From the NCBI GenBank assembly GCA_005223075.1, contig NJBO01000003.1:9902-73901 (forward strand): 64,000 nucleotides of DNA, read 5' to 3'. Positions 1 through 64,000 of this stretch are shown here, in pieces. The translations under genes and the position numbers were made by a program. How positions within the stretch are numbered: the first letter of the stretch is position 1; the number at the start of each line of letters is the position of its first letter. The notes below the pieces were generated by a model. It did no database searches. It saw nothing but the letters and a program-made list of their open reading frames with translations, and had not been told where the DNA came from. Source of the DNA: a candidate division TA06 bacterium B3_TA06. Its GTDB lineage: Bacteria; Hydrothermota; Tepidihabitantia; B3-TA06.

Positions 1-750
1 GTGCCGCAGGTGAACCCGTATCTGATGCGTACGACCGGTCACAAGCCAGAGCCGAAGGTATGAGACGCATCCGGCATAAACCCGCTCGAGCTTGAACCGG
101 GTGGCTGCCTCGCGCGAGGAGATAGGCGTTACCGTCATGCGCTTGCGGTCGAGGGTTGAGCGCCCGATGGGGGCAGCAATCTCACCCTCTTGCAATTCAA
201 ATCGTCCCCAGGCAAGAGCTGCATACTCCTTGCGCATCGAGCGCGCCCCGGTCTGCTTGGTCAGATCGCGAAGTGCTGTGTGGGTTTTGGCAAACAGAAT
301 AAGGCCAGTTGTGTCTTTGTCAAGTCTGTGGACAACTCCGGGCCGCACTTCACCCTTCTCACCTCTTGGTAAGTCACCGCAGTGCGCAAGTAAGGCGTTT
401 ATCAAGGTACCTGACGAATGTCCACGTGCCGGATGCACAACCATGTTCCGAGGTTTGTTTAAAAGGATTATGTGATCATCCTCGTACACGACGTTTAAAG
501 GAATCTCCTGAGGCTGCAGTGCCGCGTCTCGATCGGGGAGCACGAGCATCGCGTAAACCTCGTCACCGGAGGCAAGCTTCTGGGAAGGCTTGGCCCGCTG
601 CCCGTTCACCAGGATCTTACCCTCTTTGATGAGCTTTGCGGTCATGGAGCGCGAAAGACCGATGCCGGAGGTGATGAGGTAACGATCAAGCCTGGAACCT
701 GCCATCTTCCGGGAAACCGTTCGCTTGAACTCTCGCTCTACAAAGGGCAT
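1..750 (-). CDS. rluD: RluD/RluA-family 23S rRNA pseudouridine synthase (3' end runs off window start)
   Basis: Minus-strand ORF with ATG at 748-750, absent from ORF track because no stop lies in the window; translation MPFVEREFKRTVSRKMAGSRLDRYL... carries the RluA-family catalytic motif HRLDKDTTGL. Confidence 0.8.
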   Translation of the reverse strand, partial: MPFVEREFKRTVSRKMAGSRLDRYLITSGIGLSRSMTAKLIKEGKILVNGQRAKPSQKLASGDEVYAMLVLPDRDAALQPQEIPLNVVYEDDHIILLNKPRNMVVHPARGHSSGTLINALLAHCGDLPRGEKGEVRPGVVHRLDKDTTGLILFAKTHTALRDLTKQTGARSMRKEYAALAWGRFELQEGEIAAPIGRSTLDRKRMTVTPISSREAATRFKLERVYAGCVSYLRLWLVTGRTHQIRVHLRH

Positions 751-811
751 GCTTTACACCTGGGATGATTCTAACGCTAAGGTTGTTTCCAATTAACGAT
801 ACCCCATCCCT

Positions 812-1552
812 TTAAGATGTGTTACGGGGTGTGTTACGGGCACGAAGTGAGCGTTTCATGTGTTTGACGATTTCTGCGATCTTCGCCTTACCCAACGAGA
901 TGATTTCGGAGAGCTGCTCGTCGGATATCGGTTCGCGCTCGGCGGTGAGCTGCAGTTCTATAAGTTTCCCATCTTCCGTTCCTACGATGCTTGCATCCAC
1001 CTGGGCCTTGGAGTCCTCCTCGTAACAGAGATCGGCAATAACCTGGCCCTCCACGATACCTGCACTCACCGCGGCCACAAATCTTCGCAGGGGCAAACGT
1101 TTGAGGATTCCTTCGCTGTGGAGTCTCTCACATGCCTGATACAGGGCGCAGAACCCGGCGCATATCGCAAGGGTCCTGGTTCCGCCGTCCGCCTGAAGAA
1201 CGTCCGTGTCAACGATGAGGGTATTCTCTTCCAATCTTTGAAGATCGAACCCCATCCTTAAGGAACGACCTATGAGCCTTGAAATCTCTTGACTGCGGGC
1301 AGAAGGTCTGCCTCTACGTGCCTCGCGCTGGTTGCGCTCCGGGGTTGCGGCGGGGAGCATGCCGTACTCCGCGGTGATCCATCCCTGTCCTTGCCCCTCA
1401 AGCCAGGTAGGCACGCGCGGCTCAAGCGATACGGCTGCAAGCACCCTTGTTTCCCCTGCCTGGGCAAGACACGAACCTGGGGCGAACTTAAGATACCCTA
1501 ACTGGAATGAAAGCGGTCGGAGTTCTTGAGGCTTGCGGCCGTCAACCCTCAT
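812..1552 (-). CDS. rph: Ribonuclease PH
   Basis: 246-aa ORF with RNase PH-like core; C-terminus has tandem PRNT-PRNT encoded by the recurring cccgtaacac motif. Confidence 0.9.
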   Translation of the reverse strand: MRVDGRKPQELRPLSFQLGYLKFAPGSCLAQAGETRVLAAVSLEPRVPTWLEGQGQGWITAEYGMLPAATPERNQREARRGRPSARSQEISRLIGRSLRMGFDLQRLEENTLIVDTDVLQADGGTRTLAICAGFCALYQACERLHSEGILKRLPLRRFVAAVSAGIVEGQVIADLCYEEDSKAQVDASIVGTEDGKLIELQLTAEREPISDEQLSEIISLGKAKIAEIVKHMKRSLRARNTPRNTS

Positions 1553-2363
1553 GGTTCACACTAACCCGAATAACATCGTGCATCGGCTCGCCCAAAAAGC
1601 GCTCACCGATCGAGCGGAAGTTGGGGGAAAGGTCGGTAAGGTAGAAGCGGCATGAGCCGTGATGGGACGTATCGCGAAGCAGGTTCATCTTCTTCAGAAC
1701 CTCGTGTGCGGCCTGCGCGGTCTCATCTCCAGAATCAACCAGCTTCACCTTGTGCTCAAAGAATCTGTCAAGCGCAGGCGCAAGCAAGGGATAATGGGTG
1801 CAGCCCAGGAGCAGGGTGTCTATCTTATCATCTCTCAAGGAGGTAAGATACTCGGCGATGACCTGGTGTGTTACGTTCTTATCCACCCAGTCCTCCTCTA
1901 CCAGGGGAACGAAGAGTGGTGTTGACTTGGCTATAACCCGTGCGTTGGGGTCTGCGGCAAGGATAGCACGTTCGTATTCTCCGGCAGAGATGGTGGCAGG
2001 CGTGCCTATCACACCTATACGGCGATTCTTAGAGGCCTTCGTAGCTGCCCGCGCCCCAGGCTCTATCACGCCGATGATGGGAAGCTTGAAGTCCTTCTTG
2101 AGGAATGGCAAGGCCGCAGAGGTCGCCGAATGACAGGCAACGATCACCATCTTAACCTGACGTTCAATGAGGAACTCGGTATCCTCGTGTGCGAAGCGGC
2201 GGATAGTCTCGGCAGATTTGGTTCCATAAGGCAAGCGGGCAGTATCGCCAAGGTAGACGATCTCCTCTGATGGGAGAAGCTCGGCAAGCGAACGCACCAC
2301 GGTAAGCCCGCCTATACCTGAATCAAATACACCTATGGGTTGATCCGCGTTTAATTTACTCAT
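1542..2363 (-). CDS. murI: Glutamate racemase
   Basis: 273 aa; motifs GVFDSGIGGLTV and GCTHYPLL; stop overlaps rph start. Confidence 0.9.
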   Translation of the reverse strand: MSKLNADQPIGVFDSGIGGLTVVRSLAELLPSEEIVYLGDTARLPYGTKSAETIRRFAHEDTEFLIERQVKMVIVACHSATSAALPFLKKDFKLPIIGVIEPGARAATKASKNRRIGVIGTPATISAGEYERAILAADPNARVIAKSTPLFVPLVEEDWVDKNVTHQVIAEYLTSLRDDKIDTLLLGCTHYPLLAPALDRFFEHKVKLVDSGDETAQAAHEVLKKMNLLRDTSHHGSCRFYLTDLSPNFRSIGERFLGEPMHDVIRVSVNHEG

Positions 2364-2456
2364 AATCCGTTTTCATTATGCCTCTATCAGGCCAATTTTA
2401 CGAGTTTCTCGATTCGACGCAACCTTTCCCAAAATGGTGGTGTTACGGGTTACGGG

Positions 2457-3806
2457 TTACGGGTTGACGCAATCAGACACCCCTTTGGCAATGCCTTCGG
2501 CTATCCTCTGGCGATAGGAGGACTGGCGAATCTTCGCCTCCTCTGTCGCGTTGGTCAAAAACCCGCCCTCGACGAGCACGGCAGGCATCGAGCAGCCCTT
2601 GAGCACGTAGAAGCCGGCCTGGTTAAGACCACGATTCGCAAAGCCGGTCTTGGCCGCTGACGCGTCCTGTATGTATCCGGCAAGCTCCTCGGACTCCCTC
2701 TGAAACCTGTTGGTAAGAAGGGCGGCGATGATGTCGTTGAGCACCGCATCTGGATTGTAGGCCTTCTCACCGATGTCGTACTTGAGCGATGCGTTCTCGC
2801 GCAGGGCCACATTCTTTGCATACTCAAGCCGATGCATTCCCAAAAAGTAGGTCTCGAACCCTGAAGGTGAGGAGGAGTTGTTGGCGTTGAAGTGGATGCT
2901 TATGAACAAATCAGCCTTTTTTTGGTTGGCGAACTTTGTGCGGTCGGCAAGTGGAACATACTTATCTGTGGTGCGCGTCATGTAAACGGTGTGCCCTTGA
3001 GCCTGGAGAAGCTTCTTTAACCGCAGAGATGTGTCCAGGGTCAAGACCTTTTCCTTGGTGCCCTTACGGCCTATAGCCCCCGGGTCCTTTCCTCCGTGTC
3101 CCGGGTCTATCACTATCACCAGCTTGCGCTTTGCCACAGGTTGCGTAACCACCGCCTTGCTCGTAAACGTAACCTGGACCCCGTTGGGGATACCCTTGGA
3201 GGCAATCGTGACCTCCTTGGAGAATTTCAGATCGATAGTCGTTTTGTTATTTTGGTTCTTAAGGGTTACAGAACTCACCAGACCTGTAGGACTTATCTCA
3301 TTTACATTGGAGCTGGCACCGACCTTGAGGGTCACCGAGGTTGCGGAGCGCTCGATAACCTCGCAGGCGATGCCGCCTGAGGCCAGAATCCGGATGGTGG
3401 TCGGATCAGAGCCGGAAAGGATTATCTTTTCTATCTTTATATCTTCCGAGGGCTTAAGCTGCGATGGGGAGATGCTGAAGATGCGATCAAGCATCTCAAC
3501 CGGTATGTAGAGGTTTACCCCGTCCCAGCCGATAGGCTCAGGCAGATGGATGCCTGCCTGGTTATCTATAACCACCGTGCGGTTTGAAGCGGTAAAGACG
3601 TACGTGTGACCGGCATAAACCAGCACCCCCTTCTTCTTTGCCGCAACCCAGGCATGCCTGGAACCTGTCTTAGCTGCAAACTCGGCTAAGGTAACCGACT
3701 CCCTGCCGTCGTAAGTGACGGTATTCATTGTCTTGCCCGCAAAGGTGACTGTGCCCGCCTCAAGAACAAACAAGACGAGCAGGGAGAGCACAAGCACGCG
3801 TCTCAC
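2457..3806 (-). CDS. N-acetylmuramoyl-L-alanine amidase (Amidase_3, AmiC-like), secreted
   Basis: 449 aa; N-terminal signal peptide; C-terminal core VIDPGHGGKDPGA...ISIHFNA; start overlaps smpB stop (ATGA). Confidence 0.85.
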   Translation of the reverse strand: MRRVLVLSLLVLFVLEAGTVTFAGKTMNTVTYDGRESVTLAEFAAKTGSRHAWVAAKKKGVLVYAGHTYVFTASNRTVVIDNQAGIHLPEPIGWDGVNLYIPVEMLDRIFSISPSQLKPSEDIKIEKIILSGSDPTTIRILASGGIACEVIERSATSVTLKVGASSNVNEISPTGLVSSVTLKNQNNKTTIDLKFSKEVTIASKGIPNGVQVTFTSKAVVTQPVAKRKLVIVIDPGHGGKDPGAIGRKGTKEKVLTLDTSLRLKKLLQAQGHTVYMTRTTDKYVPLADRTKFANQKKADLFISIHFNANNSSSPSGFETYFLGMHRLEYAKNVALRENASLKYDIGEKAYNPDAVLNDIIAALLTNRFQRESEELAGYIQDASAAKTGFANRGLNQAGFYVLKGCSMPAVLVEGGFLTNATEEAKIRQSSYRQRIAEGIAKGVSDCVNP

Positions 3807-4243
3807 AGCCCAATCCTCCTTACTTCGCGCTCCATGGCGCGGCGCTTAAGCGTCTCGCGCTTGTCAATTCTCTGCTTGCCCCGGCAGACGCCTATCAAAA
3901 GCTTGGCAATCCCGCGGTCGCTGAAGTAGAGCCTGAGGGGAATTAGCGTGTAGCCTCTGCGCTGGGTCTTGCCGTAGAGCTTCTTTAACTCATGGCTATG
4001 CAGAAGAAGCTTGCGCTTGCGCAGTGGTTCGGGGACGTCGAACGTTGCCTTTCTGTACGCTGCGATGTGCATTCCCACGATGTATGCTTCGCCTTCCTGG
4101 ATTATGCAGTATGCCTCCTTAATCGATGCCTGATGGTCACGCAGGGACTTGACCTCCGAGCCTACGAGCACAACCCCTGCTTCTAAGGTATCCTCTATGA
4201 AGTAGTCGTGCCGTGCCCGGCGGTTCTCAGCTATGACGTTCAT
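3803..4243 (-). CDS. smpB: SsrA-binding protein
   Basis: 146 aa, MNVIAENRRARHDYFIEDTLEAGVVLVGSEVKSLR typical SmpB N-terminus. Confidence 0.9.
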   Translation of the reverse strand: MNVIAENRRARHDYFIEDTLEAGVVLVGSEVKSLRDHQASIKEAYCIIQEGEAYIVGMHIAAYRKATFDVPEPLRKRKLLLHSHELKKLYGKTQRRGYTLIPLRLYFSDRGIAKLLIGVCRGKQRIDKRETLKRRAMEREVRRIGL

Positions 4244-4248
4244 GTAAA

Positions 4249-4277
4249 AGTGTAGTCTAGAAATGGGCTTCTGTCAA
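4249..4277 (-). promoter_or_regulatory. Putative sigma70-type promoter abutting smpB start (leaderless-type)
   Basis: Minus strand reads TTGACA-N17-TACACT, then 5 nt to the smpB ATG (4241-4243). Confidence 0.4.
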
Positions 4278-4392
4278 CCCTTGCGGACTTTTGCGCTCCT
4301 CGATTTGGAAAATAAAGGGGTAAAATCGTGCCACGATTAAAGATAAACATGCTACAAACTCGTCAGGTTTACATTGCACTCGTCACGATTAT

Positions 4393-4428
4393 GGGGTCCC
4401 CGCAAGAGCGCGAAGCGATCTTGTGGGG
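4393..4428 (+). repeat. R1 hairpin repeat (GGGGTCCCCGC...GTGGGG family)
   Basis: ggggtccccgcaagagcgcgaagcgatcttgtgggg; one of 8 copies with conserved termini and variable internal stem. Confidence 0.7.
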
Positions 4429-4526
4429 TAAAAAAAAAGCTGGTCAAAAGGTAGTCAAAAGCTGGACAAAAGATGGTCAGAAGTTGGACAAAATTAGAGT
4501 GATTTGGGAAGTTCTCTGGGTTTTTT

Positions 4527-4646
4527 GTCATTGCGAGGTTGCTCGGAGCAACCGAAGCAATCTATTACCTTCGGATTGGGTTGCGAGAAGGAAATGCTCC
4601 TTTGATTGAGATTGCTTCGACTTCTGGGGGAAGTCTCGCAATGACA
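4527..4646. repeat. R7 MITE-like element with 11-bp terminal inverted repeats GTCATTGCGAG/CTCGCAATGAC
   Basis: TIRs at 4527-4537 and 4634-4644; second copy at 46172-46280 shares the TIRs and internal ttgagattgcttc. Confidence 0.6.
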
Positions 4647-4689
4647 CCCCCTCTTTAATTCTCCCCCATCAAGGGGGAGGTAATTATAT

Positions 4690-4730
4690 GCTCCTTTTTA
4701 CCTAGCGGTAAAAAGATCGCAGTATAGAAC
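4690..4730 (+). repeat. R8 hairpin repeat (GCTCCTTTT-variable hairpin-AAAAGATCGCAG)
   Basis: gctcctttttacctagcggtaaaaagatcgcag; family has 5 copies with compensatory stem changes. Confidence 0.6.
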
Positions 4731-4737
4731 TGTCCTA

Positions 4738-4773
4738 GGGGTCCCCGCGGCGTTACGTAGTAACGGCGTGGGG
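4738..4773 (+). repeat. R1 hairpin repeat
   Basis: ggggtccccgcggcgttacgtagtaacggcgtgggg. Confidence 0.7.
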
Positions 4774-4780
4774 TAATAGT

Positions 4781-4864
4781 TCCCCCTCCCTTTGTGGACA
4801 GTGTGCCCCTTGGGGTGCTAACTTTACTGCACCCCATAGGGTAGGGGGATAAAGGGGGAGGGGA
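4781..4864 (-). repeat. R2 ~85-bp MITE-like element
   Basis: Reverse complement matches the copies at 10334-10428 and 59613-59697 (cccctccccctt.atccccctaccctatggggtgcagtaaa.ttggcaccccaaggggcac.ctgtccacaaagggagggggaac). Confidence 0.7.
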
Positions 4865-4977
4865 ATTTTAGACTGACGTACTATCATCTGTCTCCTCCCC
4901 CTTGATGGGGAAGGTGTTTTTCACCCCACGCGTTTACTTCGCAGCCGCGCGGGGAGCCCGAGGATAAAATCCATAGC

Positions 4978-5011
4978 TTCTGCGATCTTTTGCCCGCAGG
5001 GCAAAAGGAGC
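4978..5011 (-). repeat. R8 hairpin repeat (reverse orientation)
   Basis: cttctgcgatcttttgcccgcagggcaaaaggagc. Confidence 0.55.
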
Positions 5012-5071
5012 AATAGAACTACTTGACAACCCCTCAAGTTTGGCCTATATTATAACATAAACCAGCCCTTT

Positions 5072-5107
5072 GGGGTCCCCTCGCGAAAGCGAAGCTTTCG
5101 TGCGGGG
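5072..5107 (+). repeat. R1 hairpin repeat
   Basis: ggggtcccctcgcgaaagcgaagctttcgtgcgggg. Confidence 0.7.
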
Positions 5108-5125
5108 TAATGAAAGGAGGAAATC

Positions 5126-6529
5126 ATGAAGAGGTTTTCCCTAATCCTTATCCTGGCGAGTGTGGCGCTTGCAGTGATACCCACACAACTGGTCGCTGGC
5201 TGGTGGAGGACGTATGGAGGGGCAGAAAATGACGTAGGAAGATGCGTCAGGCAGACCCCTGATGGTGGCTACATAGTCCTTGGGCACACCTACTCTTTTC
5301 AAGGAGGCCCTATGTGGCTACTAAAGCTGGACCCCAACGGTGATACAGTTTGGACTAGACTCTATAACGGTAGCGCCGAGAATATCTACCTGACCAGCGA
5401 CGGGGGATATCTCATAGCGGGCGGGAAAAACGACAATCTCTGGTTGTTAAAGCTAAAAGAAAATGGGGACACTTCGTGGACTCGCACGTACGGAAAAGAT
5501 AGTTTGTTGGATTATGGTATTGCTGCATTCGAGACTGAAGATGGCGGATATATGCTTTTCGGAAGGACAGAATCCTTTGCAACGAATGAATGGGACGAAG
5601 ATGTTTGGATGTTGAGGACGGATGCCAAGGGAGATACTTTATGGACTAAGATCTACGGGGGAGAAGAAGATGACATACTTCGTTGTGTTCACCCCACTCA
5701 CCAAAAAGGAAAAGGCTACATAATGCTCGTTACGGCATATTCTTATATGGGTGATCAATTGGTTAAAGTCGACACGGCAGGCGAAGTACAATCTGAAGGT
5801 GAAGTATGGGTAGGTCTGCACACAGTATATATGAATGATGTTGTAAACGGCTATCTCGTCACATGTTGGGTTCATCCTAGTGGTGGGGAGTATAATATTT
5901 CCGATATCTATTTAGCCAAAACGGAATTTGGAAGCCTGGAACTTTATGAATGGGATGTATCTTGGGGGTCGGAATACTACGACTTAGGATATTACGTTGC
6001 ACTCACTAACGATTTTAGTTGTGTTGTCACCGGAGTATGGGGAGAAAATGGTCCTTCAGAAGGGGATCTTTTCCTGGCCAAAAGAGATCTTTGGGATGGC
6101 TGGGGGGTCTGGCAACGTATATATGGGGGTGACTCCTCCGAGTGGGGCAATTTCGTAGAACAAACAAGTGACGAAGGCTACATTGTGGTAGGGGGAACAG
6201 AATCATTCGGAGCAGGGGGAAGTGATATCTATATACTCAAAACTGACTCGTTAGGTTATGTCGGAGTAGAAGAGGAATCGGTTGCGGATAGGTGTGTTAC
6301 GGACTGGGATGCTACTCCCATCGGCCGCGAGATTATGCTGATGTATAAGGATAGGCCGGAAGGTTTCCACGCCGCTGTTTTCGACGAGTCGGGTCAAAAG
6401 GTTGACGAGTTGCACTCAACCCTGCACTCTGGCAGCGTGATGTGGGGTGAGGGGCACTCACCGGGTGTCTACTTCATTATGCCCACAGACGGGGAGTTGT
6501 CTAAACAGAAGGTGATCCTGATTCGATAG
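5126..6529 (+). CDS. Secreted repeat protein with T9SS-type C-terminal sorting domain
   Basis: 467 aa; SD gaaaggagg; N-terminal signal peptide; ~48-aa internal repeats (DGGY...G.T.SF...W.LKLD.NGDT.WT); C-terminus GVYFIMPTDGELSKQKVILIR resembles the CTD of the 50151-51796 gene. Confidence 0.6.
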   Translation: MKRFSLILILASVALAVIPTQLVAGWWRTYGGAENDVGRCVRQTPDGGYIVLGHTYSFQGGPMWLLKLDPNGDTVWTRLYNGSAENIYLTSDGGYLIAGGKNDNLWLLKLKENGDTSWTRTYGKDSLLDYGIAAFETEDGGYMLFGRTESFATNEWDEDVWMLRTDAKGDTLWTKIYGGEEDDILRCVHPTHQKGKGYIMLVTAYSYMGDQLVKVDTAGEVQSEGEVWVGLHTVYMNDVVNGYLVTCWVHPSGGEYNISDIYLAKTEFGSLELYEWDVSWGSEYYDLGYYVALTNDFSCVVTGVWGENGPSEGDLFLAKRDLWDGWGVWQRIYGGDSSEWGNFVEQTSDEGYIVVGGTESFGAGGSDIYILKTDSLGYVGVEEESVADRCVTDWDATPIGREIMLMYKDRPEGFHAAVFDESGQKVDELHSTLHSGSVMWGEGHSPGVYFIMPTDGELSKQKVILIR

Positions 6530-6779
6530 ACTAAAATGTGGCGCAGACTCTCCAGTCTGCGCGTTTATTCTCTCCATCAGAACAGGCTGGAGAGCCTGTT
6601 CCACAGTCTAAGAACCCGTTGACAGTGCTTGACATGCATGTCACTGCTTCCTATACTCCGAGTGTGAAAAACTTCCCTCGTAAAGTAATCACCCTCCTCT
6701 CTTATCCCCTACCCGACTGCCCCAGACGGTGGGATTAACAGGGCACGCTGTCCCGTTGAGGGAGGGGAAGATCAGAACT

Positions 6780-7040
6780 GAGCCAATCAAAGGTTGACTA
6801 TCGTATTGTATCTCCTCCTTGACCGGGGACGAAGTGCCCCCGTCGGGTAGAATTAAAGAGGGGGTGACTCCCCCTCCTTGGTGGAGGGGATCGACGTTTA
6901 CGTCGGGGGGAGGGGGAAAATATCCACCCCCACCCTACCCTCCCCCGTAAAGGGGGAGGTGAGTAACTGGTACTTGGTAGGATAAAAGAATACCCCTCCC
7001 TTGACGGGAGGGGATAAAGGGGAGGGTGATACCCTCCGGC
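6780..7040. repeat. Cluster of short C-run/G-run hairpins (CCTCCCCC-loop-GGGGGAGG type)
   Basis: agggggtgactccccct, cgacgtttacgtcg, cctcccccgtaaagggggagg, cccctcccttgacgggagggg; related hairpins near 4661-4690 and 10265-10330. Confidence 0.6.
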
Positions 7041-7062
7041 CGTTTCAGGAAGGAAATAACGG

Positions 7063-7090
7063 TTGACACCCGCGTCTGCCTACCTATACT
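7063..7090 (+). promoter_or_regulatory. Putative promoter TTGACA-N16-TATACT ending 6 nt before nadE start
   Basis: ttgaca 7063-7068, tatact 7085-7090; nadE GTG at 7097. Confidence 0.45.
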
Positions 7091-7096
7091 GCGCAT

Positions 7097-8776
7097 GTGG
7101 ATAGGTTCCCAAAGATAGCGCTGTGCCAGATCAACCCGACGGTGGGCGATCTACGCGGCAACGCGGCAAAGATAGTCGAATGGATCAAAAATGCCGAGGG
7201 ACAAGAGGCTGAGTTAATAGTCTTCCCTGAGCTTGTCCTTACCGGCTACCCGCCAAAAGATTTATTGCTCAAGACCCGCTTCCTTGAAGAACAGCGCCAG
7301 AGGCTTACCGAGATCGCTAAGATCACAGGTGATACTCCGGTCATCGTGGGCTGCGTGGATTTTACGCCTCGTAAGGAGGTGCGAGGCCAGAACCTATACG
7401 ACCTTTCGGCTCGAATAAGTGAGGGAAGAAGACTTTACAATGCCGCGGCAGTCCTTCGAGATGGCAAGGTTGAACGCTTCATTCATAAGAAATACCTACC
7501 TAATTATGACGTATTCGACGAAAAAAGGTACTTTGAAAGTCAATTCTGGCGCCAGAATCCTGTAATCGCCCTAAGGAACGGAACCAATGTGATGATTACT
7601 ATTTGCGAGGATATCTGGGTCGATAGAATTCTGAGTAAAATAAATTGGGCGAAATCGGACAAAGGTGCCGATCTCTTAGTAAACATCTCCGCCTCGCCCT
7701 TCTACGCCCGCAAGTTTCAAGCCAGGCTGGACTTATTGTCAACCAGAGCAAAGGAAGCCGGTCTGCCCCTTATCTACGTCAACATGATCGGCGGCCAGGA
7801 CGATTTGATCTTCGACGGTCGTAGCCTGGTGGTGGATGCAGGTGGCAGGATTGTAGGATTGGCCAAGGGATTTAAGGAGGATTTGTTTGTATACAATGGT
7901 GAGGATAAGGAAGTTAAACCTGAGATTGAGGAGGTGGGTGAAATCTGGCACGCGTTAACCCTGGGCCTGGGCGACTACGCTCATAAGAACAGCTTTTCAA
8001 AGGCTGTTCTCGGCGTCTCAGGGGGTATCGACTCGGCCCTAGTCGCCGCCTTAGCATCCGAGGCATTGGGGCCGGAGAACGTTCTGGGTCTGGTCATGCC
8101 CTCCAGCTACACCTCAAAACAGAGTCTCAAGGATGCTTTACTCCTATGCAACAACCTGGGCATCAAGACCGAACCCATATCCATAGACCCCCTGTTCGAG
8201 ACCTATCTTGCCACCCTGAAGGACCACTTCGCGGGCCAGGAACCCGACAACACCGAGCAGAACATCCAGGCGCGCATAAGGGGCAACCTTCTGATGGCAT
8301 TTTCCAACAAGTTCGGGTATCTGGTGCTGGCCACCGGCAACAAGTCTGAGCTTGCCGTGGGTTACGCAACTTTATATGGCGACATGTCAGGCGGTTTGGC
8401 TCCCATAGGTGACGTGCCCAAAACCACAGTCTATGCGCTTGCCCGCTGGCTCAACGAGCGTGAGCAGACCGACCAGATCCCCATCGGTATCCTGGAGCGC
8501 GCCCCATCTGCAGAGCTTGCGCCTGATCAAAAGGATGCCGACGACCTGCCGCCCTACGAGCTGCTGGATCGGGTGCTTGAGCTTTATATTGAAGAGAACC
8601 TATCCTCCAAGGAGATTATAGCTAAGGGATTCGATGAGGGACTGGTGCGCTCGATTATCAGCCGGATTGACCATTCCGAGCACAAACGTCGCCAGGCCGC
8701 ACCGGTATTGAAAATCACTCCAAGAGCATTCGGTTTTGGCAGAAGAATGCCGATAACGAATAGGTACGAGGGGTAG
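7097..8776 (+). CDS. nadE: Glutamine-dependent NAD+ synthetase
   Basis: 559 aa; N-terminal CN-hydrolase domain plus C-terminal NAD synthetase domain (GVSGGIDSALVAALA P-loop-like motif); GTG start. Confidence 0.9.
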   Translation: MDRFPKIALCQINPTVGDLRGNAAKIVEWIKNAEGQEAELIVFPELVLTGYPPKDLLLKTRFLEEQRQRLTEIAKITGDTPVIVGCVDFTPRKEVRGQNLYDLSARISEGRRLYNAAAVLRDGKVERFIHKKYLPNYDVFDEKRYFESQFWRQNPVIALRNGTNVMITICEDIWVDRILSKINWAKSDKGADLLVNISASPFYARKFQARLDLLSTRAKEAGLPLIYVNMIGGQDDLIFDGRSLVVDAGGRIVGLAKGFKEDLFVYNGEDKEVKPEIEEVGEIWHALTLGLGDYAHKNSFSKAVLGVSGGIDSALVAALASEALGPENVLGLVMPSSYTSKQSLKDALLLCNNLGIKTEPISIDPLFETYLATLKDHFAGQEPDNTEQNIQARIRGNLLMAFSNKFGYLVLATGNKSELAVGYATLYGDMSGGLAPIGDVPKTTVYALARWLNEREQTDQIPIGILERAPSAELAPDQKDADDLPPYELLDRVLELYIEENLSSKEIIAKGFDEGLVRSIISRIDHSEHKRRQAAPVLKITPRAFGFGRRMPITNRYEG

Positions 8777-8816
8777 TAGGTAATGATTAAAAGCTCTTCC
8801 AAAAAGGAGGAAGGCA

Positions 8817-9344
8817 ATGAAATTAGAATTGGCTCTTGAGGATGTTTCCCTTCCAGAGGGCATTCCAGTCGAAAGCCGTGAAGAATATCTCAAAAACAAT
8901 AAAGTCCTCATAGTATACTGTTGGTTAGAACCAACCGATTGGTCAACAATCAAGTATGAAACACAACAAAGAATCCTAGCTAGATTAAGTCTAGGTAATC
9001 AAACGCCCTATGAAACAGGATTTACAATGCAGGCCTTTCCAGCCCCGATCTACAGACTACTCGAAAACTATCTAAATGAAGAAAACTTAGGATTTATCTA
9101 TGGTGTAAAGGAATGGAAAATGGCTCCAATCTCAAGATTCAAGCTAGTAAGTATAGAAGAAAATACTCTGATTGGCAAATGCGTTCTTCCTCTATCCATA
9201 CGAGAAGACTTAGATTTTGACTGGAAAACACTTAAAGAGGGTATCGAAACGAGAATCAATAATTCTCTCGATGAAATTCGAGAAGGTGTAGTGAACTACG
9301 TAAGCACTTGTGACCACTTTAGTGATCTCTTCAGGAATGGTTGA
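8817..9344 (+). CDS. Hypothetical protein, compositionally atypical (AT-rich)
   Basis: 175-aa ORF with SD aaaggagga; markedly lower GC than flanking nadE and dedA-like genes; no recognisable motif. Confidence 0.4.
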   Translation: MKLELALEDVSLPEGIPVESREEYLKNNKVLIVYCWLEPTDWSTIKYETQQRILARLSLGNQTPYETGFTMQAFPAPIYRLLENYLNEENLGFIYGVKEWKMAPISRFKLVSIEENTLIGKCVLPLSIREDLDFDWKTLKEGIETRINNSLDEIREGVVNYVSTCDHFSDLFRNG

Positions 9345-9385
9345 CCACCTATTTATAACAATACTTTTGAGCCACACCTTATAGG

Positions 9386-9413
9386 TTGACCTTTCCCTAA
9401 CCTCCCCTATACT
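9386..9413 (+). promoter_or_regulatory. Putative promoter TTGACC-N16-TATACT, 9 nt before start codon
   Basis: ttgacc 9386-9391, tatact 9408-9413; ATG at 9423. Confidence 0.4.
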
Positions 9414-9422
9414 TACCCCCGC

Positions 9423-10172
9423 ATGAAGAAGACCCGACCGGGTGAGGTGATAATCCTTGCCTCAGGTGCCATGGTTCTTGCCGCACTAGTCGCTTTCGTG
9501 GTCTGGCAGTGGCCCCAGATTTCCCACCTTTTCTCAAACCCCACCGAGATCCGTTCTTACATTGCCTCGTTCGGCATCTGGGCACCGGTGATCTTCGTCG
9601 CCCTTTACGTCTTCCAGATCATCGTTGCCCCGATCCCTGGCACGCTCATGAACTTCGCAGGAGGGCTTATGTTCGGCTGGGGAGGCGGGGTAGGGCTTTC
9701 CTGGATCTCCTGCGTGATAGGTGCCGCGATCTCCATCTCCATCATGAGGGCGTTTGGCCGCTCGCTCATGCGCATCTTCATCTCCGAGGAGAAGCTGGAT
9801 AGGTTCGATAAATATGTCAGGACACGAGGATGGGCATATCTGTTCCTCCTCTACATCGTCCCCAACCCACTTGGCGACACGGTAAACTACATGTCCGCGC
9901 TTTCGGATATCAAGCTGTGGAAGCTTCTTCTGATGGTTGCTGTGGGCCGTATCCCCTCGCTCATCGTGGGTAGCTGGCTGGGCAAGCAGTCAATCCACTT
10001 CTCAACCATCCACTGGATAATTCTGGCTGCGGGGTTTGTAGGACTCCTGGTAGGTGTTTACCTTATCCACAAGCCACTTGAGAACCTGGCGATGAAGCTA
10101 TCGGCAAAGCTCTTGCCGCCACAAATCAACCCCAAGCGTTCGCCACGTGACCGCGCGTGGATGCCGAAATAA
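9423..10172 (+). CDS. TVP38/TMEM64 (DedA-superfamily) membrane protein
   Basis: 249 aa, multiple TM helices, motif pattern typical of DedA/TVP38 proteins (FQIIVAPIPGTLMNFAGGLMFGWGGG). Confidence 0.7.
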   Translation: MKKTRPGEVIILASGAMVLAALVAFVVWQWPQISHLFSNPTEIRSYIASFGIWAPVIFVALYVFQIIVAPIPGTLMNFAGGLMFGWGGGVGLSWISCVIGAAISISIMRAFGRSLMRIFISEEKLDRFDKYVRTRGWAYLFLLYIVPNPLGDTVNYMSALSDIKLWKLLLMVAVGRIPSLIVGSWLGKQSIHFSTIHWIILAAGFVGLLVGVYLIHKPLENLAMKLSAKLLPPQINPKRSPRDRAWMPK

Positions 10173-10333
10173 ATCCCAACCAACCTTTGTGGTGCAGGCT
10201 CTCCAGCCTGCGCAAAACAGCGATCTTTATCCTTTCGGATCGCAAGCGTCGTCCGTAGGACGAAGGGAGCATTGAGTCTCCTCCTCCTTGATAGGGGAGG
10301 TGGCCGATCCAATGGATCGGACGGAGGAGGTGT

Positions 10334-10428
10334 TACTTCTTTTCCCCTCCCCCTTTATCCCCCTACCCTATGGGGCGCAGTAAAATTGGCGCCCCAAGGG
10401 GCACGCTGTCCACACAGGGAGGGGGAAC
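10334..10428 (+). repeat. R2 ~85-bp MITE-like element
   Basis: cccctccccctttatccccctaccctatggggcgcagtaaaattggcgccccaaggggcacgctgtccacacagggagggggaac; nested inverted repeats. Confidence 0.7.
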
Positions 10429-10554
10429 TATTATCTCGAATAAGCAAACATTCCTAAATTCCCATTGCGAACTTTTCTGTGAAGGAGAAAAGGAGCATAA
10501 ATCCGCAGATTGGAACTCCTTTCAGTCGTTCTCCTTCGGAACGCAGATCCGTAG

Positions 10555-10581
10555 GGGCACGGCACGCCGTGCCCTCTTTTT
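10555..10581 (+). terminator. Intrinsic-terminator-like hairpin with T-tract
   Basis: gggcacggc-ac-gccgtgccc followed by tcttttta; the same stem appears at 23275-23298 without a T-tract. Confidence 0.45.
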
Positions 10582-10676
10582 ATCCGCAGATTACACAGAT
10601 TTAATTGATCTTACAACTCAGAAGTTCTACTCTCGTAATATTTAATCAGCGTAATCTGCGCAATCTGCGGTTTGAA
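10581..10676 (+). repeat. R6-related element (diverged copy of the 76-bp repeat at 17389-17571)
   Basis: ccgcagattacacagatt...aatcagcgtaatctgcgcaatctgcggttt; ends immediately upstream of the purM -35. Confidence 0.5.
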
Positions 10677-10685
10677 TGTATTTTC

Positions 10686-10713
10686 TTGACAACCCTCACA
10701 ACCGCCTTATGCT
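10686..10713 (+). promoter_or_regulatory. Putative promoter TTGACA-N16-TATGCT ending 6 nt before purM ATG
   Basis: ttgaca 10686-10691, tatgct 10708-10713, ATG 10720. Confidence 0.4.
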
Positions 10714-10719
10714 TCTGGT

Positions 10720-11718
10720 ATGGATTACCGTAAGGCAGGCGTGGATATCGCGACGCTGGATAGGATCAAGAAGAGGATGTCGAGAGCGGTGAAGCGAACG
10801 TTCACCGAGAACGTGGTTACCGAGTTCGGGCACTTCGGCGGAGGGTTTCGCCTGAAGGGGTATCGCAAGCCGGTGCTTGTGGCATCGACCGACAACATCG
10901 GCACCAAGGCCAAGGTCGCGAGACTGGCAGGCATCTACAATACAATTGGCGCGGATATGGTCAATCACTCGTCCAACGACATCATGTGCACTGGTGCTAC
11001 ACCTCTCTTCATACTGGACTATCTAGCGTTCACCAAGCTTGATGCAGACTACATCGCACAGATCGTAGAAGGATTTGCCAAGGCATGTAAGAAGGAGAAG
11101 GTGGTCCTCATCGGCGGCGAGACCGCCCAGCTTCCTGGTGTTCACAAACCTGGGGACTTCGACTTGTCGGCTACCGTGGTCGGGGTTATCGAAGAAGGTA
11201 AATTGATCGACGGTAGCTCCATCAAACCTGGTGATGTGGTCATAGGGCTGCGATCAACCGGTCTTCATACCAACGGCTACAGCCTGGCAAGGAAGGTGCT
11301 TCTTGAGGGCAACGCCCCCTTCCCTCTGGACGCTCTGGTCCCGGGGACCAAAAAGACGGTGGGCCAGGCGCTTCTGGCCGTGCACAAATCCTATCGGAAA
11401 GAGGTTGAGGGGGTGAAGCCGCTTCTTAAGGGCATCGCCCACATCACCGGCGGCGGGTTCCGCGGCAACATCTCCCGAATCCTGCCGGATGATCTCGACT
11501 GCGTGATCGAGCGCAAGAGCTGGAAGGTTCCTGCTGTCTTTAAACTTATCCAGGAGCGCGGCAATGTGACCGATACCGAGGCCTACCGGGTGTTCAACAT
11601 GGGGATAGGGATGGTGCTGTTCGTAAGGTCGAAGGACGCTGAGGGGGTACGCGAGAAGACACGTGGTATCCTCATCGGCAGGATAGTGAAAGGCAAAGGC
11701 AAAGTACATCCAGCATGA
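10720..11718 (+). CDS. purM: Phosphoribosylformylglycinamidine cyclo-ligase (AIR synthetase)
   Basis: 332 aa; MDYRKAGVDIA N-terminus and PurM-type fold motifs. Confidence 0.9.
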   Translation: MDYRKAGVDIATLDRIKKRMSRAVKRTFTENVVTEFGHFGGGFRLKGYRKPVLVASTDNIGTKAKVARLAGIYNTIGADMVNHSSNDIMCTGATPLFILDYLAFTKLDADYIAQIVEGFAKACKKEKVVLIGGETAQLPGVHKPGDFDLSATVVGVIEEGKLIDGSSIKPGDVVIGLRSTGLHTNGYSLARKVLLEGNAPFPLDALVPGTKKTVGQALLAVHKSYRKEVEGVKPLLKGIAHITGGGFRGNISRILPDDLDCVIERKSWKVPAVFKLIQERGNVTDTEAYRVFNMGIGMVLFVRSKDAEGVREKTRGILIGRIVKGKGKVHPA

Positions 11719-12116
11719 ACAATCAGCTTCAAAGGCTCACGAGACTCGCCGAAATCCTGGGACGCGATCGTCGTTACAAGCTTGAGGCTTATCTCTTCGT
11801 AATCGAGGCATTGCACCATGAGCTGAAACGTCTGGGGGTGGACTCTCCAGACAAACGGCGTCACCTCACGGCCAGAGAACTTCTTGAAGGGATCAGGACG
11901 CTGGGCTGGGAGCGATACGGCCGACTGGCAAAACAGGTATTCGAGAGCTGGGGGGTTCGCTCTACTCGAGACTTCGGGGAGATAGTGTTTAACCTTATCG
12001 AGGCCGGGGAGTTTACCAAGACCGACGAGGACCGCAAGGAAGATTTTGTGGGCGTCTTCGACTTCGACCGCGATCTGGTTAACGCCTATCCTCTAGGCGA
12101 TGCATCAAAAGATTGA
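11715..12116 (+). CDS. Hypothetical protein
   Basis: 133-aa ORF overlapping purM stop by 4 nt (translational coupling); no recognisable motif. Confidence 0.4.
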   Translation: MNNQLQRLTRLAEILGRDRRYKLEAYLFVIEALHHELKRLGVDSPDKRRHLTARELLEGIRTLGWERYGRLAKQVFESWGVRSTRDFGEIVFNLIEAGEFTKTDEDRKEDFVGVFDFDRDLVNAYPLGDASKD

Positions 12117-12169
12117 CGCCGGTTTGAAGTTCTTGCCACCACAAAAAACCGGCTGAGGTTGATTCAGGG

Positions 12170-14125
12170 ATGCACGCGAGAATAGAGGCGGAGTTCACAG
12201 GACGCGGCCCGATCCTCACCAACCTCCCCAGATATGAAAAGCGCGGTGGACAGCTGGAAATGGCATTAGCGGTGGCGGACGCGCTTACCTCAGAAACCAA
12301 CCTGATGGTTGAGGCGGGCACCGGCATCGGCAAAAGCTTTGCCTATCTTGTGCCCTTGATCTACTGGACCCTCAAGGAAGGGCGCAAGGCGGTCGTCGCC
12401 ACCGGAACCAAGGTTCTGCAGAACCAGCTTGTCGCAAAAGACCTGCCCTTCCTTGCAGATCACAGCGATATACCGTTTAAGTTCGAGGTCCTCTATGGTC
12501 AGGAGAATTTTTTCTGCCGCCGCAGGGCCGGGATGGTCGCTCAGTACGGTCTTTTTGACGATCCGGACCAGGCCTCAGAGCTTGAGCGGATTGCAACCTG
12601 GGCCAGTCAAGAAAGCGGTGTCTTCGAAGACTACCAAGAACCCATCTCCCACGGACTCAAGGGACAGATAAGCCGTCGCTCCGAGGCCTGCCTTCGCCGC
12701 AACTGCACCTACTACGTCGAGTGCCCTTACTACCGCAAGCGCCGGGCAGCCGAGCAGGCCGACATCATCGTGATCAACCACCACCTGTTCTTTGCCCATC
12801 TTGAGTCGGCGGGCAAGCTTCTGCCAGAGTTCGGTGCCACTGTATTCGACGAGGCGCAACGCCTTGAGCAGATAGCCGCCTCCTACTTCGGGGTACGCTT
12901 GACCTCGATCGGGCTTTCATTGCTTTGCTCCCGTATCTACAATCCCCGCCGCGGCTCGGGGATAGCCCCCAAGCTACCCGGCTTCCCCGCACTCAAACCC
13001 AAACTGCGGGCGCTCATCGAGGAGACCCGCTTGGCGGCTGACAACTTCTTTATGAACATAGCAGGTCTGCTCAAACCCTACGAGTACAAGAAGCGCATCC
13101 GGGTTCCGGAGTGCGTACCCAACGATCTTGAGCAGCCACTTGACGATCTTTCCGGGTTCTGCTTCGAGAAGGCCAAGGACACCGACGATGAGAATCTGTC
13201 TTTTGAACTGATTTCCTTGGGTGATCGGATATCGGTGGCTAAGGGCGCGGTGGTCAGTTTTCTGGACATGGCGGATGCGAACTCGGTATACTGGATAGAG
13301 GCAAGCGACCGTAACGACCGTGTTTCGATCCACTCGGCTTTGATTGACGTTTCTGAGATGATGCGCAACTCGGTGTGGAACCAGCCCTGGACCAACATCC
13401 TGACCTCGGCTACCCTGACCGTGGGCAAGCGGTTCGAGTTTACCTGCCAGAGGATAGGATTCAACGACAGGACATTGCTTCTTGGCTCGCCATTTGATTA
13501 CGAGCAGAACGCCCTGACCTACGTAGGGCACGATCTGGTATCGCCCAAGCATGAAGCGTGGGCCGAGCGCATGCCGCAAAGGGTCGGCGAACTGCTCAAA
13601 GTAAGCGAAGGTAGAGCATTAGTCCTATTCACCAGCTACGCAACGCTAAACAAAACCGTAGAGGCTCTGGAAGAAGAGGTCTCCAAGAAGCACACCGTGC
13701 TGGTGCAAGGGCGGACTACCCGGAATGTGCTTCTCGATGAGTTCCGCTTCGACACCTCATCGGTCTTATTCGCCACCACCTCGTTCTGGGAGGGTGTGGA
13801 TATCCCCGGCGAGTCGCTGGTACTTCTCGTGATCACGCGCCTTCCCTTCGAGGTTCCTGACGATCCGCGGGCTGAGGCGATCCTTGAAGGCTATCGCAGA
13901 CAGGGAAAGGAGCCTTTTACCACCTACCAGCTGCCTTTGTCTGTCTTGAGGTTCAGGCAGGGCATCGGAAGATTGATCCGCCGCGACGACGACTACGGGG
14001 TGATAGCGGTGCTGGACTCGAGGATTGTGAAGAAAGCGTATGGAAGATTATTCTTAGATTCGATGCCACCTGCGCCGGTCGTTTTCAACCTCTTAGAAGT
14101 CCAGAGATTCTTCGAAGATCATTAA
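12170..14125 (+). CDS. DinG/XPD-family ATP-dependent helicase with Fe-S cluster domain
   Basis: 651 aa; Walker A AGTGIGKS, four Cys in FFCRRR...CLRRNCTYYVECPYY, DEAQ-type box FDEAQ. Confidence 0.8.
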   Translation: MHARIEAEFTGRGPILTNLPRYEKRGGQLEMALAVADALTSETNLMVEAGTGIGKSFAYLVPLIYWTLKEGRKAVVATGTKVLQNQLVAKDLPFLADHSDIPFKFEVLYGQENFFCRRRAGMVAQYGLFDDPDQASELERIATWASQESGVFEDYQEPISHGLKGQISRRSEACLRRNCTYYVECPYYRKRRAAEQADIIVINHHLFFAHLESAGKLLPEFGATVFDEAQRLEQIAASYFGVRLTSIGLSLLCSRIYNPRRGSGIAPKLPGFPALKPKLRALIEETRLAADNFFMNIAGLLKPYEYKKRIRVPECVPNDLEQPLDDLSGFCFEKAKDTDDENLSFELISLGDRISVAKGAVVSFLDMADANSVYWIEASDRNDRVSIHSALIDVSEMMRNSVWNQPWTNILTSATLTVGKRFEFTCQRIGFNDRTLLLGSPFDYEQNALTYVGHDLVSPKHEAWAERMPQRVGELLKVSEGRALVLFTSYATLNKTVEALEEEVSKKHTVLVQGRTTRNVLLDEFRFDTSSVLFATTSFWEGVDIPGESLVLLVITRLPFEVPDDPRAEAILEGYRRQGKEPFTTYQLPLSVLRFRQGIGRLIRRDDDYGVIAVLDSRIVKKAYGRLFLDSMPPAPVVFNLLEVQRFFEDH

Positions 14126-14129
14126 AATC

Positions 14130-14165
14130 GGGGTCCCCGCGCGATAGTAAAGCGACCGCGTGGGG
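14130..14165 (+). repeat. R1 hairpin repeat
   Basis: ggggtccccgcgcgatagtaaagcgaccgcgtgggg, 5 nt after helicase stop. Confidence 0.7.
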
Positions 14166-14360
14166 CGTTAAATGTAGTGCGAACCTTCAGGTTCGCCAAG
14201 AAAGCAAGCGAGACTAAAGTCTCGCACTACATGCTAATCTGGAACAGGCAGGAGTGTCTGTTCTCTTAAATGTAATTGTATGGGCTGCTATTTGAAGTGC
14301 AGCAGTTTTCCAAAAGTCCGTTATCCTGTACCATATGCGGGCCGGTCTAAAGACCGGCCC
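14166..14360. repeat. REP-like hairpin cluster (TAAAG-loop family)
   Basis: atgtagtgcga...tcgcactacatg inverted repeat, gcgagactaaagtctcgc (14208-14225), gggccggtctaaagaccggccc (14339-14360); same family as hairpins around the IS200-like gene at 54790. Confidence 0.55.
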
Positions 14361-14404
14361 CTACGAAATCCCCCAAATATCAAGGCCCGATGTATTTCTC
14401 GTAG

Positions 14405-14432
14405 TTGACATCACCTCCCTTCATTATATTAT
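14405..14432 (+). promoter_or_regulatory. Putative promoter TTGACA-N16-TATTAT ending 5 nt before serS ATG (leaderless-type)
   Basis: ttgaca 14405-14410, tattat 14427-14432, ATG 14438; no SD present. Confidence 0.45.
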
Positions 14433-14437
14433 ACCCC

Positions 14438-15691
14438 ATGATTGATCCCAAGAAGATTCGCGAGAACCCTGATGAGATTCGCAAGCTTCTGGCACGCCGA
14501 AGGTGTCCGGTCTCGGTGGACGAAGTTCTGGCGGCAGACGAGGAGCGGAGAAAACTGCAGGCAGAACGTGATACGCTGAGGCACGATCTGAAAGAGGCGT
14601 CCGATGCCATCGGTCAGCTCAAGCGCGAGGGCAAAGATGCATCCGGGGTGATGACAAAAACCAAGAAGCTCTCTGCTAAGACCAAGGAGCTGGATGGTAA
14701 GCTCTCGGAGATCGAGGCACGCTTCGAAGAGTTACTCTGGCAGCTGCCCAACCTGCCCGATCCGGGCTCGCCGGATGAAGATACCGTACTAAGGACGTGG
14801 GGAGAAAAACCAGAATTCGACTTCCAACCCGCCGATCACGTAACCATCTGCGAGAGACTTGAGCTTTGCGACTTCCGCTACGCGGCATCTTACGCCGGTG
14901 CACGTTTTGCCGCCTATACAGGCGATGGCGCGCTCCTCCTGCGTGCGCTGGTAAACCTCTGCCTTGATCTGCACACCAGAGAACACGGTTACAAAGAGGT
15001 CTTCCCGCCGGTATTAGCCCGTGCTGAATCGGCAAACGCCGCCGGGCAGCTTTCCAAACTTGAGGATATGTACGCGCTCAAGGACGATCCACTTTATTTA
15101 ATCCCAACCTCGGAGACAGCACTCATCAACCTGCATATGGGGCAAGAGATCAAGGAAGAAGACTTACCTCTTAAATACACCGCCTACACCTCCTGCTTCC
15201 GCCGCGAGGCAGGAACCTACGGCACCCAGACCAAAGGTCTCTTCCGCATACATCAGTTCGAGAAGGTGGAGCTTGTGCAGTTCGCGCATCCTGAGCACTG
15301 GCACCAGGCTTTCGATGAAATCCTTTCTAATGCTGAGAAGGTCCTTCAGCTTCTCGAGCTACCCTACAGGGTTAAGGCGCTCTCCCCAACCGAGGCCGCG
15401 TTCCAGGCATCACTCACCTACGACATCGACGTGTGGGCTGCAGGTGCCGAAGATTGGCTAGAGGTCTCCTCGATCTCCAATTGCGCCGACTTCCAGGCAC
15501 GTCGCAACAAGACGCGGCTGAGGCTCGCAGACGGCAGCTTGATCCATCCACACATACTCAACGGTTCGGGCACCGCGTTCCCCAGGCTCATCATCGCAAT
15601 CGTCGAGAACTACCAGCAAGCGGACGGCAGCATAAAAGTGCCTGACGCTCTGCGTCCCTACATGGACGGCAAGGAGCATCTGGGCAGATGA
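14438..15691 (+). CDS. serS: Seryl-tRNA synthetase
   Basis: Start placed at ATG 14438 (MIDPKKIRENPDE, typical SerS N-terminus); ORF-track start 14405 is an upstream in-frame TTG lying in the promoter. Confidence 0.9.
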   Translation: MIDPKKIRENPDEIRKLLARRRCPVSVDEVLAADEERRKLQAERDTLRHDLKEASDAIGQLKREGKDASGVMTKTKKLSAKTKELDGKLSEIEARFEELLWQLPNLPDPGSPDEDTVLRTWGEKPEFDFQPADHVTICERLELCDFRYAASYAGARFAAYTGDGALLLRALVNLCLDLHTREHGYKEVFPPVLARAESANAAGQLSKLEDMYALKDDPLYLIPTSETALINLHMGQEIKEEDLPLKYTAYTSCFRREAGTYGTQTKGLFRIHQFEKVELVQFAHPEHWHQAFDEILSNAEKVLQLLELPYRVKALSPTEAAFQASLTYDIDVWAAGAEDWLEVSSISNCADFQARRNKTRLRLADGSLIHPHILNGSGTAFPRLIIAIVENYQQADGSIKVPDALRPYMDGKEHLGR

Positions 15692-16812
15692 GTGACACCC
15701 TCTTCCCGGAGTTCTCTCAAGAGGACGAGCGCTACATGTGCATGGCTTTAGCTCTGGCAGAGAAGGGAAGGGGTCAGGTTTCGCCCAATCCCATGGTAGG
15801 TGCGGTAATCGTGAAGGAAGGTGAGGTGGTTGGCAAAGGCTATCATTCCCGCTACGGAGGGCCTCACGCCGAGGCTATCGCTATCGCCGACGCCGGGCTG
15901 CGGGCGGACGGCGCGACCCTTTATGTGAATCTCGAACCGTGCGTACACTTCGGGCGTACGCCTCCATGTGTGGAGAAGATATCCAAAGCCCGTATCCTGA
16001 GGGTAGTGATCGCCATAAAAGACCCGGACAGGCTGGTTAACGGCAAAGGCATAGAGTACCTGCGCCGCTCACACATTCATGTGGATGTAGGGCTTTTAGA
16101 AGACGAAGCTCGCGCGTTGAACCAGGCCTATTTCAAGCACCGCGAGACGGGCTTGCCCTTGATTATCCTTAAGCTCGCTACCACACTCGACGGGAAGCTA
16201 GCTACTTCTACAGGCGACTCCAGGTGGATCACAGACGAGGAGGCGCGGCGTTACTCGCATCAACTGAGGACCGAGTCCGACGCGGTGATGGTAGGCATTG
16301 GAACCGTTTTGGCCGACAACCCCCAGCTTACCGTGAGGCTAGTAACCGGGCGCAATCCCCTCAAGGTGATACTCGACACCAAGCTTAAGATGCCTGCCGA
16401 TGCCAAGGTGTTCGATGAAGGCAAAACATTGATTTTCACATCACGCGAATCGCTTGCTCGAAGAGAAAGTTACGATGCGGCAAAGGTTTCGTTCGCAGCG
16501 GTCGACCTGACTGAAGATGGACGGCTGAATCTTAAAAAGGTGCTGAAAGAGCTGGGGAGAAGGCAGATCGCCCAGCTCCTGGTTGAAGGCGGCGGCATGC
16601 TTGCCTCCGAGCTGCTGCGTCAGGGCCTTGTGGATCGCTTCATCTGCTGCATCAACCTCTCGTTCCTCGGCAAAGGAATCGGCTACACCGACACCATTGA
16701 GTACTCCAACATCAACGAACGAATCTGTCTTAAAGACGTGAAGGTTTCCTGGCTGGGTAAAGATCTAAGACTCGAGGCGCGACCTTGTTTACCGGCATCA
16801 TCGAGGAAGTAG
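15688..16812 (+). CDS. ribD: Bifunctional riboflavin biosynthesis deaminase/reductase
   Basis: 374 aa; deaminase zinc motif HAE...PCVHFGRTPPC plus C-terminal reductase domain. Confidence 0.9.
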   Translation: MSDTLFPEFSQEDERYMCMALALAEKGRGQVSPNPMVGAVIVKEGEVVGKGYHSRYGGPHAEAIAIADAGLRADGATLYVNLEPCVHFGRTPPCVEKISKARILRVVIAIKDPDRLVNGKGIEYLRRSHIHVDVGLLEDEARALNQAYFKHRETGLPLIILKLATTLDGKLATSTGDSRWITDEEARRYSHQLRTESDAVMVGIGTVLADNPQLTVRLVTGRNPLKVILDTKLKMPADAKVFDEGKTLIFTSRESLARRESYDAAKVSFAAVDLTEDGRLNLKKVLKELGRRQIAQLLVEGGGMLASELLRQGLVDRFICCINLSFLGKGIGYTDTIEYSNINERICLKDVKVSWLGKDLRLEARPCLPASSRK

Positions 16813-17366
16813 GCACCCTTCGCAGGGTCACCAGTCGAGGAGATAACAAGATCCTTGAGATTGAAACGAGTTTGGAGCTGAGCGAGGGTGACAGCTTGGC
16901 GGTGAGCGGTGCGTGCCTGACTGTGATCAAGGTTGAACCAGGATTCCTGAAGGCAGAGGCGACAGGAGAAACGATCAAAAGGACGATACTCGGCGATCTG
17001 CACGCAGGCTCACGGATCAATCTGGAGAGGGCGCTGACATTGCAGAAGCCCTTGGGAGGCCATCTGGTGCAGGGGCACGTGGATGAGGTGGGTAAGGTTG
17101 CCGCGCTCAAGAAGACTCAAGACGCATGGCATATAGAGGTGGCGTTCTCACGCGAAGCGGATGGTCTGGTGGTTGATCAGGGCTCTGTTGCCATTGATGG
17201 TGTTAGCCTCACGGTGTTAAAAAAATTGCCTGGGCCAAAACTCACCGTTAACCTGATCCCAGAGACCCTGCGCAGAACCACCTTATCCGGGCTAAGGGTG
17301 GGCGATAAGGTGAACCTTGAGTTCGATATAATCGCCAAGTACGTGCGGGAACACACCCGCCCGTAA
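16785..17366 (+). CDS. ribE: Riboflavin synthase alpha subunit
   Basis: 193 aa, MFTGIIEEVGTL N-terminus; overlaps ribD; 3' end contains tandem cacccgcccgtaa duplication. Confidence 0.85.
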   Translation: MFTGIIEEVGTLRRVTSRGDNKILEIETSLELSEGDSLAVSGACLTVIKVEPGFLKAEATGETIKRTILGDLHAGSRINLERALTLQKPLGGHLVQGHVDEVGKVAALKKTQDAWHIEVAFSREADGLVVDQGSVAIDGVSLTVLKKLPGPKLTVNLIPETLRRTTLSGLRVGDKVNLEFDIIAKYVREHTRP

Positions 17367-17388
17367 CACCCGCCCGTAACACCCCTTA

Positions 17389-17464
17389 ACCGCAGATTAC
17401 GCCGATTTCGCCGATGGATCTGTTCTTTAATCCGTGTAATCTGCGAAATCTGTGGTTTATTCCT
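17389..17464 (+). repeat. R6 76-bp direct repeat, copy 1
   Basis: accgcagattacgccgatttcgccgatggat...aatccgtgtaatctgcgaaatctgtggtttattcct. Confidence 0.75.
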
Positions 17465-17495
17465 GCGGGAGCAAATCGCAAGGTAGATTCCTTTT

Positions 17496-17571
17496 ATCCG
17501 CGGATTACGCCGATTTCGCCGATGGATATATTCTTTAATCCGTGTAATCTGCGAAATCTGTGGTTTATTCC
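17496..17571 (+). repeat. R6 76-bp direct repeat, copy 2
   Basis: Near-identical to copy 1, 31-bp spacer between; ends 8 bp before the -35 at 17579. Confidence 0.75.
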
Positions 17572-17578
17572 TAAGCAC

Positions 17579-17606
17579 TTGACACGTTAAGAACGCCCGT
17601 TATACT
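17579..17606 (+). promoter_or_regulatory. Putative promoter TTGACA-N16-TATACT for the 17768-19799 operon
   Basis: ttgaca 17579-17584, tatact 17601-17606. Confidence 0.5.
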
Positions 17607-17767
17607 TGATTCCGGTTCTCTGGAGGCATCTGCGGACACGGGAACAAACGCACAAGCAACGCTAGTTGGAGCCTTAGCACAATGATACTAACTCCAATGA
17701 ATAAGCCGGCACCCCCTTGACAAGCGACAGTTTTGCCCTATTCTTAGGCATACAGAGGAGGATATGA

Positions 17768-18454
17768 ATGCCCAAAAAGGCCGATAAAGAACTGGAAAAG
17801 TTTAAGAAAGTCGTTGGTCTCCTGCGTCAGCTATACAAAGACGACGGGATGAAAATCCTTGTTCACCCTGACGGCGTTGATCTTAAAATTGAAGAAGGTG
17901 CATTGGAAAAATATATTAAGGGAATGGATTTGAAACTAGAAGAGGTGAAAAGTTCGATAGGGGAAATCTCCAAATTTCTTAACGTTACGAGAGGTAAGTA
18001 CGAAGAAATAGAAATATCTGTAGACATACTTTTAGGCCCCCCTTCTGAGGAGGAAACCGAAAAAGCCCGAAAAGAAAGGGGAGAAATACTAGAAAAGAAG
18101 ATAGGCATACTCAAAGAAATCGAACCGGAATGGGCCATTCGCAGAAGATCAAAAGCAAAACGGCGGGCGAAGACTCCCGTAGTTACGGAAGTCAGGTGGG
18201 AGATAAACCGGAGGCTGGCGGATGAACGTAAATCGAAACGAGAGTCGACCCCCTTTGCGACTATTGAATTCCGTTACTTAGAACCGCCTTTTGGTCCTTC
18301 CGAAGACCCTTTAGCAAGGATTCTATCACCGATTTTTGGAATCCATAGAATTCAAAAAAGTCTCTCCTTAGGGTGTGACAAGGAAGATATCCGTTATTTG
18401 ATAAGCGAACTCAAAAAAATAGAAGATGAGTTAGCAACCGGAGAATCCAAGTGA
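17768..18454 (+). CDS. Hypothetical protein (Lys/Glu-rich), gene 1 of AT-rich three-gene operon
   Basis: 228-aa ORF with SD gaggaggatatgaATG; low GC relative to surroundings. Confidence 0.5.
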   Translation: MPKKADKELEKFKKVVGLLRQLYKDDGMKILVHPDGVDLKIEEGALEKYIKGMDLKLEEVKSSIGEISKFLNVTRGKYEEIEISVDILLGPPSEEETEKARKERGEILEKKIGILKEIEPEWAIRRRSKAKRRAKTPVVTEVRWEINRRLADERKSKRESTPFATIEFRYLEPPFGPSEDPLARILSPIFGIHRIQKSLSLGCDKEDIRYLISELKKIEDELATGESK

Positions 18455-19041
18455 GATATCTAGAGGAAAGAAACATTGAAGAAATTTTCCGCATCATGCG
18501 GGGCATGTTTAACTTGCATTGGGGCCATTTAAAAGAACATGCGACTGAAATAGAAAACATTAAAAAAACGGTAAGTGAATTCCTTAAGTTAACGCCAGAG
18601 CGTGCGGAATTTGTTCATCAGCCATCACGAGAACACAAGGAAATAAGGTTTTTAGTGATTCTGAATGATTTACGACTCGCAGCAGAAACTACGCTGGAGT
18701 CTTTTGATGATCTTGGGCAACGACTAGATTGTTTCTGTAGGGTGCAAGAGAAGGCAGATTCTCTCTATGAGGCAGTAAGACATCTTGACTTACGCAGGGA
18801 TGTCCGGAAACAGATCGCGCTCACCATCAGAGACGCTGTGAGAAATATCTATGCTGAGGATCTTGAAAAAGAAAATCTCCAAGCACTGCTTAAGGCCATA
18901 AAGGTTGCAGCAAAGGAAGAACTTCATCCCTCAGATCATATGCAGGTATTAGAATTCCTTTATGAGGGCGACCTAGATGCATACCCGCATCTTGATGAAG
19001 ACCTTTCCAAAATAATTGAAGAAGAAAACCAAAACGAGTGA
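18451..19041 (+). CDS. Hypothetical protein, gene 2 of AT-rich operon
   Basis: 196 aa; start overlaps upstream stop by 4 nt. Confidence 0.5.
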   Translation: MRYLEERNIEEIFRIMRGMFNLHWGHLKEHATEIENIKKTVSEFLKLTPERAEFVHQPSREHKEIRFLVILNDLRLAAETTLESFDDLGQRLDCFCRVQEKADSLYEAVRHLDLRRDVRKQIALTIRDAVRNIYAEDLEKENLQALLKAIKVAAKEELHPSDHMQVLEFLYEGDLDAYPHLDEDLSKIIEEENQNE

Positions 19042-19799
19042 AGCTTTTTCTCGACACAACTGTCCAAATGAACAGATACCTGGGTAAACAAAAGACCAAG
19101 AAAAAAATACGCAAAAAAATAAACCAAAGCACATCGTGTACTGCATCGAATTACGTTCTTGGTGAATACAGATGGACAATTGTCAAGGATGCGGCAATCT
19201 TTTTGAATTTGTTGAAAAGCTCTAATTCGATCAATGAAGCCGTCAATAGACTACCCTCTTATAATAGAAGAACGGAGAGAGTAACGAAAAAAATCCTTGG
19301 GCCAGTAATGGAGGAGTTACGGAACAGTGCCCCTAACCGACCGATGTCCGAATTAAAAGAAGCATTGCAGGAACGTGTAGAATATCTTTTAGATTGGTTG
19401 CTGGATTATTACTTTTGGGTAAGGATAGATAGGGATTCATTTGTAAAATCACCTGAATGCGTAGATGCACGGATTGAACCTTCTGCATCCGAAAAAATTT
19501 CATGTCCTCTTACAAAACCACCTCCTTGTGACATCGAGGATTTCTGGAGCCGTCACAAGGCGGAACTAAAGTCACTCGCCCATAACCTTCCTGATAGCCT
19601 GAGTAAATTTAAATCTCCAGCGGCATCCATCTTGAGAAATCCTGAAAAGGCGCATGGTAAGAAATGTCGCTACATCTTGGGGGATGCAATAATTGCCACA
19701 CAATGTCCTAAAGGTTATCGAGTCTTTACAACCAACACCGGGGATTTCCAACCAATCTGTCAGGCGGTCGGAAAGTCCACTCCAATTGGCCTTAAATAA
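19038..19799 (+). CDS. PIN-like nuclease domain protein (putative), gene 3 of AT-rich operon
   Basis: 253 aa; N-terminal MKLFLDTTV and C-terminal LGDAIIATQ...FTTNTGDFQPI resemble the first and last acidic motifs of PIN domains; long Cys-containing insertion; start overlaps upstream stop. Confidence 0.45.
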   Translation: MKLFLDTTVQMNRYLGKQKTKKKIRKKINQSTSCTASNYVLGEYRWTIVKDAAIFLNLLKSSNSINEAVNRLPSYNRRTERVTKKILGPVMEELRNSAPNRPMSELKEALQERVEYLLDWLLDYYFWVRIDRDSFVKSPECVDARIEPSASEKISCPLTKPPPCDIEDFWSRHKAELKSLAHNLPDSLSKFKSPAASILRNPEKAHGKKCRYILGDAIIATQCPKGYRVFTTNTGDFQPICQAVGKSTPIGLK

Positions 19800-19818
19800 T
19801 TATACTGTCTCATAACAC

Positions 19819-19846
19819 TTGACAGTTCCAAAGCCCCAGATATACT
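19819..19846 (+). promoter_or_regulatory. Putative promoter TTGACA-N16-TATACT upstream of the aminotransferase gene
   Basis: ttgaca 19819-19824, tatact 19841-19846; ~130-nt leader with agatgt...acatct hairpin. Confidence 0.45.
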
Positions 19847-19974
19847 AGAGTTCGTTTGACAAGATAGATGTAAAGACGCAGACATCTGTGTTGCTAAGTG
19901 GTTGGATTAAAACGTCTTAACAGAGGCGTTTTCGGAAAGTTGAATAGATTAACCCTCAAACCTCCGAGGAGGTA

Positions 19975-21048
19975 GTGATGCATAAGAAACTTTTCATCCC
20001 AGGACCCACCGAGGTCCTGCCTGAGGTTCTAGAGGCTCAGACCAAACCCATGTTCGGGCACCGCATGAAGGAGGCATCCGAACTGGGAACATCGGTAATC
20101 AACAAGCTGAAAAAAGTACTGGAGACCGACCAGCAGGTGATCGTGTGGACCGCTTCGGGTTCCTTGATCATGGAGGCATCCATACGCAACAGCGTCAAGA
20201 AGGGCGTGCTCAACACTATCTGCGGGGCCTTTTCCGAGCGCTGGCACAAGATGGCCAAGGCCAACGGCTTGCCATGTGGTGCTATTGAAGTCGAATGGGG
20301 CAAGGCCATAACGCCGGAGATGGTGGATCAAGAACTGGCAACCGGCAAATACGACGTGCTGTGCCTTACCCATAACGAAACCTCCACCGGCGTAATGAAC
20401 CCAACCGATGCGATCGCGGACATGGTGCGTGAGCGCTATCCGGACGTTTTGATTCTGGTAGACGCCGTCTCCTCACTCACCGGTGCCAGGATCAACGTTG
20501 ACAAATACGACGTGGTTTTGACCTCTACCCAGAAATGTGTGGCACTTCCACCCGGCCTTTCCTTCTGCACCGTCTCCGACAGGTTCCTTGAGCGGGCCCA
20601 GACCATCGAGCACCGCGGCCACTACACCGACTTCCTACTCATGAAGAAGTACATAGACGAGCGAGGCGGACAGACACCATCCACCCCCAACCTTGCCCTC
20701 TACAACGCACTCGACTTCCAGCTCGATCGCATGCTTGAAGAAGGCATGGACAACCGTTACAAGCGTCACTCGGATATGGCCAACCGCGTGCGCTCCTGGG
20801 CAAAGGAGCACTTTGATCTTTTCCCTGAGCAAGGCTATGAGTCCGAGACCGTGACCGTTATCGCCAACACCAAGGGCATAAGTGTGGCCGATTTGAACAA
20901 GGCATTGGCTGAGCGCGGCATGGCCCTAGCCAACGGCTACGGTAAAAAGCTCAAGGAGAAGACCTTCCGCATCGCCCACATGGGTGATCTTCAGATGAAA
21001 GACATAGACGAGCTATTGGCCGCTATAGACGACATACTCGGCCACTAG
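19975..21048 (+). CDS. Class V aminotransferase (serine-glyoxylate or phosphoserine aminotransferase type)
   Basis: 357 aa; PLP-dependent class V pattern (VLILVDAVSSL, TSTQKCVALPPG); adjacent to serA-like gene. Confidence 0.8.
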   Translation: MMHKKLFIPGPTEVLPEVLEAQTKPMFGHRMKEASELGTSVINKLKKVLETDQQVIVWTASGSLIMEASIRNSVKKGVLNTICGAFSERWHKMAKANGLPCGAIEVEWGKAITPEMVDQELATGKYDVLCLTHNETSTGVMNPTDAIADMVRERYPDVLILVDAVSSLTGARINVDKYDVVLTSTQKCVALPPGLSFCTVSDRFLERAQTIEHRGHYTDFLLMKKYIDERGGQTPSTPNLALYNALDFQLDRMLEEGMDNRYKRHSDMANRVRSWAKEHFDLFPEQGYESETVTVIANTKGISVADLNKALAERGMALANGYGKKLKEKTFRIAHMGDLQMKDIDELLAAIDDILGH

Positions 21049-21057
21049 GAGGATGTA

Positions 21058-21957
21058 ATGAAGGTTTTAGTAAACGACGCCATCGCCCCCCAGGGCGTCC
21101 AGAAGCTGAAGGACGCAGGATTCGAGGTGGTGGTGGATCATCTCGAACCGGAGGATTTGAAAGCTCAGATCAAAGACTACGACGCCCTCATCGTGCGTTC
21201 GGCGACCAAGGTGCGCCGCGAGATCATCGAGGCCGCCGAGAACCTGAAGGTGATCGGTCGCGCCGGCGTTGGACTGGATAACGTGGACCGCGAGGCGGCC
21301 AAGGAGCGCGGCATTGCTGTCTACAACACCCCGGCAGCGACATCCATCTCGGTAGCTGAGCTTGCTCTGGGTATGATGCTTTCCGCGGCCCGGCACATCG
21401 CACAGGGCACGGTTAGCCTCAAGCAAGGCCGCTGGGACAAGAAGAAGTTCAAGGGTATTGAGCTTTACGGCAAGACACTGGGCATAATCGGCATGGGTCG
21501 CATCGGCTCCGAGCTGGCCAAGCGCGCCCGGGCCATGGGCATGAGTGTCTTCTTCTTCGACGCCGTAGTCTCCGAATCCGAGTTCGGCACCTACAAGGAG
21601 ATGGATGAGGTCCTGGCGGAGGCTGATTTCCTTTCCCTTCACCTGCCCCATAACGACAGCACCCATTACCTCATAAGCACCGATGCGTTTGCGAAGATGA
21701 AGGACGGAGCGATTCTTGTCAACGCTGCCCGCGGCGGTGTGGTTGATGAGGAGGCGCTGTATGAAGCGCTCACCTCCGGCAAGCTCAGAGCGGCCGCCGT
21801 AGACGTCTACGAGAGCGAACCTGTAACCGAGCACAAGCTCTTTAGTCTGGATAACGTGGTGCTCACCCCGCACGTGGGTGCCCAGGCCGCAGAAGGTCAG
21901 CAGCGCGCAGGCGTGCAGGTCGCAGAAAAGGTAATCGAGGCGCTCAAGGGGTCATAA
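21058..21957 (+). CDS. D-3-phosphoglycerate dehydrogenase-like 2-hydroxyacid dehydrogenase (no ACT domain)
   Basis: 299 aa; NAD-binding GIIGMGRIGSELAKRA and catalytic region; SerA-like. Confidence 0.8.
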   Translation: MKVLVNDAIAPQGVQKLKDAGFEVVVDHLEPEDLKAQIKDYDALIVRSATKVRREIIEAAENLKVIGRAGVGLDNVDREAAKERGIAVYNTPAATSISVAELALGMMLSAARHIAQGTVSLKQGRWDKKKFKGIELYGKTLGIIGMGRIGSELAKRARAMGMSVFFFDAVVSESEFGTYKEMDEVLAEADFLSLHLPHNDSTHYLISTDAFAKMKDGAILVNAARGGVVDEEALYEALTSGKLRAAAVDVYESEPVTEHKLFSLDNVVLTPHVGAQAAEGQQRAGVQVAEKVIEALKGS

Positions 21958-23247
21958 GTGGCAACCATACGACCGTTCAGAGGGCTTCGCTACAACCCGG
22001 AAGAGATAGCTGACCCCTCTCGTGTGATCACCCAGCCCTACGACAAGATAACGCCCCGGATGCAAGCGGAGTATTATGATCGGCACCCGCTGAACTATGT
22101 ACGCCTCATCTACGGACGCGAAGAAGACCGTTACCAGGAATCGGCGGATTTCTTCAACAAGTGGATGGAAGAGGGTCTCATCATCAAGGATGTCGAACCC
22201 GCACTCTACCCATATACCCAGACTTATAGGATTGAGGGTAATCCTGCCCCTATCACCCGCACCGGGTTCATCACCGCACTCAAGCTTCACCCTTACTCCG
22301 ACAGGGTGGTGCTTCCGCACGAGCGCACCCTGAAGGGGCCAAAACAGGATCGTTTCAAACTCTTTTCAAAGACACATAAGAACTACGAGCAGGTGTTCAT
22401 GCTCTACGCTGATTCCGACCGCAGGATCGAGAAGTTCTTTGAGCCTGCGATGGCCCAAAAGCCCCTGATGGAGGCGACGGACGATTATGATTGTATCCAC
22501 AGGGTTTGGCGGGTTTCTGATCCTGAGGTGATCGGCAAGGTTCAGGAGGTTCTTGCTCCCAAACCGGTAATGATCGCAGACGGTCACCACCGCTACGAGA
22601 CCGCGCTTGCACTCAAGGAGCATCTTGTCAAGGATCATCCCGATGTGCCTGACGCCTCGGCCTTCAACCACCGCATGGTGACACTGGTTAATCTGTTCGA
22701 TCCAGGACTGCTGGTGCTTCCTACCCATCGCTACGTGATAAAACTGAAAACCGACTTCGATACCGCCAAAGCGGAGATGGCAGAGTATTTCGAGATCACG
22801 CCGGTTGCCAAGGAAGAACTTGCGGTCAAGGTCAAGGAGAACGCGGATAAGCACGCGTTTGGCCTCTATCGTAAGGACGGTTCCTGGCTTCTGCTGCTCA
22901 AGGACGATGCCGTGATGGACGAGGTAATGCCCGCAGATCCGCCCCAGATCAAAGCGCTTGACGTATCTGTGCTGCACAACCTGGTGATCGAGAAGCTGTT
23001 GGATATCAGCAAGGAGGAGATCGAGTCATACATCCGCTACGAGCGCTACGTGGATAAAGCTTTCAGCCGTGTGGATTCCGGCGAGTTTGAGATATGCTTC
23101 CTCATGAACCCGACAAAGGTCGAGCAGGTTGAAGCGGTCTCGGCGGCCGGCGCCAGGATGCCGCAGAAGTCCACCGACTTCTACCCGAAGCTCGTTTCAG
23201 GTCTGGTGGCGTTTGACGTTTCTCCGGGCGAGGTTCTGCCCTGGTAG
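21958..23247 (+). CDS. DUF1015-family protein
   Basis: 429 aa; GTG start; N-terminal MATIRPFRGLRY resembles the conserved DUF1015 N-terminus (recalled, not searched). Confidence 0.55.
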   Translation: MATIRPFRGLRYNPEEIADPSRVITQPYDKITPRMQAEYYDRHPLNYVRLIYGREEDRYQESADFFNKWMEEGLIIKDVEPALYPYTQTYRIEGNPAPITRTGFITALKLHPYSDRVVLPHERTLKGPKQDRFKLFSKTHKNYEQVFMLYADSDRRIEKFFEPAMAQKPLMEATDDYDCIHRVWRVSDPEVIGKVQEVLAPKPVMIADGHHRYETALALKEHLVKDHPDVPDASAFNHRMVTLVNLFDPGLLVLPTHRYVIKLKTDFDTAKAEMAEYFEITPVAKEELAVKVKENADKHAFGLYRKDGSWLLLLKDDAVMDEVMPADPPQIKALDVSVLHNLVIEKLLDISKEEIESYIRYERYVDKAFSRVDSGEFEICFLMNPTKVEQVEAVSAAGARMPQKSTDFYPKLVSGLVAFDVSPGEVLPW

Positions 23248-23316
23248 CGGTGATAGCTTCAAGTTATTAAGAGTAGGGGCACGGCATGCCGTGCCCCTAC
23301 AATTTAGGAGGAAAGG

Positions 23317-26085
23317 ATGTCCCTGACGTTAGTTTTTGCGATACTTGCCGCACCCATAGATAGCCTCTGGCAGACTGAGTACGAGCACATACTTGAAGGG
23401 CTCCAGCTTATGAATCTTGAGGTTTCAGACCTGGGCTACGACAAGCTCTGGCGCGAAGACTCATTCAGGCTCGAGATCGTCAACGACCTCATGAACAACC
23501 CGCTGGACGTGCCTGACTACGTGCTTCTCTCAGGTAAAGAGATACGTGAGCTCTACCGGCCTTCCGACTACCTGAGGTTTACATGTCTGGAGCTTACCGG
23601 CAAGAGGTTCAGATCGGAGAAGATAAAAGCTGCAGATATCGAGGATGCGGTTAAAGAGGTGTTCGAATTGACCAGCCAGCATCTGGATAAGGCGTTTGAG
23701 GATTTAACCGAGGCGGAGCGCGACAGCCTCCTATACACCGCCCCTGCCTTGTGGTCTGACGAGGCCGACTCGTTAGAAAACGGCTACGCAGGCGCGCTGC
23801 ATAAAGAGTTCGGGATAGAGCGCGATACGAGTTACGGGTTGAAGCTGGTTGATCTGCTTCGCTTATCCCAGAAGGTGGATATCCGCGAGCTGCACGTTGC
23901 AGGGGCGAGTCTTGCTGATGGGGTGGAACAGATCATACCAATGGCTAAGGAGCTACTTGCGCAGGAGAACCCGCCACAGGTGCAGGTGGAGGGGGTTGAA
24001 GGAGTGGTCTACGCGGTCTACGATCTCCCCGATGGCCAGAAATGCGTTATCGGCGGACCGTGGCATAACACCTATACCGGTGATTTCGCGGTGATCATCG
24101 ATCTGGGCGGCAACGATGTCTACGAAGGACGGGCTGCAGGTGCGGTTGGCGAGCTGTGGACCGCGGTCAGCTTCGTGCTCGATCTTGCAGGAGACGACGT
24201 CTACCGCAACCGTACCAAGCTGGTTAACCAGGGTGCGGCGCTGTTCGGTGCGGCCTTATTATGGGATAAAGGCGGCAACGATTCCTACACAGGGTTCCAC
24301 ATCTCGCATGGTGCGGGTCTGTATGGGATCGGCATGTTGATCGACGAGGACGGAGAGGATTCATACAGGGCCGGGTTCTTCACCCAGGGGGCGGGCAACT
24401 TCGGATCAGGCGTTCTTGCCGATCGTGAAGGCGACGACACCTACCGCGCCTGGGACTGGACTCAAGGGTTAGGCGGCCCATGGGGATACGGGTTAATTGC
24501 CGACTACGAAGGCGACGATCTGTACTACGCTGGCGGGGTTCACATCCACCATCCCCTTACCCCTGACCAGTACCGCTCGTTCGCCCAGGGGTTCGGTTTC
24601 GGCTGGCGCGACGTGGCCTCCGGTGGGATAGGATTTTTATACGACCGTAAGGGCAACGATAAGTACATCTCAGAGATATACGCGCAGGCCACCTCCTACT
24701 GGTTCGCGTTAGGGATGCTTTTAGATGAACAGGGCAACGATTTGTACTCGGCGGCTCAGTACTCTCAAGGGTCAGGCATTCATTTATCGATAGGTGCGTT
24801 GATGGATCTGGAGGGCGACGATCACTACTTCTCGCGCTACGGTCCGTCCCAGGGTGAGGGGCACGATCTTGCGGTCGGCTGGCTTCTTGATGCCGACGGC
24901 GACGATGTGTATTACGCGTCAGGAGGTCAGGGGATCGGCCTGACCAACTCGGTAGGGATATTCGTGGACACAAGGGGTAACGACGACTACTGCTCCCGCG
25001 AGGGTCTAAGCCAGGGCGGGGCAAACTGGTCGCGAGGCACCGGGGGAGTGGGCATGTTTATCGACCTTCAGGGTAACGACCGCTACGCCGAGGAGGACAA
25101 GGGCGAAAATAACCACGTCTGGACCTCAGGCACCTTCGCCCTGGGTATGGACGTGGAGGCGGTCCAGCCGCGCAAGGAACCCTGGCAGGATACGGTTACC
25201 ACCTTCCCTGAGCTGGATACGTTAGAGACTGACTCGGCAAGGATGGCGAGGCTGTTCCACTACGCGTCGCTGTGGGAGGTGCGCGGCGACATCGGCAAGG
25301 TAAGGACAGCAAGAAGGATGCTGAAAGAGGATTACGCAGAGCAGGCGGTCTCATACATCTTCAACTACGAGTTCTGCACCTACAGCGGGCTGACGCTGCG
25401 GGCGATAGAGAAGCATTTTGCGGAGTTCAAGGACACCGCCGCCTACTATCTCTATCAAGGTCTTGAAGCAGACAACGACACCATCGTGCGCAACTCGATC
25501 TATCTCTTGGGTCAGCTGGAGATCGAGGGAGCAGCAGACACATTAATCAAAAAGCTTGAGGACAAACGCAACGACTCCCTGGCAGGCTCACTGGTCTCTG
25601 CGCTTGGGAAGTTAAAGGCAAATCAGGCGGTTCCTGCGATAGTCCACTACGCCGATCATCATAAGGAACGCATGAGGATTCTGGTGGCAGAGGCTTTCTC
25701 AAAGATAAAGGACGAAAGGGCCGTACCTGTCTTGATAGATGATCTTTCGGATCCCTACTTTACGGTCCGCGCCGCGGCGATGGCCGCTTTAGCCCAGATA
25801 GGTGAGGCGGCACTTGAACCCCTTGAGATTGAGTTGGACAAAGCACGCAAACCGGATTATCAGGCGACACTCCTGCGAGCACTGCGCAACGTCTATACGA
25901 AACTAGAGGACGAGGAGAAGACCTCAGACCTCAAGGAGCGCTTGGCTGAGCTTGCGCGGCCCTATCTTGATGCCTCCTACCCCGCACTTCGCGAACAGGC
26001 GCAAAAGCTCTTAGACGAGGTGGAAGGCCGCAGCATACTCTCTCCTACCGAGCTGTTCGGCTATCCTGAGCAAGCTTGGGATTGA
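23317..26085 (+). CDS. Large repeat protein: ~12 G(N/D)DxY repeats plus C-terminal HEAT/PBS-lyase-like repeats
   Basis: 922 aa; repeats GGNDVYEG, AGDDVYRN, GGNDSYTG, DGEDSYRAG, EGDDTYRAW, EGDDLYYAG, KGNDKYISE, QGNDLYSAA, EGDDHYFSR, DGDDVYYAS, RGNDDYCSR, QGNDRYAEE; immediately upstream of the paralog array. Confidence 0.55.
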   Translation: MSLTLVFAILAAPIDSLWQTEYEHILEGLQLMNLEVSDLGYDKLWREDSFRLEIVNDLMNNPLDVPDYVLLSGKEIRELYRPSDYLRFTCLELTGKRFRSEKIKAADIEDAVKEVFELTSQHLDKAFEDLTEAERDSLLYTAPALWSDEADSLENGYAGALHKEFGIERDTSYGLKLVDLLRLSQKVDIRELHVAGASLADGVEQIIPMAKELLAQENPPQVQVEGVEGVVYAVYDLPDGQKCVIGGPWHNTYTGDFAVIIDLGGNDVYEGRAAGAVGELWTAVSFVLDLAGDDVYRNRTKLVNQGAALFGAALLWDKGGNDSYTGFHISHGAGLYGIGMLIDEDGEDSYRAGFFTQGAGNFGSGVLADREGDDTYRAWDWTQGLGGPWGYGLIADYEGDDLYYAGGVHIHHPLTPDQYRSFAQGFGFGWRDVASGGIGFLYDRKGNDKYISEIYAQATSYWFALGMLLDEQGNDLYSAAQYSQGSGIHLSIGALMDLEGDDHYFSRYGPSQGEGHDLAVGWLLDADGDDVYYASGGQGIGLTNSVGIFVDTRGNDDYCSREGLSQGGANWSRGTGGVGMFIDLQGNDRYAEEDKGENNHVWTSGTFALGMDVEAVQPRKEPWQDTVTTFPELDTLETDSARMARLFHYASLWEVRGDIGKVRTARRMLKEDYAEQAVSYIFNYEFCTYSGLTLRAIEKHFAEFKDTAAYYLYQGLEADNDTIVRNSIYLLGQLEIEGAADTLIKKLEDKRNDSLAGSLVSALGKLKANQAVPAIVHYADHHKERMRILVAEAFSKIKDERAVPVLIDDLSDPYFTVRAAAMAALAQIGEAALEPLEIELDKARKPDYQATLLRALRNVYTKLEDEEKTSDLKERLAELARPYLDASYPALREQAQKLLDEVEGRSILSPTELFGYPEQAWD

Positions 26086-26295
26086 CGGAGCAATCTAGCA
26101 GAAAGTAAGGGCGCCTTTAGGGCATCTAAGACTCCAAAAACGACGAGTGGGAAGGGGCTACCCCAACCAAATTCTTGATATCATTTTTTTGATTTATAAC
26201 AAAAGCTCTTGACAATCATAAAATTTTGTGCATCATTAGGGATAGAAGGAAGATTTATGTCCTTCTTTCAGAAACCTTCAACCCAAGGAGGAGAT

Positions 26296-26745
26296 ATGCA
26301 TAACTCCAAAAAACTCATACTCGCCGTCCTGGCAGTTATCCTGCTGCTGGGAGCCACTCCGGCGTTCGCTCAGCTGGGCGGAACCTGGGAGGGCATAGGT
26401 AGGGGCGAAGCTTACCCGCCCTGTCACCCTCCTATACACCCCTGGCAGACGTGGAAGGGCGAGATCCCGGCCACCCAAGATGTCTTCACCGGCGAATGGT
26501 GGGATGCGGACGGCAATCACGGCACATTCAAGGGCGTGGTGGAGTTCTCACCCATTCCTGAGATAGCATACGCTGAAGGCGAATGGACATGGTACGACCC
26601 CACAGGCCACTCTCAGCAACCAATAGTCGGCGGCAAGTTCAAGATGACGTTCTACATCCTGGAAAAAAGATGCGAAGGCACCTGGACATCCATCTGGCCC
26701 TCACCCAGCGATCACGGCACCATGAAAGGCTGGAAGGTAGATTAA
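26296..26745 (+). CDS. Array paralog 1: small Sec-secreted Trp/Cys-rich protein, subtype A
   Basis: 150 aa; start placed at ATG 26296 (SD aaggagg); signal MHNSKKLILAVLAVILLLGATPAFA; PPCHPPIHPWQTWKGEIP ... GTMKGWKVD. Confidence 0.7.
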   Translation: MHNSKKLILAVLAVILLLGATPAFAQLGGTWEGIGRGEAYPPCHPPIHPWQTWKGEIPATQDVFTGEWWDADGNHGTFKGVVEFSPIPEIAYAEGEWTWYDPTGHSQQPIVGGKFKMTFYILEKRCEGTWTSIWPSPSDHGTMKGWKVD

Positions 26746-26809
26746 CCTTCCATGAAACTCGGAGGGGCAGATTTCTGCCCCTCCTCACAGATCACAAAAG
26801 GAGTAAGAG

Positions 26810-27253
26810 ATGAGTAACTTCAAAAAACTCACGATCGCCGCGCTCGCGGTGATCTTTCTGATCGGAGCAACGCCTATTGCCGCCGAGCTCGACGGCATCT
26901 GGGAAGGCCATGGCGATGGAACCTGGCGGCCACCAAGCGGCATAGTACCTGTTCACCCCTGGCAAACCTGGAAAGGCACCGTCGAGAACGGACGCTTTTA
27001 CGGGGAGTGGTACGATAGCACAGGCGCCCACGGCAGATTCCAAGGCGTCATACCATCCTTAACCCAAGAGGTAGCATACTGCGAAGGCTTCTGGACGTGG
27101 GTAGATGAAGGTTGCGACCCACCACGGGAGATCACCGTAGGTCCGTTCGAGATGGATTTTCACTACGTCATTGAAACATGCAGGGGCGCATGGTGGAGTG
27201 AACTTACCGCCGTCCCGCAAGGACACATGTGGGGCCGAAGGACAGGCCCGTAG
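26810..27253 (+). CDS. Array paralog 2, subtype B-like
   Basis: 147 aa; signal MSNFKKLTIAALAVIFLIGATPIAA; HPWQTWKGTVENG ... CEGFWTWVD. Confidence 0.7.
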   Translation: MSNFKKLTIAALAVIFLIGATPIAAELDGIWEGHGDGTWRPPSGIVPVHPWQTWKGTVENGRFYGEWYDSTGAHGRFQGVIPSLTQEVAYCEGFWTWVDEGCDPPREITVGPFEMDFHYVIETCRGAWWSELTAVPQGHMWGRRTGP

Positions 27254-27326
27254 GGCATAATAGAAACCAAGCAGGGGGCGGGGTTACTCGCCCCCTCATA
27301 AACCTAAAACCTCAAAGGAGGAACAA

Positions 27327-27773
27327 ATGAGCAACTCCAAAAAACTCATAATCGCCCTCGCCGTGATCTTCTTGGTTGGGGCAACACCTGCCTTGGCCGA
27401 TCTCGATGGTATTTGGGAAGGCTATGGTAATGGCAGCTACTACTTACCTGACGGTAGCATCATCTACCCATGGCAAAGCTGGAACGGTACTGTCGAGAAT
27501 GGAGTCTTCAGCGGCTCCTGGGAAGATGACGAAGGCAACTCCGGCGGTTTCACAGGAGGCATCACATGCTTCTTCACTACTGTCCCACCCTCATATACGT
27601 TTGCCGGCTGCGAAGGAACCTGGACGTGGATTGACCCCAGCGGCTTAGAACCCATTGAACTAGGGAGCTTCTGGATGACGTTCAACGTAGACCTTGACAC
27701 CTGCTGGGGCGAATGGTTGCCTTACACTAATGCTCAGGGTGGAACCATGTGGGGCTGGAGGATAGGAGACTGA
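27327..27773 (+). CDS. Array paralog 3, subtype B
   Basis: 148 aa; YPWQSWNGTVENG ... CEGTWTWID ... GGTMWGWRIGD. Confidence 0.7.
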   Translation: MSNSKKLIIALAVIFLVGATPALADLDGIWEGYGNGSYYLPDGSIIYPWQSWNGTVENGVFSGSWEDDEGNSGGFTGGITCFFTTVPPSYTFAGCEGTWTWIDPSGLEPIELGSFWMTFNVDLDTCWGEWLPYTNAQGGTMWGWRIGD

Positions 27774-27846
27774 GGCATAATAGAAACCAACCAGGGGGCG
27801 GGGTTACTCGCCCCCTCATAAACCTTAAACCAAAAGGAGGAACAAA

Positions 27847-28302
27847 ATGAGTAACTCCAAAAAACTCCTCATCGCCCTGGCTGTGATACTTGCAGTCGGG
27901 GCAACGCCCCTCCTCGCACAACTTGAAGGACCGTGGGCAGGCAATGGCGAAGGAAGCTGCAAGACACCCACCGGAATCACTATCTACCCTTGGCAGGAGT
28001 GGGACGGCTTCGTGGAGAATGGAGCCTTCGACGGCAGTTGGTGGGACGGCGACAACGGCGGCAACTTTCACGGCGACATAATATCCATCAGCACCCCAGT
28101 CCCACCCGCGGAACCACATGACGTAGCATACTGTGAAGGCACCTGGACATGGGTAAATGACGAGGGGGAGGAGATATCTATGGGCCAGTTCTGGATGAAC
28201 TTTGACCTCCTCTACGGAACATGCGAAGGTGAATGGTGGCCTTGCAATCGCCCTGAGCCTTGGGGCCCGGGAATCATGTGGGGCTGGAGGATAGGAGACT
28301 GA
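27847..28302 (+). CDS. Array paralog 4, subtype B
   Basis: 151 aa; YPWQEWDGFVENG ... CEGTWTWVND ... IMWGWRIGD. Confidence 0.7.
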   Translation: MSNSKKLLIALAVILAVGATPLLAQLEGPWAGNGEGSCKTPTGITIYPWQEWDGFVENGAFDGSWWDGDNGGNFHGDIISISTPVPPAEPHDVAYCEGTWTWVNDEGEEISMGQFWMNFDLLYGTCEGEWWPCNRPEPWGPGIMWGWRIGD

Positions 28303-28375
28303 GGCATAATAGAAACCAAGCAGGGGGCGGGGTTACTCGCCCCCTCATAAACCTTAAACCTCAAAGGAGGAACAA

Positions 28376-28813
28376 ATGAGCACCCCAAAAAAAATCCTGC
28401 TAACCGCTTTGGCGGTGATCCTTTTACTAGGGGCCACGCCTATTGCCGCCCAGATCGCAGGAGTCTGGGAGGGCACCGGTAAAGGCGCAGCTTACCCGCC
28501 CTGCCACCTACCTATATATCCATGGCAGAAATGGATAGGCGAGATACCAAACTCTGAAGACGTCTTTTTCGGCGAGTGGAAAGACACCCTTGACAACCAC
28601 GGCAGATTCGAAGGCAAGCCTGCACCTTACTCCACTCCTGATGCGAAGGTGTTCAAAGGCTACTGGACCTGGGAAACCCCCGAAGGGATATTCAAAGGCG
28701 GCGAATTCACGATGACCTTTTACTTCTTGGAAGGCGAATGCAAGGGCACCTGGACATCCATCTGGCCTTCGCCGGGCAAGCTGGGAACCATGAGAGGCTG
28801 GAAGGTGCACTGA
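28376..28813 (+). CDS. Array paralog 5, subtype A
   Basis: 145 aa; PPCHLPIYPWQKWIGEIP ... GTMRGWKVH. Confidence 0.7.
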   Translation: MSTPKKILLTALAVILLLGATPIAAQIAGVWEGTGKGAAYPPCHLPIYPWQKWIGEIPNSEDVFFGEWKDTLDNHGRFEGKPAPYSTPDAKVFKGYWTWETPEGIFKGGEFTMTFYFLEGECKGTWTSIWPSPGKLGTMRGWKVH

Positions 28814-28880
28814 AGCATACAACCAACCAGGGGGCGGCCCTCCGCCCCCTATAAACCTTAAACCTCAAAGGAGGAACAAA

Positions 28881-29318
28881 ATGAGTAACCCCAAAAAACT
28901 CCTCATCGCCGCGCTTGCGGTGATCTTCCTGCTCGGCGCAACGCCCCTTGCCGCCGAGCTAGACGGGTTCTGGGCAGGAACTGGCACTGGCTGCTGCCAT
29001 CCAGAGTCCACCACCATCACCATATACCCCTGGCAGACATGGGACGGCTTCGTCGTGAACCACGAGATCTTTCACGGTGAGTGGCAAGATAGCTTAGGAC
29101 ACCAAGGCACCTTCGAAGGAAGAGTCGTCCAGATAGACTCAACCTATGCGGTTTTCGAAGGCACGTGGAGATGGACTGACCCCACCATACTCATAATCCC
29201 TCCTGTTATAGGCGAGTTCCATATGGACTTCGATCTTCTCACCCGCACCTGCCTGGGCGAATGGTTCTACCATGAGGACTACGGAACCATGCAAGGACAA
29301 AAACTGGAGACAAAATAA
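28881..29318 (+). CDS. Array paralog 6, divergent B-like
   Basis: 145 aa; GCCHPESTTITIYPWQTWDGFVVN ... GTMQGQKLETK. Confidence 0.7.
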   Translation: MSNPKKLLIAALAVIFLLGATPLAAELDGFWAGTGTGCCHPESTTITIYPWQTWDGFVVNHEIFHGEWQDSLGHQGTFEGRVVQIDSTYAVFEGTWRWTDPTILIIPPVIGEFHMDFDLLTRTCLGEWFYHEDYGTMQGQKLETK

Positions 29319-29393
29319 GAAAGAACAGACAAACCAACCAGGGGGCGGGGTTACTCGCCCCCTCATAAACCTTAAACCTCAAAGGAGGAACAA

Positions 29394-29834
29394 ATGAGCA
29401 CCCCAAAAAAAATCCTGCTAACCGGTTTGGCGGTAATCCTTTTACTAGGGGCCACGCCGCTTGCCGCCCAGATCGCAGGAAGATGGGAGGGTACTGGTAC
29501 AGGCGAAGCTTACCCGCCCTGCCACCCGCCTATACACCCCTGGCAGATCTGGATGGGCGAGATCCCGCTCACTCAGGATGTTTTCACAGGCGAATGGTGT
29601 GACGCGGACTGCAATCACGGCACCTTCAAGGGCGAGATAGCCCCTTTCTCAACTCCAGAGGAAGCATACTGTGAAGGTTATTGGACGTGGGATGATCCTT
29701 CCAGCCCGTCCATCATTGTAGGCCATTTCAAGATGACGTTCTACATCCTGGAAGGAATATGCGAAGGCACCTGGACATCCATCTGGCCATCGCCCAGCGG
29801 TCCCGGAACCATGAAAGGCTGGAAGATAGACTGA
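29394..29834 (+). CDS. Array paralog 7, subtype A
   Basis: 146 aa; PPCHPPIHPWQIWMGEIP ... GTMKGWKID; 5' end nearly identical at nucleotide level to paralogs 5 and 12. Confidence 0.7.
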   Translation: MSTPKKILLTGLAVILLLGATPLAAQIAGRWEGTGTGEAYPPCHPPIHPWQIWMGEIPLTQDVFTGEWCDADCNHGTFKGEIAPFSTPEEAYCEGYWTWDDPSSPSIIVGHFKMTFYILEGICEGTWTSIWPSPSGPGTMKGWKID

Positions 29835-29907
29835 GGTATACCTCGACAGACCATCAGGGGGCGGCCCTCCGCCCCCTTACAAACCTTAAACCAAAAGGAG
29901 GAACAAA

Positions 29908-30342
29908 ATGAGTAACTCCAAAAAACTCCTCATCGCCGCGCTTGCGGTGATCTTCCTCGCAGGGGCTACGCCTCTCGCCGCCCAGCTCGCAGGAGTCTGG
30001 GCAGGCACGGGCGAAGGCTGCTGCAGCCCTCCCGGAACTACCATCTACCCTTGGCAGACGTGGAAGGGTGAAATACCCAACAGCCAAGACGTGTTTTCCG
30101 GCAAGTGGTGGGACGCAGATAGCAACCGGGGCACCTTCCACGGAAAGATAATAATCTCCAGTGTCACCGAAGCATACTGCGAAGGTATCTGGAACTTAGA
30201 TGACCCTTCAGGGGCTTCAATCATTGGAGGTGATTTCAAGATGACATTCTACATCCTGGAAGGAACATGCGAAGGCACCTGGATATCCATCTGGCCCACC
30301 GCCTTACCCGCAACCATGAGAGGCTGGAAGGTAGAACCGTAA
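29908..30342 (+). CDS. Array paralog 8, A/B mosaic
   Basis: 144 aa; B-type signal peptide with A-type body (YPWQTWKGEIPNSQDVFSGKWWD ... TMRGWKVEP). Confidence 0.7.
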   Translation: MSNSKKLLIAALAVIFLAGATPLAAQLAGVWAGTGEGCCSPPGTTIYPWQTWKGEIPNSQDVFSGKWWDADSNRGTFHGKIIISSVTEAYCEGIWNLDDPSGASIIGGDFKMTFYILEGTCEGTWISIWPTALPATMRGWKVEP

Positions 30343-30406
30343 AGTCACAACCTAGGGGGCGGGCTTGTGCCCCCTCATAAACCTCAAACCTCAAAGGAGG
30401 AACAAA

Positions 30407-30856
30407 ATGCACAACTATAAAAAACTCATACTCGCCGCCCTGGCAGTTATCCTGCTGCTGGGAGCCACTCCGGCGTTCGCTCAGCTGGCCGGAACCTGGG
30501 AGGGCACTGGTAGGGGCGAAGCTTACCCGCCCTGCCACCCTCCTATACACCCCTGGCAAAACTGGATAGGCGAGATCCCGAACTCTCAGGATGTGTTTTT
30601 CGGCGAATGGTGGGACTCGGACTGCAATCACGGCACCTTCAAGGGCGAAATAGCCCCTTTCTCCACTCCAGAGGAAGTATACTGTGAAGGCGAATGGACA
30701 TGGTACGACCCCACAGGCTCCTCTCACCAACCAATAGTCGGCGGCAAGTTCAAGATGACGTTCTACATCCTGGAAGGAAGATGCGAAGGCACCTGGACCT
30801 CCATATGGCCATCGCCCAGCGAGCACGGAACCATGAGAGGCAGGAAGGTACACTGA
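30407..30856 (+). CDS. Array paralog 9, subtype A
   Basis: 149 aa; start placed at ATG 30407 after SD aaaggagg; ends GTMRGRKVH. Confidence 0.7.
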   Translation: MHNYKKLILAALAVILLLGATPAFAQLAGTWEGTGRGEAYPPCHPPIHPWQNWIGEIPNSQDVFFGEWWDSDCNHGTFKGEIAPFSTPEEVYCEGEWTWYDPTGSSHQPIVGGKFKMTFYILEGRCEGTWTSIWPSPSEHGTMRGRKVH

Positions 30857-30925
30857 ACCTTAACGCCGAGCGGGGACGGGTTTCCATCCCCGCTCGGGAT
30901 AAACCTTAAACCAAAAGGAGAAGCA

Positions 30926-31354
30926 ATGAGTAACTCCAAAAAGCTAATGCTCACCGCCTTGGCGGTGATCTTTCTGATCGGAGCGACGCCTCTCTTCGCC
31001 GATCTCGACGGCATCTGGGAAGGCTACGGCGAAGGAAGCTGCGAGACACCCGCTGGAACCATCATCTACCCCTGGCAAACCTGGAACGGAACCGTTGATG
31101 AATACGGGTACTTCTCCGGCGAGTGGGAAGACTCGGACGGCAATCAAGGCACCTTCGAAGGCTGCATGGCGTCCCTGAACCCCCCAGTCTGCCCGGGGGT
31201 ATGGACATGGAGAGACGATTCGAGTCTCGAACCCATCGAGATGGGCCTATTCCAGATGGTCTTTTACGAGGTCCAAGGAACATGCAACGGCGAATGGTGG
31301 CCGTACTCTGGCGCTCAGGGTGGAACCATGTGGGGCTGGAGTATAGGAGACTAA
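30926..31354 (+). CDS. Array paralog 10, subtype B
   Basis: 142 aa; YPWQTWNGTVDEYG ... GGTMWGWSIGD. Confidence 0.7.
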   Translation: MSNSKKLMLTALAVIFLIGATPLFADLDGIWEGYGEGSCETPAGTIIYPWQTWNGTVDEYGYFSGEWEDSDGNQGTFEGCMASLNPPVCPGVWTWRDDSSLEPIEMGLFQMVFYEVQGTCNGEWWPYSGAQGGTMWGWSIGD

Positions 31355-31425
31355 GGCATAATAGAAACCAACCAGGGGGCGGCCATCCGCCCCCACTTAA
31401 ACCCTAAACCTCAAAGGAGGAACAA

Positions 31426-31875
31426 ATGAGTAACCCCAAAAAAATCCTCATCGCCGCGCTTGCGGTGATCTTCCTCGCAGGGGCGACGCCGCTTCTTGCC
31501 CAACTCAACGGTACATGGGCGGGCGAAGGAGAAGGCGTTTGCTCTCCGCCTCCCCCTATACCTACCGACTTCCCCATCTATGCTTGGCAGAACTGGAAAG
31601 GTCTGGTTGAGGATAATGAAGTCTTCTACGGCGAGTGGTACGATAACCGCTGTAACAACGGCACCTTCAAAGGCGAGATCGTATTCGTAACTCCCGAGGA
31701 TGCATACTGCGAAGGCGAGTGGCACTGGTTCGACGAACGCTACGACCCTCCGCGTGTCTACTACATGGGACCGTTTTCGATGAAGTTCAAGCTGGAAGAA
31801 GCAATATGCTACGGTGAATGGCGGACTTACTACAGTAATGAGAGCGGAACCATGAAAGGAGAAAAGATAGACTGA
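31426..31875 (+). CDS. Array paralog 11, divergent
   Basis: 149 aa; FPIYAWQNWKGLVEDNEVFYGEWYD ... GTMKGEKID. Confidence 0.7.
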   Translation: MSNPKKILIAALAVIFLAGATPLLAQLNGTWAGEGEGVCSPPPPIPTDFPIYAWQNWKGLVEDNEVFYGEWYDNRCNNGTFKGEIVFVTPEDAYCEGEWHWFDERYDPPRVYYMGPFSMKFKLEEAICYGEWRTYYSNESGTMKGEKID

Positions 31876-31953
31876 GGATATACCGGGAAACCGGCTAACC
31901 CAGGGGGCGGGCTTCCGCCCCCTGATAAACCCTAAACCTCAAAGGAGGAACAA

Positions 31954-32400
31954 ATGAGCACCCCAAAAAAAATCCTGCTAACAGGTTTGGCGGTGATCCT
32001 TTTACTAGGGGCCACGCCGCTTGCCGCCCAGATCGCAGGCACATGGGAAGGCACCGGAACCAGCTGCTGCTGTCCACACCCGGGCACGATCATCTACCCC
32101 TGGCAGGCGTGGGTAGGTGAGATCCCCAACTCCCAGGACGTCTTCACCGGCGAGTGGAAAGACAGCCTCGACAACCGCGGCACATTCAAGGGCGAAATCC
32201 TCTGGATCAGCACCACCGTCGCCATCGCCAGAGGTTCCTGGTACTGGTTCGATCCTACCGGTCCCAGTCACGAACCGGTCTACGGAGGCGACTTCGAGAT
32301 GAAGTTCTACGTCTACGAGAGGGAGTGCACCGGCACCTGGACATCCATCTGGCTATCGCCCAGCGAACACGGAACCATGAGAGGCAGAAAGGTACACTAA
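31954..32400 (+). CDS. Array paralog 12, subtype A
   Basis: 148 aa; CCCPHPGTIIYPWQAWVGEIP ... GTMRGRKVH. Confidence 0.7.
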   Translation: MSTPKKILLTGLAVILLLGATPLAAQIAGTWEGTGTSCCCPHPGTIIYPWQAWVGEIPNSQDVFTGEWKDSLDNRGTFKGEILWISTTVAIARGSWYWFDPTGPSHEPVYGGDFEMKFYVYERECTGTWTSIWLSPSEHGTMRGRKVH

Positions 32401-32466
32401 ACCTAAAGCCGAGGGGGGCGCAAACCCGTCCCCCTCGGGATGAACCTTAAACCAAAAGGAGAAGCA

Positions 32467-32922
32467 ATGAGTAACTCCAAAAAGCTAATGCTCACCGCCT
32501 TGGCGGTGATCTTTCTGATCGGAGCAACGCCGCTCTTCGCAGAACTCGACGGCATCTGGGAAGGCTACGGCGAAGGAAGCTGCGAGACACCCGCTGGAAT
32601 CATCATCTACCCCTGGCAAACCTGGAACGGCAGCCTGGAGTCATGGCTCTTCACCGGCCACTGGCAAGACTTGGACGGCAGCTCCGGCGGCTTCCAGGGG
32701 GCCGTCATATCCCTCGCCAAATCCGTTGAACCGCCTTACCATACGGTTGCTCACTGCGAAGGAACCTGGACGTGGATGGATCCCAGCGGCTTAGAACCCC
32801 TCGAAATGGGTCCCTTCAATATGGAGTTCAATCTGGACATTGACACCTGCTGGGGCAACTGGTACTCCTATTCTAGCCCCGGAATTGGCGGAACCATGTG
32901 GGGCTGGAGGATAGGAGACTGA
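32467..32922 (+). CDS. Array paralog 13, subtype B
   Basis: 151 aa; start placed at ATG 32467; first ~45 codons and upstream intergenic region nearly identical to paralog 10. Confidence 0.7.
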   Translation: MSNSKKLMLTALAVIFLIGATPLFAELDGIWEGYGEGSCETPAGIIIYPWQTWNGSLESWLFTGHWQDLDGSSGGFQGAVISLAKSVEPPYHTVAHCEGTWTWMDPSGLEPLEMGPFNMEFNLDIDTCWGNWYSYSSPGIGGTMWGWRIGD

Positions 32923-32942
32923 GGTATAATAGAAACCAACCA

Positions 32943-32971
32943 GGGGGCGGGCATCCGCCCCCGATTTTTTT
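32943..32971 (+). terminator. Intrinsic terminator closing the paralog array
   Basis: gggggcgg-gcat-ccgccccc followed by gattttttta; the only array hairpin with a T-tract. Confidence 0.7.
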
Positions 32972-32974
32972 AAA

Positions 32975-33012
32975 CCCCACACGGGCGCTTTACGTGCCCG
33001 TGCGGGGACCCC
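32975..33012 (-). repeat. R1 hairpin repeat (reverse orientation)
   Basis: ccccacacgggcgctttacgtgcccgtgcggggacccc. Confidence 0.65.
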
Positions 33013-33118
33013 GGACATTCAGACTCAAAGATGGAATCTAAATCCCCGGTCAGATGCTTTAATCCTTTACCCTCTTGATTTCCCCCCATAACTGGATACA
33101 ATCCCTTAGGAGAAGTTA

Positions 33119-33643
33119 ATGAAGACGGTTGTTGTTTACTATTCCCGCTACGGTAACTCGCGGGTGGCGGCGCGCTTGATAGCAAAACATCTTCAAGCAC
33201 CCGTGCACCGCATAGAGGTCAAGCGCCACAGAGGAGTGGTTAGGTCTACGTTCTCCGCCCTTTTCGGGCGTCGTCCTGAGATCAAAACCATCCCTCTACA
33301 ACCCCAGGACTGGGACCTGATGGTAATTGTTGTTCCGATATGGTCAGGCAGGCCGGCAACACCTCTTAAAACCTTCCTTGCCGAGACACGACTTGCCGAA
33401 AAGCAGGTGGCTGTGTTCTTTTCATACACCAAAACCGATCCCCACAAACGCCCTTCGCGCTGGATGCAAAAGGTGTTGGGGCACTTCGGTGCGCGGCTCG
33501 TTGCCGTAGGCGGGTACAACATCTCCCTTAAGAATCACACCGTACTCAAGCAGCGGATCTGGGACTTCCTCGCCCAGCTCCCACCCCAAGCCATCCCATC
33601 GACTCCCTCCAAGAAATCCGCCAGGCGCAGCCCTCAAAAATAG
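33119..33643 (+). CDS. Flavodoxin-like fold protein (putative)
   Basis: 174 aa; N-terminus MKTVVVYYSRYGNS resembles flavodoxin-type phosphate-binding loop. Confidence 0.45.
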   Translation: MKTVVVYYSRYGNSRVAARLIAKHLQAPVHRIEVKRHRGVVRSTFSALFGRRPEIKTIPLQPQDWDLMVIVVPIWSGRPATPLKTFLAETRLAEKQVAVFFSYTKTDPHKRPSRWMQKVLGHFGARLVAVGGYNISLKNHTVLKQRIWDFLAQLPPQAIPSTPSKKSARRSPQK

Positions 33644-33718
33644 CCTGCCCCTTTCCAAGGTGTTGCACTTCACCATTGAACTCACGAACCCCTGTCCCTT
33701 AAACCGAATTGAAATGTT

Positions 33719-34381
33719 TTACTTGCTCTTCATCCTCGTGGTAAGCAGACCGATAAAGGAGCTGAGTGAGCGCGTCTGCATGATGACTTTGCCAGGGCCG
33801 GTGAAGCTTGCGACCAGGCCCTCGCCCGAAAGAAGTGTGCTCTTCAGGCCGCCTACGGCCTTTACGTTGTACTGCACGTCCTCATCGAAAGCGACCATGT
33901 GCCCGGTATCCACCTTGAGTTCCTGACCGGCAGGCAGTTCACGCTCGGTCATCGCCCCGTAGGAGGACAGGAAAAGATCGCCGGTGCCTGAGATCTTCAG
34001 AAGGAACAGACCTTCGCCGGAGAAGAATGTTTTGGCGCCGCCGAACTTCGTGTCTACCTCGATGTCTCCTACCGAGCAGATGAACGAGCCGGATTGGACA
34101 AACAGGGTGTTGCCGACCATCGGGACGTGTTTGATGTCGCCCGGGACGGAAGAGGCAAGGGTTACTTCGCCTGTGCCGGTGTAGTGGTTCATGAAGAAGC
34201 TCTCGCCGCCCAGGAGTGAACGCTTGAGTGCTCCGCCAAGACCGCCTCGCATCTTGGTTTCGATGTTGATGGTACCGTCCATTGAGACCATCGCTCCGGC
34301 TTCAGCGGTAATCTTTTCGCCCTCGCCGATCCGGATCGAAAGCAGGGAAAACGCAGGTCCATACTCTATCTTGTGTTCCAT
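33719..34381 (-). CDS. AIM24/TIGR00266-like family protein (putative)
   Basis: 220 aa, Gly-rich beta-strand pattern; assignment from recalled family pattern. Confidence 0.5.
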   Translation of the reverse strand: MEHKIEYGPAFSLLSIRIGEGEKITAEAGAMVSMDGTINIETKMRGGLGGALKRSLLGGESFFMNHYTGTGEVTLASSVPGDIKHVPMVGNTLFVQSGSFICSVGDIEVDTKFGGAKTFFSGEGLFLLKISGTGDLFLSSYGAMTERELPAGQELKVDTGHMVAFDEDVQYNVKAVGGLKSTLLSGEGLVASFTGPGKVIMQTRSLSSFIGLLTTRMKSK

Positions 34382-34447
34382 TTACGCCTCCTTATTTGAT
34401 TGGCTGTGTATAATTCTCAGAATCGAGCGCTTGTCAAGCAATTTATA

Positions 34448-34483
34448 CCCCACGTCTTCACTTCGTGAAGCCGCGGGGACCCC
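34448..34483 (-). repeat. R1 hairpin repeat (reverse orientation)
   Basis: ccccacgtcttcacttcgtgaagccgcggggacccc. Confidence 0.65.
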
Positions 34484-34490
34484 GATTTTT

Positions 34491-34527
34491 GCTCCTTTTT
34501 GCCTTCGGCAAAAAGATCGCAAAGGAG
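34491..34527 (+). repeat. R8 hairpin repeat
   Basis: gctcctttttgccttcggcaaaaagatcgcaaaggag. Confidence 0.6.
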
Positions 34528-34642
34528 AAAAACACATTATCTCTGGGAATAAATCACTACGTCCTTCCGACTCCTGCGAATCAATTTCTCCGAGCCTCTA
34601 CAAGAAGGCGAAGCATTCGTTGTTTCGGCAAAAACTTCCTCC

Positions 34643-34674
34643 CTGCGATCTTTTCTCAGTATGAGAAAAGGAGC
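34643..34674 (-). repeat. R8 hairpin repeat (reverse orientation)
   Basis: ctgcgatcttttctcagtatgagaaaaggagc. Confidence 0.55.
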
Positions 34675-34719
34675 ATGTGAAAAACCGGGGCCGTGAGGCC
34701 CCGGCTCTTTGTGGTCTTT

Positions 34720-36135
34720 CTAGGGTCGGATGGTTAGAAAGTGCGTGTGCCCTCTACGGTTAATCTGGAAAAGGGCCACGTCTGCCTTCTCCAGATCACC
34801 TTTCAGTCTCTTTAACTCTTTGACGTTAGAGATGAGGATTTTGTTGACTTTAATGATTACGTCTCCGACCCTGATTCCTGCCCTGTCGGCCAGACTGCCG
34901 GGTTCGACATCCTCCACCAGAACCCCATGCTTGAGATCATATTCCTTCTTGATTCTGTCACTTATGTCTTTGACCGTTATGCCAAGGATAGATGTCTTGG
35001 TCCCTTTCTCCTCTTCGGGTACAGGCTCGATGCGGGTGGAGAGTTCCTCGCGGCCAGGGCGTTCGGCAAGCCTCAGGGTTATCTTCCTGCGTTTGCCTTC
35101 ACGGATAATATCAAGGTCTACCTTTGTGCCAGGTGCAGTGCTTGCGGCAAGCCAGCGAAGCTGATCTACCGAGGTTATCTTTTCTCCGGCAAACGAGGTG
35201 ATTAGGTCGCCGTCCTCCAGACCCGCCTTCTCGGCCGGTGAGTCGGGAACAACCCTGGTTACAAAAACCCCTTCTTCCTCGATATCCATTGCTTCAAGCA
35301 CCTCAGGTTTGACTTCCTCGAGGTATATCCCCATATAGCCGCGTGAGATCTTGCCGTGCTTGATAAGCTCGCCTGCGATATCGGCGGCCATGTCAGAAGG
35401 AATGGCGAACCCTATACCTGAGTTCGCAAGCCCGTTCGTACGGATAGCGGTGTTGATGCCGATGACCTCGCCATTGATGTTGCATAATGCTCCGCCCGAG
35501 TTGCCCGGGTTGATTGCCGCGTCGGTCTGCAGGAAGTTCTGGTAGCTTGGACCGCCATATAGGAGCACGTTACTGCGTCCCTTGGCACTTACCACGCCCA
35601 CTGTCACGGTTTGCTCAAGGTTGTAGGGGTTGCCGATGGCAATCGCCCAGTCGCCGACCTTGACCTCTTCAGAGCTGGCAAACTTCGCTACCGGGAGGGG
35701 GTCCTTGGCTTTGATCTTGAGAACGGCGAGGTCGGTCTCAGGGTCTGTGCCGATGACTTCCACGTCTTTGCCGGAGAACTCCCTGCCGTCTGACAACTTT
35801 ACTCCGATATCCTTAGCGCCATCAACCACGTGGTTGTTTGTCAGTATGTATCCTCGTTCATCGAAGATCACGCCGGAGGCGGCACCCGGAACAAACCGGG
35901 GGGCACGTGGAGCAGGGATGTCGAAGTCCCAAAATTCAAAGAACTTACGAAGTTCTTCCGGGACACTCTCCTCGTCGAAATCGAACCCCTGAACGAATGG
36001 AACCTCCTTTGTCACGGTGATACCGACCACCGCCGGCGCCACCTTATCCACCACCTCGCTGAATCCTTCAAGCGGTACAGCAGAGTTGAGTGCTGCCGAT
36101 GAGATAAGGATCAAAATGCTTAGAACTCTTCTCAT
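34720..36135 (-). CDS. htrA: HtrA/DegP-family periplasmic serine protease with two PDZ domains
   Basis: 471 aa; signal peptide; trypsin-like core GYILTNNHVV ... GNSGGAL; SD aaggagg. Confidence 0.9.
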   Translation of the reverse strand: MRRVLSILILISSAALNSAVPLEGFSEVVDKVAPAVVGITVTKEVPFVQGFDFDEESVPEELRKFFEFWDFDIPAPRAPRFVPGAASGVIFDERGYILTNNHVVDGAKDIGVKLSDGREFSGKDVEVIGTDPETDLAVLKIKAKDPLPVAKFASSEEVKVGDWAIAIGNPYNLEQTVTVGVVSAKGRSNVLLYGGPSYQNFLQTDAAINPGNSGGALCNINGEVIGINTAIRTNGLANSGIGFAIPSDMAADIAGELIKHGKISRGYMGIYLEEVKPEVLEAMDIEEEGVFVTRVVPDSPAEKAGLEDGDLITSFAGEKITSVDQLRWLAASTAPGTKVDLDIIREGKRRKITLRLAERPGREELSTRIEPVPEEEKGTKTSILGITVKDISDRIKKEYDLKHGVLVEDVEPGSLADRAGIRVGDVIIKVNKILISNVKELKRLKGDLEKADVALFQINRRGHTHFLTIRP

Positions 36136-36186
36136 CTTTTTCCTCCTTACGGTTATTATTGCAACTTTATCCTTACTCCTTACTCT

Positions 36187-36813
36187 TTACCTGTAGATGG
36201 TCTCCCCTACGGTAACGATCCACCCTTCGTCTTCTTGAGGTATATGGAACCGAGGCCCTTGTCTGAAGTGGGGGGTCTTAGCGGCCTCTAAGTTCTGCCT
36301 GGCCGTCTCATCAAGCGGGATAAGAATAACTGTATCATGCGAAGGCTCCTCATAGGCTGCAACATGTACATCTGAGTGGTTGGTTTGGGATGATTGACCG
36401 AACCCCTGAGCGTGTGCCAGCCCAAGCGGCGGGCCAAGGGGTTCGGCTGCGGGTTCAATTACCAGTGGTGTTACGGGTTCCGCTCGAGGCTCAGGAGTGG
36501 TGCTGTGGGGAAGAAGTATAAGGAGAGCTATTGCAGCACTTATTGCAAATCCCAGGACTATCCCGCGCCACAACCCCTGAGTTTTTGGAGCCTTGGAGGC
36601 AGAAATACGTGCACGGACGCCTGCAAGGAGACCTGGAGGAACCTCAACAGGCTCAAGGCTTTCTGCCAGATCCTTAATGTGAACAATCTCTGCAAGGCGC
36701 CTCTTACACCCTGAGCACCCCTTAAGGTGACTTGCCAGGTGAGTTTTTTCCGCTCCACTCAAATCCCCGTCGGCGTAGCGGGATAGGGTTGCATCAGACG
36801 GGTGTCGGCCCAT
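36187..36813 (-). CDS. Anti-sigma factor with zinc-finger (HC2-type) N-terminus
   Basis: Start placed at internal ATG 36811-36813 (SD ggagg upstream; MGRHPSDATLSRYADGDLSGAEKTHLASHLKGCSGCKRRL); ORF-track start 36855 lies inside the sigma-factor gene. Confidence 0.6.
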   Translation of the reverse strand: MGRHPSDATLSRYADGDLSGAEKTHLASHLKGCSGCKRRLAEIVHIKDLAESLEPVEVPPGLLAGVRARISASKAPKTQGLWRGIVLGFAISAAIALLILLPHSTTPEPRAEPVTPLVIEPAAEPLGPPLGLAHAQGFGQSSQTNHSDVHVAAYEEPSHDTVILIPLDETARQNLEAAKTPHFRQGPRFHIPQEDEGWIVTVGETIYR

Positions 36814-37447
36814 TGCGCCTCCGGATTCCTTTAAGTTTTTTCCGCAAGATAACACGCGAACGATGCAGGAGCGACTTGGACGAACCCGCTGTGATACCCA
36901 GGATTTCTGCTATCTCTGCGTGACGGAAACCCTGGATGTCATGAAGCACAAAGACGCTGCGGTAGCTGGGCGACAGGCTTGCAACGGCCTTCTCGAGCTC
37001 AATGCGTGCATCGTGATCGCGCTTCGGCGAGGCCATCCACTCCTGAAGCTCGACCGTCTTAAGCTTCTTGCGCCTCATTCGATCAATGCAGTGGTTCATC
37101 GTGATCCTGTATATCCAGGTCGAAAGCTTCGAACGACCGGCGAACTTGTGCAAGTTCTTGTAGACCTTAACAAACACATCCTGTGTCGCGTCCTGTGCGT
37201 CGGCACGGTTGGCAAACATCCTGTAGCAGAGGTTGTAAACCATAGCCCCGTGGTTGGCATAGATTTGCTCCAGTTTCTTTTCTCGTTCGCGCTCCCCCAC
37301 ATCACCGCGGGCTTGCTGGGCAGCCTGCCCGCTTGTTAGCGTTACCGTTAACCCCTCGGTTTCCATCACTCTCTTTTGACGTGAAGAACCCCTGAAAGGT
37401 TCGCTTGCTCGCCTGGATTTGCCCATATCACGAAGCCGATTCATCAC
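36794..37447 (-). CDS. ECF-type RNA polymerase sigma-70 family factor
   Basis: 217 aa; region 2 (IYRITMNHCIDRMRRKK) and region 4 (RSVFVLHDIQGFRHAEIAEILGITAGSSKSLLHRSR); true start may be ATG 37444 or a downstream Met. Confidence 0.85.
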   Translation of the reverse strand: MMNRLRDMGKSRRASEPFRGSSRQKRVMETEGLTVTLTSGQAAQQARGDVGEREREKKLEQIYANHGAMVYNLCYRMFANRADAQDATQDVFVKVYKNLHKFAGRSKLSTWIYRITMNHCIDRMRRKKLKTVELQEWMASPKRDHDARIELEKAVASLSPSYRSVFVLHDIQGFRHAEIAEILGITAGSSKSLLHRSRVILRKKLKGIRRRNGPTPV

Positions 37448-37449
37448 TG

Positions 37450-37477
37450 ACTATACGTACATATTTGCCAAATTCAA
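37450..37477 (-). promoter_or_regulatory. Putative promoter TTGAAT-N16-TATAGT abutting the sigma-factor start
   Basis: Minus strand: ttgaat (37472-37477), tatagt (37450-37455), then GTG-ATG at 37447/37444. Confidence 0.4.
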
Positions 37478-37640
37478 CACTCGCTCCTCGCGATGACAAA
37501 AGGAACCGGGCCGACCTTATACCCGACCGGGGCACGTTGTCCATCCGGTGACGACGCAATTATCCTCCCTCTCCTCAATTAAAGCGAGGCACCTTGACAA
37601 TCCTGTCTCTCCCATATAATGATCTTAGAAAGGAGGAGTG

Positions 37641-38522
37641 ATGAAAAAGACATCGCTTATTTTGACAGTGGCCCTGCTGGGTACGGTTTTGCTCTCATGC
37701 ACTCCCCATATCGAAGGAGAACTGACCCTGCTGGTAGAGAACCATCTGGAGGCTACCTACTCCCCTCGCTGGTCTGCAGACGGCTCCAAGATATATTTTA
37801 TACACTCAGATGGTCCCCGCAATCCCGACGAACCCGGACAGATCTGGTCGGTCAACCTCGCAGACGAGGCGCTGGAGACGGTCTGTGGGGATACGTTTCA
37901 GGCGATGGATGTCTCTCGCCGTGACGGTATCTGCTTGCCCACCTGGTTTGAAGGCGACGATTGGATCAGGGTGGTGGACATAGAAACCTGGACCACTCTG
38001 GACTCAATAAGGCCCGAGGGCATCTACGGTTACCCCAGGTTCTCGTACGAATCCAGCGAGGTCTTTTATTATATCTATCGGAAGCAGGGTTGGGATTCAA
38101 CCTACCTGCACAGGGTCGAAAGAACCAGCGGCACGGACGAGGTTATCTTCGTCGCGGGGAAGGGCTACAGCGTTGCCCCGGGCCCGGGTGACACCCTGTT
38201 CGCCATAGGAGATGCGATCTACAACATCAACAGCGGCGAGCGAATACCACTTGATCTTGACCCTCAATTCGATGCAGCCCTTGATTGGAATCCGGCCAAC
38301 CCCTCGGAACTTCTTATCTACCAGAGGGAATCCAACCGGAATATACTTTTATTCAACCTGGAGAGGGGAAAGACGAGCAAGGTTGACGCCTCACCGGACA
38401 AAGCGGCCTGGATAGACAACCCTACCTTCTCCCCGGATGGAGAAAGGATCGCCCTCGAAGCAGCCCAGGGCGGGGACAGCTTCTACGACTATCAGATCTG
38501 GATATTCGACTCGATGGATTAG
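37641..38522 (+). CDS. Lipoprotein with PD40/TolB-like beta-propeller repeats (putative)
   Basis: SD aggagg; signal peptide with lipobox LLSC; WSADGSKIYF and FSPDGERIAL repeat motifs; start placed at ATG 37641. Confidence 0.55.
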   Translation: MKKTSLILTVALLGTVLLSCTPHIEGELTLLVENHLEATYSPRWSADGSKIYFIHSDGPRNPDEPGQIWSVNLADEALETVCGDTFQAMDVSRRDGICLPTWFEGDDWIRVVDIETWTTLDSIRPEGIYGYPRFSYESSEVFYYIYRKQGWDSTYLHRVERTSGTDEVIFVAGKGYSVAPGPGDTLFAIGDAIYNINSGERIPLDLDPQFDAALDWNPANPSELLIYQRESNRNILLFNLERGKTSKVDASPDKAAWIDNPTFSPDGERIALEAAQGGDSFYDYQIWIFDSMD

Positions 38523-38593
38523 AAAATAGCACCCCTCTCAGCCCGATTATCTCTTAGGCTCACATCCACATTCTAAATCAACTCAAGATTACC

Positions 38594-38621
38594 TTGATAA
38601 TCCATACAGAAATAGTATAAT
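38594..38621 (+). promoter_or_regulatory. Putative promoter TTGATA-N16-TATAAT
   Basis: ttgata 38594-38599, tataat 38616-38621, ~200 nt upstream of dfx. Confidence 0.4.
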
Positions 38622-38695
38622 TACTGCGATGGATGTAACTCCTGGACTGTATAACCATGTATCTGTCTCAAATATCAATTACTTACACTCCCAGC

Positions 38696-38723
38696 TTGAC
38701 ATCCCCCTTTCTTATCCTATACT
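38696..38723 (+). promoter_or_regulatory. Putative promoter TTGACA-N16-TATACT upstream of dfx
   Basis: ttgaca 38696-38701, tatact 38718-38723. Confidence 0.45.
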
Positions 38724-38830
38724 CAAAAGGGTACTTCCAGAGGGCTTTCCCGGAAGGGTACGAGAAAGTGCAGTGAGATTTTTTGAAGAGATTATTGTTT
38801 CAAAAAATCCAAAAACCCAAGGAGGGTTAA

Positions 38831-39211
38831 ATGCCTGAACTAAAAAAGATATACAGGTGTGAGGAGTGCGGGGACATGATAGAGGTCCTAAAGGAAGGCT
38901 GCGGAAACTACTCGTGTCACGGCGAACCGATGAAGCTTCTGGATGAACAGACCGCTGACTATAAGACCGAAAAGCACGTGCCCATGATCGAGAAGATAGA
39001 AGGCGGCTTCAAGGTCATCGTGGGTTCGACCCCGCATCCCATGGAGGAGGATCACTACATCGAGTGGATAGAGATTACCGATGATGCGGGACGCGTCTAC
39101 CGCAAGCACCTTAAGCCGGGCGACGTGCCTGAAGCTATCTTCATGGTTGATTCCGAAAAGATCGCTGCCCGTGAGCACTGCAACGTTCACGGTCTGTGGA
39201 AAGGAGAATAA
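38831..39211 (+). CDS. dfx: Desulfoferrodoxin (superoxide reductase, 2Fe type)
   Basis: 126 aa; N-terminal desulforedoxin CEECG...C...C motif and C-terminal His/Cys centre (HVP...H...H...C..H); SD aaggaggg. Confidence 0.9.
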
Positions 39212-39213
39212 CC

Positions 39214-39753
39214 ATGATAAGCAAGAAGATCGAGGACGGATTCAACAAACAGCTGAACGCCGAACTCTATGCCGCATATCTCTACTTCGCCATAGGGGCA
39301 TGGTTTGAGGGCTCCAACCTTGAAGGTTTTGCTCAATGGATGAAGGCGCAGGCGTTTGAGGAGATGAGCCATGCAATGCGCTTCTACAACCATATAATCG
39401 AACGCGGCGGAATGGTGGAGTTGTACGCTGTCAAAAAACCGGAGATCACCTTATCAACCCCTGTGGAGGCGTTTGAGGCGGCTTACGAGCATGAGCAAAA
39501 GGTCACAAGGATGATCAACGACCTGGTTGATCTGGCCCGCGAGGAGGGGGACAACGCGGCCCTTATCGGCCTCCTGCACTGGTTCGTTGCCGAGCAGATC
39601 GAGGAGGAGGAGCAGACCCTCAAGGCGGTAGAGCGGCTCAAGATGGTGGAAGGCAGCAAGGAAGGTCTCTTTATGCTGGACAAGGAGATGGGTGCAAGGC
39701 CTCTGATCGCAACCGCAACCATCCTGAATCCGGCTGCAACACCAGGCGAATAA
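39214..39753 (+). CDS. Ferritin (non-haem, Ftn-type)
   Basis: Start placed at ATG 39214 (SD ggaaaggag); ferroxidase-centre pattern E..Y...E..H...E. Confidence 0.85.
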   Translation: MISKKIEDGFNKQLNAELYAAYLYFAIGAWFEGSNLEGFAQWMKAQAFEEMSHAMRFYNHIIERGGMVELYAVKKPEITLSTPVEAFEAAYEHEQKVTRMINDLVDLAREEGDNAALIGLLHWFVAEQIEEEEQTLKAVERLKMVEGSKEGLFMLDKEMGARPLIATATILNPAATPGE

Positions 39754-39953
39754 ATGAAGACACGATGGGCATCAAGGAGATGGTTCCCGAGCGACTGGGC
39801 ACGGAAAGGGTCACCGACATCATTAAGGAGGAACTTTCCCACATCACCATGCTCAGCAATCAACTTAAGGAACTCAAGGGTTGATTCAGGCCGTTTGAGA
39901 GAAAAAGGTTGGGGGTCGCTGCAAGCGGCCCCCGCAGCCCCCAAGGAGAAGGA

Positions 39954-41453
39954 ATGTTACTCAGCCCCAAGACCAGGATCGCAGAACTTCTGAAGGCTTT
40001 CCCTTTCCTGGAGGAGTTTCTGCCCCGCTACAACCCAAAGTTTAAGAAACTCCTTAACCCGGTCGCCCGCAAGACTATCGGCAAGATAGCCACGCTGCAG
40101 ATGGCCGCCTCCAACGCCGATATTGAAGTCACCAGATTCATTGCCGATCTGCGGGATGCGATTAAGAGCCAGACCGGCCAGGAAGTTGGTATAATGAGCG
40201 CCGAGGAGATGGCAGAGCGGGCGAAAAGGATCAGGCAGATACTTGAGGAACTGCACGCAGCCGAGGGGAAGAATATCGAGGAACTGCAGGCGCGGTTCGC
40301 AGCCGAGATCAAGGACGTAAGCCCCACAGAGATCGCCGAGATCGAGCAGCAGTTGATCAAGACAGGCATCAGTGAGGAAGAGATAACCTCGATGTGTGAT
40401 TTGCACGTGGCGGTTTTCAGGGAGTCACTGGATAAACAGGACTCTCCGGGGATGCAGCCCGGGCATCCGGTGCACACCTTCCGCGCCGAGAACCGGGAAT
40501 TCGAGAAGCTGGCAAGACGGTTGAGCGAGCTGACCCGGGATGCCGACGAGCAGGCTTTGGCCGAACGTAAGGACGATCTTGAGGAAGTGCTGGATAATCT
40601 GGGCAAGATAGACATCCACTACACCCGCAAGGAGAACCAGCTATTTCCCTATCTGGAAAAACACGGGGTGCAAGGACCGCCCCAGGTGATGTGGGGGGTG
40701 CACGATCAGATTCGAGAGCACCTTAAGGCAGTTCGTGTCGGACTGACCCAGGGAAATCTCCAGGCAGTTAAAGAGCGCTCCTCAAAGCTGGCCGGTGCGG
40801 TGCTGGACATGATCTACAAGGAAGAGCAGATTCTTTATCCCATGGCCCTGGAGAAGCTGGATGAAACGGAGTGGTGGGAGATTCGCAAGGGGGAGCCGGA
40901 GATAGGGTATGCTTTAATAGATCCGCCGGGCGAGGAGTGGAGGCCGGAAATCGTGGAAGAAAGGAGCGAGGAAATGGCTAAAGAAAGAATTGAAGCAGGT
41001 TCGATGAACCTCAATGACCTGCCCGAAATCGTTGCTCGCAACATGAAACTGCCTCTGGACGTAGGCGAGCTTACCCTGGAGCAGATAAACATCATGCTCA
41101 AGCACCTGCCAGTGGACGTAAGCTTTGTGGACGAGTCGGATGAGCTGCGTTACTACTCCGACACCCCGGAGCGCATCTTCGCCCGAACCCCTGCGGTGAT
41201 CGGCCGAAAGGTGCAGAACTGCCATCCACCCAAGAGCGTGCACGTGGTTAATAAGATACTGGAAGAGTTCAAGAAAGGCAGCAAGGATGCCGCCGAGTTC
41301 TGGATCGAGCTCAAGGGTAAGTTCATCCACATCCGCTACTTCGCCATGAGAGACGCCGATGGTAACTACCGCGGAACCCTCGAGGTTAGTCAGGATGTTA
41401 CAGAGATCCGCAAGTTAGAAGGCGAGAGGCGGTTGTTGGACTGGGAGGATTAA
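39954..41453 (+). CDS. Hemerythrin-like / DUF438-DUF1858-type protein with C-terminal PAS-like domain (putative)
   Basis: Start placed at ATG 39954; domain assignment from recalled family pattern, not searched. Confidence 0.5.
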   Translation: MLLSPKTRIAELLKAFPFLEEFLPRYNPKFKKLLNPVARKTIGKIATLQMAASNADIEVTRFIADLRDAIKSQTGQEVGIMSAEEMAERAKRIRQILEELHAAEGKNIEELQARFAAEIKDVSPTEIAEIEQQLIKTGISEEEITSMCDLHVAVFRESLDKQDSPGMQPGHPVHTFRAENREFEKLARRLSELTRDADEQALAERKDDLEEVLDNLGKIDIHYTRKENQLFPYLEKHGVQGPPQVMWGVHDQIREHLKAVRVGLTQGNLQAVKERSSKLAGAVLDMIYKEEQILYPMALEKLDETEWWEIRKGEPEIGYALIDPPGEEWRPEIVEERSEEMAKERIEAGSMNLNDLPEIVARNMKLPLDVGELTLEQINIMLKHLPVDVSFVDESDELRYYSDTPERIFARTPAVIGRKVQNCHPPKSVHVVNKILEEFKKGSKDAAEFWIELKGKFIHIRYFAMRDADGNYRGTLEVSQDVTEIRKLEGERRLLDWED

Positions 41454-41463
41454 GGAGAACGCC

Positions 41464-41670
41464 ATGGAAGCAAAGAAGATAAAAATCCCAGCGATAAGCT
41501 GTCATCACTGTAAGATGACCATAGAGCGGGAGTTAGGTGAACTTGAAGGTGTAAGGAGCGTTGAGGTAGACGTTGATGCCAAGACCGCCCGCATTCGGTG
41601 GGATGCGCCTGCAACCTGGGAGCAGATCAAAAAGACCCTCACCGAGATCGGCTATCCACCTGAGGAATAG
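41464..41670 (+). CDS. Small HMA-like metal-binding protein with CxxC
   Basis: 68 aa; IPAISCHHCKMTIE (non-canonical CxxC context). Confidence 0.55.
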   Translation: MEAKKIKIPAISCHHCKMTIERELGELEGVRSVEVDVDAKTARIRWDAPATWEQIKKTLTEIGYPPEE

Positions 41671-41674
41671 ATAC

Positions 41675-41881
41675 ATGGAGAAGAAGATAGTCAAGATACC
41701 GGCGATCGGCGGCCACTACAGCCTCATCGAGATGCGGAACGAGCTGGCAAAGCTTGAAGGCGTAAAGGACGTAAAGGTGGATATCACCACCAAGCAAGCG
41801 CGTTTCATCTGGGAAGCACCCGCCACATGGGAGAAGATCAAGGAGCGCATAAGCGCCATCGGCTACCCGCCCCAGGAGTGA
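41675..41881 (+). CDS. Small HMA-like paralog lacking the CxxC pair
   Basis: 68 aa; start placed at ATG 41675; IPAIGGHYSLIE aligns to the CxxC region of the upstream paralog; shared C-terminus WEAPATWEKIKERISAIGYPP. Confidence 0.5.
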   Translation: MEKKIVKIPAIGGHYSLIEMRNELAKLEGVKDVKVDITTKQARFIWEAPATWEKIKERISAIGYPPQE

Positions 41882-41913
41882 AGCCCGACGCATAGAGACC
41901 GCTAGGAGGACTG

Positions 41914-44151
41914 ATGCCGCCTAAATCTCAAAAGACCGAGATACCCATAATCGGCATGACCTGCACCAACTGCGCGTTGACAATCGAGCGCTCGCTGAAG
42001 CGCAAGGTGCCCGGTCTGATCTCGGCCAACGTAAACTTTGCAACAGAGCGAGCATCGGTGGAGTTCGATTCTAAGTTAGCCGATCTCAAGGTGATAGCCG
42101 ACGTTGTCGAGCGGGCAGGCTACAAGGCGGTTCTGCCTGATGACGACGCGAAAGCGGCGGACGCCGAGCAGGAGGCACGGGAGAAAGAGGTTCGCAGGGA
42201 GCGCACCGCGTTCTGGGTGGGTGTGGCGTTCACCGTTCCCCTGTTCGTTTTGAGCATGAGCAGAGATTTTGGGCTCGTAGGCGCGTGGGCTCACCAGCCC
42301 TGGGTCAACTGGCTGTTCCTTGCTCTTGCTCTCCCGGTTCAGTTCTTTACCGGCCTGGGATTCTACATCGGAGGCTTCAAGTCCTTAAGGAACCGCTCGG
42401 CCAACATGGAGGTGCTGGTGGCGATGGGCTCCTCGGTGGCATTCTTCTATTCCCTGGCGGTAATCCTGGTACCCCTGATCGCTCCAGGCATAAGCATCGG
42501 CGAACACGTCTACTTCGAGACCGCAGCCATGATCATCACCCTTATCAAGCTCGGAAAGATGCTTGAGGTGATGGCCAAGGGAAGGACGTCGGCGGCAATA
42601 CGAAAGCTGATGGATCTTGCCCCCAAGATCGCCCATGTGATTGATGCCGACGGAAACGAGAAGGATGTTCCGGCTGATCAGGTGAGACGAGGCGACGTAG
42701 TAATAGTCAAGCCCGGCGAGGCGATACCGGTAGACGGGAAGGTAATTGCCGGAAGTTCCTCAATAGATGAGAGCATGCTGACCGGCGAGTCCATACCGGT
42801 GGACAAGAAGGAAGGGGCTGAGGTGTTCGGCGCCACCGTCAATCAACAGGGTCTTTTGAAGGTTAAGGCCACCGGTGTTGGCTCGGAGACCGCACTCGCC
42901 CAGATCATAAGATTGGTAAGGGCGGCGCAGGGTTCGAAGGCACCCATTCAGAGGTTAGCGGACAGGGTGTCCGGTGTGTTCGTGCCCACGATTATCGGAA
43001 TAGCGATCGTGACCTTTGCTTTGTGGTGGGGATTGGGAGGCGAGTTCGTTCCTGCCATGCTAAGGATGGTTGCGGTTCTTGTGATCGCCTGCCCCTGCGC
43101 ATTAGGATTAGCCACACCGACCGCAATAATGGTAGGTACAGGCAAGGGTGCGCAGATGGGCATCCTCTTCAAATCGAGTGAGGCGCTGGAGACCGCCCAC
43201 AAGCTGGACACGATAATGTTCGATAAGACCGGGACCATAACAGAAGGCAAGCCGGTGCTTACCGATTGGTTGCCTCTGGATAACGGAGATGAAGGACTTG
43301 TTCTCGCCGCAAGTGCTGAGCGCGGCTCCGAGCATCCTATTGCGAAGGCGGTGGTTGAGGGAGCGGAGGGGAAGGGGGCGAAACTTAAAGAACCGAGGGA
43401 TTTCAAAGCGGTCTCAGGATTCGGGGTAACAGCCACAGTCAATGGCAAAGATGTGAAAGTAGGCAAACCCGACTGGTTCGAGTTGAGCAGTGAGATTAAA
43501 GGCAGAGTGGATGAGCTGGCATCGGCGGGCAAGACGGTGATAGTGGTTGAGGTGGATGGCAAGGTGGTAGGACTCTTGGCAGTAGCAGATGAAGAAAAGC
43601 CCTCCTCCCATGAAGCGGTAGCTTCCCTTAAGTTTCTGGGGTTGGTACCTGTGATGCTCACAGGCGACAACGAACGGGCGGCTCAAGCCATTGCTCAAAA
43701 AGTGGGAATTGATAAAGTAATCGCCGGGGTTCTTCCAGAGAAAAAGGAATCCTACATCAATGAATATCAAAAGGATGGGAGGAGGGCGGCGATGGTGGGT
43801 GACGGCATCAACGACGCGCCTGCCCTGGCACGGGCGGACGTAGGGATAGCGATAGGCACTGGCACGGATATAGCGATGGAGGCATCGGATGTAACCCTGG
43901 TGGGCGGCGACCTTGCTGGCGTAGCCAAGGCGATCAAACTCTCCAAGGCAACCATGCGCACCATAAAGCAGAACCTGTTCTGGGCGTTTGCATACAACAC
44001 CGCGCTCGTTCCCCTGGCTGCCGGGGTATTCGCCGCGGTAGGGCTTCTGCCGGGCTTCATCCTTCACCCAATGCTCGCCGCCGGTGCCATGGCGTTTTCG
44101 AGTGTGACTGTGGTGTTAAACAGTTTGAGGCTCTCACGGAAAAAGATATAA
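41914..44151 (+). CDS. copA: Copper-translocating P-type ATPase
   Basis: 745 aa; N-terminal HMA GMTCTNC, CPC transport motif, DKTGT phosphorylation site, GDGINDAP hinge. Confidence 0.9.
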
Positions 44152-44157
44152 TTATGA

Positions 44158-44245
44158 AGTGCAATGACACAGTCATTGCAGTCCAAAAGATTTTATGGAG
44201 TGCAACGAGCGTCTCGTTGCTTGCGACAACACGGTTGTCGCACTC
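44158..44245. repeat. REP-like palindromic cluster upstream of RAYT gene
   Basis: tgcaatgacacagtcattgca and ggagtgcaacgagcgtctcgttgcttgcgacaacacggttgtcgcactcc (outer stem enclosing two inner hairpins). Confidence 0.7.
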
Positions 44246-44262
44246 CAGAATAGCGTTGTATA

Positions 44263-44817
44263 ATGAGCGATGATTTAATCTACAAGCAGCACAAACACAA
44301 TCCACCTCATCTGTTCATCCCCAAAGCCAAATACTTCATCACCGCTTCTACATACCAGAAAAAGCCTTTTCTAAGTTCTCATGAGAGCAAATCGCGTCTC
44401 CTGGAATCCATAATTAAAGGATGCGATAAATCCAACTGGTTATTGGAAGATTGGGTTATACTCGACAATCATTATCACCTGATGCTGCAAGCCCCTGAGG
44501 AGGATCCTGATTTATCCAAAATGATCAGTGAAATCCATCGCTTTACCGCTCTCTGGATAAAGAAAAATGCCTTGGAAGCGAAATCGGCTAAAAGAATCTT
44601 CTGGAACTACTGGGATAGATGTATTACTCACGAACGGTCTTACTTTGCCAGACTAAACTACATTTACTTCAACCCGGTAAAGCATGGATATGTCCCAAAT
44701 CCTGAAGATTATCCGCATGGGAGTTATTATTACAGAATAAAGACTGAAGAAGAACGCCTCAAAAAACTACAACAAGATTATCCTTGGGGTCGTGTCAATG
44801 TCAATGACGATTTCTAG
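44263..44817 (+). CDS. REP-associated tyrosine transposase (RAYT, IS200-like Y1 HUH family)
   Basis: 184 aa; HUH motif NHYHLML and YIYFNPVKHGYV region; flanked on both sides by REP-like palindromes. Confidence 0.7.
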   Translation: MSDDLIYKQHKHNPPHLFIPKAKYFITASTYQKKPFLSSHESKSRLLESIIKGCDKSNWLLEDWVILDNHYHLMLQAPEEDPDLSKMISEIHRFTALWIKKNALEAKSAKRIFWNYWDRCITHERSYFARLNYIYFNPVKHGYVPNPEDYPHGSYYYRIKTEEERLKKLQQDYPWGRVNVNDDF

Positions 44818-44910
44818 CTTGACGCAACAACACGGTTGTCGTACTCCAAAAACCCACTCTGGAGTGCAACGAGCGCCTCGTTGCATGCAACAACACGGTT
44901 GTTGCACTCC
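44818..44910. repeat. REP-like palindromic cluster downstream of RAYT gene
   Basis: cttgacgcaacaacacggttgtcgtactcc and ggagtgcaacgagcgcctcgttgcatgcaacaacacggttgttgcactcc. Confidence 0.7.
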
Positions 44911-44924
44911 AAAATAATCTGTAA

Positions 44925-45371
44925 ATGCCTGATAAGATAAAAGTGCTTTTTCTCTGCATCGGCAACTCATGCCGCTCCCAGATGGCGGAAGGGTTACTCA
45001 GACATCTTGCAGGCGAGCGGTTCGAGGTGGAAAGCGCAGGCACCATCCCTTGCTTCGTTCAGCCTAATGCGATCCAGGTTATGGGTGAACTGGGCGTTGA
45101 CATATCCGGGCAGCGCTCAAAGCACGTGCAAGAATTTCAAGGCCAGTCCTTCGATTACGTTATCTCCCTGTGCGGCGAGAACAACTGCCACTCGTTTATA
45201 GGAAAGGCAGGCCAGAGCCTGCACTGGCCGTTTTCTGACCCGATCAGCGCATCCGGAACCGAGGAGAAGGTGCTGGGTGAGTTCCGCACCGTAAGGGACG
45301 CAATCAGAGCGAAGCTGGAAGAGTTCATAGCCGACCCTGGTTCCTTCTCCTCTGATTATGGAGTGCAATGA
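44925..45371 (+). CDS. arsC: Arsenate reductase / low-molecular-weight phosphotyrosine phosphatase family
   Basis: 148 aa; CIGNSCRS P-loop (CX5R); last codons and stop are supplied by the REP copy at 45359. Confidence 0.7.
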   Translation: MPDKIKVLFLCIGNSCRSQMAEGLLRHLAGERFEVESAGTIPCFVQPNAIQVMGELGVDISGQRSKHVQEFQGQSFDYVISLCGENNCHSFIGKAGQSLHWPFSDPISASGTEEKVLGEFRTVRDAIRAKLEEFIADPGSFSSDYGVQ

Positions 45372-45407
45372 CCGTGTCATTGCTACAACAACACGGTTGT
45401 TGTACTC
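45359..45407. repeat. REP-like palindrome overlapping the arsC 3' end
   Basis: ggagtgcaatgaccgtgtcattgctacaacaacacggttgttgtactcc. Confidence 0.7.
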
Positions 45408-45478
45408 CAAAGGACTTTCGTGAATGTTGCTTTCATCCCCATGTCAAGTAAAATTAGCTAAAGACTCAAGGAGGAGAA

Positions 45479-45988
45479 ATGACTGTAGAAGAGGCGATCA
45501 AGACCGCAATCACCTACGAGACCAGGGTGCGAGACGTTTACCAGGAGGCGGTGGAAAAAGCAACCGACGAGAAGGGCAGACGCATCTTCAAGCTTCTGGC
45601 CGACGAAGAACAGCACCATCTTGACTTCCTTTATTCAAAACTTGCGATGTGGCAGGCATCAGGAGAACTCACCATCGAAGGACTCAGAACCGCTCTTCCC
45701 TCCAAGGAAAGAATCATCGAAGGCACCAAAAAGATGAAAGCCCAGGTCTCCCGGAAGGACTACGGGGCCGAGATCAACATGCTCCAAAAGGCTCTTGAAG
45801 CGGAAAAGGTAACATCGAGCTTCTACAAAAAGATGGTTGAAAAACTCCCCGGCGATGCCCAGAAGATGTTTGCCCAATTCGTGGAGATCGAGGAAGGACA
45901 CCTCGCCTTAGTGCAGGCAGAGCTGGATTCGGTTACAAAGATGGGCTACTGGTTCGACTTCCGCGAGTTCGATCTCTACGGCAATTAA
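45479..45988 (+). CDS. Ferritin-like / rubrerythrin-family diiron protein (putative)
   Basis: 169 aa; E...EEQHH and EIEEGH pairs typical of four-helix-bundle diiron proteins; no rubredoxin domain. Confidence 0.5.
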   Translation: MTVEEAIKTAITYETRVRDVYQEAVEKATDEKGRRIFKLLADEEQHHLDFLYSKLAMWQASGELTIEGLRTALPSKERIIEGTKKMKAQVSRKDYGAEINMLQKALEAEKVTSSFYKKMVEKLPGDAQKMFAQFVEIEEGHLALVQAELDSVTKMGYWFDFREFDLYGN

Positions 45989-45991
45989 TCA

Positions 45992-46026
45992 CCCCACGAC
46001 TTTGCTCACAAAGTCGCGGGGACCCC
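45992..46026 (-). repeat. R1 hairpin repeat (reverse orientation)
   Basis: ccccacgactttgctcacaaagtcgcggggacccc. Confidence 0.65.
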
Positions 46027-46171
46027 AAAATCTTTTCGACAATCGCCGGAATACTTCATCAAGATTCTAAAATCGGCAATCCTCAAACAATGTGGTCTGA
46101 CAAGGAAAGAACTTGAAACTCTGTTATGACCGAGTCCATTATTTCGCTAAGCAACAAGCCTTGCTCACCCC

Positions 46172-46280
46172 GTCATTGCGAGCCACCGCAGGTGGCGTGG
46201 CTCCGTAGGATGACGGCTGCGGAACAATCTCATTGAGATTGCTTCTTCCTGACGCCTGCGACGTTAGGACTCGCAATGAC
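46172..46280. repeat. R7 MITE-like element, copy 2
   Basis: TIR gtcattgcgag (46172-46182) and ctcgcaatgac (46270-46280). Confidence 0.6.
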
Positions 46281-46374
46281 TAACCCTTCTTTCGGAAACT
46301 TCATCTCCCCTAACCACCGACCTACAATCACCCCGCGCTTGACACCCACTTATGCTCGGATATATTACTAGCCT

Positions 46375-46725
46375 ATGAGCAGGATTGAAGATTTCAAAAA
46401 AGAGCGCGAGCGGCTGCACAAGAAGCTGATGGAGTTCGCGGGAAAGAATATGAAGACGTTCCATCACCTCGACTGGCAGACATATCAAGAGGGTGCTCTC
46501 GATGCAAAGACCAAAGAGCTTCTGGGACTGGTGGCCTCGCTTGTGCTGCGATGCGAGGACTGCATCACCTACCATCTTATCAGATGCAAGGAGGAAGGGG
46601 TTACATCTGCCGAATTCGAGGAGGCCCTGATGGTGGGATTAATGGTGGGCGGTTCTATCGTAATCCCCCATCTGAGAAGGGCGGTTGATCTGTGGTGCGA
46701 CATGAAGGAGGGAAAAAATGACTGA
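46375..46725 (+). CDS. Carboxymuconolactone decarboxylase / AhpD-like family protein
   Basis: 116 aa; CEDCITYH motif typical of AhpD-like CxxC...H. Confidence 0.7.
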   Translation: MSRIEDFKKERERLHKKLMEFAGKNMKTFHHLDWQTYQEGALDAKTKELLGLVASLVLRCEDCITYHLIRCKEEGVTSAEFEEALMVGLMVGGSIVIPHLRRAVDLWCDMKEGKND

Positions 46726-47296
46726 TGAACAGAAAAAGGAGCTTTTCTCAAACCTTATCCACAAGGTAAGTCAGGCCACGCGTCCCGTAACACAACCTGA
46801 CTCTTCCCTTTCATCTTCTGAAGCACAGTCAGGCGACGATGCCGATGCCAGGCTTCAGGCAGTATGTGATCTCCTCAAAGAAGAAGTTCCCCACTACGAC
46901 TGGGTAGGATTCTATCTGGTAGACCCCAACAAGGAACGTGAACTTGTTCTCGGCCCATTTGCCGGCGAACCCACCGAACACGTTCGCATCCCCTTCGGCT
47001 ACGGCATATGCGGGCAGGCCGCTGAGCGAAAGAAGACCTTTATGGTCCCGGACGTTGCCAGGGAGCAAAACTATCTCTCTTGCAGCCCGCACGTCAAATC
47101 CGAGATCGTACTGCCCGTACTCAGACAGGGCGAGGTGATGGGGGAGCTGGACATTGACTCCAACACCCTGAATGCGTTTTCGGAGGAGGACAGGGCTTTC
47201 CTCTTAAAGGTCTGCTACGCCGCTACCAGGCTGTTGCAGCGCTCACAGGAGGCAAGAAAAACCCAGTACCCGTACCCCTTCGGGGCATTCTCATAA
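46718..47296 (+). CDS. GAF-domain free methionine-(R)-sulfoxide reductase-like protein
   Basis: 192 aa; WVGFYLV ... ICGQAA motifs typical of fRMsr-type GAF domains. Confidence 0.7.
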   Translation: MTDEQKKELFSNLIHKVSQATRPVTQPDSSLSSSEAQSGDDADARLQAVCDLLKEEVPHYDWVGFYLVDPNKERELVLGPFAGEPTEHVRIPFGYGICGQAAERKKTFMVPDVAREQNYLSCSPHVKSEIVLPVLRQGEVMGELDIDSNTLNAFSEEDRAFLLKVCYAATRLLQRSQEARKTQYPYPFGAFS

Positions 47297-47513
47297 TTAT
47301 TCGGAGCTTACGCTCCGCGCACAAGGAGATAACACCCGTAACACGCCTTGCGTAATATAGATGATAAGTTGCATTGGCAGGAGATTTAAAAATCGGAGGT
47401 TTTGGAAATGAATAGCTCAGTAAGCAGTTATCCCTTCATCAGACAAGGGGCTTAAGCCCCTTGTTGGGAGATTGTAAGACAGAGAAGAAAGAAAAAAATC
47501 AAAGGAGAACGAC

Positions 47514-47675
47514 ATGAAGCGCTACGTCTGCAACGTGTGCGGTTACGTGTACGACCCCGGGGTAGGCGATCTGGATTCGGACATCCCTGCTGGAACCGCG
47601 TTTGAGGATCTACCGGATGATTGGACATGTCCGGTGTGCGGCGCGTCCAAGGACGACTTCTCGCCCGAAGAGTAG
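47514..47675 (+). CDS. Rubredoxin
   Basis: Not in ORF track (53 aa); SD aaaggag; [53 protein letters not shown] with both CxxCG knuckles. Confidence 0.85.
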
Positions 47676-48523
47676 AATCAACCGGGATCTAATCCCCCTG
47701 CCACCAATAACAAAAAGAAGAAGGATACGAATCCAGGCCTTCCTTACAGCATGCGAGGCAACGGATGGGGATGAGTAAACTCCTTTTCACTTGACTTCGC
47801 ATATAAAGTATCTATAATAAGCGTAGGATGTTTTTGAGATATTAGGGATGAGACGGAAGATACCGCAAAAACAGAAGATGAGGAAAATAATATGGAGTGT
47901 AGGATCAGCGAGGGACAAGGAGAATTCTCTGTCCTGCTGCCTTTAAGACAATCAAATCAATGCTCCTACATCGTCTTTTGCACGGGAGAAGGAAAGAAAT
48001 CCACCCGCTCAAGGATCATCGCTGTAGGAACGATACTCGATTCCCACCTTGCAAAAGAGCTCTCAACCCGGGAGGACACACTTCCCCCTCACCGATGACA
48101 GATTCTGGACAACTTTACTGAGAGACTCAAAGACGAGTATACTTTTCAGAATCCGCTATGAAATTATCCATTAGGATAACTCTAAAAATGGATTGCCAAG
48201 AGCCCCTTTTGCAACTCTATAAATTACGCAACTTAACTGAAGGCAACCTGGCACGACGCTTGCTACCCTCCAGAACGAATGGAGGTTGTGATGAAGCTAA
48301 ACATAGAGAAGAAGGAAAAGGAGCGTTTGAAGAAGGAGTTGATCCGCAAGCTTGAGGCGAGAATCCGCCAGGCTCAAACTGCGGATGCAACCCGCGCCTA
48401 CTAGATTAAGATTCAATGCCTCCTCATAAAATGCGGCTCCCCTGTGGGGGGGCCGCTTCCTTTTACCCCAAACCGACGCTGCGCATTGCTTTGGGGACCC
48501 GATCTGGTTTGTAAGGTGTTTGC

Positions 48524-50020
48524 TTACTTAAAGACCGTGATTACAATCCTGCGGTTTAGAGCGCGCCCCTCCTCGGTCTCGTTCGAGGCCACAGGCTCTT
48601 TAGAACCCAAGCCCCTCGCGGTGATAAGATTCGGACTTATCCTCTCCACCCCAACGAAGTAGTTTCTTACAATCTCGGCCCTGGCCGCAGAGAGTGCCTG
48701 GTTGTCCTTATACCTCTCTCTGAACCCCTCGGCTAGAGGAACGTTATCGGTATGCGCCTCGACCCGCAACACCTTCCCCGGATAGTTGGCAAGGAACTCG
48801 CCAATCCTGGCAAGAACTCGATATCCTTCGGGGAAAGGTATCTGGGCCGAGCCCTCGTCGAAGCGGATCGCCTGCTCGGTCACGGTGATACGAACCAGGC
48901 TGTCGCTATCCACTATACCAAGCCCGTGGATACGGCCCACCTCTTCAAGCGCCTCACGTCTCAGACGCTCGATATCCGCACGTTCCCTCTCAAGGGCAGC
49001 GCGCTCCTTTTTGATTTGATCAAGCTCTTCACGTAAGCGGTCGCGCTCACGCGCCAGTGCCTCCTCACGCAGACGCCTTGCACGCTCGGCCTGCTCTGCT
49101 AAGATACTGTCCTTCTCAGCCTTGCGGGCATCGCCGAACAAGACGTTTAAGGAAAACTGGTGAAGAATCATCGAGGTATCGGCAGCCCCGTAGTTTAACG
49201 CCGTGCCGTAGCAAAGCTCGAAGTCCGTCTTCTGTAGCCGGTGTGTGCGCAGGGTTACGCCCAGGGTGGGTGAAAAGCCTGAAAGCTCATCCGTCCCGTA
49301 GCGTATCCCGGCACGCAGTCCAAGATGATCGCGAAACAGATAGGCCTCTGTGCCTAAATGAAGCTTTAAGACATTCTCTCTGAATCTCAAAGCCAGATCG
49401 CCGGCCAAAAGAAGGGATGAGAAGGGTCCCGATCCATTAAGCACCGGTTCCCAGACAATCCCGGTATGGACAATAGGGGATGAATAAAGATCAAACGCCG
49501 TCTCCACCACGGATAATCCCAGGCCAAGCCCTTTCGGTAAAGAAACCAAGCTGCCTATGGAAAAGAAAGCGCCTTTCGTAAATCGCTCTTCAAAGGCGTA
49601 GCGGTCAGGTTGCTCCGGGCTTCTCCAGATACTATGAGTGCCAAATGCCGCACCCAAGTTGAAGTGTTTCCCCAAGGGAACGGCCCAAAAGAAGCGCGCA
49701 TCTGCATCACCGCTTCCCCTGTCTGCCATGCCGGGGATATGCCAGTAGAAGAGATTTCCCCCTATGCTGCCCAGGCCACGCACCGGCTGAACATAGCTAA
49801 AGCTCCAGTATCTATTCCAACGGTACAGCGTGGCAGACAGAGCCGTAACCGGCCGCATCCATCTAGCGGGCAATGCAGGATTGGTGAGAGCGGAGAACGC
49901 ATCATCAGCGACTGCCACCTGATCACCTCCCAGGCCTAAGGTGCGTGCGGAGAAGGATACATCCTCGAATGCCGAAAGGCCTCCTGCCGCAAGAAGCAGC
50001 ACAACCAGACGCTTTATCAT
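48524..50020 (-). CDS. OmpA-family outer-membrane protein with coiled-coil linker
   Basis: 498 aa; signal peptide; C-terminal OmpA-like peptidoglycan-binding domain (NQALSAARAEIVRNYF ... NRRIVITV). Confidence 0.8.
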   Translation of the reverse strand: MIKRLVVLLLAAGGLSAFEDVSFSARTLGLGGDQVAVADDAFSALTNPALPARWMRPVTALSATLYRWNRYWSFSYVQPVRGLGSIGGNLFYWHIPGMADRGSGDADARFFWAVPLGKHFNLGAAFGTHSIWRSPEQPDRYAFEERFTKGAFFSIGSLVSLPKGLGLGLSVVETAFDLYSSPIVHTGIVWEPVLNGSGPFSSLLLAGDLALRFRENVLKLHLGTEAYLFRDHLGLRAGIRYGTDELSGFSPTLGVTLRTHRLQKTDFELCYGTALNYGAADTSMILHQFSLNVLFGDARKAEKDSILAEQAERARRLREEALARERDRLREELDQIKKERAALERERADIERLRREALEEVGRIHGLGIVDSDSLVRITVTEQAIRFDEGSAQIPFPEGYRVLARIGEFLANYPGKVLRVEAHTDNVPLAEGFRERYKDNQALSAARAEIVRNYFVGVERISPNLITARGLGSKEPVASNETEEGRALNRRIVITVFK

Positions 50021-50150
50021 TAAAATCCTCCGGGATGATCCATTTCAGTTGAAGGATAGCCCGCAAGAGAGAAAAGTCAAATTAACCATTAAGGACAACA
50101 AGACGCATGGGCCGACGGGAAGGTCGGCCCGGCTGAGCCTCTATCCTTCT

Positions 50151-51796
50151 CTAACGCAGCAGGATGACCTTTTTTGTCGCCGTCTTAGCAGATTGAAGGC
50201 GAATAAAGTAGACGCCGGGCGAGTGGTGTGTTACGGGCCAGGTGATTGTGCCGGATGATCCGCTGACGTGCAATTCATCCACCTTTCTGCCCACCGCGTC
50301 GAAGACAGCGAAGCTGGCGTGGAAGCCTTGAGGCATATCGAAGTATTGCAGGACGATTTGACGTCCGACCGAAGCTGAGAGCCGCCAATTGGATGGATGT
50401 GTTACGGGTGTTACGGGCGGCTCCTCGGAAATGCCTATCCTCGCAAGATCCGCAACGGGGAAGAAATCCGAACCCTTATCATCTCCACAGCTCGCAATCG
50501 TAGCCACCTTATTGGAAGCCATCACGTGGTAGATCGCATGGGCTGTTGCGTCGCCAAGTGCACTGGTGTAGCGGTAGTACTCCCCTGTGTGTAGAGTTCC
50601 CTGCCAGATTTCTGTTTTGTCTCCTCCATCTCGTGGAATCCTTGTCACTGTGACCTCCGTACTGTCTTTGAATGCGACAACATGAAGTCGAGAATAATAA
50701 TCCCTGCCGCCTCCGGAAAGTGATGTCTCAACGGGGAGATAAAACTCTGTTCCTAGACCGGTGCCGCCTCGGTCTATTCCCCGAACCATGTAGAAGGCAA
50801 TCATGCTTGCACCGTAGCTGGCCCAGGGAGTCTGAGCAACCGAGATATCCTTATCCGCATGTATGTAAAGGGCTATCCTCTGAGGCATATCCATTCCCTT
50901 GATCTCACCCTTTTTAGGACACACCACCTGCCAGATCGTATCAGCGGGATCATCAAGATCGGTAACGACAACCGTTGCATCGTCTTCCCAGGGGATGATG
51001 TTCAAATCCTGAGATGCCTCTGTCCAGTTATGACAATAGGTAATGAAATCCTGACCGGTGAAGGTTCCGTTGAACGCAGGTGCGTATGTGCCTACAACCC
51101 CGCTGAGCCCGCTGAGAGTCACCGCCGACACAGGCTTGGTTGACTCAACCGAGAAGATTAAGGGATGGGGAGTCGGAGAGTCTTGGAGATAATACTCGGC
51201 GCTATCCAGATCGCCCTCCCATATTATTCCACCTTCATCTATATCGCGAACAACGACATGGGTACTATCGTAATAGGCGAAGACAGCTATAACCGCATCG
51301 CTTACAGAAGAGATTTTGGGCCCCACAGATAGAGCTTGGTACTGAGTGGGCTGTTGTTTCCATCCACCGCGTACCAGCAGCCTAATCCTTCAATAAACGG
51401 ATCGCCACTGAGAACCGAAAACCCTTTGGGGGCAATAATTCTGTATACACCTGCGGCGAGATCGCTTACCAGTTTATACTCCTCCTCCATCAAGGTATCA
51501 AACCAGACGGACTGACCATCGGAGTCTACTACCTGGAATTCGGTCGAATCAGCCTAGGAAAAGATCACCACATCGCCGTAGGTATACACGTAGGTGGCAA
51601 AGGTATCCTCTTCGGACAACGCGGGGAATTGAAAGCGCCCGACAGTATGGGTGGGTTCGGAGTCATCAAGGACAGACATCAGTATGCCGCCGACTGCATA
51701 ATCCGACCACTGGTTCTCACCCGATCCGTAGAGGACAAACCCAGCGCCCATAACCAACACCACCAGCACCGCACTCCAAAACACGTTTTTCTTCAT
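50151..51796 (-). pseudogene. Disrupted gene for a T9SS-CTD secreted protein (in-frame TAG plus frameshift)
   Basis: Three consecutive ORFs (51554-51796 with signal peptide; 51302-51493; 50151-51326 ending in T9SS-like CTD GVYFIRLQSAKTATKKVILLR); segments 1 and 2 are in the same frame separated by TAG at 51551-51553; segments 2 and 3 differ by a frameshift near ggggccc/aaaa runs around 51320. Confidence 0.5.
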
Positions 51797-51998
51797 GCCT
51801 ACCTCCTCTTGATTGTTTTAACCTCGGCTGCATCGAGCAGCCCCCACTTACATAAAAGAACCTGCTTCCCTCAATATAGTCTTTTTCAAAAAGATGTCAA
51901 GTGAATCGTGGGAGGCCGCGATGTTCATGCTCTTGACAGGATTAAGATATTGGGATTTCAGGAGTTGACATAAGGCCCTTCCGGAGTTAAAGTTAGAT

Positions 51999-52628
51999 AT
52001 GCGGACAACAATCTATTTGATAAGACATGGAGAGTGTGCCGGCAATCGGGAAGGACTGTTCAGAGGCAGATATGACTTTCCCTTAAACGAGGTAGGACGC
52101 AAGCAGGCCATCTGGTTGGCTGAAGAACTCAAAGACGTAAAGTTCGACGCGGTCTACACCAGTCCACTTTCCAGGGCTATGGAAACTGCTGAGGCGATCT
52201 GTAGAAGTCAAGGGATTGAGCCGATCGTAGAACAGGGCTTTAATAACATCCACCTTGGTTCCTGGGAGGGTAAGCCTAAGAAAGAAATCGCCGAGCGATT
52301 CCCCAAAGAATTCAGACTGTGGCGCAGTGAACCGGAGAAGCTAAAGATGAAGGGTGCCGAAACCCTGTCCCAGGTACAGGAAAGGGCTGTTGCCACGCTC
52401 GTAAGAATTACCAAAGAAAGGATGGGAGGAGGGTTCGCGGTGGTGACCCACCGTGCGGTGCTCAAGCCGTTGATTGCCGGTATCTTAGGCATCCCTGCCC
52501 CCTACTTCTGGAAGCTGCACCCGGAAACTGCCTCCTATTCGATAATTGAGCACACCCCCCGGGGGTACGCGCTTTCGTTATTTAACCAGACCAAGCACCT
52601 GAAGGAGTTCATCCGTGAAGATGTATAG
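51999..52628 (+). CDS. Histidine phosphatase (phosphoglycerate-mutase-like) family protein
   Basis: 209 aa; catalytic RHGE motif in LIRHGECAGN. Confidence 0.8.
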   Translation: MRTTIYLIRHGECAGNREGLFRGRYDFPLNEVGRKQAIWLAEELKDVKFDAVYTSPLSRAMETAEAICRSQGIEPIVEQGFNNIHLGSWEGKPKKEIAERFPKEFRLWRSEPEKLKMKGAETLSQVQERAVATLVRITKERMGGGFAVVTHRAVLKPLIAGILGIPAPYFWKLHPETASYSIIEHTPRGYALSLFNQTKHLKEFIREDV

Positions 52629-53760
52629 GTCATTATTGATTCTGGGACTGGTTGGTGTGAGTTACGGGCAGGTAGAGATCAACGGTCAATACGAGAACGT
52701 GTTAAGTGTCCAGCACATCAAGAACTTCTCGATTCTTGATCTCAACAATCTTCTCTTCTCGGTGGAAGGCGACCTGGGCTCATCATCCTTCCTGCACGCA
52801 GATGCCGAGGCCTCGCTTCCGTTCGGATCGGTTGATGTCAACCTGCTGGATTTTGTGCCTGATTCCCTGGCTGATATGATCCCCGATTCCCTCAGATCTC
52901 TATACGACTATAAGCTGGAGCCCTCGTTCCGCATATCAAATGCCTACATGTCCATCTCATGGAAGAGGCTGGTGGTGAGGTTGGGCAAGCAGCCCCTGGC
53001 CTGGGGCACGGGATATGTGTGGAATCCCACCGAGATCATCGCCCCCAGGCTGGCGTACGATCCCAGTTATCGCAGGGACGGCGAGAACGCATTAAGGCTT
53101 TCGTATTCGTGGAGATACGGCGGAGGAGCGGAAGTGATTGGTGTGTTGCGGGGCAGACCGGATAGCAGTATGGCGATCTTAAGGCTCAAGGAGAATCTTT
53201 TAGGCTTCGACCTTGCCGCAATCGGCGCCTGGCTCTGGGACACCACCACAACTCCAGATACAACTCGGAGAAGATTGATGCTGGGCGGTCAGTTCGCGGG
53301 TGAGATAGGCAACATCGGCCTGTGGGCCGAGGGCGGATATAACCTATATGAAGAAGATCCATTGAGTTACGCTGAGTTTGTAGTGGGTGCCGATCACACC
53401 TTCACCTTTCGCACCCACGTTATGGCCGAGTATCTTTACTACGGGAGAGGTTTTGACTCTGCAGATGACTACACCTTCACCGGTTGGCTGGAGAGGGCAT
53501 CTGGGCTTCGTAAAGCGATGGGGCAGCATCTGTTATATGTTGGCGCGGATCAGACGATTATAAGCTTCCATAATGTGGGCATCTCCGCGATCGTGAGCCC
53601 GGTGGATGGCTCCGGTATCGTAATCCCTCGATTGAGCCTGAACCTCGCCGACAACCTTGATCTATCCGCGTTCGGTTTGATCTCCTTCGGGGACGAAGAA
53701 TCGGAGTTTGGCGCTGCACCAGTCAAGGGCGGAATTTTGAGATTAACCGGATACTTCTGA
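52615..53760 (+). CDS. Putative outer-membrane beta-barrel protein
   Basis: 381 aa; signal peptide MYRSLLILGLVGVSYG; C-terminal aromatic residue (…LTGYF). Confidence 0.45.
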   Translation: MKMYRSLLILGLVGVSYGQVEINGQYENVLSVQHIKNFSILDLNNLLFSVEGDLGSSSFLHADAEASLPFGSVDVNLLDFVPDSLADMIPDSLRSLYDYKLEPSFRISNAYMSISWKRLVVRLGKQPLAWGTGYVWNPTEIIAPRLAYDPSYRRDGENALRLSYSWRYGGGAEVIGVLRGRPDSSMAILRLKENLLGFDLAAIGAWLWDTTTTPDTTRRRLMLGGQFAGEIGNIGLWAEGGYNLYEEDPLSYAEFVVGADHTFTFRTHVMAEYLYYGRGFDSADDYTFTGWLERASGLRKAMGQHLLYVGADQTIISFHNVGISAIVSPVDGSGIVIPRLSLNLADNLDLSAFGLISFGDEESEFGAAPVKGGILRLTGYF

Positions 53761-53835
53761 TCTTCTCAGCCACAGACCGTTGAAGTTACGGAGTTCTAAC
53801 CTGTTTCCTTTCCGATGCTTAGCGACAACTCAGGG

Positions 53836-53863
53836 TTGACACCCTCCTTAAAAAGGTTATAAT
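53836..53863 (+). promoter_or_regulatory. Consensus promoter TTGACA-N16-TATAAT upstream of the RRM protein gene
   Basis: ttgaca 53836-53841, tataat 53858-53863; ~45-nt leader with SD. Confidence 0.55.
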
Positions 53864-53908
53864 ATAACGTTCGAGGTGCCACCAACGGCACCAATAAGGA
53901 GTAAATAG

Positions 53909-54193
53909 ATGCGTTTATTCGTCGGAAACCTTCCCCGCTCCTACGAGGAGGAAAAGGTACGCGAGATCTTCGCTGAACACGGGGAAGTAAGTAAGGTAGC
54001 GGTTCCCAGAGATCGCTACACTAACGCCCCTCGCGGTTTTGCTTTTGTAGACATGCCGAATGACGAGGAGGCCAAGGCGGCCATTGAAGCCACTAACGGA
54101 ACAGAGCACGAGGGCCGCCAGATTAGAGTAGAGGAAGCCCGCCCTCCACGCGAACGCGGCGGCTTCTCCAGAGGCGGTGGAAACCGCTGGTAA
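53909..54193 (+). CDS. RRM-type RNA-binding protein
   Basis: 94 aa; RNP-2 LFVGNL and RNP-1 RGFAFVDM; Gly/Arg-rich C-terminus. Confidence 0.85.
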   Translation: MRLFVGNLPRSYEEEKVREIFAEHGEVSKVAVPRDRYTNAPRGFAFVDMPNDEEAKAAIEATNGTEHEGRQIRVEEARPPRERGGFSRGGGNRW

Positions 54194-54257
54194 AACAAAA
54201 AGATACCTTTCTCGTCATTCTTGACAGTTAGTTGATCGAGATCGAGAGAAAGTGATA

Positions 54258-54290
54258 GGGGCCGACTTCAGGTCGGCCCCTATCTTTTAT
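54258..54290 (+). terminator. Intrinsic terminator after the RRM gene
   Basis: ggggccgac-ttcag-gtcggcccc followed by tatcttttat. Confidence 0.65.
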
Positions 54291-54339
54291 ATCACAGGGC
54301 ACCCTGGATCGACCAGCCAACTGATCAACTAAGCGGGGA

Positions 54340-54367
54340 TTGACAGGGAAGCTTTGTCCCATATACT
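54340..54367 (+). promoter_or_regulatory. Putative promoter TTGACA-N16-TATACT
   Basis: ttgaca 54340-54345, tatact 54362-54367; upstream of the small Lys-rich ORF. Confidence 0.45.
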
Positions 54368-54435
54368 TCTACCCTAAGGAGGCAAGCTTACTGCCTCTAT
54401 GTGAGGTAAACGCTCTTTAATGTAATGGAGGAAGC

Positions 54436-54537
54436 ATGGGAAAGGCAAAAGCCCCTATAAAGAAGAAAACCGCCAAGGCGACCAAAAGGACCTCTAGGAA
54501 GAAAAAAGCCGGCGGCAAAAAGAAGCGCAAGAAGTAA
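54436..54537 (+). CDS. Small lysine-rich basic protein (33 aa), hypothetical
   Basis: Not in ORF track; SD ggagg 5 nt upstream; MGKAKAPIKKKTAKATKRTSRKKKAGGKKKRKK. Confidence 0.3.
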   Translation: MGKAKAPIKKKTAKATKRTSRKKKAGGKKKRKK

Positions 54538-54589
54538 TTTGGTCTTGAGCCCATCGGGTTGTAAGCTCTGGTGGTCAGTGAGATTAGTA

Positions 54590-54723
54590 GCGCAGACCTT
54601 TAGGTCCGCCTTTATTTTTAGCGAGGCTAATACCCTATGAGCGCATAAAGCGCTCAAGGGGCACGCTGAGCCTCGCACTACATGCTGTGTGCTATACATG
54701 TAGTGCGGGACTTTAGTCCCGCT
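54590..54723. repeat. REP-like hairpin cluster upstream of IS200-like gene
   Basis: gcagacctttaggtccgc, ccctatgagcgcataaagcgctcaaggggcacgctg, cgcactacatg...catgtagtgcg, gcgggactttagtcccgc. Confidence 0.65.
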
Positions 54724-54789
54724 AAATAAAACTCAACGAAAAGGAAAGGTTAGGTTGACAAAAAACATGGTCTGATTTACTCTAACCCA

Positions 54790-55248
54790 ATGAGGAAGAA
54801 GCGAATACGCCTCAAGTCTTTCGATTACCTGGGTGCTTACAGATACTTCGTGACCATCTGCACGCATAACCAGAAGCAGGCATTCACCAGCGAGGGGCGC
54901 GTAAGAACCGTCTCTGACATTCTGAAAGAAACCGCTGAGCAGGAAGGATTCACGGTCTGGGCCTGGTGTTTCATGCCGGATCATTTGCACATCCTTGTCG
55001 AAGGTGTTAATGAGAAATCCGATCTCCGCCGGTTCATGAAGATATTCAAACAGAAAAGCGGCTATCAGTGGAAGCAGATTGAAGGCGAAAAGTTATGGCA
55101 GGAAGATTACTTCGAGCGCATCCTGCGGCGGGAAGAAACCACCCCAAAGGTCATAGAATACATTCTCAACAACCCTGTGCGGCGTGGTTTGGTTTCTTCT
55201 CCGGAGGAGTACCCCTTCTCCTATTCTCTTTTAGACAACAACATGTAG
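54790..55248 (+). CDS. IS200-like Y1 HUH transposase (RAYT-type)
   Basis: 152 aa; HUH motif DHLHILV, YILNNPVRRGLV region; flanked by REP-like hairpins; stop codon lies within the conserved catgtag REP terminus. Confidence 0.7.
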   Translation: MRKKRIRLKSFDYLGAYRYFVTICTHNQKQAFTSEGRVRTVSDILKETAEQEGFTVWAWCFMPDHLHILVEGVNEKSDLRRFMKIFKQKSGYQWKQIEGEKLWQEDYFERILRREETTPKVIEYILNNPVRRGLVSSPEEYPFSYSLLDNNM

Positions 55249-55441
55249 CGCGGGACTTCAGTCCCGCAGCGAGTCTAAAGACTCGCTCTACACGAATATA
55301 ATCTGGAATTGTGATCAGTCAAGGTAGAACATGTAGCGTGAACCCCAGAGTGCCCCCTTTGGACATTAGGTTCGCAGCGAGTCTAATACCCTATGAGCGC
55401 ATAAAGCGCTCAAGGGATACGCTGAGACTCGCACTACATGT
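55243..55441. repeat. REP-like hairpin cluster downstream of IS200-like gene
   Basis: gcgggacttcagtcccgc, gcgagtctaaagactcgc, ccctatgagcgcataaagcgctcaagggatacgctg, tcgcactacatg. Confidence 0.65.
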
Positions 55442-55463
55442 CTTATTCCACAAGAGAAGCAAT

Positions 55464-57251
55464 TTACTCCGGTATCGTAGCGATGATCTTGGGATCGACC
55501 TTGTACTGTTTCAGGAATTCGCGCCGCTTGAACTTCATGGTCTTGACCCAGTTACGGTAGACATCCATCTTCTTATTCTTCTCAAAGAAAAGGATAGGAT
55601 TGAGGATTTCTGCCGGCACCTTTTTGAGCAAATCCGCGTTCTCCTTAGCCTCCACGTCCACAATCTCGTAGCCGAAGTCAGGATCAAGCTGCCAGGCTAT
55701 CTTACCGGCAAGCATCCCCTCAAGCATCGCTGACGAGTGAGGAATCTTGACCTTGAGTGCTTTGCCCGCCTCAACGTCATTCGCATCGCCGCCGATATAG
55801 CCGGTGTTCATGAGCCAGGTCTCGAGATTTGGTATCTGGGCACTAAGCTCTGCAAACCGGACCGCCTGAAGACCCATCGCCTTTGGGAAGAAGGGCTGGG
55901 TGAAGGGCGAGCGTGTTCTGCCGCGCTCCTTGCCCGCTGCAGAGGTCTTGGTGGTCTCGCCCAACATAAAATAGGCCGCTGCCTGTTCGGTAGAGACAAA
56001 GCGCACGATGCCGGGCATGGCCGCGTCCGGTCCCTCGTCCCGGTTCAGGATGCCCATCGAACGCACGGACGGAATATCCCGCAAATCCGCCGCACCCTCG
56101 ATACGCGACATGGGGATCACCGAACGACCGTTCTGGGTCCAGACCAAAAAATCCCAGCCGTCTTCCGGGATGCCATAGGCATCCACTTTATCCTCAATAT
56201 TGACCTCCCCACTGATGTAGGCGTCCACGTTTTTCTGCAAAGCGCCGGTGATGATCAGGTAGTCGCGCAAACGCTTGACTTCTTCAGGAGTAAGACGTTC
56301 CTTGGAGAAATCGAACCCGCCCTCAGCATCGGTGTAGACGTTCTCTACCCAGGCCGCGGGATCGAGGGTGCCTTTGTAGATAATCGGTTCCGATTCCTCC
56401 TTAAGCCCCCAGGTCTTGGCGAACGCGCCATTCTCAGTGATTGTAATCTTCCCTCCCGGCCACAGGCACACCATGTCGTCCTGGATCGGTTGGGTCAGCT
56501 CGCCCTGCTTGGAGAATGTGGTGGTGGTCTTTCCCGTTCCTGAAAGCCCCATCACGGTCATGGTGATGCGCTCGCCGCGGATGGTCACCGCCTTGGCCCC
56601 GGCGTGAAGCACCAGGCCGCCGCGCTGATAAACGTAGTCGTTAAGCATTCTGAGAGCCCCCTTCTTGGACTCGCCGAAGTAGTCCGCACCGATCACGTAT
56701 GTTGTGTAGTTCTCTAGGTCTACAATAATGGCCTGCCCGCCCGGCATGTCGGGAAGTGGAAACTCGGGAACCATCACCACCCGGATCACCGGTTTGTACT
56801 CCTCGGCAAGCTGCTCGGGCGTCTCTACCGCATCGCGCGGGAAAGAAAGAATCTGCTGCATGCCGGCAACGTTCGCGCACGGCAGGGTGTAAAGCCACTG
56901 GATAGGGAAGCGCCGCTCGTCCAGCCCGTAGTAGCCCTGGATCTCGATCAGCCTGCCCTGCAGTTCCACATACTCCCACACCCGGCTCAGGATGCGTTCG
57001 GCGCGATCAGGCTCGATCACCTTGCTCGAATAAAGATGCGCATCGGGCTCAGGAGCGATGACGTAGGTGTATTGGGCTTTCCGCGCCTTGTTACGCGCGA
57101 TCTTCGAGATGTTACCGTATTTCGTAACATAGCAGGCCGGTGTGTGTTCCAACGCCAGCCGGCGCAGGTCGGCTTGCGACGGGTTCTTGATGTAAGCTAC
57201 GTTGAACGGATGCGGCTCCTCCTGGGGCGGCACCCGCTTGACCTTCGACAT
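55464..57251 (-). CDS. pckA: Phosphoenolpyruvate carboxykinase (ATP-type)
   Basis: 595 aa; kinase-1a motif GLSGTGKTT and PEPCK-like ATP-binding regions; SD aggagg. Confidence 0.7.
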   Translation of the reverse strand: MSKVKRVPPQEEPHPFNVAYIKNPSQADLRRLALEHTPACYVTKYGNISKIARNKARKAQYTYVIAPEPDAHLYSSKVIEPDRAERILSRVWEYVELQGRLIEIQGYYGLDERRFPIQWLYTLPCANVAGMQQILSFPRDAVETPEQLAEEYKPVIRVVMVPEFPLPDMPGGQAIIVDLENYTTYVIGADYFGESKKGALRMLNDYVYQRGGLVLHAGAKAVTIRGERITMTVMGLSGTGKTTTTFSKQGELTQPIQDDMVCLWPGGKITITENGAFAKTWGLKEESEPIIYKGTLDPAAWVENVYTDAEGGFDFSKERLTPEEVKRLRDYLIITGALQKNVDAYISGEVNIEDKVDAYGIPEDGWDFLVWTQNGRSVIPMSRIEGAADLRDIPSVRSMGILNRDEGPDAAMPGIVRFVSTEQAAAYFMLGETTKTSAAGKERGRTRSPFTQPFFPKAMGLQAVRFAELSAQIPNLETWLMNTGYIGGDANDVEAGKALKVKIPHSSAMLEGMLAGKIAWQLDPDFGYEIVDVEAKENADLLKKVPAEILNPILFFEKNKKMDVYRNWVKTMKFKRREFLKQYKVDPKIIATIPE

Positions 57252-57621
57252 CTATATCCTCCTGGGATTCAGCTCAAGCCTCTTACAATACGTATCTTAC
57301 TCAGGGAAACGGGAATTGCAAGTGGTCGGCGTCGTGATTACTCTACTGTTTAAATCGGCGCCAACTCGTCAGGTTTGAGTGGCACTCGTCACCAAAAAGA
57401 TGGTCAAATGCTGGTCAAAAGCTGGTCAAAAGCTACCCAAAAGATGGACAAAAGCGCGACTGCGTCGCAATTACAGATTGAAGATTCAAGATTGAAAGAT
57501 TTAAAGATAGCTCCGCAAGCGTCGCCCTCCGGTGCAAATATCAAAATGCAAAGCAAAGTTAAGGGGGCTGACAGCCGTCGGCCGTGAGCTGTAAGCTGTT
57601 TGCCGTGAGCTCCTAGGGGGG

Positions 57622-57649
57622 TTGACAAGCAGCTTCTTTGGAATAAATT
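57622..57649 (+). promoter_or_regulatory. Putative promoter TTGACA-N16-TAAATT ending 5 nt before ATG 57655
   Basis: ttgaca 57622-57627 (the ORF-track TTG start codon lies in this -35); weak -10. Confidence 0.35.
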
Positions 57650-57654
57650 TAGAT

Positions 57655-59493
57655 ATGAGTTTAAGAAGAGAGCTTTTATTTCTCATTTCACTTTCATTTG
57701 GGCTCTTCATTTTTTGTGGGGAAAGGGAACTGACACCCCAAGAGATTTTTAGGTCAGATTCGTTTTATACCGAGGCTTTGCGTTATGAAAAATTTGGAAA
57801 TTTGGATAGTGCAAGGGTTTTATGTGAAAACGCCTTAAGAATAAACCCTAAACATTACGATGCTCAGAGAAAATTAGCTGCAATTTACTTCGTTACTCAA
57901 GATTACCCCCAGGCTGAAGGGACATACCGTAGTTGTGTTGAATTAAAGCCAGATGATTTTTGGACTCAGTATAACCTAGGCTTGGCCTTACTTTACCAAG
58001 GTAAATTCTCTGAAGCCGCATTAGCAATTCGGAAGGCCATCGAGATTGACTCTACCCGCATTTTTGCATTTATTCACCTTACTGGTGCTTTAATTGGTAA
58101 AGGCGATGTTGTTAACGCAGAAATCGAAATAAGAAAAGCCATGAGTATTGAGCCGCAAAACGTAGATTTTCGACTTCATCATGCCTGGATATTATTTGTA
58201 AAACAAGATTTCGATAGAATGGAAGAAGAGGTTGATAATGTTTTGCTCTCTAATCCAGATATTACGTTTGCCCATTATTTGCGAGCTATAATTTGGTTAG
58301 TCAGAAATAAACTAGATAGAGCTGAGGTCGAATTCAAAAAAGCTATCGAATTGGAGCCAAATTTACCTCAGTTACACGCTCTACTTGGAGGGGTGAAACT
58401 TAAAACGGGTAATTTGGGGGAAGCGGAAGAAGAATTAAAACGGGCGTTGGAGTTGGGTGATACTCACCCTTCAACATACAATAATCTTGCTACCCTTTAT
58501 GAAAGGCAAGGTCGAACCCAAGAAGCAGAGGAAACATACATAAAAGCCATTGAATTAAGCAGTGATGACCCTACGCCTTACAACAATTTAGCATTTCTTC
58601 TATTTTACAAAGGTGAGTTAGACAGTTCATCAGTTGTTTTTTCAAAAGCCTTGACTTTAGCGAAAGAGGGCGAAGCACCCAGCATAAAAGATATTGCAGA
58701 GGATTTTACTAAAGTGTTACTCATTAAGGGCTGGGAAAATTGTATATTAGGCGATTTAGATGAAGCAACACTTGAGATTGATTCAGCAATTTCAGTGCTT
58801 AATAATTACGAAGTGCGTTCAAGAGGGAGTGAGAAGATACTTAAAGTTAATGCTAATACTCTGAGAGGTATAGTTTATCTTAAACAAAGAAAACCGGGCC
58901 AAGCTACCGAAAAGTTCGCCAAAGCCTTGGAAAACGATCCGAGAGATACTGTGGCCAGATATAACCTTGCCTTAGCTTATTTAATGGCTGGCCGTTTCGA
59001 TAATGCAGAATTGGCAGCCTCAGCTGCTATTTATCTAGCTGGTGAAAAAGGGTACCCGGAAGGAGAAAGTCTCTTAACTTACATTAAGAAAAAGAGGGAG
59101 GAAAGAAATGCAGGGTTTCGTTTTCATTGGATTCAATTAGGTGCCCTTGTACTAGTCGTCGGTTGGCTTGCCGCTTCTATGTGTGTTTTCTTTCATAAAA
59201 AAATAGGGAAAACTAAAAAAGGTCAGGAATTCAGAAGGCGATGGGCATATACATTTATGTTGATTTGGATTGCTTTGGCATTCATTTTCTTTATCTTCCC
59301 ATATACGAAGATTGTCACTTTCCCTACTGGCGGACAAGTCGAATTAGACCAAGATAGAATAAGACTCCCACAAGAAATAAGCCCTGATTTCTCACGTATT
59401 GCACAGCCCCAAATAATGACTTTTCCTGAAGAACCAAAATTCCAAATCGATATGGTTCTCGATTTAAGGAGTTACGCACCCCAATCTCCTTGA
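57655..59493 (+). CDS. TPR-repeat protein with C-terminal transmembrane segments
   Basis: Start placed at ATG 57655; multiple 34-aa TPR-like repeats; two hydrophobic helices near C-terminus; AT-rich relative to surroundings. Confidence 0.7.
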   Translation: MSLRRELLFLISLSFGLFIFCGERELTPQEIFRSDSFYTEALRYEKFGNLDSARVLCENALRINPKHYDAQRKLAAIYFVTQDYPQAEGTYRSCVELKPDDFWTQYNLGLALLYQGKFSEAALAIRKAIEIDSTRIFAFIHLTGALIGKGDVVNAEIEIRKAMSIEPQNVDFRLHHAWILFVKQDFDRMEEEVDNVLLSNPDITFAHYLRAIIWLVRNKLDRAEVEFKKAIELEPNLPQLHALLGGVKLKTGNLGEAEEELKRALELGDTHPSTYNNLATLYERQGRTQEAEETYIKAIELSSDDPTPYNNLAFLLFYKGELDSSSVVFSKALTLAKEGEAPSIKDIAEDFTKVLLIKGWENCILGDLDEATLEIDSAISVLNNYEVRSRGSEKILKVNANTLRGIVYLKQRKPGQATEKFAKALENDPRDTVARYNLALAYLMAGRFDNAELAASAAIYLAGEKGYPEGESLLTYIKKKREERNAGFRFHWIQLGALVLVVGWLAASMCVFFHKKIGKTKKGQEFRRRWAYTFMLIWIALAFIFFIFPYTKIVTFPTGGQVELDQDRIRLPQEISPDFSRIAQPQIMTFPEEPKFQIDMVLDLRSYAPQSP

Positions 59494-59528
59494 CTTCCCT
59501 CTTTAATCTCCGCCAAATCACTTAACTA

Positions 59529-59564
59529 CCCCACAACTCCGCTTCGCGTAGTCGCGGGGACCCC
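59529..59564 (-). repeat. R1 hairpin repeat (reverse orientation)
   Basis: ccccacaactccgcttcgcgtagtcgcggggacccc. Confidence 0.65.
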
Positions 59565-59612
59565 AAGGGGATCGTGCTGCATATGAGATCGCCACGGTCG
59601 CGATGACGTAAT

Positions 59613-59697
59613 CCCCTCCCCCTTAATCCCCCTACCCTATGGGGTGCAGTAAAATTGGCACCCCAAGGGGCACGCTGTCCACAAAGGGAGGGGGAAC
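59613..59697 (+). repeat. R2 ~85-bp MITE-like element
   Basis: cccctcccccttaatccccctaccctatggggtgcagtaaaattggcaccccaaggggcacgctgtccacaaagggagggggaac; a degenerate second copy follows at ~59720-59810. Confidence 0.7.
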
Positions 59698-59865
59698 TGT
59701 AGCCCTCACCCCAACCCTCTACCCTATAGGATACCCTATGAGATGCAATAAAGTTAGCATCTCAAGGGGCACACTGTGCAGTAAAGTAGGTATCCCACGG
59801 GGCACGCTGAGATCTGCCCCTACATCTTTATCCCTTTGAGCTTAAAATCGCTTGCGTGGGGTGGA

Positions 59866-62800
59866 TTATAGTTTTCCGTGCACGCGGACCCTGCGCACGC
59901 AGGGAATAGACTTCAAACGCTCTATAAGCTCTGCCGAAGGGCTTACCCTTATATCCTTGCTCCGTATACGGGTGCGTTCGTTATCATCTTCGCCGTTACT
60001 CAAGTTTATGTAAAAGGCGCAGCGTCCCGGAAACTCCTCCGTCAGTTTGCGTATCTTTAGGAGATTCTCCCTGGAGACTTCTTGTTCGTCAAGTTCCACG
60101 ATCATCTTATTCAGTCTTGCCCGTGCGGCGCTGAACGGGATTATCTCTTCACTGAAGAGCTTTGCCCTTGTATCATCCTCACTAACCGCTGCGCGTCCCT
60201 TAACCAGTATGGGTTCGTCTGAGCGAAGGATCGAACGGTGCTGCTCGTAGAGCCTTGCGAACACGAACACGTCTATCTCACCGGTGAAGTCGCGCAGGGT
60301 TATAATTGCATATTCACGTCCATTCTTGTCGCGCTTTGCTTTGCGAGCCGCAACTGCCCCGCCAACAACAATGGTTTTACCGTCCATACGTTCGTCTATC
60401 TCTTCGATTGGAGATACATCAAGCGCTTCGTAGAGGTCCTGGTAGTCCTCCAACGGGTGCCCTGACAGGTAAAAACCGAATGCGTCCTTCTCGTAGCTTA
60501 AAAAATCGGTGGGCTTGAACTTCTTTTGTTTGCGCCTCTCTGACTTTTCCTTGATACCTTGTGTATCGGCGAAAAGCCCTTGTTGTTTCTCAAGTATCAG
60601 CCCGCGCTTGTTCCCCAGTCGTGAGATCTCGTCGGGAAGATGAGCTATCAGAAGCTCCCGGTCCGGGTCGATTGAATCGAAGCAACCGGCTTTGATCAGG
60701 AACTCCGCACACTTGCGGTTCACCGTTCCGTGGGTGCGGGTAAGGAAGTCTCGCATGTCGGAAAAAGGCTCTTTTGAGTTCTCTTGCTCGATAAGCTCCG
60801 CCGCGCCTCTCCCCACGTTCTTAATAGCCCCGATGCCGAAACGGATTGCATCCCCTTGGATTAGGAACTCATAACCGCTTTTGTTTATCTCCGGCGGAAG
60901 GATCTTAATCCCGAACTTGCGGGCATCGGCGATGAACTGAGCCATCTTTGCTTCCGAATGTCCCATCTCGTTGGTCAAAAGGGCGGTGAAGAACTCAAGC
61001 GGGTAGTTGGCCCTAAGATATGCGGTGGCGTAGGAGATATGGGCATATCCGGCGGAGTGCGACTTGTTGAATCCGTAGCCCGAGAAGGGCGCGATCTGGT
61101 CGAAGATAGCCTTAGCTACCTTCTCAGGTACCCCCTCTTTCTTTGCCCCTTCGAAGAACTGCTGCTTCATCTCGGCCATGAGTTCTGGTATCTTCTTTCC
61201 CATGGCGCGGCGCAGGTGGTCGGCCTGAACGTAAGAAAATCCGGCGATAGCTCGGGCGGTTTGCATCACCTGCTCCTGGTAGATGAACATACCGTGGGTT
61301 CCGGCAAGCACCGGTTCCAGACGCGGATGCAGGTAGGTGATCTCGCTTTCTCCGTGTTTGCGGCGGAAGAACTCATCCAGATCAATGTTGGCCAGTGGTC
61401 CGGGTCTGTAGATTGCGATAACCGCGATGATGTCCTCGATCTGGGTAGGACCAAGTTTTCTCAGAATCTCACGCATACCCCTGCTTTCCAGCTGGAAGAT
61501 GCCAGTGGTCTCGGCGCGTTGCAACAGCTGGAAGGTTTTTTTATCATCCAGGGGAAGATTTTTGGTGTCGATTTTTTGACCGTCTTGGTTGATGAGCTTC
61601 TCGCTCATCTTGATCACCGACAGGGTTCTCAGCCCCAGGATGTCCATCTTTAAAAGACCGATTGAGTCCACGGCCTTCATGTCGAACTGGGTCGAGATAC
61701 CGTCGTCTGCAGCCTTGTAGAGGGGGATGAACTCGGTCAATGGCTCGGGAGTAATCACCACGCCTGAGGCGTGGATTGATGCGTGGCGCGATATGCCCTC
61801 AAGCTTCTGAGCGACGTTAAACAGTCGCTCGTAGAGAGGATCGGTCTTGATGGCCTCGGTAAGTTCCTTCTGGGTGTTGCGTGCCTCACGAAGACTTGCG
61901 TTAAATGGGATGAGCTTTGCCAGCCTGTCGACCTCACCGAATGGGATGTCCAGCGCCCTTCCAACGTCGCGAACCGCGGCCTTGGCCTTCATGGTGTCGA
62001 AGGTGATGATGCGTGCGACGTTCTCCTGGCCGTAGCGCTCGTGGATATAGTCAATGACCCTATCGCGATCCTCGTCCGCGAAGTCTATGTCGATATCGGG
62101 AAGGGTTATGCGGTCAGGGTTCAGGAAACGCTCGAATATCAGTCCGTAGTGGATGGGGTCAAGCGCGGTGATGTCCAGTGAGTAAAGAACCAGGCTCCCA
62201 ACCGCCGAACCCCGTCCTGGCCCCACAGGCACACCGGTCTTCCGTGCGTAGTCAACGATGTCTTTCACGATCAGGAAGTACCCGGCGAAGCCAGTCTTGC
62301 GGATGATAGCAAGCTCATGCTCAAGACGTTGCGCGTATATTTTTTTCTCCATAGGACACTTCTGGCGGCAGCCAGAGGAAGCGAGTTCCCTCAGATAGGA
62401 CATCGAAGAGTCGAACTCCTTGGGGATAGGGTAGCGCGGCAGTTTGAAGTTGCGGGTATCCAGGTCAATGCTCACCATGCAGCGCTCGGCTATCTTGACC
62501 GTGTTTTCAAGAGCTTCAGGCAAATCCTTGAAAGCTTCGGCCATCTCCTTGGGCGATTTGAAGTACATCTCGTTTGACTCGAATCGCATCCGGTCAACAT
62601 CGTCCACCTTCTTCCCGGTCTGGATTGCCAAGAGGACATCATGGGCGTCGGCGTCCTCGCGGCTAAGAAAGTGACAGTCGTTGGTGGCCACCACATCCAC
62701 ACCATCTTCTCGTGCCAGATCAACGATGAGTTTAATCATATCGGCACTTTCCGGCAGCCCCAGGTTCTGCACCTCAATGAAGAAGTTCTCAGGCCCGACG

Positions 62801-63306
62801 ATGTCAAGGTAGGATCGCAGGGCTGCTCTGGCCGTCTTGATATCCCCCCGGGCCAACGCCGAGGGAATCTCACCTTTCCAGCAGCCAGAAAGACCAATGA
62901 TTCCCTCGCTGTGCTCGGCAAGTATTTCCTTATCTATTCGAGGCTTATAGTAGAAACCTTCGAGATATGCGATAGAGGAAAGCTTTATAAGGTTCTTGTA
63001 GCCTTTATTGGTTGCGGCAAGCAGGGTAAGATGGTAGTTTGTTTCGCCCGAAGCAGGGGTTTCTTTCTTCTCGGAGATGGATCCGGAAGCAACGTAGGTC
63101 TCTATCCCTATTATGGGCTTTACCCCCCGCTTCTGCATCGCCTTGTAGAAGGGTACTGTGCCAAACATGTTCCCGTGATCGGTCATCGCCACCGCAGGCA
63201 TCTTGAAGCGATGCGCCTGCTCGGCCAGTTCCTTGACCCGGATGGAACCGTCAAGAAGGCTGTACTCGGTGTGCAGATGAAGATGGACAAAGTTCGACTC
63301 AGGCAT
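59866..63306 (-). CDS. dnaE: DNA polymerase III alpha subunit
   Basis: 1146 aa; N-terminal PHP domain HLHLHTEYSLLDG, polymerase core and OB-fold regions. Confidence 0.95.
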   Translation of the reverse strand: MPESNFVHLHLHTEYSLLDGSIRVKELAEQAHRFKMPAVAMTDHGNMFGTVPFYKAMQKRGVKPIIGIETYVASGSISEKKETPASGETNYHLTLLAATNKGYKNLIKLSSIAYLEGFYYKPRIDKEILAEHSEGIIGLSGCWKGEIPSALARGDIKTARAALRSYLDIVGPENFFIEVQNLGLPESADMIKLIVDLAREDGVDVVATNDCHFLSREDADAHDVLLAIQTGKKVDDVDRMRFESNEMYFKSPKEMAEAFKDLPEALENTVKIAERCMVSIDLDTRNFKLPRYPIPKEFDSSMSYLRELASSGCRQKCPMEKKIYAQRLEHELAIIRKTGFAGYFLIVKDIVDYARKTGVPVGPGRGSAVGSLVLYSLDITALDPIHYGLIFERFLNPDRITLPDIDIDFADEDRDRVIDYIHERYGQENVARIITFDTMKAKAAVRDVGRALDIPFGEVDRLAKLIPFNASLREARNTQKELTEAIKTDPLYERLFNVAQKLEGISRHASIHASGVVITPEPLTEFIPLYKAADDGISTQFDMKAVDSIGLLKMDILGLRTLSVIKMSEKLINQDGQKIDTKNLPLDDKKTFQLLQRAETTGIFQLESRGMREILRKLGPTQIEDIIAVIAIYRPGPLANIDLDEFFRRKHGESEITYLHPRLEPVLAGTHGMFIYQEQVMQTARAIAGFSYVQADHLRRAMGKKIPELMAEMKQQFFEGAKKEGVPEKVAKAIFDQIAPFSGYGFNKSHSAGYAHISYATAYLRANYPLEFFTALLTNEMGHSEAKMAQFIADARKFGIKILPPEINKSGYEFLIQGDAIRFGIGAIKNVGRGAAELIEQENSKEPFSDMRDFLTRTHGTVNRKCAEFLIKAGCFDSIDPDRELLIAHLPDEISRLGNKRGLILEKQQGLFADTQGIKEKSERRKQKKFKPTDFLSYEKDAFGFYLSGHPLEDYQDLYEALDVSPIEEIDERMDGKTIVVGGAVAARKAKRDKNGREYAIITLRDFTGEIDVFVFARLYEQHRSILRSDEPILVKGRAAVSEDDTRAKLFSEEIIPFSAARARLNKMIVELDEQEVSRENLLKIRKLTEEFPGRCAFYINLSNGEDDNERTRIRSKDIRVSPSAELIERLKSIPCVRRVRVHGKL

Positions 63307-63312
63307 GGGATG

Positions 63313-63340
63313 ATATTAACCTTCTCTTACCCCCTGTCAA
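63313..63340 (-). promoter_or_regulatory. Putative promoter TTGACA-N16-TAATAT ending 6 nt before dnaE ATG
   Basis: Minus strand: ttgaca (63335-63340), taatat (63313-63318), ATG at 63304-63306. Confidence 0.4.
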
Positions 63341-63350
63341 GAAATTTAGT

Positions 63351-63382
63351 GCTCCTTTCCGCCTTCGACGGAAAGATCGCAG
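63351..63382 (+). repeat. R8 hairpin repeat
   Basis: gctcctttccgccttcgacggaaagatcgcag. Confidence 0.55.
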
Positions 63383-63452
63383 AAGCAATTCCTAGCACCT
63401 GGTAGTTTCTAGGATGATTCGTGGAGATATTGAAAGCTAAGAATCTATACCT

Positions 63453-64000
63453 TTACTGTTGCCTCTTCCCGAAGTGGTGGGTGTAGGCTAGACCCAGGCA
63501 GAAGCTCTGAAAGAAATCGTCGCCGTTGATGCGAAGGTCAGCCACCTCCAGCTTGGAGGGGAGCACGTCGGCGGCGGCGTACATGTGCAACCCCTTCACC
63601 GGATGGACGTTGATGAAGGCGGTCTGGGGGAGAAAGAGATAGGTGGTCTGCAGCCCCAAGGTAATGAATTCATGACCCCGTTCGTCTGAGAGACCCATCA
63701 TGGGGGTAAGGCTGGCGATGTTGGGGAAATCGAGATCCATGCGCAGGGCAACGTTGAACCGGTTTTCAGCCGGGGTAGAGAGCTTGAGTCCCACGCATGA
63801 CATGGGGACGGGTAGATGGTAAGCTCCGCTGTCGTCGTCGGGGTCGTCACCCCGCCAGTAGAGATCCGGAGAGACGAACATCCCGAAGCGCCCCTGGATC
63901 GAGAAGGTGTTGGAAACCCCGTAGGCGATGATGAAATCCGGCCTTGTACCCTTGAACGTCCCTTCAGCCGTACCCTGATTAACCTCGGTGCCCGACCGAT
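63453..64000 (-). CDS. Hypothetical protein (5' end runs off window end)
   Basis: Minus-strand frame stays open from the window end down to the stop at 63453; no recognisable motif. Confidence 0.3.
   Translation of the reverse strand, partial: RSGTEVNQGTAEGTFKGTRPDFIIAYGVSNTFSIQGRFGMFVSPDLYWRGDDPDDDSGAYHLPVPMSCVGLKLSTPAENRFNVALRMDLDFPNIASLTPMMGLSDERGHEFITLGLQTTYLFLPQTAFINVHPVKGLHMYAAADVLPSKLEVADLRINGDDFFQSFCLGLAYTHHFGKRQQ

Follow-up and report, generated by a model that had tools for sequence, protein, structure and literature searches.

Where would transcription begin at a gene whose promoter ends only a few nucleotides before the start codon, and how would such an mRNA be translated? The serS gene raises this question in the window (the whole stretch of DNA analysed here, 64,000 nucleotides), and it does not stand alone. 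The first-pass annotation had cited eight genes at which a near-consensus -35/-10 pair directly precedes the start codon and no Shine-Dalgarno (SD) sequence is found, and had proposed from them that many mRNAs of this organism are leaderless. We recovered all eight sites at the same coordinates and on the same strands, and three genes of the same geometry were added: those for a carboxymuconolactone-decarboxylase (CMD)-family protein (start at 46375), a histidine phosphatase (51999) and an IS200/Y1 transposase (54790). Gene identities were checked with Pfam. The eleven sites, with the span of each from -35 hexamer to start codon, are as follows.

4241..4277, minus strand: smpB; -35 TTGACA at 4277-4272, 17-nt spacer, -10 TACACT at 4254-4249, 5 nt, ATG at 4243-4241
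7063..7099, plus strand: nadE; -35 TTGACA at 7063-7068, 16-nt spacer, -10 TATACT at 7085-7090, 6 nt, GTG at 7097-7099
9386..9425, plus strand: dedA/VTT-domain gene; -35 TTGACC at 9386-9391, 16-nt spacer, -10 TATACT at 9408-9413, 9 nt, ATG at 9423-9425
10686..10722, plus strand: purM; -35 TTGACA at 10686-10691, 16-nt spacer, -10 TATGCT at 10708-10713, 6 nt, ATG at 10720-10722
14405..14440, plus strand: serS; -35 TTGACA at 14405-14410, 16-nt spacer, -10 TATTAT at 14427-14432, 5 nt, ATG at 14438-14440
37442..37477, minus strand: ECF sigma factor gene; -35 TTGAAT at 37477-37472, 16-nt spacer, -10 TATAGT at 37455-37450, 5 nt, ATG at 37444-37442
46339..46377, plus strand: CMD-family gene; -35 TTGACA at 46339-46344, 16-nt spacer, -10 TATATT at 46361-46366, 8 nt, ATG at 46375-46377
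51965..52001, plus strand: histidine phosphatase gene; -35 TTGACA at 51965-51970, 17-nt spacer, -10 TAAAGT at 51988-51993, 5 nt, ATG at 51999-52001
54755..54792, plus strand: IS200/Y1 transposase gene; -35 TTGACA at 54755-54760, 17-nt spacer, -10 TACTCT at 54778-54783, 6 nt, ATG at 54790-54792
57622..57657, plus strand: TPR protein gene; -35 TTGACA at 57622-57627, 16-nt spacer, -10 TAAATT at 57644-57649, 5 nt, ATG at 57655-57657
63304..63340, minus strand: dnaE; -35 TTGACA at 63340-63335, 16-nt spacer, -10 TAATAT at 63318-63313, 6 nt, ATG at 63306-63304

Promoter geometry and excess over chance

Across the 64-kb window, the eleven genes share one arrangement: a TTGACA-like hexamer, a spacer of 16-17 nt, a TAnnnT hexamer and, after 5-6 nt (8-9 nt in two genes), an ATG or GTG. 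The range of 2-9 nt given earlier for the last of these distances was too wide, its upper end being reached by dedA only and the other seven cited genes all falling at 5-6 nt. The sites of the ECF sigma factor, TPR and Y1 transposase genes match the promoter consensus at 9-10/12, with the ECF site the weakest of the set at 9/12 and the Y1 transposase site at 54790 likewise scoring 9/12. A mobile promoter-carrying repeat was ruled out, since the spacers and flanks of the eleven sites are unrelated to one another. A leaderless start was also considered for a Y1 transposase gene at 44263, where the geometry does not fit, an extended -10 (TGTATAAT) overlapping the ATG, and this gene was left unclassified.

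Statistically, such promoters are far more frequent than composition predicts. Against 100 dinucleotide-preserving shuffles, the window holds 33 matches at 10/12 or better where 5.0 +/- 1.9 are expected (6.6-fold), and 14 at 11/12 or better where 0.32 are expected (44-fold); at a loose threshold of 9/12, applied to the first 20 kb, the excess is weak (22 versus 15.1 +/- 4.3), and it becomes clear only from 10/12 upwards. The motif also seeks out gene starts. Among the 3521 ATG or GTG triplets on both strands, 24 have an abutting promoter and 11 of these 24 are the gene starts listed above, so that the proportion is 11/63 for gene starts and 13/3458 for all other triplets (Fisher P = 5e-14). 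The density of the motif near starts, which the first-pass annotation had proposed to compare with random expectation, lies above background whether this is taken from ATG/GTG triplets outside gene starts or from other phyla. TTGACA and TATAAT-like hexamers set 16-18 nt apart, occurring in excess over chance and conserved, are what sigma-70-type promoters comprise, and all of these features were found. Scans of the window for tRNA, tmRNA and Rfam families returned no significant matches, and thus nothing to account for orphan strong promoters.

The distance between promoter and start codon is itself quantised. We compiled the gaps from the -10 of every promoter match of at least 10/12 to an ATG or GTG that begins an ORF of 80 aa or more, in a clade set of 228 kb made up of the window and loci of eight relatives. 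The gap was 5 nt in 18 cases, 6 nt in 12 and 8-9 nt in six, with about one case per bin elsewhere; gaps of 5-6 nt thus make up 30 of the 36 clade cases in the 4-9 nt range, and the spacer is 16 nt in 25 of these 36. The same distribution is flat in 1.23 Mb from other phyla. Put differently, a long ORF starts 4-9 nt after a strong promoter in 28 of 79 instances in the clade, compared with 6 of 306 in the controls (P = 4e-16).

Start codons, Shine-Dalgarno use and operon position

None of the eleven ORFs offers a usable start codon ahead of the proposed one. In frame further upstream there is nothing but the TTG of the gene's own -35 hexamer in serS and TPR and, in the ECF sigma factor gene, a GTG one codon before the ATG. 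Protein domains begin correspondingly early, with Pfam profile onsets at residues 1-8 in five of the products: position 1 of Seryl_tRNA_N aligns to residue 1 of SerS, and the profiles begin at residue 4 in SmpB, residue 5 in the histidine phosphatase (His_Phos_1), residue 6 in NadE (CN_hydrolase) and residue 8 in DnaE (PHP domain). The ECF and TPR proteins have no Pfam domain that anchors the N-terminus. Public gene calls in relatives extend the nadE, purM and histidine phosphatase orthologues through the promoter, setting their starts 2-30 codons too early.

The lack of an SD sequence claimed for the cited genes was borne out and extends to the whole set: none of the eleven starts scores above 3/6 against AGGAGG within 3-10 nt, the space being filled by the -10 box. 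In contrast, an SD of at least 5/6 lies 4-10 nt upstream of 39 of the 52 other gene starts and of none of these eleven (Fisher P = 4e-6). The genes cited earlier as SD-led, namely dfx (start at 38831), the rubrerythrin/ferritin-like gene (45479), the paralog array (26296-33643) and the RRM protein gene (53909), do carry such sequences. All eleven promoter-abutted genes are the first of their transcription unit (smpB, for example, heads the operon smpB-amidase-racemase-RNase PH), and abutting promoters precede 11 of 46 first genes and none of 17 operon-internal genes. The leaderless-type share of first genes in the 64-kb window is accordingly 24% (11/46), or 33% (11/33) if the 13-gene paralog array is left out; about one-third of transcription units would then be of this type, an estimate drawn from 64 kb that shifts with the way the array is counted. 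A similar density of abutting promoters was found in ~164 kb of relatives.

Conservation in relatives and lineage specificity

Evolutionarily, seven genes keep both hexamers, and the spacing from these to the start codon, in relatives: smpB, nadE, dedA, purM, serS, dnaE and the histidine phosphatase gene. A phylogenetic footprint of six of them, with 3-9 orthologous sequences each, gave mean identities of 99% for the -35 hexamer and 92% for the -10 hexamer, as against 43% for the 30 nt upstream of the -35, 50% for the spacer, 61% between the -10 and the start, and 80% for the first 30 coding nucleotides; dnaE, examined separately, follows the same pattern. The promoter/start sequence of smpB is identical in relative loci L161 and L162. 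In these two loci nadE keeps its hexamers and GTG at a spacer identity of 25%, and the dedA site is kept with gaps of 9 nt (L161) and 8 nt (L162). The purM site is retained in L161, L162, L163 and the more distant L167 (54% PurM identity; spacer identity 34%), that of serS in eight relatives with 73-94% SerS identity, and that of the histidine phosphatase gene in L164, L165 and L166 (spacer identity 34%). For dnaE, TTGACA-N16-TAATAT-6 nt-ATG is kept in L170 and L171 (74-78% DnaE identity), the spacer sequence having diverged. Look-ups of limited number for the TPR and ECF sigma factor genes yielded no orthologous locus. Even the gene-specific variants of the -10 are retained across relatives (TATGCT in purM, TACACT in smpB, TAATAT in dnaE), with the histidine phosphatase gene having TAAAGT in three of four sequences and TAATAT in the fourth. 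Judged from these comparisons, the promoter/start architecture is under purifying selection in the relatives.

Promoter-abutting ORF starts number 14 per 100 kb in the window, 17.6 in close relatives and 11.9 in deeper WOR-3, compared with 0.6-0.7 in other phyla, which makes the architecture about 20 times denser in the clade. The distant matches from a PurM metagenome scan (at most 50% identical) served as an other-phyla control set and were not used for conservation.

As a separate observation, an ultra-conserved stretch of 115 nt precedes the smpB promoter. A scan of this region against Rfam and tRNA/tmRNA models gave no significant match, and its predicted fold is no more stable than shuffled sequences (z = 0.17), which lends no support to a structured RNA.

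Proposed mode of expression and its alternatives

We consider it very probable that transcription of the abutted genes begins on the start codon or at most ~3 nt away from it and yields leaderless mRNAs, the transcription start being placed here by the promoter consensus of other bacteria. This reading is favored because the gap is quantised at 5-6 nt, where a sigma-70-type RNA polymerase begins transcription. Sigma-70-type housekeeping promoters would direct the polymerase to the first base of the start codon, give or take ~3 nt, and the resulting transcripts would have neither a 5' untranslated region nor an SD sequence. The ribosome would then bind the 5'-terminal AUG or GUG directly, as is established for transcripts of this kind in E. 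coli, mycobacteria and Deinococcus. As the commonest gap is 5 nt, one under the canonical 6, the first transcribed base could be the A of the start codon or one base to either side, and where the gap is longer, as in the CMD gene (8 nt) and dedA (9 nt), a leader of 1-3 nt is probable. Two regimes would thereby operate side by side in this Candidatus Stahlbacteria / candidate division WOR-3 bacterium: a leaderless class of roughly one-third of units, mostly housekeeping (smpB, nadE, purM, serS, dnaE, the ECF sigma factor, the phosphatase and the transposase), and the other first genes together with operon-internal genes, which would rely on a strong AGGAGG 4-6 nt upstream. The earlier proposal of leaderless mRNAs within a mixed leaderless/SD regime is thus backed by spacing, start choice, the SD split, conservation and lineage specificity, from which we infer it at the level of sequence.

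Other accounts accept some of these observations and read them differently. The promoters could be real but translation could begin at a downstream in-frame start, the first codons then serving as a leader with or without an SD. Gene callers do disagree on these starts in public assemblies, and in-frame ATG or GTG codons with partial SD matches exist, such as the purM GTG at 10789 (AAGAGG) and the dedA ATG at 9669 (AGGAGG). However, the discordant calls move upstream across the promoter, not downstream, and with Pfam domains beginning at residues 1-8, later starts would cut into conserved domains: the dedA alternative falls within the VTT domain, and that of purM would delete the conserved YxKAGVD motif. 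Moreover, the first 30 nt read as protein, because they are 80% identical and the serS substitutions examined are mostly third-position and synonymous, and we hold this account to be very unlikely. Less likely again is that the motifs arise by chance or composition in AT-richer intergenic DNA, or that the TA-rich box is a non-SD ribosome-binding or unstructured element within an mRNA that is longer, has a leader and originates at a distant promoter. Such an account could draw on the small excess at 9/12 in the first 20 kb and on the A/U-rich non-SD initiation regions known in other phyla, for example in GeneMarkS-2 group B (PMC6028130), but it has to contend with the 6.6-fold and 44-fold excesses at the stricter thresholds and with a spike of 5-6 nt gaps seen in this clade only. 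A ribosome-binding role would need no TTGACA 16-17 nt upstream, yet this hexamer is the best conserved element of all (99%), and the organism otherwise uses a canonical AGGAGG.

A third account, improbable too if the least so of the three, grants that the abutting promoters start transcripts but makes them minor or conditional, with expression also or mainly coming from upstream promoters or read-through. Some of the genes do closely follow same-strand genes (dedA lies 78 nt after its predecessor), and a second strong promoter sits at 6629, 434 nt upstream of the nadE promoter. A read-through mRNA, though, would present a -10 box and no SD before the start codon and would be expected to translate poorly where other genes carry a perfect SD, and the strict conservation of the hexamers argues for the promoter as the functional signal. 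The question is in any case one of degree and is compatible with the leaderless reading: extra upstream promoters may give leadered transcripts of the eleven genes.

Comparison with known leaderless systems

The classical leaderless mRNAs of E. coli and its phages (lambda cI, Tn1721 tetR) are translated by ribosomes that recognise the 5'-terminal AUG directly, with no SD interaction, and the same mechanistic model is proposed for the eleven genes. There, leaderless genes are isolated exceptions in an SD-dominated genome, whereas here they would form a systematic, conserved class of about one-third of units. Actinobacterial leaderless promoters in general show little -35 signal, whereas the -35 TTGACA is near perfect here and the best conserved element, a 16-nt spacer is preferred and, at a GC content of ~52%, the middle positions of the -10 are informative (TATAcT).

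Otherwise, the arrangement closely resembles that of the GeneMarkS-2 group C genomes, where 25-50% of operons lack a leader, the distance from Pribnow box to start is 6-8 nt and the remaining genes keep their SD (PMC6028130), and that of the TA-led genes of Mycobacterium, Streptomyces and Corynebacterium (Zheng et al. 2011), a class characterised by a Pribnow box some 10 nt ahead of the start codon. A -10 TAnnnT 5-8 nt before first-gene starts is common to all, as are SD-less starts alongside leadered and internal genes that keep their SD (PMC6028130, PMC3160421, PMC3898074). GTG starts are likewise used (here in nadE), and the ~25-50% of operons reported there compares with 24-33% of first genes or units in the 64-kb window. 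What differs is the lineage, here the candidate phylum WOR-3 (Stahlbacteria clade). The mixed regime, put forward earlier as a notable trait, is in itself not unusual, being documented for roughly one-fifth of sequenced bacteria (PMC6028130, PMC3160421); leaderless expression and its mixture with SD-led translation are known in other bacteria and are new for this phylum only. A full-text literature search returned no paper containing both 'leaderless' and 'WOR-3'. The '-10 region adjacent to ORF' mode of Deinococcus-Thermus (PMC12340547; de Groot et al. 2014 via PMC6028130) likewise has a -10 a few bp before the ORF, with a specific spacing needed, and there too it serves a large share of genes alongside SD-led ones. 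In Deinococcus, a -10 motif alone can be a promoter and an added -35 enhances it (Zhong et al. 2025, PMC12340547), whereas every site here already comes with a consensus -35 of its own; the role of the ORF-adjacent -10 is experimentally validated there (PMC12340547), and here it is predicted from sequence.

Taken at the level of the lineage, the Stahlbacteria clade and at least part of the WOR-3 phylum are likely to represent a previously unrecognised leaderless-rich lineage, in which about one-third of units have full-consensus promoters locked 5-6 nt from the start and selection holds a gene in its leaderless or SD class at ~70-95% protein identity (for purM, down to 54%).

Implications

Gene finders trained on SD signals place the start codons of these genes wrongly, and recognising the architecture would correct N-termini, including those in metagenome-assembled genomes. 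With the architecture recognised, transcription starts could also be predicted almost to the base in a phylum that is nearly all uncultured. A WOR-3 isolate exists (PMC12285271), and the leaderless prediction is therefore directly testable. The general understanding of translation initiation is unchanged, since the mechanism has already been established in other systems, as has the mixed regime; what would be added is a leaderless-rich lineage that belongs to neither Actinobacteria nor Deinococcus-Thermus and whose promoter consensus is unusually complete, together with the indication that the leaderless status of a gene can stay conserved over long divergence. If true, WOR-3 would lend itself unusually well to the prediction of transcription starts from sequence alone, and to the question of why leaderless status persists in housekeeping genes when highly expressed ones retain a perfect SD.

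Near-consensus promoters abut start codons

Upstream of serS (14405-14440), the sequence reads directly as TTGACA-tcacctcccttcatta-TATTAT-acccc-ATG, a −35/−10 promoter that ends almost at the start codon. All eight sites of this kind listed in the first-pass annotation are present on the strands given there, and the gene names are confirmed by Pfam. They share a TTGACA-like −35 (six of eight perfect), a 16-17 nt spacer, a TAnnnT −10 and an ATG start, except for the GTG of nadE. The gap between −10 hexamer and start codon, put there at 2-9 nt, is mostly tighter, at 5-6 nt at seven of the eight sites, with only dedA at 9 nt. A scan of the window confirmed and extended this observation, adding three genes with the same geometry to give 11. 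A twelfth may be a low-molecular-weight phosphatase gene (44925), which lacks a Shine-Dalgarno sequence (SD) and is preceded, at 6 nt, by a weaker promoter.

Promoter-abutted genes in the window (Pfam match or family; added genes with start and gap; relatives with retained promoter)
smpB: SmpB; 2 relatives
nadE: CN_hydrolase + NAD_synthase (glutamine-dependent NAD synthetase); 2 relatives
dedA: VTT/DedA domain; 2 relatives
purM: AIRS / AIRS_C; 4 relatives
serS: Seryl_tRNA_N + class II core; 8 relatives
ECF: Sigma-70 regions 2 and 4
TPR: multiple TPR families
dnaE: PHP + DNA_pol3_alpha; 2 relatives
carboxymuconolactone-decarboxylase-family gene: ATG 46375, gap 8 nt
histidine phosphatase: ATG 51999, gap 5 nt; 3 relatives
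IS200/Y1 transposase: ATG 54790, gap 6 nt

Statistically, the window holds 33 promoters matching at least 10 of the 12 hexamer positions, against 5.0 ± 1.9 in dinucleotide-preserving shuffles, and 14 matching at least 11, against 0.32 expected; at a looser threshold of 9/12 the excess is small, and the signal therefore sits in near-perfect matches. Such a promoter ends 4-9 nt upstream of 24 of the 3521 ATG/GTG triplets on both strands, and in 11 of these 24 cases the triplet is where a real gene first starts (Fisher P = 5e-14).

In none of the 11 genes does the ORF offer a usable start ahead of the proposed codon: in frame upstream lie only the TTG that opens the −35 hexamer (serS, TPR) and, for ECF, a GTG in the codon just before. 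In five of the 11, the TGA within TTGACA closes the reading frame. The Pfam match begins at residue 1 in SerS, 4 in SmpB, 5 in the histidine phosphatase, 6 in NadE and 8 in DnaE, so that a later start would cut into conserved domains.

Two classes of gene start

Across 63 gene starts tabulated in the window, all 11 promoter-abutted starts score at most 3/6 against AGGAGG, which bears out the reported lack of an SD, and 39 of the 52 others score at least 5/6, mostly as a perfect AGGAGG 4-6 nt before the start (P = 4e-6). The promoter-abutted genes are all first in their transcription unit (11/11), and the architecture occurs at 0 of 17 operon-internal genes. The genes previously cited as SD-led proved to be so: desulfoferrodoxin (38831), a rubrerythrin/ferritin-like gene (45479), the paralog array (26296-33643) and the RRM protein (53909). 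SD-led genes can also have strong promoters upstream, with leaders then of 14-130 nt; promoter-to-start gaps of 10-13 nt are absent from the window.

The paralog array comprises 13 tandem genes of ~145-175 aa, each with a strong SD, spaced 64-78 nt apart between most neighbours and 196 nt before the last member; the single member tested (27327-27773) had no Pfam match.

Mechanistically, transcription from sigma-70-type promoters starts about six bases (± one) past the −10 hexamer, preferably at a purine. With a 5-6 nt gap, the A of ATG or G of GTG would fall at the expected start, and this placement points to leaderless mRNAs translated from a 5'-terminal start codon as the best-supported reading, with leaders of 1-3 nt predicted where the gap is 8-9 nt (two genes).

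Conservation and lineage specificity

The closest SerS relatives (73-94% identity) come from metagenome-assembled genomes labelled Candidatus Stahlbacteria or candidate division WOR-3, the next matches being other phyla at ≤48%, and 11 further loci of relatives were obtained through PurM, PEPCK and DnaE homologues. Orthologues of seven genes retain both hexamers and their distance to the start, while the flanking DNA has diverged: mean pairwise identity over six genes is 99% for the −35, 92% for the −10, 43% for the 30 nt upstream, 50% for the spacer, 61% between −10 and start, and 80% for the first 30 coding bases. Gene-specific −10 variants are retained among relatives, as purifying selection on the promoter at a fixed offset predicts, and the same pattern occurs at other genes of relatives, such as trkH, with the start alternating between ATG and GTG.

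Run through the same pipeline, 154 SerS and PurM loci of other phyla (~1.23 Mb) gave 0.6-0.7 promoter-abutting ORF starts per 100 kb. The corresponding densities are 14 for the window, 17.6 for close relatives and 11.9 across three deeper WOR-3 loci. Gaps in 228 kb of the clade peak at 5 nt (n = 18) and 6 nt (n = 12), with six at 8-9 nt and about one per bin elsewhere; the control histogram is flat. Among the deeper loci, purM of L167 (37% GC, PurM 54% identity) has TTGACT-N16-TACATT-6 nt-ATG, that of L169 is operon-internal and SD-led, and upstream of purM in L168 there is no clear SD and no promoter abutting the start. Together with the density, these sequences indicate that the predicted trait reaches beyond the Stahlbacteria clade and that single genes can switch regime. 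In one control locus, L112 (metagenome contig Ga0209427_10003182, PurM 48% identical), a promoter abuts three ORF starts within 16 kb (5051, 5184, 9737), purM itself included; the locus may come from a distant relative of WOR-3 or from a further lineage rich in leaderless genes.

Repeats, orphan promoters and transposase genes

A 143-nt stretch upstream of smpB (4244-4386, promoter included) is identical in the window and the relatives' loci L161 and L162, whose other intergenic DNA is only ~20-45% identical; it has no Rfam match and no significant fold. Between smpB and the next gene (4435-4493) lies an 11-bp tandem repeat, AAAAGCTGGTC, in 5.4 copies, with an A-tract phased at one helical turn and a copy number that varies among relatives, which could be bent DNA or a protein-binding-site array. 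The core GGGGTCCCC of a ~40-nt palindromic REP-like element (GGGGTCCCCGC...GCGAAGC...GTGGGGT) occurs eight times against 0.89 expected, always intergenically (4393, 4738, 5072, 14130, 33004, 34475, 46018, 59556), and the element also lies upstream of serS in relatives. Because the window carries two IS200/Y1-type transposase genes (44263-44817, 54790-55248), this may be a REP/RAYT pairing. At the former, an extended −10 (TGTATAAT, 44255-44272) overlaps the ATG, which would put the start codon upstream of the predicted transcription start; one of the two, this ATG or this promoter, may not be the real one.

Five 11/12 promoters have no long ORF start nearby (6629-6657, 17579-17606, 19819-19846, 38594-38621, 47791-47818); the one at 19819 precedes a ~130-nt leader and a serC-like/2-hydroxyacid dehydrogenase/DUF1015 operon, and another 11/12 promoter, at 38696, a ~100-nt leader and dfx. 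The window scan found no Rfam family or tRNA at these promoters, which could drive small RNAs, small ORFs or regulatory leaders.

Relation to known leaderless-rich bacteria

In GeneMarkS-2, group C (1028 of 4769 bacteria) comprises genomes whose operon-leading genes carry a Pribnow box 6-8 nt before the start; 25-50% of their operons are leaderless, the other genes retain SDs, and the group centres on Actinobacteria and Deinococcus-Thermus (PMC6028130). The "TA-led" genes of Zheng et al. 2011 give the same picture, listing also Aquificae, Acidobacteria and Deltaproteobacteria (PMC3160421), and Zhong et al. 2025 validated the role of the ORF-adjacent −10 box experimentally in Deinococcus, where an added −35 element boosts it (PMC12340547). 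At sequence level the window case shares the features of this class (−10 position, no SD at those starts, SDs kept on other genes) and is not categorically new. It differs in lineage, WOR-3, for which a full-text search of one paper library found no paper containing both "leaderless" and "WOR-3", and it differs in its near-perfect, strongly conserved −35 hexamer and its preference for a 16-nt spacer (25/36 cases).

The mixed leaderless/SD regime suggested by the first-pass annotation is thus well supported by geometry, SD exclusivity, conservation and lineage specificity, from which we infer the transcription start site and initiation mode. In the relatives, public gene calls for nadE, purM and the histidine phosphatase start 2-30 codons upstream of the promoter-abutting codon (call versus abutting start: L161, 3966 vs 4056 and 6966 vs 6972; L162, 6986 vs 7019; L165, 14949 vs 14925), so that the annotated ORF spans the gene's promoter; the pattern resembles a systematic misplacement of starts in leaderless genes. 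The prediction is directly testable, since a WOR-3 isolate now exists (PMC12285271), and its practical use lies in placing start codons correctly in WOR-3 genomes.

Follow-up and report, generated by a model that had tools for sequence, protein, structure and literature searches.

A putative tripartite toxin-antitoxin-type module around an enlarged VapC-like PIN nuclease in a candidate division TA06 bacterium

We analysed 64,000 nucleotides of a contig from a candidate division TA06 bacterium (hereafter the window), in which a trio of overlapping open reading frames, A, B and C, spans positions 17768-19799 of the + strand. Gene A (17768..18454, 228 aa, ATG start) is the accessory first gene. 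Gene B (18451..19041, 196 aa, GTG start) encodes a putative antitoxin or inhibitor of C, and gene C (19038..19799, 253 aa, GTG start) encodes an enlarged VapC-type PIN nuclease, the putative toxin. The A/B and B/C junctions are both 4-nt overlaps of sequence GTGA; gene lengths and overlaps are exactly those given in a first-pass annotation of the DNA. That annotation also described the trio as poorer in GC than its neighbours, which the computed values bear out: the trio has a GC content of 0.42 (0.416-0.425), the flanks about 0.55 and the six neighbouring genes 0.55-0.60, and the GC3 is 0.38-0.41 in the trio versus 0.64-0.75 in the same six genes. Scans with Pfam, NCBIfam, PHROGs and PADLOC models gave zero matches for A, B and C of the window. 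Rfam searches of the region and of the whole window returned nothing, nor did a tRNA search.

Atypical composition, the lack of database annotations and a word-indexed search that retrieved only 2-3 close homologues could be read as signs of a gene-prediction artefact, or of foreign DNA decaying without a current function. This reading has next to no chance of being correct and we ruled it out. Values of omega between relatives are 0.15-0.47, indicating purifying selection on all three genes, and the frames of A, B and C are unbroken in all four TA06 relatives. C belongs to a 437-member family with end-to-end matches and has a confidently predicted fold, and the Shine-Dalgarno sequence and promoter of the trio are conserved.

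The predicted promoter is a proximal site, TTGACA-N16-TATTCT (17717..17744, + strand, scored 10/12), whose two hexamers, TTGACA and TAT.CT, do not vary among the four TA06-lineage loci; promoter-like sites in the region are not more numerous than expected by chance (5 found, 4.7 expected). A Shine-Dalgarno sequence read from the DNA, AGAGGAGGA (17754..17762, + strand), has its core, GGAGG, 6 nt upstream of the start codon (ATG) of A, and its AGGAGGA is kept in four TA06 relatives. The first-pass annotation had pointed instead to a TTGACA-N16-TATACT promoter on one side of the trio, a second consensus promoter on the other and a pair of direct repeats, as flanks of an acquired cassette. Both sites exist, each as TTGACA-N16-TATACT (17579-17606 upstream and 19819-19846 on the 3' side, each scored 11/12), and so do the repeats (17386-17464 and 17494-17572, 95% identity, each with a 17-nt inverted repeat inside), although each repeat is 79 nt long and not 76. 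Their interpretation as acquisition marks failed. The 3' site belongs to the downstream serine operon as its conserved promoter and is not a boundary of the trio. The distal upstream site is missing from the other three TA06-lineage loci and sits with the repeats in a ~270-bp insertion that, in the TA06-lineage comparison, is present only in this genome and is unrelated to the trio. There is no further copy of the repeats anywhere in the 64,000-nt window and they occur in none of 94 fetched loci, so the idea that they bound a cassette was rejected.

By its sequence motifs and modelled fold, C is a VapC-type PIN nuclease whose acidic tetrad is complete and whose core is interrupted by a long insertion; nuclease activity is predicted. 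The N-terminal part of the PIN core (residues 1-45, 19038..19172, + strand) carries the predicted catalytic residues D6 and E43 and aligns with the VapC N-terminal motif. The C-terminal part (residues 206-253, 19653..19796, + strand) carries the other two, D216 and D236, together with a TTN motif, and aligns with the VapC motif 'DAIIlAtA...lvTrNtkDF'. Between them lies a helical insertion of ~160 residues (19173..19652, + strand). The MKLFLDTTV and DAIIAT...TTNTGDFQPI motifs on which a PIN-like assignment with a long insertion had initially been based are present, and when the putative tetrad was checked, all four acidic residues (D6, E43, D216 and D236) were found. Among 70 relatives, 41 have D and 28 have E at position 6, E43 is retained in 63, D216 is invariant (70/70) and the N233 position is N in 60 and D in 10. 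At the fourth catalytic position, 236, 30 relatives have D and 37 have H, His being found in about half of the family. The predicted three-layer alpha/beta/alpha PIN fold is confident and VapC-class. Foldseek of C against the PDB and BFVD gave no significant match, no solved structure spans both the PIN core and the insertion, and a profile search of PDB sequences with the whole of C gave noise or a marginal VapC match only. PF01850 had no match in C of the window at E ≤ 1, thus below the gathering threshold, and matched 7 of the 70 relatives weakly (best E 4.5e-6).

Four near-invariant cysteines are spread over the internal helical insertion with the spacing C-x14-C-x7-C-x45-C. They are C141 (19458-19460, conserved in 70/70 relatives), C156 (19503-19505, 67/70), C164 (19527-19529, 69/70) and, just beyond the insertion, C210 (19665-19667, 68/70), all on the + strand, and they probably bind a metal (Zn or Fe-S). 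Four conserved cysteines are typical of Fe-S nucleases. They are one reason to consider that the trio could encode a housekeeping nuclease complex, adapted to its lineage, that serves in RNA processing or DNA repair. Its four-cysteine site would hold an Fe-S cluster as in repair nucleases, with A and B as structural subunits. The folds nearest to C argue against this, being VapC toxins and not FEN- or NYN-type processing nucleases. C is also similar to Mut7-C, Nob1, PRORP and PIN_11, in which a four-Cys/His site accompanies a PIN-like core and probably stabilises the element added to it (PMC5499597); like them, C joins a PIN core to a conserved four-residue putative metal site. In those families a C-terminal or flanking zinc ribbon is attached to Mut7-C, NYN or PRORP-class cores, whereas the cysteines of C lie across an internal helical insertion in a VapC-class core.

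The C family comprises 437 cluster representatives from Bacteria and Archaea and has no Pfam model of its own. We located the loci of relatives with a degenerate DNA pattern for LFL[DE]TTIQ[IV][DE] and surveyed ~75 of them, from Bacillota, Chloroflexota, Aminicenantes, TA06 and ANME/Methanosarcinales/Altiarchaeales archaea. The module is a widespread, uncharacterised three-gene unit, whose carriers include the cultivable Laceyella putida and Paenibacillus senegalimassiliensis. Its taxonomic distribution is patchy and its insertion site differs from lineage to lineage; in one case it splits sucC from sucD (L007). In 38 of 42 loci the GC content of the module is below that of the remaining sequence of the locus (mean difference −0.063), and the low GC seen in the window is real and also a property of the module almost everywhere. 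Disrupted copies occur, with B interrupted by an IS in one locus (L019) and C broken into two ORFs in another (L027). Patchiness, lineage-specific insertion sites, AT-richness relative to the host and the existence of pseudogenised and IS-disrupted copies all weigh against a housekeeping complex.

Wherever B was detected, which was in most of those among the ~75 loci that have flanking sequence, it lies directly upstream of C and usually overlaps it. The pair thus has the adjacent, co-oriented and overlapping upstream gene that is a criterion of type II toxin-antitoxin systems. The N-terminal half of B is hypervariable and the C-terminal half is conserved, including a helical domain (residues 68-190, 18652..19020, + strand) that is a putative C-binding, neutralising domain. 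In 11 two-gene relatives without an A gene, the upstream protein consists of a Phd/YefM domain (35-49.5 bits in PF02604, cut-off 29.8) fused to the C-terminal domain of B. The hhalign comparison of this domain of B with the C-terminal part of the fused proteins gave a probability of 91.5% (E 8.8e-7, 118 columns). Phd-fold antitoxins often pair with PIN toxins (PMC5499597). Because B is upstream of C and its C-terminal domain is fused to Phd/YefM in relatives, B looks like the antitoxin of C, and neutralisation is predicted; the fusion of a partner domain to an antitoxin domain is also at odds with a housekeeping complex. Other fusions join the N-terminal region of A to the C-terminal domain of B (L009), or A', an unrelated gene that can take the place of A, to B (L061). 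We found no recognisable DNA-binding domain in B of the window and no match of A or B to any known antitoxin family, and profile searches of PDB sequences with B and A' gave noise only.

Homologues of A occupy the same first position in 24 of the 75 loci; A can also be replaced by A' or be missing. K135 and W144 of A are invariant. The earlier statement that the first two proteins have no recognisable domains holds for Pfam, NCBIfam, PHROGs and PADLOC, and the whole of A had no Pfam, PDB or PADLOC match, but a weak COMM-domain signal in A may qualify it. The signal comes from the C-terminal region (about residues 135-226: RWEINRRLAD / PFATIEFRY / SLSLGCDKEDIRYLISELKKIEDEL; 18170..18445, + strand). 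A profile search of the PDB with the A family matched COMMD3 (8f2r_C) at E=0.004, or at E=0.061 with another subgroup, and PF07258 matched 3 of 17 A members (best E 2.1e-5), the window's A not being among them. An hhalign alignment of A with COMMD1, for which an approximate sequence was used, ran collinearly through the entire domain, though with weak statistics (E 0.007, probability 5%). Putative elements of this region come in COMM-domain order: first the W-x-[DE] strand, then another strand, and last a strand with a long helix. Overall, the C-terminus of A bears a weak likeness to the COMM domain found in eukaryotic COMMD proteins. Prokaryotic COMMD-like proteins are similar to A in size (about 200-240 aa), although the match to them is statistically weak. 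We rejected two other proposals on hhalign results: there was no signal for a Phd/YefM-like N-terminus in A, and A and A' as distant homologues reached a probability of 0.3%. Across the surveyed loci, A and the Phd/YefM fusion are mutually exclusive, from which we infer a role of A in regulation or stabilisation.

In a plain listing, the neighbours of the module in several loci include TIR, restriction-modification, OLD-TOPRIM, RelA_SpoT, HEPN/MNT and IS genes. The suggested search for the same trio in other genomes found a conserved unit in many phyla that often adjoins defence, toxin-antitoxin or mobile-element genes. One could accordingly picture a dedicated anti-phage abortive-infection system, in which A or A' would be an interchangeable sensor of a phage cue that releases the PIN nuclease from B, with degradation of host or phage RNA. 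This picture would fit a first gene that is swappable between two unrelated families, as sensors often are, the hypervariable, recombining alleles at the fixed TA06 locus, and one family member (P0148) whose extended N-terminus resembles, on inspection by eye, a PD-(D/E)xK nuclease. We consider it unlikely, though worth keeping in view. The defence-type neighbours come from a plain listing, many loci, the window included, have pure housekeeping surroundings without a defence island, and no PADLOC model matched: with PADLOC-DB 2.0, no window protein had a match at E ≤ 1, and the 70 C relatives had scattered single matches only, all at E > 0.004. Searches of a literature library found no publication on the family and no described PIN + COMM or three-gene PIN system. 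Relatives of C were found neither in plasmid and phage collections (tblastn) nor in viral contigs (degenerate pattern), which is unusual for a mobile toxin-antitoxin module.

In the TA06 lineage, four diverged relatives have the trio at one and the same ribE|serC site, with flanks that differ by roughly 20-30% at the protein level, and we found no empty site. Between the window and its relative L006, the flanks are 94-96% identical (dS 0.14-0.41), whereas the trio proteins are 47-56% identical with saturated dS. The C-terminal half of B and C of the window instead share 85-88% identity with their counterparts in L001, a more distant relative. One tract reaches 92-100% DNA identity, and a recombination breakpoint falls where the two halves of B meet. 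Because the alleles are mosaic and far more diverged than their flanks, the sequence comparisons indicate allele exchange rather than recent insertion. Divergence in place by relaxed constraint was ruled out, since saturation extends to dS and the pattern of similarities disagrees with that of the flanks. The proposal of horizontal acquisition thus survives in part: exchange is visible as allele replacement and mosaicism, but presence at the same site in four diverged relatives contradicts a recent arrival. The stable position between ribE and the serine operon, purifying selection on all three genes, a DinG-like helicase upstream in TA06, HerA next to the module in ANME and Methanosarcinales, and mutS next to it in L017 would suit a housekeeping nuclease complex. 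Such extreme divergence of the trio between near-identical genomes is nevertheless unlike that of housekeeping genes, and together with the points raised above it leaves this explanation rather improbable. A lineage-specific domesticated role in TA06 is possible.

We favour, with a probability of about 60%, the interpretation of the trio as a tripartite toxin-antitoxin-type module around a VapBC-like pair, a reading that fits because the two-gene relatives carry Phd/YefM fused to the B domain. C would be a Mg2+-dependent endonuclease, and, as it is predicted to be VapC-class, its substrate would most likely be RNA (tRNA, rRNA or mRNA). The ~160-residue helical domain that interrupts its PIN core would be held by the four-cysteine metal site and would probably shape substrate or partner binding. 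B, translationally coupled to C, would bind and neutralise it through the conserved C-terminal helical domain, and the variable N-terminal half would connect B to A. A would fill the role that the Phd/YefM DNA-binding domain has in the two-gene relatives, providing control by autoregulation or sensing, and may serve as an oligomeric COMM-like scaffold. If B were lost or displaced, possibly through proteolysis, infection or loss of the locus, C would be freed and growth would stop. AT-rich, patchy and landing between housekeeping genes, the module would be a selfish or defence-type accessory element.

The closest named systems are VapBC, represented by VapC21 of M. tuberculosis (5sv2), Shigella VapC (6sd6) and FitAB (2bsq). 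C shares with them the D/E/D/D tetrad and the N- and C-terminal VapC motifs, and its partner gene is upstream and overlapping; the Phd/YefM DNA-binding domain of the two-gene relatives is also used by many VapB antitoxins (PMC5499597). Unlike in classical VapBC, where toxin and antitoxin have about 130 and 80 aa, C has 253 aa, twice the usual toxin size, with the helical insertion and its four conserved cysteines, and B has 196 aa, with a putative toxin-binding domain of ~115 residues that matches no known antitoxin family. The module also includes a third gene, and C of the window falls below the Pfam PIN threshold. Three-gene toxin-antitoxin systems such as omega-epsilon-zeta, PaaR-PaaA-ParE and TAC have a separate regulator or helper gene. 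By analogy, the trio has their order of accessory gene, antitoxin and toxin, with a putative antitoxin in which no DNA-binding domain is recognisable and a first gene that could regulate or stabilise. Neither by sequence nor by fold is A related to omega, PaaR or the SecB-like chaperones, and with about 220 aa it greatly exceeds the size of a typical repressor. We regard as tentative, and on present evidence doubtful, the further idea that A truly belongs to the prokaryotic COMMD-like proteins and forms rings. As an oligomeric COMM scaffold it would hold and control, via B, a metal-cluster PIN toxin, and the unrelated A' would be an alternative scaffold or sensor. The function of prokaryotic COMMD-like proteins has been called obscure (Liu et al., Nat Commun 2026, PMC13392464); that paper reports no PIN or toxin neighbourhood, and the words 'PIN', 'toxin' and 'nuclease' are absent from it.

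If the idea is true, the module would be the first functional context for the prokaryotic COMMD-like family and would link toxin-antitoxin or immune-type modules with prokaryotic relatives of the Commander core of eukaryotes; these proteins would gain a functional partner only if predicted structures bear out the weak COMM signal in A. Allele shuffling has a clear natural example in the TA06 locus, where an accessory module survives at a single housekeeping site in the form of ancient, AT-rich alleles. As judged from sequence, the module would extend VapBC-type systems by a double-sized toxin with a probable metal site, a new antitoxin domain and an exchangeable first gene, and a family of 437 representatives, including ANME archaea, many bacterial phyla and several archaeal orders, gains a testable mechanism.

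Three plus-strand genes of the candidate division TA06 bacterium B3_TA06, A (17768-18454, 228 aa), B (18451-19041, 196 aa) and C (19038-19799, 253 aa; CEE36_02840), overlap by GTGA at both the A/B and B/C junctions. Their GC content is 0.42 (GC3 0.38-0.41), against 0.55-0.60 (GC3 0.64-0.75) in six neighboring genes (serS, ribD, ribE, the Aminotran_5 gene, serA and DUF1015). The coupled gene arrangement and the lower GC described in the first-pass annotation were thus confirmed. The mechanical ORF of serS (14405-15691) begins at a TTG and encodes 428 aa; since SerS of relatives has 417 aa and begins with MIDPKKIREN, translation probably starts 11 codons further on, at an ATG.

We found C to be PIN-like with a long insertion, as had been proposed. 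Its PIN core, residues 1-45 and about 206-253, is split by a helical insertion of ~160 residues that includes a cysteine-rich loop region, and the acidic tetrad is complete in the window protein. Pfam PIN did not match this protein and matched 7 of 70 relatives weakly. A word-indexed search retrieved 2-3 relatives of C and an exhaustive profile search 437 cluster representatives at E ≤ 1e-3 (135 of them at E ≤ 1e-10), nearly all ~250 aa long and aligned end to end. C141 and D216 are invariant in a 70-sequence alignment, and conservation reaches 90% or more at T7, V40, E43, C156, C164, C210 and I219. Family members have D or E at position 6 and D or H at the fourth tetrad position. The four cysteines, spaced C-x14-C-x7-C-x45-C, suggest a putative structural Zn or Fe-S site. 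In the published PIN classification (PMC5499597), the VapC class includes many small clusters without names, and zinc modules are mentioned for other PIN classes only. No solved structure spanning both the PIN core and the insertion was found, and we found no description of the C family in the searched libraries and literature. In one family protein, P0148 (456 aa), the PIN-Cys4 domain is preceded by a ~200-residue N-terminal part that by eye looks like a PD-(D/E)xK restriction-type domain (IVPDY...VIDAKS).

Related loci were gathered by look-up of individual relatives and with a degenerate DNA pattern built on the N-terminal motif of C. The pattern yielded 18 species-genome loci, of which 15 or more are genuine, and 56 from metagenomes (55 genuine). 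Bacterial carriers include Laceyella putida, Paenibacillus senegalimassiliensis, Caldilineaceae, Anaerolineae, Aminicenantes and Planctomycetota; archaeal carriers include Methanophagales (ANME-1), Methanosarcinales, Syntrophoarchaeum and Altiarchaeales. Using local HMMs over about 75 loci, we distinguished A + B (+C) in 24 loci, A' (+B) + C in 15, a Phd/YefM-B fusion + C in 11, B + C only in 13 (often at a contig end) and C as the only gene detected in 12.

The fusions bear on the function of B. In the two-gene forms, where gene A is absent, the upstream protein carries an N-terminal Phd/YefM antitoxin domain (35.1-49.5 bits in PF02604, cut-off 29.8), and its C-terminal part is a homolog of the C-terminal domain of B (hhalign probability 91.5%, E 8.8e-7, 118 columns). 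A DNA-binding domain followed by a second domain is the standard type II antitoxin build, which identifies the C-terminal domain of B as the putative portion that handles C. Two further fusions point in the same direction: the N-terminal region of A is joined to the C-terminal domain of B at L009 5300-6004, and A' and B form a single 445-aa ORF at L061 147-1484.

The first-pass annotation recognized no domain in A; this holds for the whole protein, which had no match in Pfam, NCBIfam, PHROGs, PADLOC or PDB, but its C-terminus gives weak matches to the COMM domain of eukaryotic COMMD proteins. The conserved part of A is its C-terminal ~100 residues, with K135 and W144 invariant. In profile searches, A matched human COMMD3 (8f2r_C) over its COMM domain at E=0.004, and another A subgroup did so at E=0.061. 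COMM_domain was also the Pfam family matched by the most A members (3 of 17, best E 2.1e-5). An hhalign comparison with an approximate human COMMD1 sequence aligned the whole COMM domain in register, although weakly (E 0.007, probability 5%). The strand-strand-strand-helix order of the A C-terminus agrees with the published description of the COMM domain (PMC13392464). According to that study, COMMD-like proteins exist in Bacteria and Archaea, where they form 8- to 10-subunit rings and their function is obscure; the words PIN, toxin and nuclease do not occur in it. We regard the COMM resemblance as a lead. The alternative first gene, A', encodes an unrelated 229-aa protein (MEFxxFxLxRVIxELRYDxGxLYWDxCG...) with many invariant residues. 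It stands in for A at L015 5712-6401, L021 1455-2144, L026 3597-4286, L037 2738-3430 and 11 metagenome loci, and showed no similarity to A by hhalign and no match in Pfam, NCBIfam or PDB.

The trio occupies one site, between ribE and Aminotran_5/serA/DUF1015, in four related genomes (the window, L001, L006 and L002-L005), with low GC in all of them (0.40-0.44, against a host GC3 of 0.64-0.80). Similarities within the trio are incongruent with those of its flanks. Between the window and L006, flanking proteins are 94-96% identical (dN 0.02-0.05, dS 0.14-0.41) and trio proteins 47-56% (dN 0.36-0.47; dS, where it could be computed, 1.5 or more). When the window is compared with L001, flanking proteins are 79-87% identical, C 85%, the C-terminal half of B 88% and its N-terminal half 34%. 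The locus therefore carries old, highly diverged alleles swapped by recombination. Over the tract 18736-19150, the window and L001 share 92-100% DNA identity, whereas the DNA of their flanking genes reaches only about 65-88%. This tract begins where the variable half of B meets the conserved half, which places one recombination breakpoint at that boundary and makes the C-terminal domain of B plus C the exchanged unit. Omega values of 0.15-0.47 indicate that A, B and C are all constrained.

Horizontal acquisition had been proposed from composition and flanking repeats. Horizontal exchange is supported by the allele incongruence, but a recent insertion is not, and the repeats are not involved. 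Two direct repeats are present (17386-17464 and 17494-17572, 95% identity), each 79 rather than 76 nt long, in tandem with a 108-nt period and each carrying a 17-nt inverted repeat. Both repeats and the distal near-consensus promoter-like site TTGACA-N16-TATACT (17579-17606) lie within ~270 bp (roughly 17367-17637) unique to the window in the upstream intergenic alignment, whereas the trio is common to all four genomes; they do not mark its acquisition. On either side of this insertion stands a version of the ribE 3' end (about 17343-17366 and 17638-17665), one of them a duplicated copy. The insertion resembles a small, non-autonomous repeat element; no further copies were found elsewhere in the window or among 94 fetched loci. 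A proximal promoter-like site at 17717-17744, absent from the earlier account, is conserved in all four genomes, as is the AGGAGGA ribosome-binding site before A. As a class, promoter-like sites occur here no more often than in shuffled sequence. The promoter described downstream of the trio (19819-19846) also exists; however, it belongs to the serine operon, from which a structured leader separates it, in an intergenic region 97-100% identical across the window, L006 and L001. The leader (19800-19975) comprises the conserved promoter followed by a hairpin and U-run (about 19909-19935), with single stem positions varying among these three sequences. It has a fold z-score of -2.1 and no Rfam match, and a CCUCC...GGAGG hairpin could mask the ribosome-binding site. 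The leader is a possible attenuator and perhaps also a terminator of trio transcripts.

In 38 of 42 loci the module is richer in AT than the remainder of its own locus (mean difference -0.063; sign test 6e-8, with loci not all independent), and its insertion site differs by lineage. Genes sucC and sucD are usually neighbors in one operon; at L007 4725-6774 (GCA_016213015.1) the trio (GC 0.39-0.44) lies between them (GC 0.58-0.60). Two MNT/HEPN-type pairs occur within 6 kb of that trio. In three ANME-1 and Methanosarcinales loci (L028 2311-7187, L029 156-5006 and L031 198-3761), the trio lies between HerA and an AspRS-type synthetase: a 495-496-aa gene precedes it in all three, and in L028 and L029 this gene proved to encode a HerA-type (DUF87) ATPase; an AspRS-type class II tRNA synthetase follows the trio in the same two. 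In L017 the module is flanked by an S8 peptidase gene on one side and mutS on the other. In Paenibacillus it adjoins genes for an OLD-TOPRIM ATPase and for a RelA_SpoT protein, and in L015 its neighbors are TIR, IS and methylase-Mrr genes. Some copies are damaged: an IS (DDE_Tnp_1) interrupts B at L019 5034-7001, sitting after the truncated B, and C is broken into two ORFs on a Planctomycetota contig (L027 11899-12740; shared with L086) and two metagenome contigs (L093 3235-4076 and L058 1364-2108). No copies were found on plasmids, phages or viral contigs. The distribution, composition, allele pattern and damaged copies of the module make it unlikely that these genes encode a housekeeping nuclease complex.

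We favor a toxin-antitoxin (TA)-type mechanism, with a probability of roughly 60%. The C-terminal domain of B would keep C, a putative VapC-class endonuclease, inactive, and the N-terminal half of B would link to A or A'. Where the two-gene forms have a DNA-binding Phd/YefM domain, A or A' would take its place in a regulatory or sensing role, perhaps as an oligomeric scaffold. Growth would stop once C is freed. The PIN toxin, the upstream antitoxin and the three-gene TA layout are of known kinds. The module differs from them in the size and cysteine-bearing insertion of C, the new putative antitoxin domain of B, the exchangeable first gene and the possible COMM-like component, A. Abortive infection is the main variant of the TA-type reading, and the biological role of the module may be addiction, phage defense or both.

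Follow-up and report, generated by a model that had tools for sequence, protein, structure and literature searches.

Among the described systems closest to the protein analyzed here are the calcium-binding β-solenoids of the RTX type. The RTX consensus is GGxGxDxUx, and that of the Marinomonas primoryensis protein MpAFP is xGTGNDxuxuGGxuxGxux (PMC3492233). The classical RTX β-roll (PF00353) has two RTX-like turns per 18 residues. Its G-(N/D)-D-x-aromatic core is found where a turn leads into a strand, and its acidic and glycine residues line up from one stacked turn to the next, the geometry by which RTX proteins bind Ca2+. Region IV of MpAFP (MpIBP; PDB 3p4g) is an extracytoplasmic right-handed solenoid of ~12–13 turns, with one turn of the G-x-G-N-D-x-u type per 19-residue coil and a Thr/Asx ice-binding array on its other face, and it forms part of a giant adhesin that is exported by type I secretion.

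At positions 23317–26085 on the forward strand of the window (the whole stretch of DNA analyzed, 64,000 nucleotides) lies a complete ORF of 922 aa plus stop, which forms one uninterrupted frame starting at the first ATG past a stop. The product is 100% identical to CEE36_02860 of candidate division TA06 bacterium B3_TA06, and it has full-length homologues down to 38% identity, the best 120 of which share 38–88% full-length identity with the query. No DNA-level tandem repeats were found in the ORF, and no paper on the protein was found in the literature on TA06/WOR-3 with HEAT repeat. The structure prediction that an earlier, sequence-only reading of this DNA had proposed as a check was carried out with AlphaFold2 (pLDDT 78, pTM 0.73), and the resulting model has three parts: helices at residues 19–214, strands at 231–611 and helices again at 631–902. 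We give a probability of about 0.55 to the reading that this is a Sec-exported three-module envelope protein, made up of a helical N-domain, a Ca2+-type solenoid and a HEAT module, that is independent of the gene array downstream of it. The favored role is that of an envelope ligand-binding or ligand-processing module.

The central part of the protein is built from a unit with the consensus G-x-G-h-L-h-D-x-x-G-[ND]-D-x-Y-x-[AS]. Motifs of the form G-(N/D/E)-D-x-Y run from G265 to Y590 (24109–25086, forward strand), and the twelve G(N/D)DxY repeats described by the sequence-only reading are indeed present as 11 strict G[ND]DxY motifs and one GEDSY, compared with a chance expectation of 0.09 motifs and a maximum of 2 in 2000 composition-preserving shuffles. 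The spacing and extent given there need to be corrected: the measured period is 26–28 aa rather than ~20–22 aa, with the exception of one 47-aa gap (which has a conserved insertion inside) and one 32-aa gap, and the repeat region covers about 345 residues (about 255–600) rather than ~300. That it could not assign the repeat to a named family is borne out by the searches: residues 1–625 have no match in Pfam (searched with the query, 40 homologues, and separate N-domain and solenoid segments), in NCBIfam or among PDB sequences (searched with phmmer and two profiles). The HemolysinCabind model (PF00353) likewise gave no match to the query or to 12 solenoid segments even at E up to 10. Two thirds of the protein thus match no sequence in Pfam, NCBIfam or the PDB, yet the family runs to more than 4000 sequence clusters (4128 at 50% identity).

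The repeats are predicted to fold into a right-handed β-solenoid over residues 230–611 (24004–25149, forward strand), with 12 canonical turns of ~27 aa and degenerate end turns, the extra turn at the N-terminal end reading GGxGDNxY in the family consensus. Positions D(−3), G0, D+2 and Y+4 are 95–100% conserved, both in a logo of 478 units and in 122 diverse family members, and across the family each turn keeps this D/G/D/Y ladder with little or no variation. The model shows only two regular strands per solenoid turn; the solenoid alone, modeled from 12 sequences, gave a poor result (pLDDT 56) that was set aside. The top structural match is the Ca2+-bound ice-binding solenoid of the Marinomonas RTX adhesin (3p4g), to which the predicted solenoid is similar in fold, and further good matches are the adhesins and autotransporter passengers SRRP, HMW1, UpaB and TibA. 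Foldseek against the PDB returned HEAT/armadillo matches only and nothing on the other domains.

The likeness to the known solenoids extends to the turn. As in the classical β-roll, the G-(N/D)-D-x-aromatic core is placed where turn passes into strand and the acidic and glycine residues are stacked in register, and as in region IV of MpAFP the solenoid is right-handed, has a comparable number of turns, carries one RTX-like turn per coil and is probably extracytoplasmic. The coil, however, is 27 residues long, as opposed to 19 in MpAFP, and holds its single RTX-like turn where the classical proteins have two per 18 residues. D-x stands in place of the two glycines that open the nonapeptide, and the turn reads xxG(N/D)DxY as against xGTGNDxu. 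Of the 19-residue MpAFP consensus our logo shares G-(N/D)-D-x-Y and nothing else, with no match at the level of sequence. Unlike MpAFP region IV, the solenoid is not within a giant adhesin, the family has an N-terminal signal peptide instead of type I secretion, and the other face bears a conserved His/Asp/Arg/Gln cluster. A C-terminal secretion signal of the classical RTX kind is absent, the C-terminus being HEAT, and neither the host phyla nor the genomic surroundings are those of the classical RTX proteins. From the resemblance of both motif and fold we infer that the D-x-x-G-(N/D)-D ladder binds Ca2+. Characterization of the protein would bring a new domain family into the Ca2+ β-solenoids, together with a new coil geometry of 27 residues and one RTX-like turn.

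Conservation is not confined to the ladder. The polar and aromatic residues Q424, R431, Q457, Y461, W462, Y482, Q484, H489, H516, D517, N544 and R573 (24586–25035, forward strand) are located on the third-side loop of turns 6–11, toward the C-terminal end of the solenoid, and are at least 93% identical among 122 family members with pairwise identities of <60%. The AlphaFold2 confidence is <50 in the loops bearing these residues, and their clustering in space would follow from the repeat register. Taken as a set, they likely mark a candidate ligand-binding or catalytic face.

The C-terminal part was described by the sequence-only reading as HEAT/PBS-lyase-like repeats, and Pfam agrees: the stretch at 25537–25827 (forward strand) exceeds the thresholds for both HEAT_2 (PF13646, residues 741–826; E 1.1e-12, 48.5 bits vs. 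a cutoff of 27.7) and HEAT_PBS (PF03130, residues 817–837; E 7.4e-8, 32.6 bits vs. a cutoff of 20.9), with matches in all 40 aligned homologues as well. The module as a whole spans residues 630–902 (25204–26022, forward strand); it opens with a linker helix bearing the family motif ASLWEV...KV..AR and continues as a HEAT-repeat α-solenoid of paired antiparallel helices (pLDDT 77–94), with matches to alphaRep and CpcE. Unlike the PBS-lyase-type HEAT proteins, it is probably exported and is coupled to the solenoid, either by fusion or as the next gene. In all four of the split forms checked, a HEAT gene of ~330 aa is the next one downstream, overlapping or within 175 bp, and is homologous to the C-terminus of the 922-aa protein, linker motif included (E 8e-18). 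Among 351 family proteins sorted by size, 207 extend at the C-terminus by 200 aa or more (the size of HEAT-fused proteins, as judged by length and not by individual scans), another 96 are short, and 15 carry a long extension at the N-terminus; those of this last kind that were scanned have an N-terminal PDZ domain. In this third form the PDZ domain takes the place of HEAT. The favored role of the HEAT α-solenoid is that of a binding module.

The short hydrophobic N-terminus, MSLTLVFAILAAPIDSL (23317–23367, forward strand), is a probable Sec signal peptide, although a weak one in the protein's own clade. Distant homologues have classical signal peptides, e.g., MRAFVTWLISLLLLTGTAQAQ, and in the split forms the two halves each bear a signal peptide or lipobox, from which it seems probable that the 922-aa protein is exported by Sec as well. 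Export is less certain for this copy than for the distant homologues because its n-region is without positive charge. The signal is followed by an all-helical domain at residues ~18–214 (23368–23958, forward strand; AlphaFold2 helices H19–H214, pLDDT mostly 82–97), which is kept in the split and PDZ-type forms and whose profile found no match in Pfam or the PDB. By sequence, this domain is specific to the solenoid family and belongs to no named family.

Relatives are encoded in 410 GTDB species genomes, with a spread that takes in WOR-3/Stahlbacteria, Cloacimonadota, Latescibacterota, Zixiibacteriota, Calditrichota, Eisenbacteria and some Planctomycetota MAGs. Across 83 loci no conserved partner besides HEAT was found, with no neighbor family common to more than 13 of them and none indicating a pathway; the best candidates, each in one subclade, are PDZ (13 loci), a histidine kinase (13), peptidase M6 (7), a metallophosphoesterase with CBM9 (7) and VIT1 (5). 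The family is one conserved across several mostly uncultured phyla, in which a solenoid is paired with a protein-binding module and which probably serves an envelope function particular to the lineages that carry it.

The mechanism that we propose would begin with Sec export of the protein to the envelope. There the solenoid would form a rigid right-handed rod of ~12 turns, each of 27 residues with one RTX-like D-x-x-G-(N/D)-D-x-Y, and Ca2+ bound by the ladder along one edge of the rod would restrict its folding or stiffening to the space outside the cytoplasm. The N-domain and solenoid would be the ancient core, with an accessory binding module that varies between HEAT (fused or as the next gene) and N-terminal PDZ. 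The nearly invariant His, Asp, Arg, Gln, Tyr and Trp loop of turns 6–11 would be the working surface, which may bind, and possibly process, an envelope polymer or protein. The ligand may be a protein, as HEAT and PDZ indicate, or a glycan, for which the Arg/His/Asp/Gln/Trp/Tyr cluster and Ca2+ would be fitting too. A more far-reaching version, which we put forward tentatively and think rather doubtful as a whole, is that the N-domain and 27-residue-repeat solenoid constitute an undescribed ancient exported family in which the His/His/Asp/Arg/Arg/Gln/Tyr/Trp face is a new Ca2+-dependent active site that serves to build the envelope or to process polymers, with HEAT or PDZ as interchangeable recruiters of substrate.

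Other functions have to be weighed against this. Catalysis by β-helix lyases is usually Ca2+-dependent, and the solenoid could be a glycan enzyme of the β-helix type (a lyase, hydrolase or epimerase) acting on envelope or environmental polysaccharide, with Ca2+ and the invariant cluster as active site and HEAT or PDZ as auxiliaries. Such an enzyme might show polar and aromatic residues that hardly vary and that cluster on one face, as seen here, and the strong sequence conservation across phyla suits an enzyme more than an adhesin. We nevertheless regard this as unlikely: the lack of any Pfam match in residues 1–625 extends to the Beta_helix, glycan lyase and hydrolase families of Pfam, there is no sequence-family match to the pectate-lyase-like β-helix enzymes or phage tailspike depolymerases, neither their catalytic signatures nor the Beta_helix model PF13229 was found in the protein, the 83 loci show no glycan-related gene as a consistent neighbor, and the accessory HEAT and PDZ modules typically bind proteins or peptides. 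That the protein is a cell-surface adhesin, or binds ice or mineral, is suggested by the structural matches to the Marinomonas ice-binding region and to SRRP, HMW1, UpaB and TibA, but seems very improbable given a signal that is N-terminal and of the Sec kind, not C-terminal and of type I, the absence of anchoring or Ig-like extender domains, adjoining genes of housekeeping type, and a length and sequence so strongly conserved among the best 120 homologues, unlike those of fast-evolving adhesins. Ice binding is implausible for a lineage described from hydrothermal sediments, and an ice-binding adhesin was rejected on export route, conservation and habitat. The name of the PBS-lyase repeat might also suggest a bilin lyase or NblB-type HEAT protein, and there are weak NCBIfam matches to NblB, CpcE, CpcF and CpeY in residues 713–842 as well as a PDB match to CpcE (E 1e-4). 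These matches span generic HEAT repeats only and score 15–29 bits vs. NCBIfam equivalogue cutoffs of 220–600 bits, so far below that this assignment, hardly credible for a probably exported protein of a lineage described as fermentative, from hydrothermal sediments, was rejected; the protein is not an equivalogue of CpcE/F or NblB.

The remaining alternative concerns the array of 13 paralogous genes (26296–32922, forward strand) for small secreted proteins of ~145 aa, with signal peptides and invariant W/G/C columns. The sequence-only reading considered co-function possible because the first paralogue lies on the same strand after only ~210 bp, and this geometry holds with the start at ATG 26296 (after AGGAGG); the start listed for that gene, TTG 26209, is probably wrong. 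The two could work together, with the 922-aa protein as, for instance, receptor, anchor, chaperone or processing factor, and besides their adjacency this would be consistent with an orthologue directly upstream at every array locus for which upstream sequence exists, namely 7 genome loci and 5 of 5 metagenome loci, with export of both products (probable for the 922-aa copy) and with HEAT as a protein-binding module. When the proposed check of co-occurrence was run, using an HMM on fetched loci and one metagenome scan, homologues of the 922-aa protein proved to be widespread without the array, the outcome named beforehand as refuting the link: relatives occur in the 410 species noted above, and the array is present in 7 of 68 independent loci having at least 2 kb downstream and absent from 61. 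A word-indexed search with one array protein returned 5 clusters, too small a number for judging how the array is distributed. Copy number among relatives ranges from 0 to 15, with presence patchy on the tree. Locus L038 keeps the order of 922-aa orthologue, flavodoxin-like gene and AIM24 with no array copy in a 155-bp gap, while its sister is a genome with 11 copies; similarly, L011 (15 copies) is sister to L009 (none). At L008 two opposite-strand genes intervene between orthologue and array. The conserved synteny block (aminotransferase, 2-hydroxyacid dehydrogenase, DUF1015, 922-aa gene, array, flavodoxin-like gene) accounts fully for the adjacency.

Co-function is thus not supported, because the array is present in so few loci, a syntenic relative is without it and a promoter-like site precedes it, and we judge it improbable. 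Within the array-bearing clade the array may depend one-way on the 922-aa protein. Under our preferred reading of an independent envelope protein, the array would be transcribed separately, and the comparison of loci describes it as a patchy, lineage-restricted neighbor with its own probable promoter and not a required partner; it is not explained by the 922-aa gene and merits separate study. No terminator-like site was found after the 922-aa ORF. The 210-bp gap holds a sigma-70-type promoter-like site, TTGACA-16-CATCAT (26209–26236, forward strand), which is conserved across Stahlbacteria loci and is a perfect TTGACA-16-TATAAT at the equivalent place in loci L001 (10000–10027) and L011 (12198–12225).

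The gene at window positions 23317-26085 (+) is a single open frame of 922 codons plus stop, and its product is 100% identical to the database entry CEE36_02860, a hypothetical protein of candidate division TA06 bacterium B3_TA06. The twelve G(N/D)DxY repeats described in the sequence-only reading are present, with eleven strict G[ND]DxY motifs and one GEDSY found by a regular-expression scan (starts at residues 265, 292, 320, 346, 372, 399, 446, 473, 500, 528, 554 and 586), and since 2000 shuffles of the same protein give a mean of 0.09 and a maximum of 2, the repeat is real. The spacing of 20-22 residues given there has to be corrected to 26-28 residues, with exceptional gaps of 47 and 32. 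No tandem repeats are detectable in the target at the DNA level, which indicates that the repeats are old. When 40 full-length homologues (38-85% identity to the target) are aligned end to end, every turn shows D(-3), G(0), D(+2) and Y(+4) with little or no variation, and the consensus drawn from 478 units reads G-x-G-h-L-h-D-x-x-G-[N/D]-D-x-Y-x-[A/S].

An AlphaFold2 model based on this alignment (pLDDT 78, pTM 0.73) predicts helices at residues 19-214, a beta-solenoid at 231-611 and an alpha-solenoid at 631-902, with confidence above 90 over the first six solenoid turns and under 50 where later turns extend into long third-side loops. Each solenoid repeat is modeled with two strands, the first ending at D(-3) and the second beginning at D(+2). 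The target motif D-x-x-G-(N/D)-D-x-Y corresponds to positions 4-8 of the classical RTX nonapeptide GGxGxDxUx (PMC3492233), with D-x standing where the nonapeptide has its two leading glycines. This match suggests that every 27-residue coil bears one RTX-like turn and that the stack of 12 turns is a probable Ca2+ ladder; Ca2+ binding by the solenoid seems plausible. Because the Pfam RTX model does not match the target and sequence searches link the solenoid region to no solved structure, we treat the ladder as inferred. The N-terminal two thirds of the protein return zero matches in Pfam, NCBIfam or PDB sequence searches, in keeping with the earlier remark that the central repeat could not be assigned to a named family. 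The fold class, a Ca2+-type right-handed beta-solenoid, is already known; what is new is the 27-residue coil with only one putative RTX-like turn, together with a helical N-domain of its own, an obligatory pairing with HEAT or PDZ, and the predicted Sec export.

The HEAT-like repeats previously noted at the C-terminus are borne out by scores above the Pfam thresholds for both HEAT_2 (48.5 bits vs. 27.7) and HEAT_PBS (32.6 vs. 20.9), and consensus-designed alphaRep proteins also match there with E as low as 4e-24. The C-terminal third is an ordinary HEAT_2/HEAT_PBS member.

A profile search with the solenoid recovers 4128 clusters (50% identity), of which 2154 have E <1e-30; when each GTDB species is represented by a single genome, 410 species carry a relative. 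By source label these are WOR-3, Stahlbacteria, Edwardsbacteria, Cloacimonadota, Latescibacterota, Hydrothermus, Eisenbacteria, Zixiibacteriota and Calditrichaeota, as well as MAGs designated Planctomycetota and Deltaproteobacteria; the loci related to the target are labeled Stahlbacteria or WOR-3. Among 351 family proteins, 207 continue for 200 residues or more beyond the solenoid on the C-terminal side, 96 stop directly after it, and 15 are instead extended by a long N-terminal stretch. In all four short forms whose context was examined, each from a different assembly, a HEAT gene of ~330 residues comes next after the solenoid gene, either overlapping it by 4 bp or following within 175 bp. 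One of these aligns to target residues 637-830 (E 8e-18), taking in the non-generic linker motif ASLW(E/Q)V...K(V/I)..AR. The separate and fused HEAT forms are related by gene fusion or fission, which shows that the solenoid has HEAT as its obligate partner. Those N-terminally extended forms that were examined carry a PDZ at residues ~77-183, preceding the N-helical domain and solenoid, and lack HEAT; the accessory module thus swaps between two kinds of protein/peptide binder. In one WOR-3 subclade (L005, 7073-12853, and six loci like it) the target orthologue ends a tight same-strand run of a 198-aa protein without assigned family, a PDZ protein and an M6 (InhA-like) metallopeptidase; together with the PDZ fused N-terminally elsewhere in the family, this run hints at a protein-processing theme.

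The N-terminus of the target is short and hydrophobic (MSLTLVFAILAAP...), and classical signal peptides open the more distant homologues. Each of the two products of the split forms has a signal peptide or lipobox, and the solenoid and HEAT modules would therefore both work outside the cytoplasm. Over 122 members sharing <60% identity, the non-ladder residues conserved at 93% or more are Q424, G425, G429, R431, Q457, Y461, W462, Y482, Q484, G485, H489, H516, D517, N544, R573, D612 and D625. The majority occupy the equivalent loop in consecutive turns 6-11, and the repeat register would place them next to one another on a single face, which is the leading candidate for the working surface of the protein.

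We propose that the protein is exported by Sec, that its solenoid would gain or stiffen its fold as Ca2+ binds along the D-x-x-G-(N/D)-D ladder, and that the helical N-domain would cap it. The polar and aromatic conserved face of turns 6-11 may bind, and perhaps process, an envelope ligand, with HEAT (PDZ in other members) as a second binding surface, and the protein would act without the downstream array. To this six-element reading as a whole we give a probability of roughly 0.55; within it, the protein architecture, the link to HEAT and the independence of the array have good support. An unlikely alternative is a specific glycan-active beta-helix enzyme, with which the fold class and the invariant residues (Arg/His/Asp/Gln/Trp/Tyr) would agree, although a family match is absent. 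The best structural match, the Ca2+-bound solenoid region of the Marinomonas primoryensis RTX adhesin MpAFP (published repeat consensus xGTGNDxuxuGGxuxGxux; PMC3492233), would favor an adhesin or ice binder, but the way the protein is exported, its strong conservation and a habitat in hydrothermal sediment all run contrary to this, and we regard it as very improbable. A bilin lyase is ruled out by the NCBIfam cutoffs, which the target does not reach, and its likelihood is close to negligible.

That the target is a partner of the array, thirteen tandem paralogues of ~145 aa each at 26296-32922 (+), was raised as a possibility from their proximity, and the gap of 210 bp does hold when the first array gene starts at ATG 26296 behind AGGAGG. 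An HMM built on the paralogues of the window (13 sequences) and run over all collected loci finds the array in 7 of 68 independent loci that extend 2 kb or more past the target (2, 3, 3, 4, 6, 11 and 15 copies), and homologues are widespread without it, the very outcome named beforehand as refuting the proposed co-function. The array is distributed patchily among relatives. In L038, a syntenic locus where the array is absent, the flavodoxin-like gene and AIM24 come 155 bp after the target; a neighbor-joining tree of the shared region places L038 as sister to L001 (11 copies) and L009 (none) as sister to L011 (15 copies). Two opposite-strand genes separate target and array in L008. A strong sigma-70-type promoter in the gap is conserved among relatives (window 26209-26236; L001 10000-10027; L011 12198-12225), with a perfect TTGACA-16-TATAAT in the divergent genomes L001 and L011, whose gaps otherwise do not align. 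Target orthologues at 58%, 48% and 40% identity have unrelated gene contexts, and any one neighbor family is common to at most 13 of 83 loci. On the other side, wherever a metagenome array locus includes upstream sequence (five of five), an orthologue of the target immediately precedes the array; this reflects conserved synteny within a narrow clade, the order class-V aminotransferase, 2-hydroxyacid dehydrogenase, DUF1015, target, array and flavodoxin-like gene being kept in 7/7 array loci. The array is best read as a neighbor of the target and not a partner; a functional link is unsupported and we hold it to be improbable, though array proteins may conceivably use the target protein.

Every array paralogue carries a signal peptide together with Trp, Gly and Cys columns that do not vary, and those scanned have no Pfam or NCBIfam match. 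Relatives occur in L001, L006, L007, L008, L011, L020, L024 and L088-L095, and the copy number of 0-15 among close relatives indicates that the locus grows and shrinks fast. Window-type genomes have a conserved ~60-nt leader with an ATG (26249) between the promoter and the array Shine-Dalgarno. The mechanically listed first array ORF (26209-26745) starts at a TTG within the promoter-like site, and the ATG following AGGAGG is likely the real start.

Immediately upstream of the target, the class-V aminotransferase, D-2-hydroxyacid dehydrogenase and DUF1015 genes (19975-23247, +) form a conserved same-strand block in the Stahlbacteria clade, which resembles a trio of the serine-pathway type, DUF1015 being its possible third member. 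An Eco57I-like N6-methyltransferase/restriction gene (~1145 aa) lies between DUF1015 and the target in L001 (3671-7105) and at the matching position of L008, and is absent at this position in the window, where a 70-bp gap (23248-23316) is found. Further upstream, three tightly packed consecutive ORFs of 228, 196 and 253 aa (17768-19799, +), with 4-bp overlaps between successive ORFs, match nothing significantly in Pfam or NCBIfam. At its far end the array is flanked by the flavodoxin-like gene (33119-33643, +) and an AIM24-family gene (33719-34381, -). A 205-aa antisense ORF (30236-30853, -) overlapping two array genes is most likely a chance ORF within GC-rich coding sequence.

Follow-up and report, generated by a model that had tools for sequence, protein, structure and literature searches.

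The array described here comprises 13 same-strand genes for small exported proteins of a single family. They make up a single unit that opens with a conserved promoter (26209-26236) and closes with a hairpin followed by a T-run (32943-32970) within the window, the whole 64-kb stretch of DNA (64,000 nucleotides) that was analysed. By sequence comparison the family is lineage-restricted and unannotated in every library searched. The explanation that we favour, although tentatively and at somewhat less than an even chance, is that the array is a birth-and-death repertoire of extracytoplasmic binding scaffolds, made of 13 ancient paralogs in one operon. The host is an uncultured sediment bacterium of the TA06/WOR-3 lineage (candidate division TA06 bacterium B3_TA06), for whose phylum a first pure culture was reported only in 2025, and few features of this part of the chromosome are as striking as the array. 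The family appears to be built for high expression and export.

The genes (CEE36_02865-02925) occupy positions 26296-32922 on the + strand and encode proteins of 142-151 aa, with starts set by the conserved M[SH][NT]xKK motif. Searched with a family HMM, the 64-kb window yielded the 13 array genes and no further member. The paralog alignment contains 38 invariant columns, while identity to the first paralog (p1) ranges between 45% and 81%. The original prediction had listed 13 same-strand paralogous genes of this size with conserved core motifs, each carrying a Sec signal peptide and followed by a stem-loop and a Shine-Dalgarno sequence. Gene calls and the alignment bear this out, with the motifs falling among the invariant columns. 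The features are as follows, with clades taken from the paralog tree discussed below.

26176-26236, + strand: promoter-like region; AT-rich tract, TTGACA at 26209-26214, 16-nt spacer, CATCAT at 26231-26236
26243-26295, + strand: conserved 5' leader; inverted repeat GAAGGAAG..CCTTCTTTC and Shine-Dalgarno AAGGAGGAG
26296-26745, + strand: p1, 149 aa, clade A
26761-26784, + strand: intercistronic GC hairpin 1, dG -21.2, without a U-run
26810-27253, + strand: p2, 147 aa, clade B
27273-27296, + strand: intercistronic GC hairpin 2, dG -21.1
27327-27773, + strand: p3, 148 aa, clade B
27793-27816, + strand: intercistronic GC hairpin 3
27847-28302, + strand: p4, 151 aa, clade B
28322-28345, + strand: intercistronic GC hairpin 4
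28376-28813, + strand: p5, 145 aa, clade A
28829-28850, + strand: intercistronic GC hairpin 5
28881-29318, + strand: p6, 145 aa, basal to clade A
29340-29363, + strand: intercistronic GC hairpin 6
29394-29834, + strand: p7, 146 aa, clade A
29856-29877, + strand: intercistronic GC hairpin 7
29908-30342, + strand: p8, 144 aa, clade A
30354-30375, + strand: intercistronic GC hairpin 8
30407-30856, + strand: p9, 149 aa, clade A; sequence used for the structure model
30866-30897, + strand: intercistronic GC hairpin 9, dG -26.3; its sequence differs from the others, its structure is the same
30926-31354, + strand: p10, 142 aa, clade B
31375-31394, + strand: intercistronic GC hairpin 10
31426-31875, + strand: p11, 149 aa, clade C
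31901-31924, + strand: intercistronic GC hairpin 11
31954-32400, + strand: p12, 148 aa, clade A; sole clear ortholog in the close relative L003 (89% aa)
32409-32438, + strand: intercistronic GC hairpin 12, dG -25.1
32467-32922, + strand: p13, 151 aa, clade B
32943-32970, + strand: intrinsic-terminator-like site, GGGGGCGGGCATCCGCCCCC followed by GATTTTTTT; the sole array hairpin with a T-run

A promoter consensus scan gave 10/12 matches, and both the TTGACA and the CATTTTTTTGATTTAT upstream of it are invariant in five genomes. The 5' leader is near-invariant across the window and four related loci (L003, L010, L016 and L018), and its inverted repeat may form a stabilising 5' hairpin. Each gene is followed on its 3' side by a GC hairpin of 8-12 bp (dG about -15 to -26 kcal/mol), and AGGAG, a strong Shine-Dalgarno sequence, stands ahead of the next start throughout the array. 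The same terminator-like ending closes the arrays of L003, L010, L001, L009 and L012. No riboswitch or other RNA match was found within the window using Rfam.

All 13 proteins start with a K-K n-region, a hydrophobic core and, at the end of the signal, TP-x-x-A, and the lipobox Cys is absent from every one of them. Export through Sec is probable, and signal peptidase I is predicted to cleave behind TP-x-x-A. The mature product of 117-127 aa (13-14.6 kDa) is acidic and consists of the barrel alone. Across the family W31 is invariant, G29 is conserved at ~90%, and M117, M143 and C126 are conserved at 98-99%; no His is conserved, and Cys-rich variants of loop 1 (CC, CCC and CH) are present.

The family had not been recognised when it was first described, and library searches leave it so. 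Nothing significant was obtained with Pfam and NCBIfam for four paralogs or with Pfam for 110 family members, where a single HphA_N match (E 0.12) lies below the cutoff. MORN repeats were rejected, as MORN_2 appeared in only 4 of the 110 members with E 0.07-0.09 and 13.5 bits, far short of the 29.6 required. Two family profiles returned chance-level matches only among PDB sequences (gamma-crystallin at E 0.15, Fab light chains, nitrobindin at E 0.23), and an extended-profile search yielded no annotated relatives. A phage or defence origin was rejected, since no relative occurs on viral contigs of IMG/VR and PADLOC did not match any of four paralogs. The family is also rare, since a set of 1.84 billion proteins contains only about 86 representatives of it, and its close members come exclusively from TA06/WOR-3/Stahlbacteria MAGs.

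The mature protein, as modelled for p9, is predicted to be a soluble eight-stranded up-and-down beta-barrel. In this model nearly all conserved Gly, Trp, Phe and Met residues alternate on one face of the strands and pack the interior. The inward face consists of 39% Gly and 40% WFYM; the polar face and the loops are the parts that differ among paralogs. Outer-membrane barrels of eight strands (OmpA, OmpX, OmpW, PagP) were rejected because the strand polarity leaves no hydrophobic lipid-facing surface. An origin from an internal four-hairpin repeat is suggestive only, the hhalign test for such repeats being weak (best P 7.7e-5, 62% probability). Gly and Trp alternate on the inward side of each strand, a pattern that parallels the rules of from-scratch beta-barrel design. 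The family thereby lends itself as a natural case in which to study barrel folding, and possibly as a compact scaffold for binders. The resemblance to the de novo barrels b10 and BB1 (PDB 6czj, 6d0t) is structural and reflects convergence rather than ancestry; unlike the designs, the array proteins are natural, exported and Cys-containing, with long variable loops.

Among natural proteins, Foldseek placed nitrobindins and Rv2717c at ranks 3-10 (E about 2e-3) and also matched lipocalins and anticalins, with probability about 1.0 for these calycin-type matches but TM of only 0.4-0.5. Calycins (nitrobindin/THAP4-like proteins, lipocalins, avidins) share with the array proteins an up-and-down barrel, a similar size and a G-x-W in strand 1, the motif that defines calycins; the first strand here matches the nitrobindin motif L-x-G-T-W-x-G-x-G-x-G. 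These likenesses, together with the Trp/Phe/Met-rich interior, the conserved M117, M143 and C126 and the Cys-rich loop 1 variants, speak for carriers whose small ligand (hydrophobic, tetrapyrrole or metal) sits inside the barrel or at its mouth (lipocalin-, nitrobindin- or avidin-like), with paralogs tuned to different ligands. We regard such a role as improbable. Nitrobindin has ten strands rather than eight, and its homology to the array was rejected as not shown, given the non-significant hmmsearch E-value (0.23) and an hhalign match confined to 11 residues of the first-strand motif at 4% probability. In addition, the array proteins lack both a conserved His and a Pfam lipocalin or THAP4_heme-bd match, the alternating Gly/aromatic pattern makes a filled core seem likelier than a cavity, and neither a riboswitch nor a transporter is linked to the array.

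A soluble eight-stranded barrel is likewise found at the C-terminus of Slam/T11SS cargo proteins (hemophilin HphA, TbpB, LbpB, fHbp, NHBA, HpuA). However, identity to these is only 9-19% with no profile match, and the cargo occurs in Proteobacteria and has an N-terminal handle or clamp domain, whereas the array proteins are barrel-only, lack a lipobox and are encoded in tandem arrays of 3 to about 27 genes in WOR-3/TA06. Slam-cargo barrels, which are the nearest relatives by structure, bind their ligands via the separate handle domain (10.1101/2023.03.29.534853). As that domain is absent here, the likeness in fold says little on activity. No gene for Slam (DUF560) or a TonB-dependent receptor was found among the annotated neighbours in the window and six related loci.

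Two interleaved subtypes plus mosaics had been proposed for the paralogs, and of these only the mosaics were retained: signal-peptide segments have been exchanged between genes independently of the mature part. The tree resolves three old clades, namely A (p1, p5, p7, p8, p9 and p12, with p6 basal), B (p2, p3, p4, p10 and p13) and C (p11), and their interleaving is irregular. The paralogs are ancient, with a mean pS of 0.61 and synonymous sites near saturation. Several copies are closer to orthologs of other genomes than to any gene of their own array, and the paralog clades predate the species. The proposed dN/dS comparison gave omega values of 0.2-0.6, below 1 in every comparison, which corresponds to purifying selection. 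Positive selection was not detected in these comparisons, and an arms race is therefore not demonstrated.

The original prediction had left dosage and diversification side by side as the pressure behind the array, and only diversification stands. A dosage model, with many genes supplying large amounts of a structural or protective envelope component, is in line with the strong conserved promoter, the consensus Shine-Dalgarno sequence of each cistron and the stabilising hairpin after each. However, arrays maintained for dosage stay near-identical, while the copies here share 45-81% identity and belong to clades older than the species, and three or four copies suffice in some relatives. This divergence, the near-saturated pS and the closer orthologs elsewhere argue against a recent amplification for gene dose, and we consider the dosage model very unlikely.

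The same locus in relatives holds 3, 4, 6, 11, 13 or at least 24 copies, so that gene number, ranging from 3 to about 27, differs nine-fold and suggests a changeable set of putative binding proteins. A near-identical genome, with flanks at 93-99% aa identity, has six array genes only, one of them clearly orthologous. An assembly artefact, raised earlier as a point to check, was rejected because arrays recur at this locus in independent assemblies, from which seven distinct loci with the array are available. A dS gradient was seen at the array flanks.

This fast turnover of copy number and content among close relatives would also fit periplasmic inhibitor or immunity barrels directed against hydrolases, for instance the proteases of the cell itself or of competitors, with one enzyme per paralog in a poly-immunity-like manner. 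Inh/APRin, which inhibit serralysins, the staphostatins and the MliC/PliC inhibitors of lysozyme are among the small eight-stranded barrels of the periplasm. In distant family members from Verrucomicrobiota (Opitutales, Puniceicoccaceae), a signal peptide precedes a fusion with a BsuPI proteinase-inhibitor domain (PF12690, E 4e-20 and 3e-19). Neither a sequence match nor a close structural match to the barrel-type inhibitors named above was obtained, and this role is unlikely, if less so than that of a ligand carrier.

According to the preferred explanation, a repertoire of binding scaffolds, a single polycistronic operon, set in a housekeeping context on the chromosome, would supply products that are each exported by Sec and are then periplasmic or released. 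The set would evolve through gene birth and death combined with segmental gene conversion, its size and content shifting fast among close relatives. With their variable loops and surfaces the paralogs may each recognise another target, which would most plausibly be a protein or enzyme, or else a polymer. None of the neighbouring genes hints at such a target, and the operon partners of distant homologs give no lead either. Binding, immunity or antagonism appears to be the most reasonable functional class. A more specific version, which we consider unlikely, is a natural 'anticalin-like' system, in which duplication, loss and gene conversion have diversified a rigid Gly/Trp-zippered mini-barrel into strain-specific exported binders or inhibitors kept variable by balancing or frequency-dependent selection, e.g. 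against envelope-attacking enzymes of competitors or phages. Such a system would explain the almost non-overlapping sets in near-identical genomes. If the repertoire explanation is true, the array would exemplify how secreted binders diversify at the population level in an anaerobic bacterium of sediments, and it could serve as a marker by which strains are typed in WOR-3/Stahlbacteria metagenomes.

Like poly-immunity arrays and multigene lipoprotein families, this array consists of same-strand paralogs with a conserved signal peptide and a divergent mature part, undergoes gene conversion of segments and changes rapidly in copy number. In contrast to them, a single family here occupies a fixed core-chromosome locus as one operon, neither a cognate toxin nor a mobile-element context was found, and omega is below 1.

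Immediately upstream of the array lies a gene for a 922-aa protein composed of a helical domain, a Ca-type beta-solenoid and HEAT repeats, for which a functional link with the array had been suggested. The barrels would then be clients, substrates or partners of this protein, which itself appears exported, judging from the clear signal peptides of its homologs. The two adjoin in every locus of the Stahlbacteria clade examined, and a weak similarity to HEAT_PBS is reminiscent of Cys-directed bilin lyases, the Cys of the barrels being 99% conserved. Such a link is the least probable of the alternatives and was not supported. A separate, conserved promoter serves the array, and the 922-aa family is far broader (>1,144 clusters in WOR-3, Latescibacteria and Edwardsbacteria, versus about 114 for the barrels) and seems to occur in many genomes without the barrel family. 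Homologs with 58%, 41% and 41% identity, in L020, L021 and L022, do not have the array beside them. All flanking genes are syntenic in the clade, so the adjacency of the 922-aa protein and the array carries little information. In L012, two opposite-strand genes, encoding MscL and a DUF3078 protein, lie between the two.

The 13 tandem genes in the window (26296-32922, plus strand; p1 to p13 in order) represent a real, previously unannotated protein family of a known fold class, and the operon array that encodes them is unusual and hypervariable. The 22-35 kb ORF list contains 13 plus-strand ORFs in a row, whose products are 142-151 aa long once cut back to a common M[SH][NT]xKK start; their alignment has 38 invariant columns, identity to p1 ranges from 45% to 81%, and the family HMM recovered these 13 and no others in the 64-kb window. 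The original prediction was correct in its coordinates, motifs and gene count. All 13 genes (CEE36_02865-02925) are annotated as 'hypothetical protein'. By the -3/-1 rule, the N-terminal segment of each protein (Lys-Lys n-region, hydrophobic core and TP-x-x-A end) is a predicted Sec/signal-peptidase-I signal. A lipobox cysteine is absent from all 13 N-terminal sequences, and AlphaFold models the signal segment as a low-confidence helix apart from the fold.

About 85 nt 5' of p1, TTGACA and CATCAT are separated by a 16-nt spacer, with an AT-rich tract in front of them. Across five genomes that differ greatly in their coding arrays, TTGACA, the CATTTTTTTGATTTAT tract and an inverted-repeat leader are nearly invariant. 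Each of the 12 intergenic spacers (64-78 nt) contains an 8-12 bp GC hairpin without a U-run (dG -15 to -26 kcal/mol) and, between this and the next start codon, an AGGAG site. The stem-loops and Shine-Dalgarno sites noted earlier are confirmed. After p9 and p12, the hairpin sequence differs but the structure is retained. Of all the array hairpins, only that behind p13 precedes GATTTTTTT, and the arrays of relatives terminate likewise, with a hairpin and T-run. The array is read as one 13-cistron transcript, in which the intercistronic hairpins would be stabilising or processing elements. An Rfam search of the window gave no match. The spacers (e.g., 27310-27322 and 28359-28371) also share a conserved pairing of only 4 bp, CCUC-AAAG-GAGG or CCUU...AAGG, that could sequester each Shine-Dalgarno site. 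Since the surrounding genes are housekeeping ones (serine-pathway genes, DUF1015, DegP, ECF sigma factor, PEPCK and DnaE), the array is placed in the core chromosome.

Searches of the family against Pfam, NCBIfam and PADLOC gave no match and PDB sequence-profile searches nothing significant, in agreement with the original statement that the family was not recognised. AlphaFold2 with a 110-sequence alignment produced a model of eight beta-strands (pLDDT 88.3, pTM 0.78), with weak Foldseek matches (best E 8.5e-4, TM 0.4-0.53) including PvdP, NHBA, nitrobindins, Gid4 and lipocalins. Every strand has its conserved residues alternating on one face, which is 39% Gly, 40% W/F/Y/M and 5% polar, while the opposite face is 65% polar. 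Taken with a pI of 4.05-5.9, this polarity indicates a soluble barrel whose core is made of aromatic residues and glycine, and not a membrane barrel. C126 is conserved in 99% of sequences; in 90 of the 110 it occurs together with a loop-1 Cys, and the two may form a disulfide. No His is conserved. The first-strand motif GTWxGxGxG is common to this family and nitrobindin, but the nitrobindin match has an E-value of 0.23 and hhalign covers only 11 residues at 4% probability. In Slam cargo, the N-terminal handle domain binds the ligand and the barrel's own role is unclear (10.1101/2023.03.29.534853); the array proteins, in contrast, have no handle domain, lipobox or Slam neighbour. Given these outcomes, the family shares a fold class with the tested families and belongs to none of them.

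When 5.8 billion proteins were searched by profile, 114 clusters matched (88-200 aa, mostly 140-156; none with a Pfam domain), the named ones originating from TA06, Stahlbacteria or WOR-3 MAGs. Scanning 1.84 billion representatives exhaustively with the HMM yielded only 86 matches. Four loci were found among species-representative genomes, all WOR-3 or Stahlbacteria, and no viral contig carried the family. WOR-3/Stahlbacteria MAGs have been described as fermentative sediment bacteria (PMC5569505), and it was not until 2025 that an isolate of the lineage was first reported (PMC12285271). Relatives hold arrays at the syntenic locus.

Copies at the syntenic locus, by genome locus
L010, L016 and L018: 3 each
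L012: 4
L003: 6
L001: 11
Window: 13
L009: at least 24

L003 belongs to a very close relative, with flanking proteins 93-99% identical (dS 0.03-0.42, omega 0.02-0.20). Of its six array genes, only one forms an orthologous-looking pair with the window (p12; 89% aa and 91% nt identity, dS 0.25), the remaining best matches being 48-81% identical; array pairs with flank-like dS have omega of 0.21-0.58. This comparison, the sharpest of those made, shows that array content turns over far faster than the flanks, as old paralogs are gained, lost and exchanged, and not through fast point substitution. Across 19975-37447, synonymous divergence from L003 climbs towards the array, both from the right (DegP 0.03, AIM24 0.06, flavodoxin-like 0.11) and from the left (SerC-like 0.24, DUF1015 0.27, HEAT 0.42); recombination or balancing selection with the array at its centre may have left this pattern.

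Three old clades, A, B and C, were resolved in a tree built from 66 array members (eight loci); A and C are represented in all arrays examined, and those with three genes have the order A-C-B. Within the window, mean pS between paralogs is 0.61, near saturation. Regional pN/pS is 0.30 for the signal peptide, 0.50 for strands and 0.67 for loops, and exceeds 1 in no paralog comparison. Signal-peptide segments and mature parts have different histories.

Synonymous divergence (dS) of signal peptide and mature part in paralog pairs
p5-p7: signal peptide 0.10, mature part about 1.1
p7-p12: signal peptide 0.10, mature part about 1.1
p7-p9: signal peptide 1.7, mature part 0.4

The disagreement between the two values in each pair indicates segmental gene conversion among paralogs.

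The proposed dosage role is rejected, since the paralogs are old, with pS near saturation, and several are closer to orthologs in other genomes than to their array neighbours. The operon anatomy fits a highly expressed, exported isoform set, in which products would share one rigid scaffold and vary in loops and surfaces. A repertoire for binding or inhibition is our tentative reading, put at slightly under even chances. Its narrower version, that the barrels inhibit hydrolases, is unlikely; the sole domain-fusion clue in its favor is a secreted protein from Verrucomicrobiota joining a BsuPI proteinase-inhibitor domain to the barrel domain of this family. This fusion (288 aa; 1434-2300 in L005) was noted at loci L005-L007, on Verrucomicrobiota contigs, and shows translational coupling to genes of 64 and 230 aa. 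It is somewhat less probable still that the barrels carry small ligands, and a structural role is improbable.

The 922-aa protein encoded directly upstream (CEE36_02860, 100% identity) was modeled in three parts, including a helical N-domain and C-terminal HEAT repeats (pLDDT 83.6). The suggested functional tie to it is unsupported: its family outnumbers that of the barrels about tenfold, no array accompanies its distant members at the loci checked, and two opposite-strand genes separate it from the array in L012. As all flanks are syntenic within the clade, adjacency is uninformative, and a partnership between the two is highly doubtful.

Other genes were noted near the array.

17768-19799 (+): three successive ORFs (228, 196 and 253 aa), none with a Pfam match, in a low-GC stretch (0.42 vs about 0.54); conserved in L010 (226, 221 and 254 aa)
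33119-33643 (+): flavodoxin-like gene (174 aa; borderline Flavodoxin_5 score) that has a promoter-like site of its own at 33075-33102
34720-37447 (-): ECF sigma factor, zf-HC2 anti-sigma factor and two-PDZ DegP/HtrA protease, just downstream of the array region
39909-44151 (+): DUF1858-DUF438-hemerythrin-PAS_10 sensor-like protein, then an HMA-domain P-type (heavy-metal) ATPase

The flavodoxin-like gene directly follows the array in most relatives, and no evidence for a functional link was found. An Eco57I-type N6-methyltransferase/restriction gene (~1,145 aa), absent from the window, lies between the DUF1015 and HEAT genes in L001 (3448-6882) and L012 (490-3933). The sigma factor group resembles an envelope-stress cluster and is syntenic in L003. 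L012 has an ATPase similar to that of the window, with HMA proteins, ~6 kb from its array.
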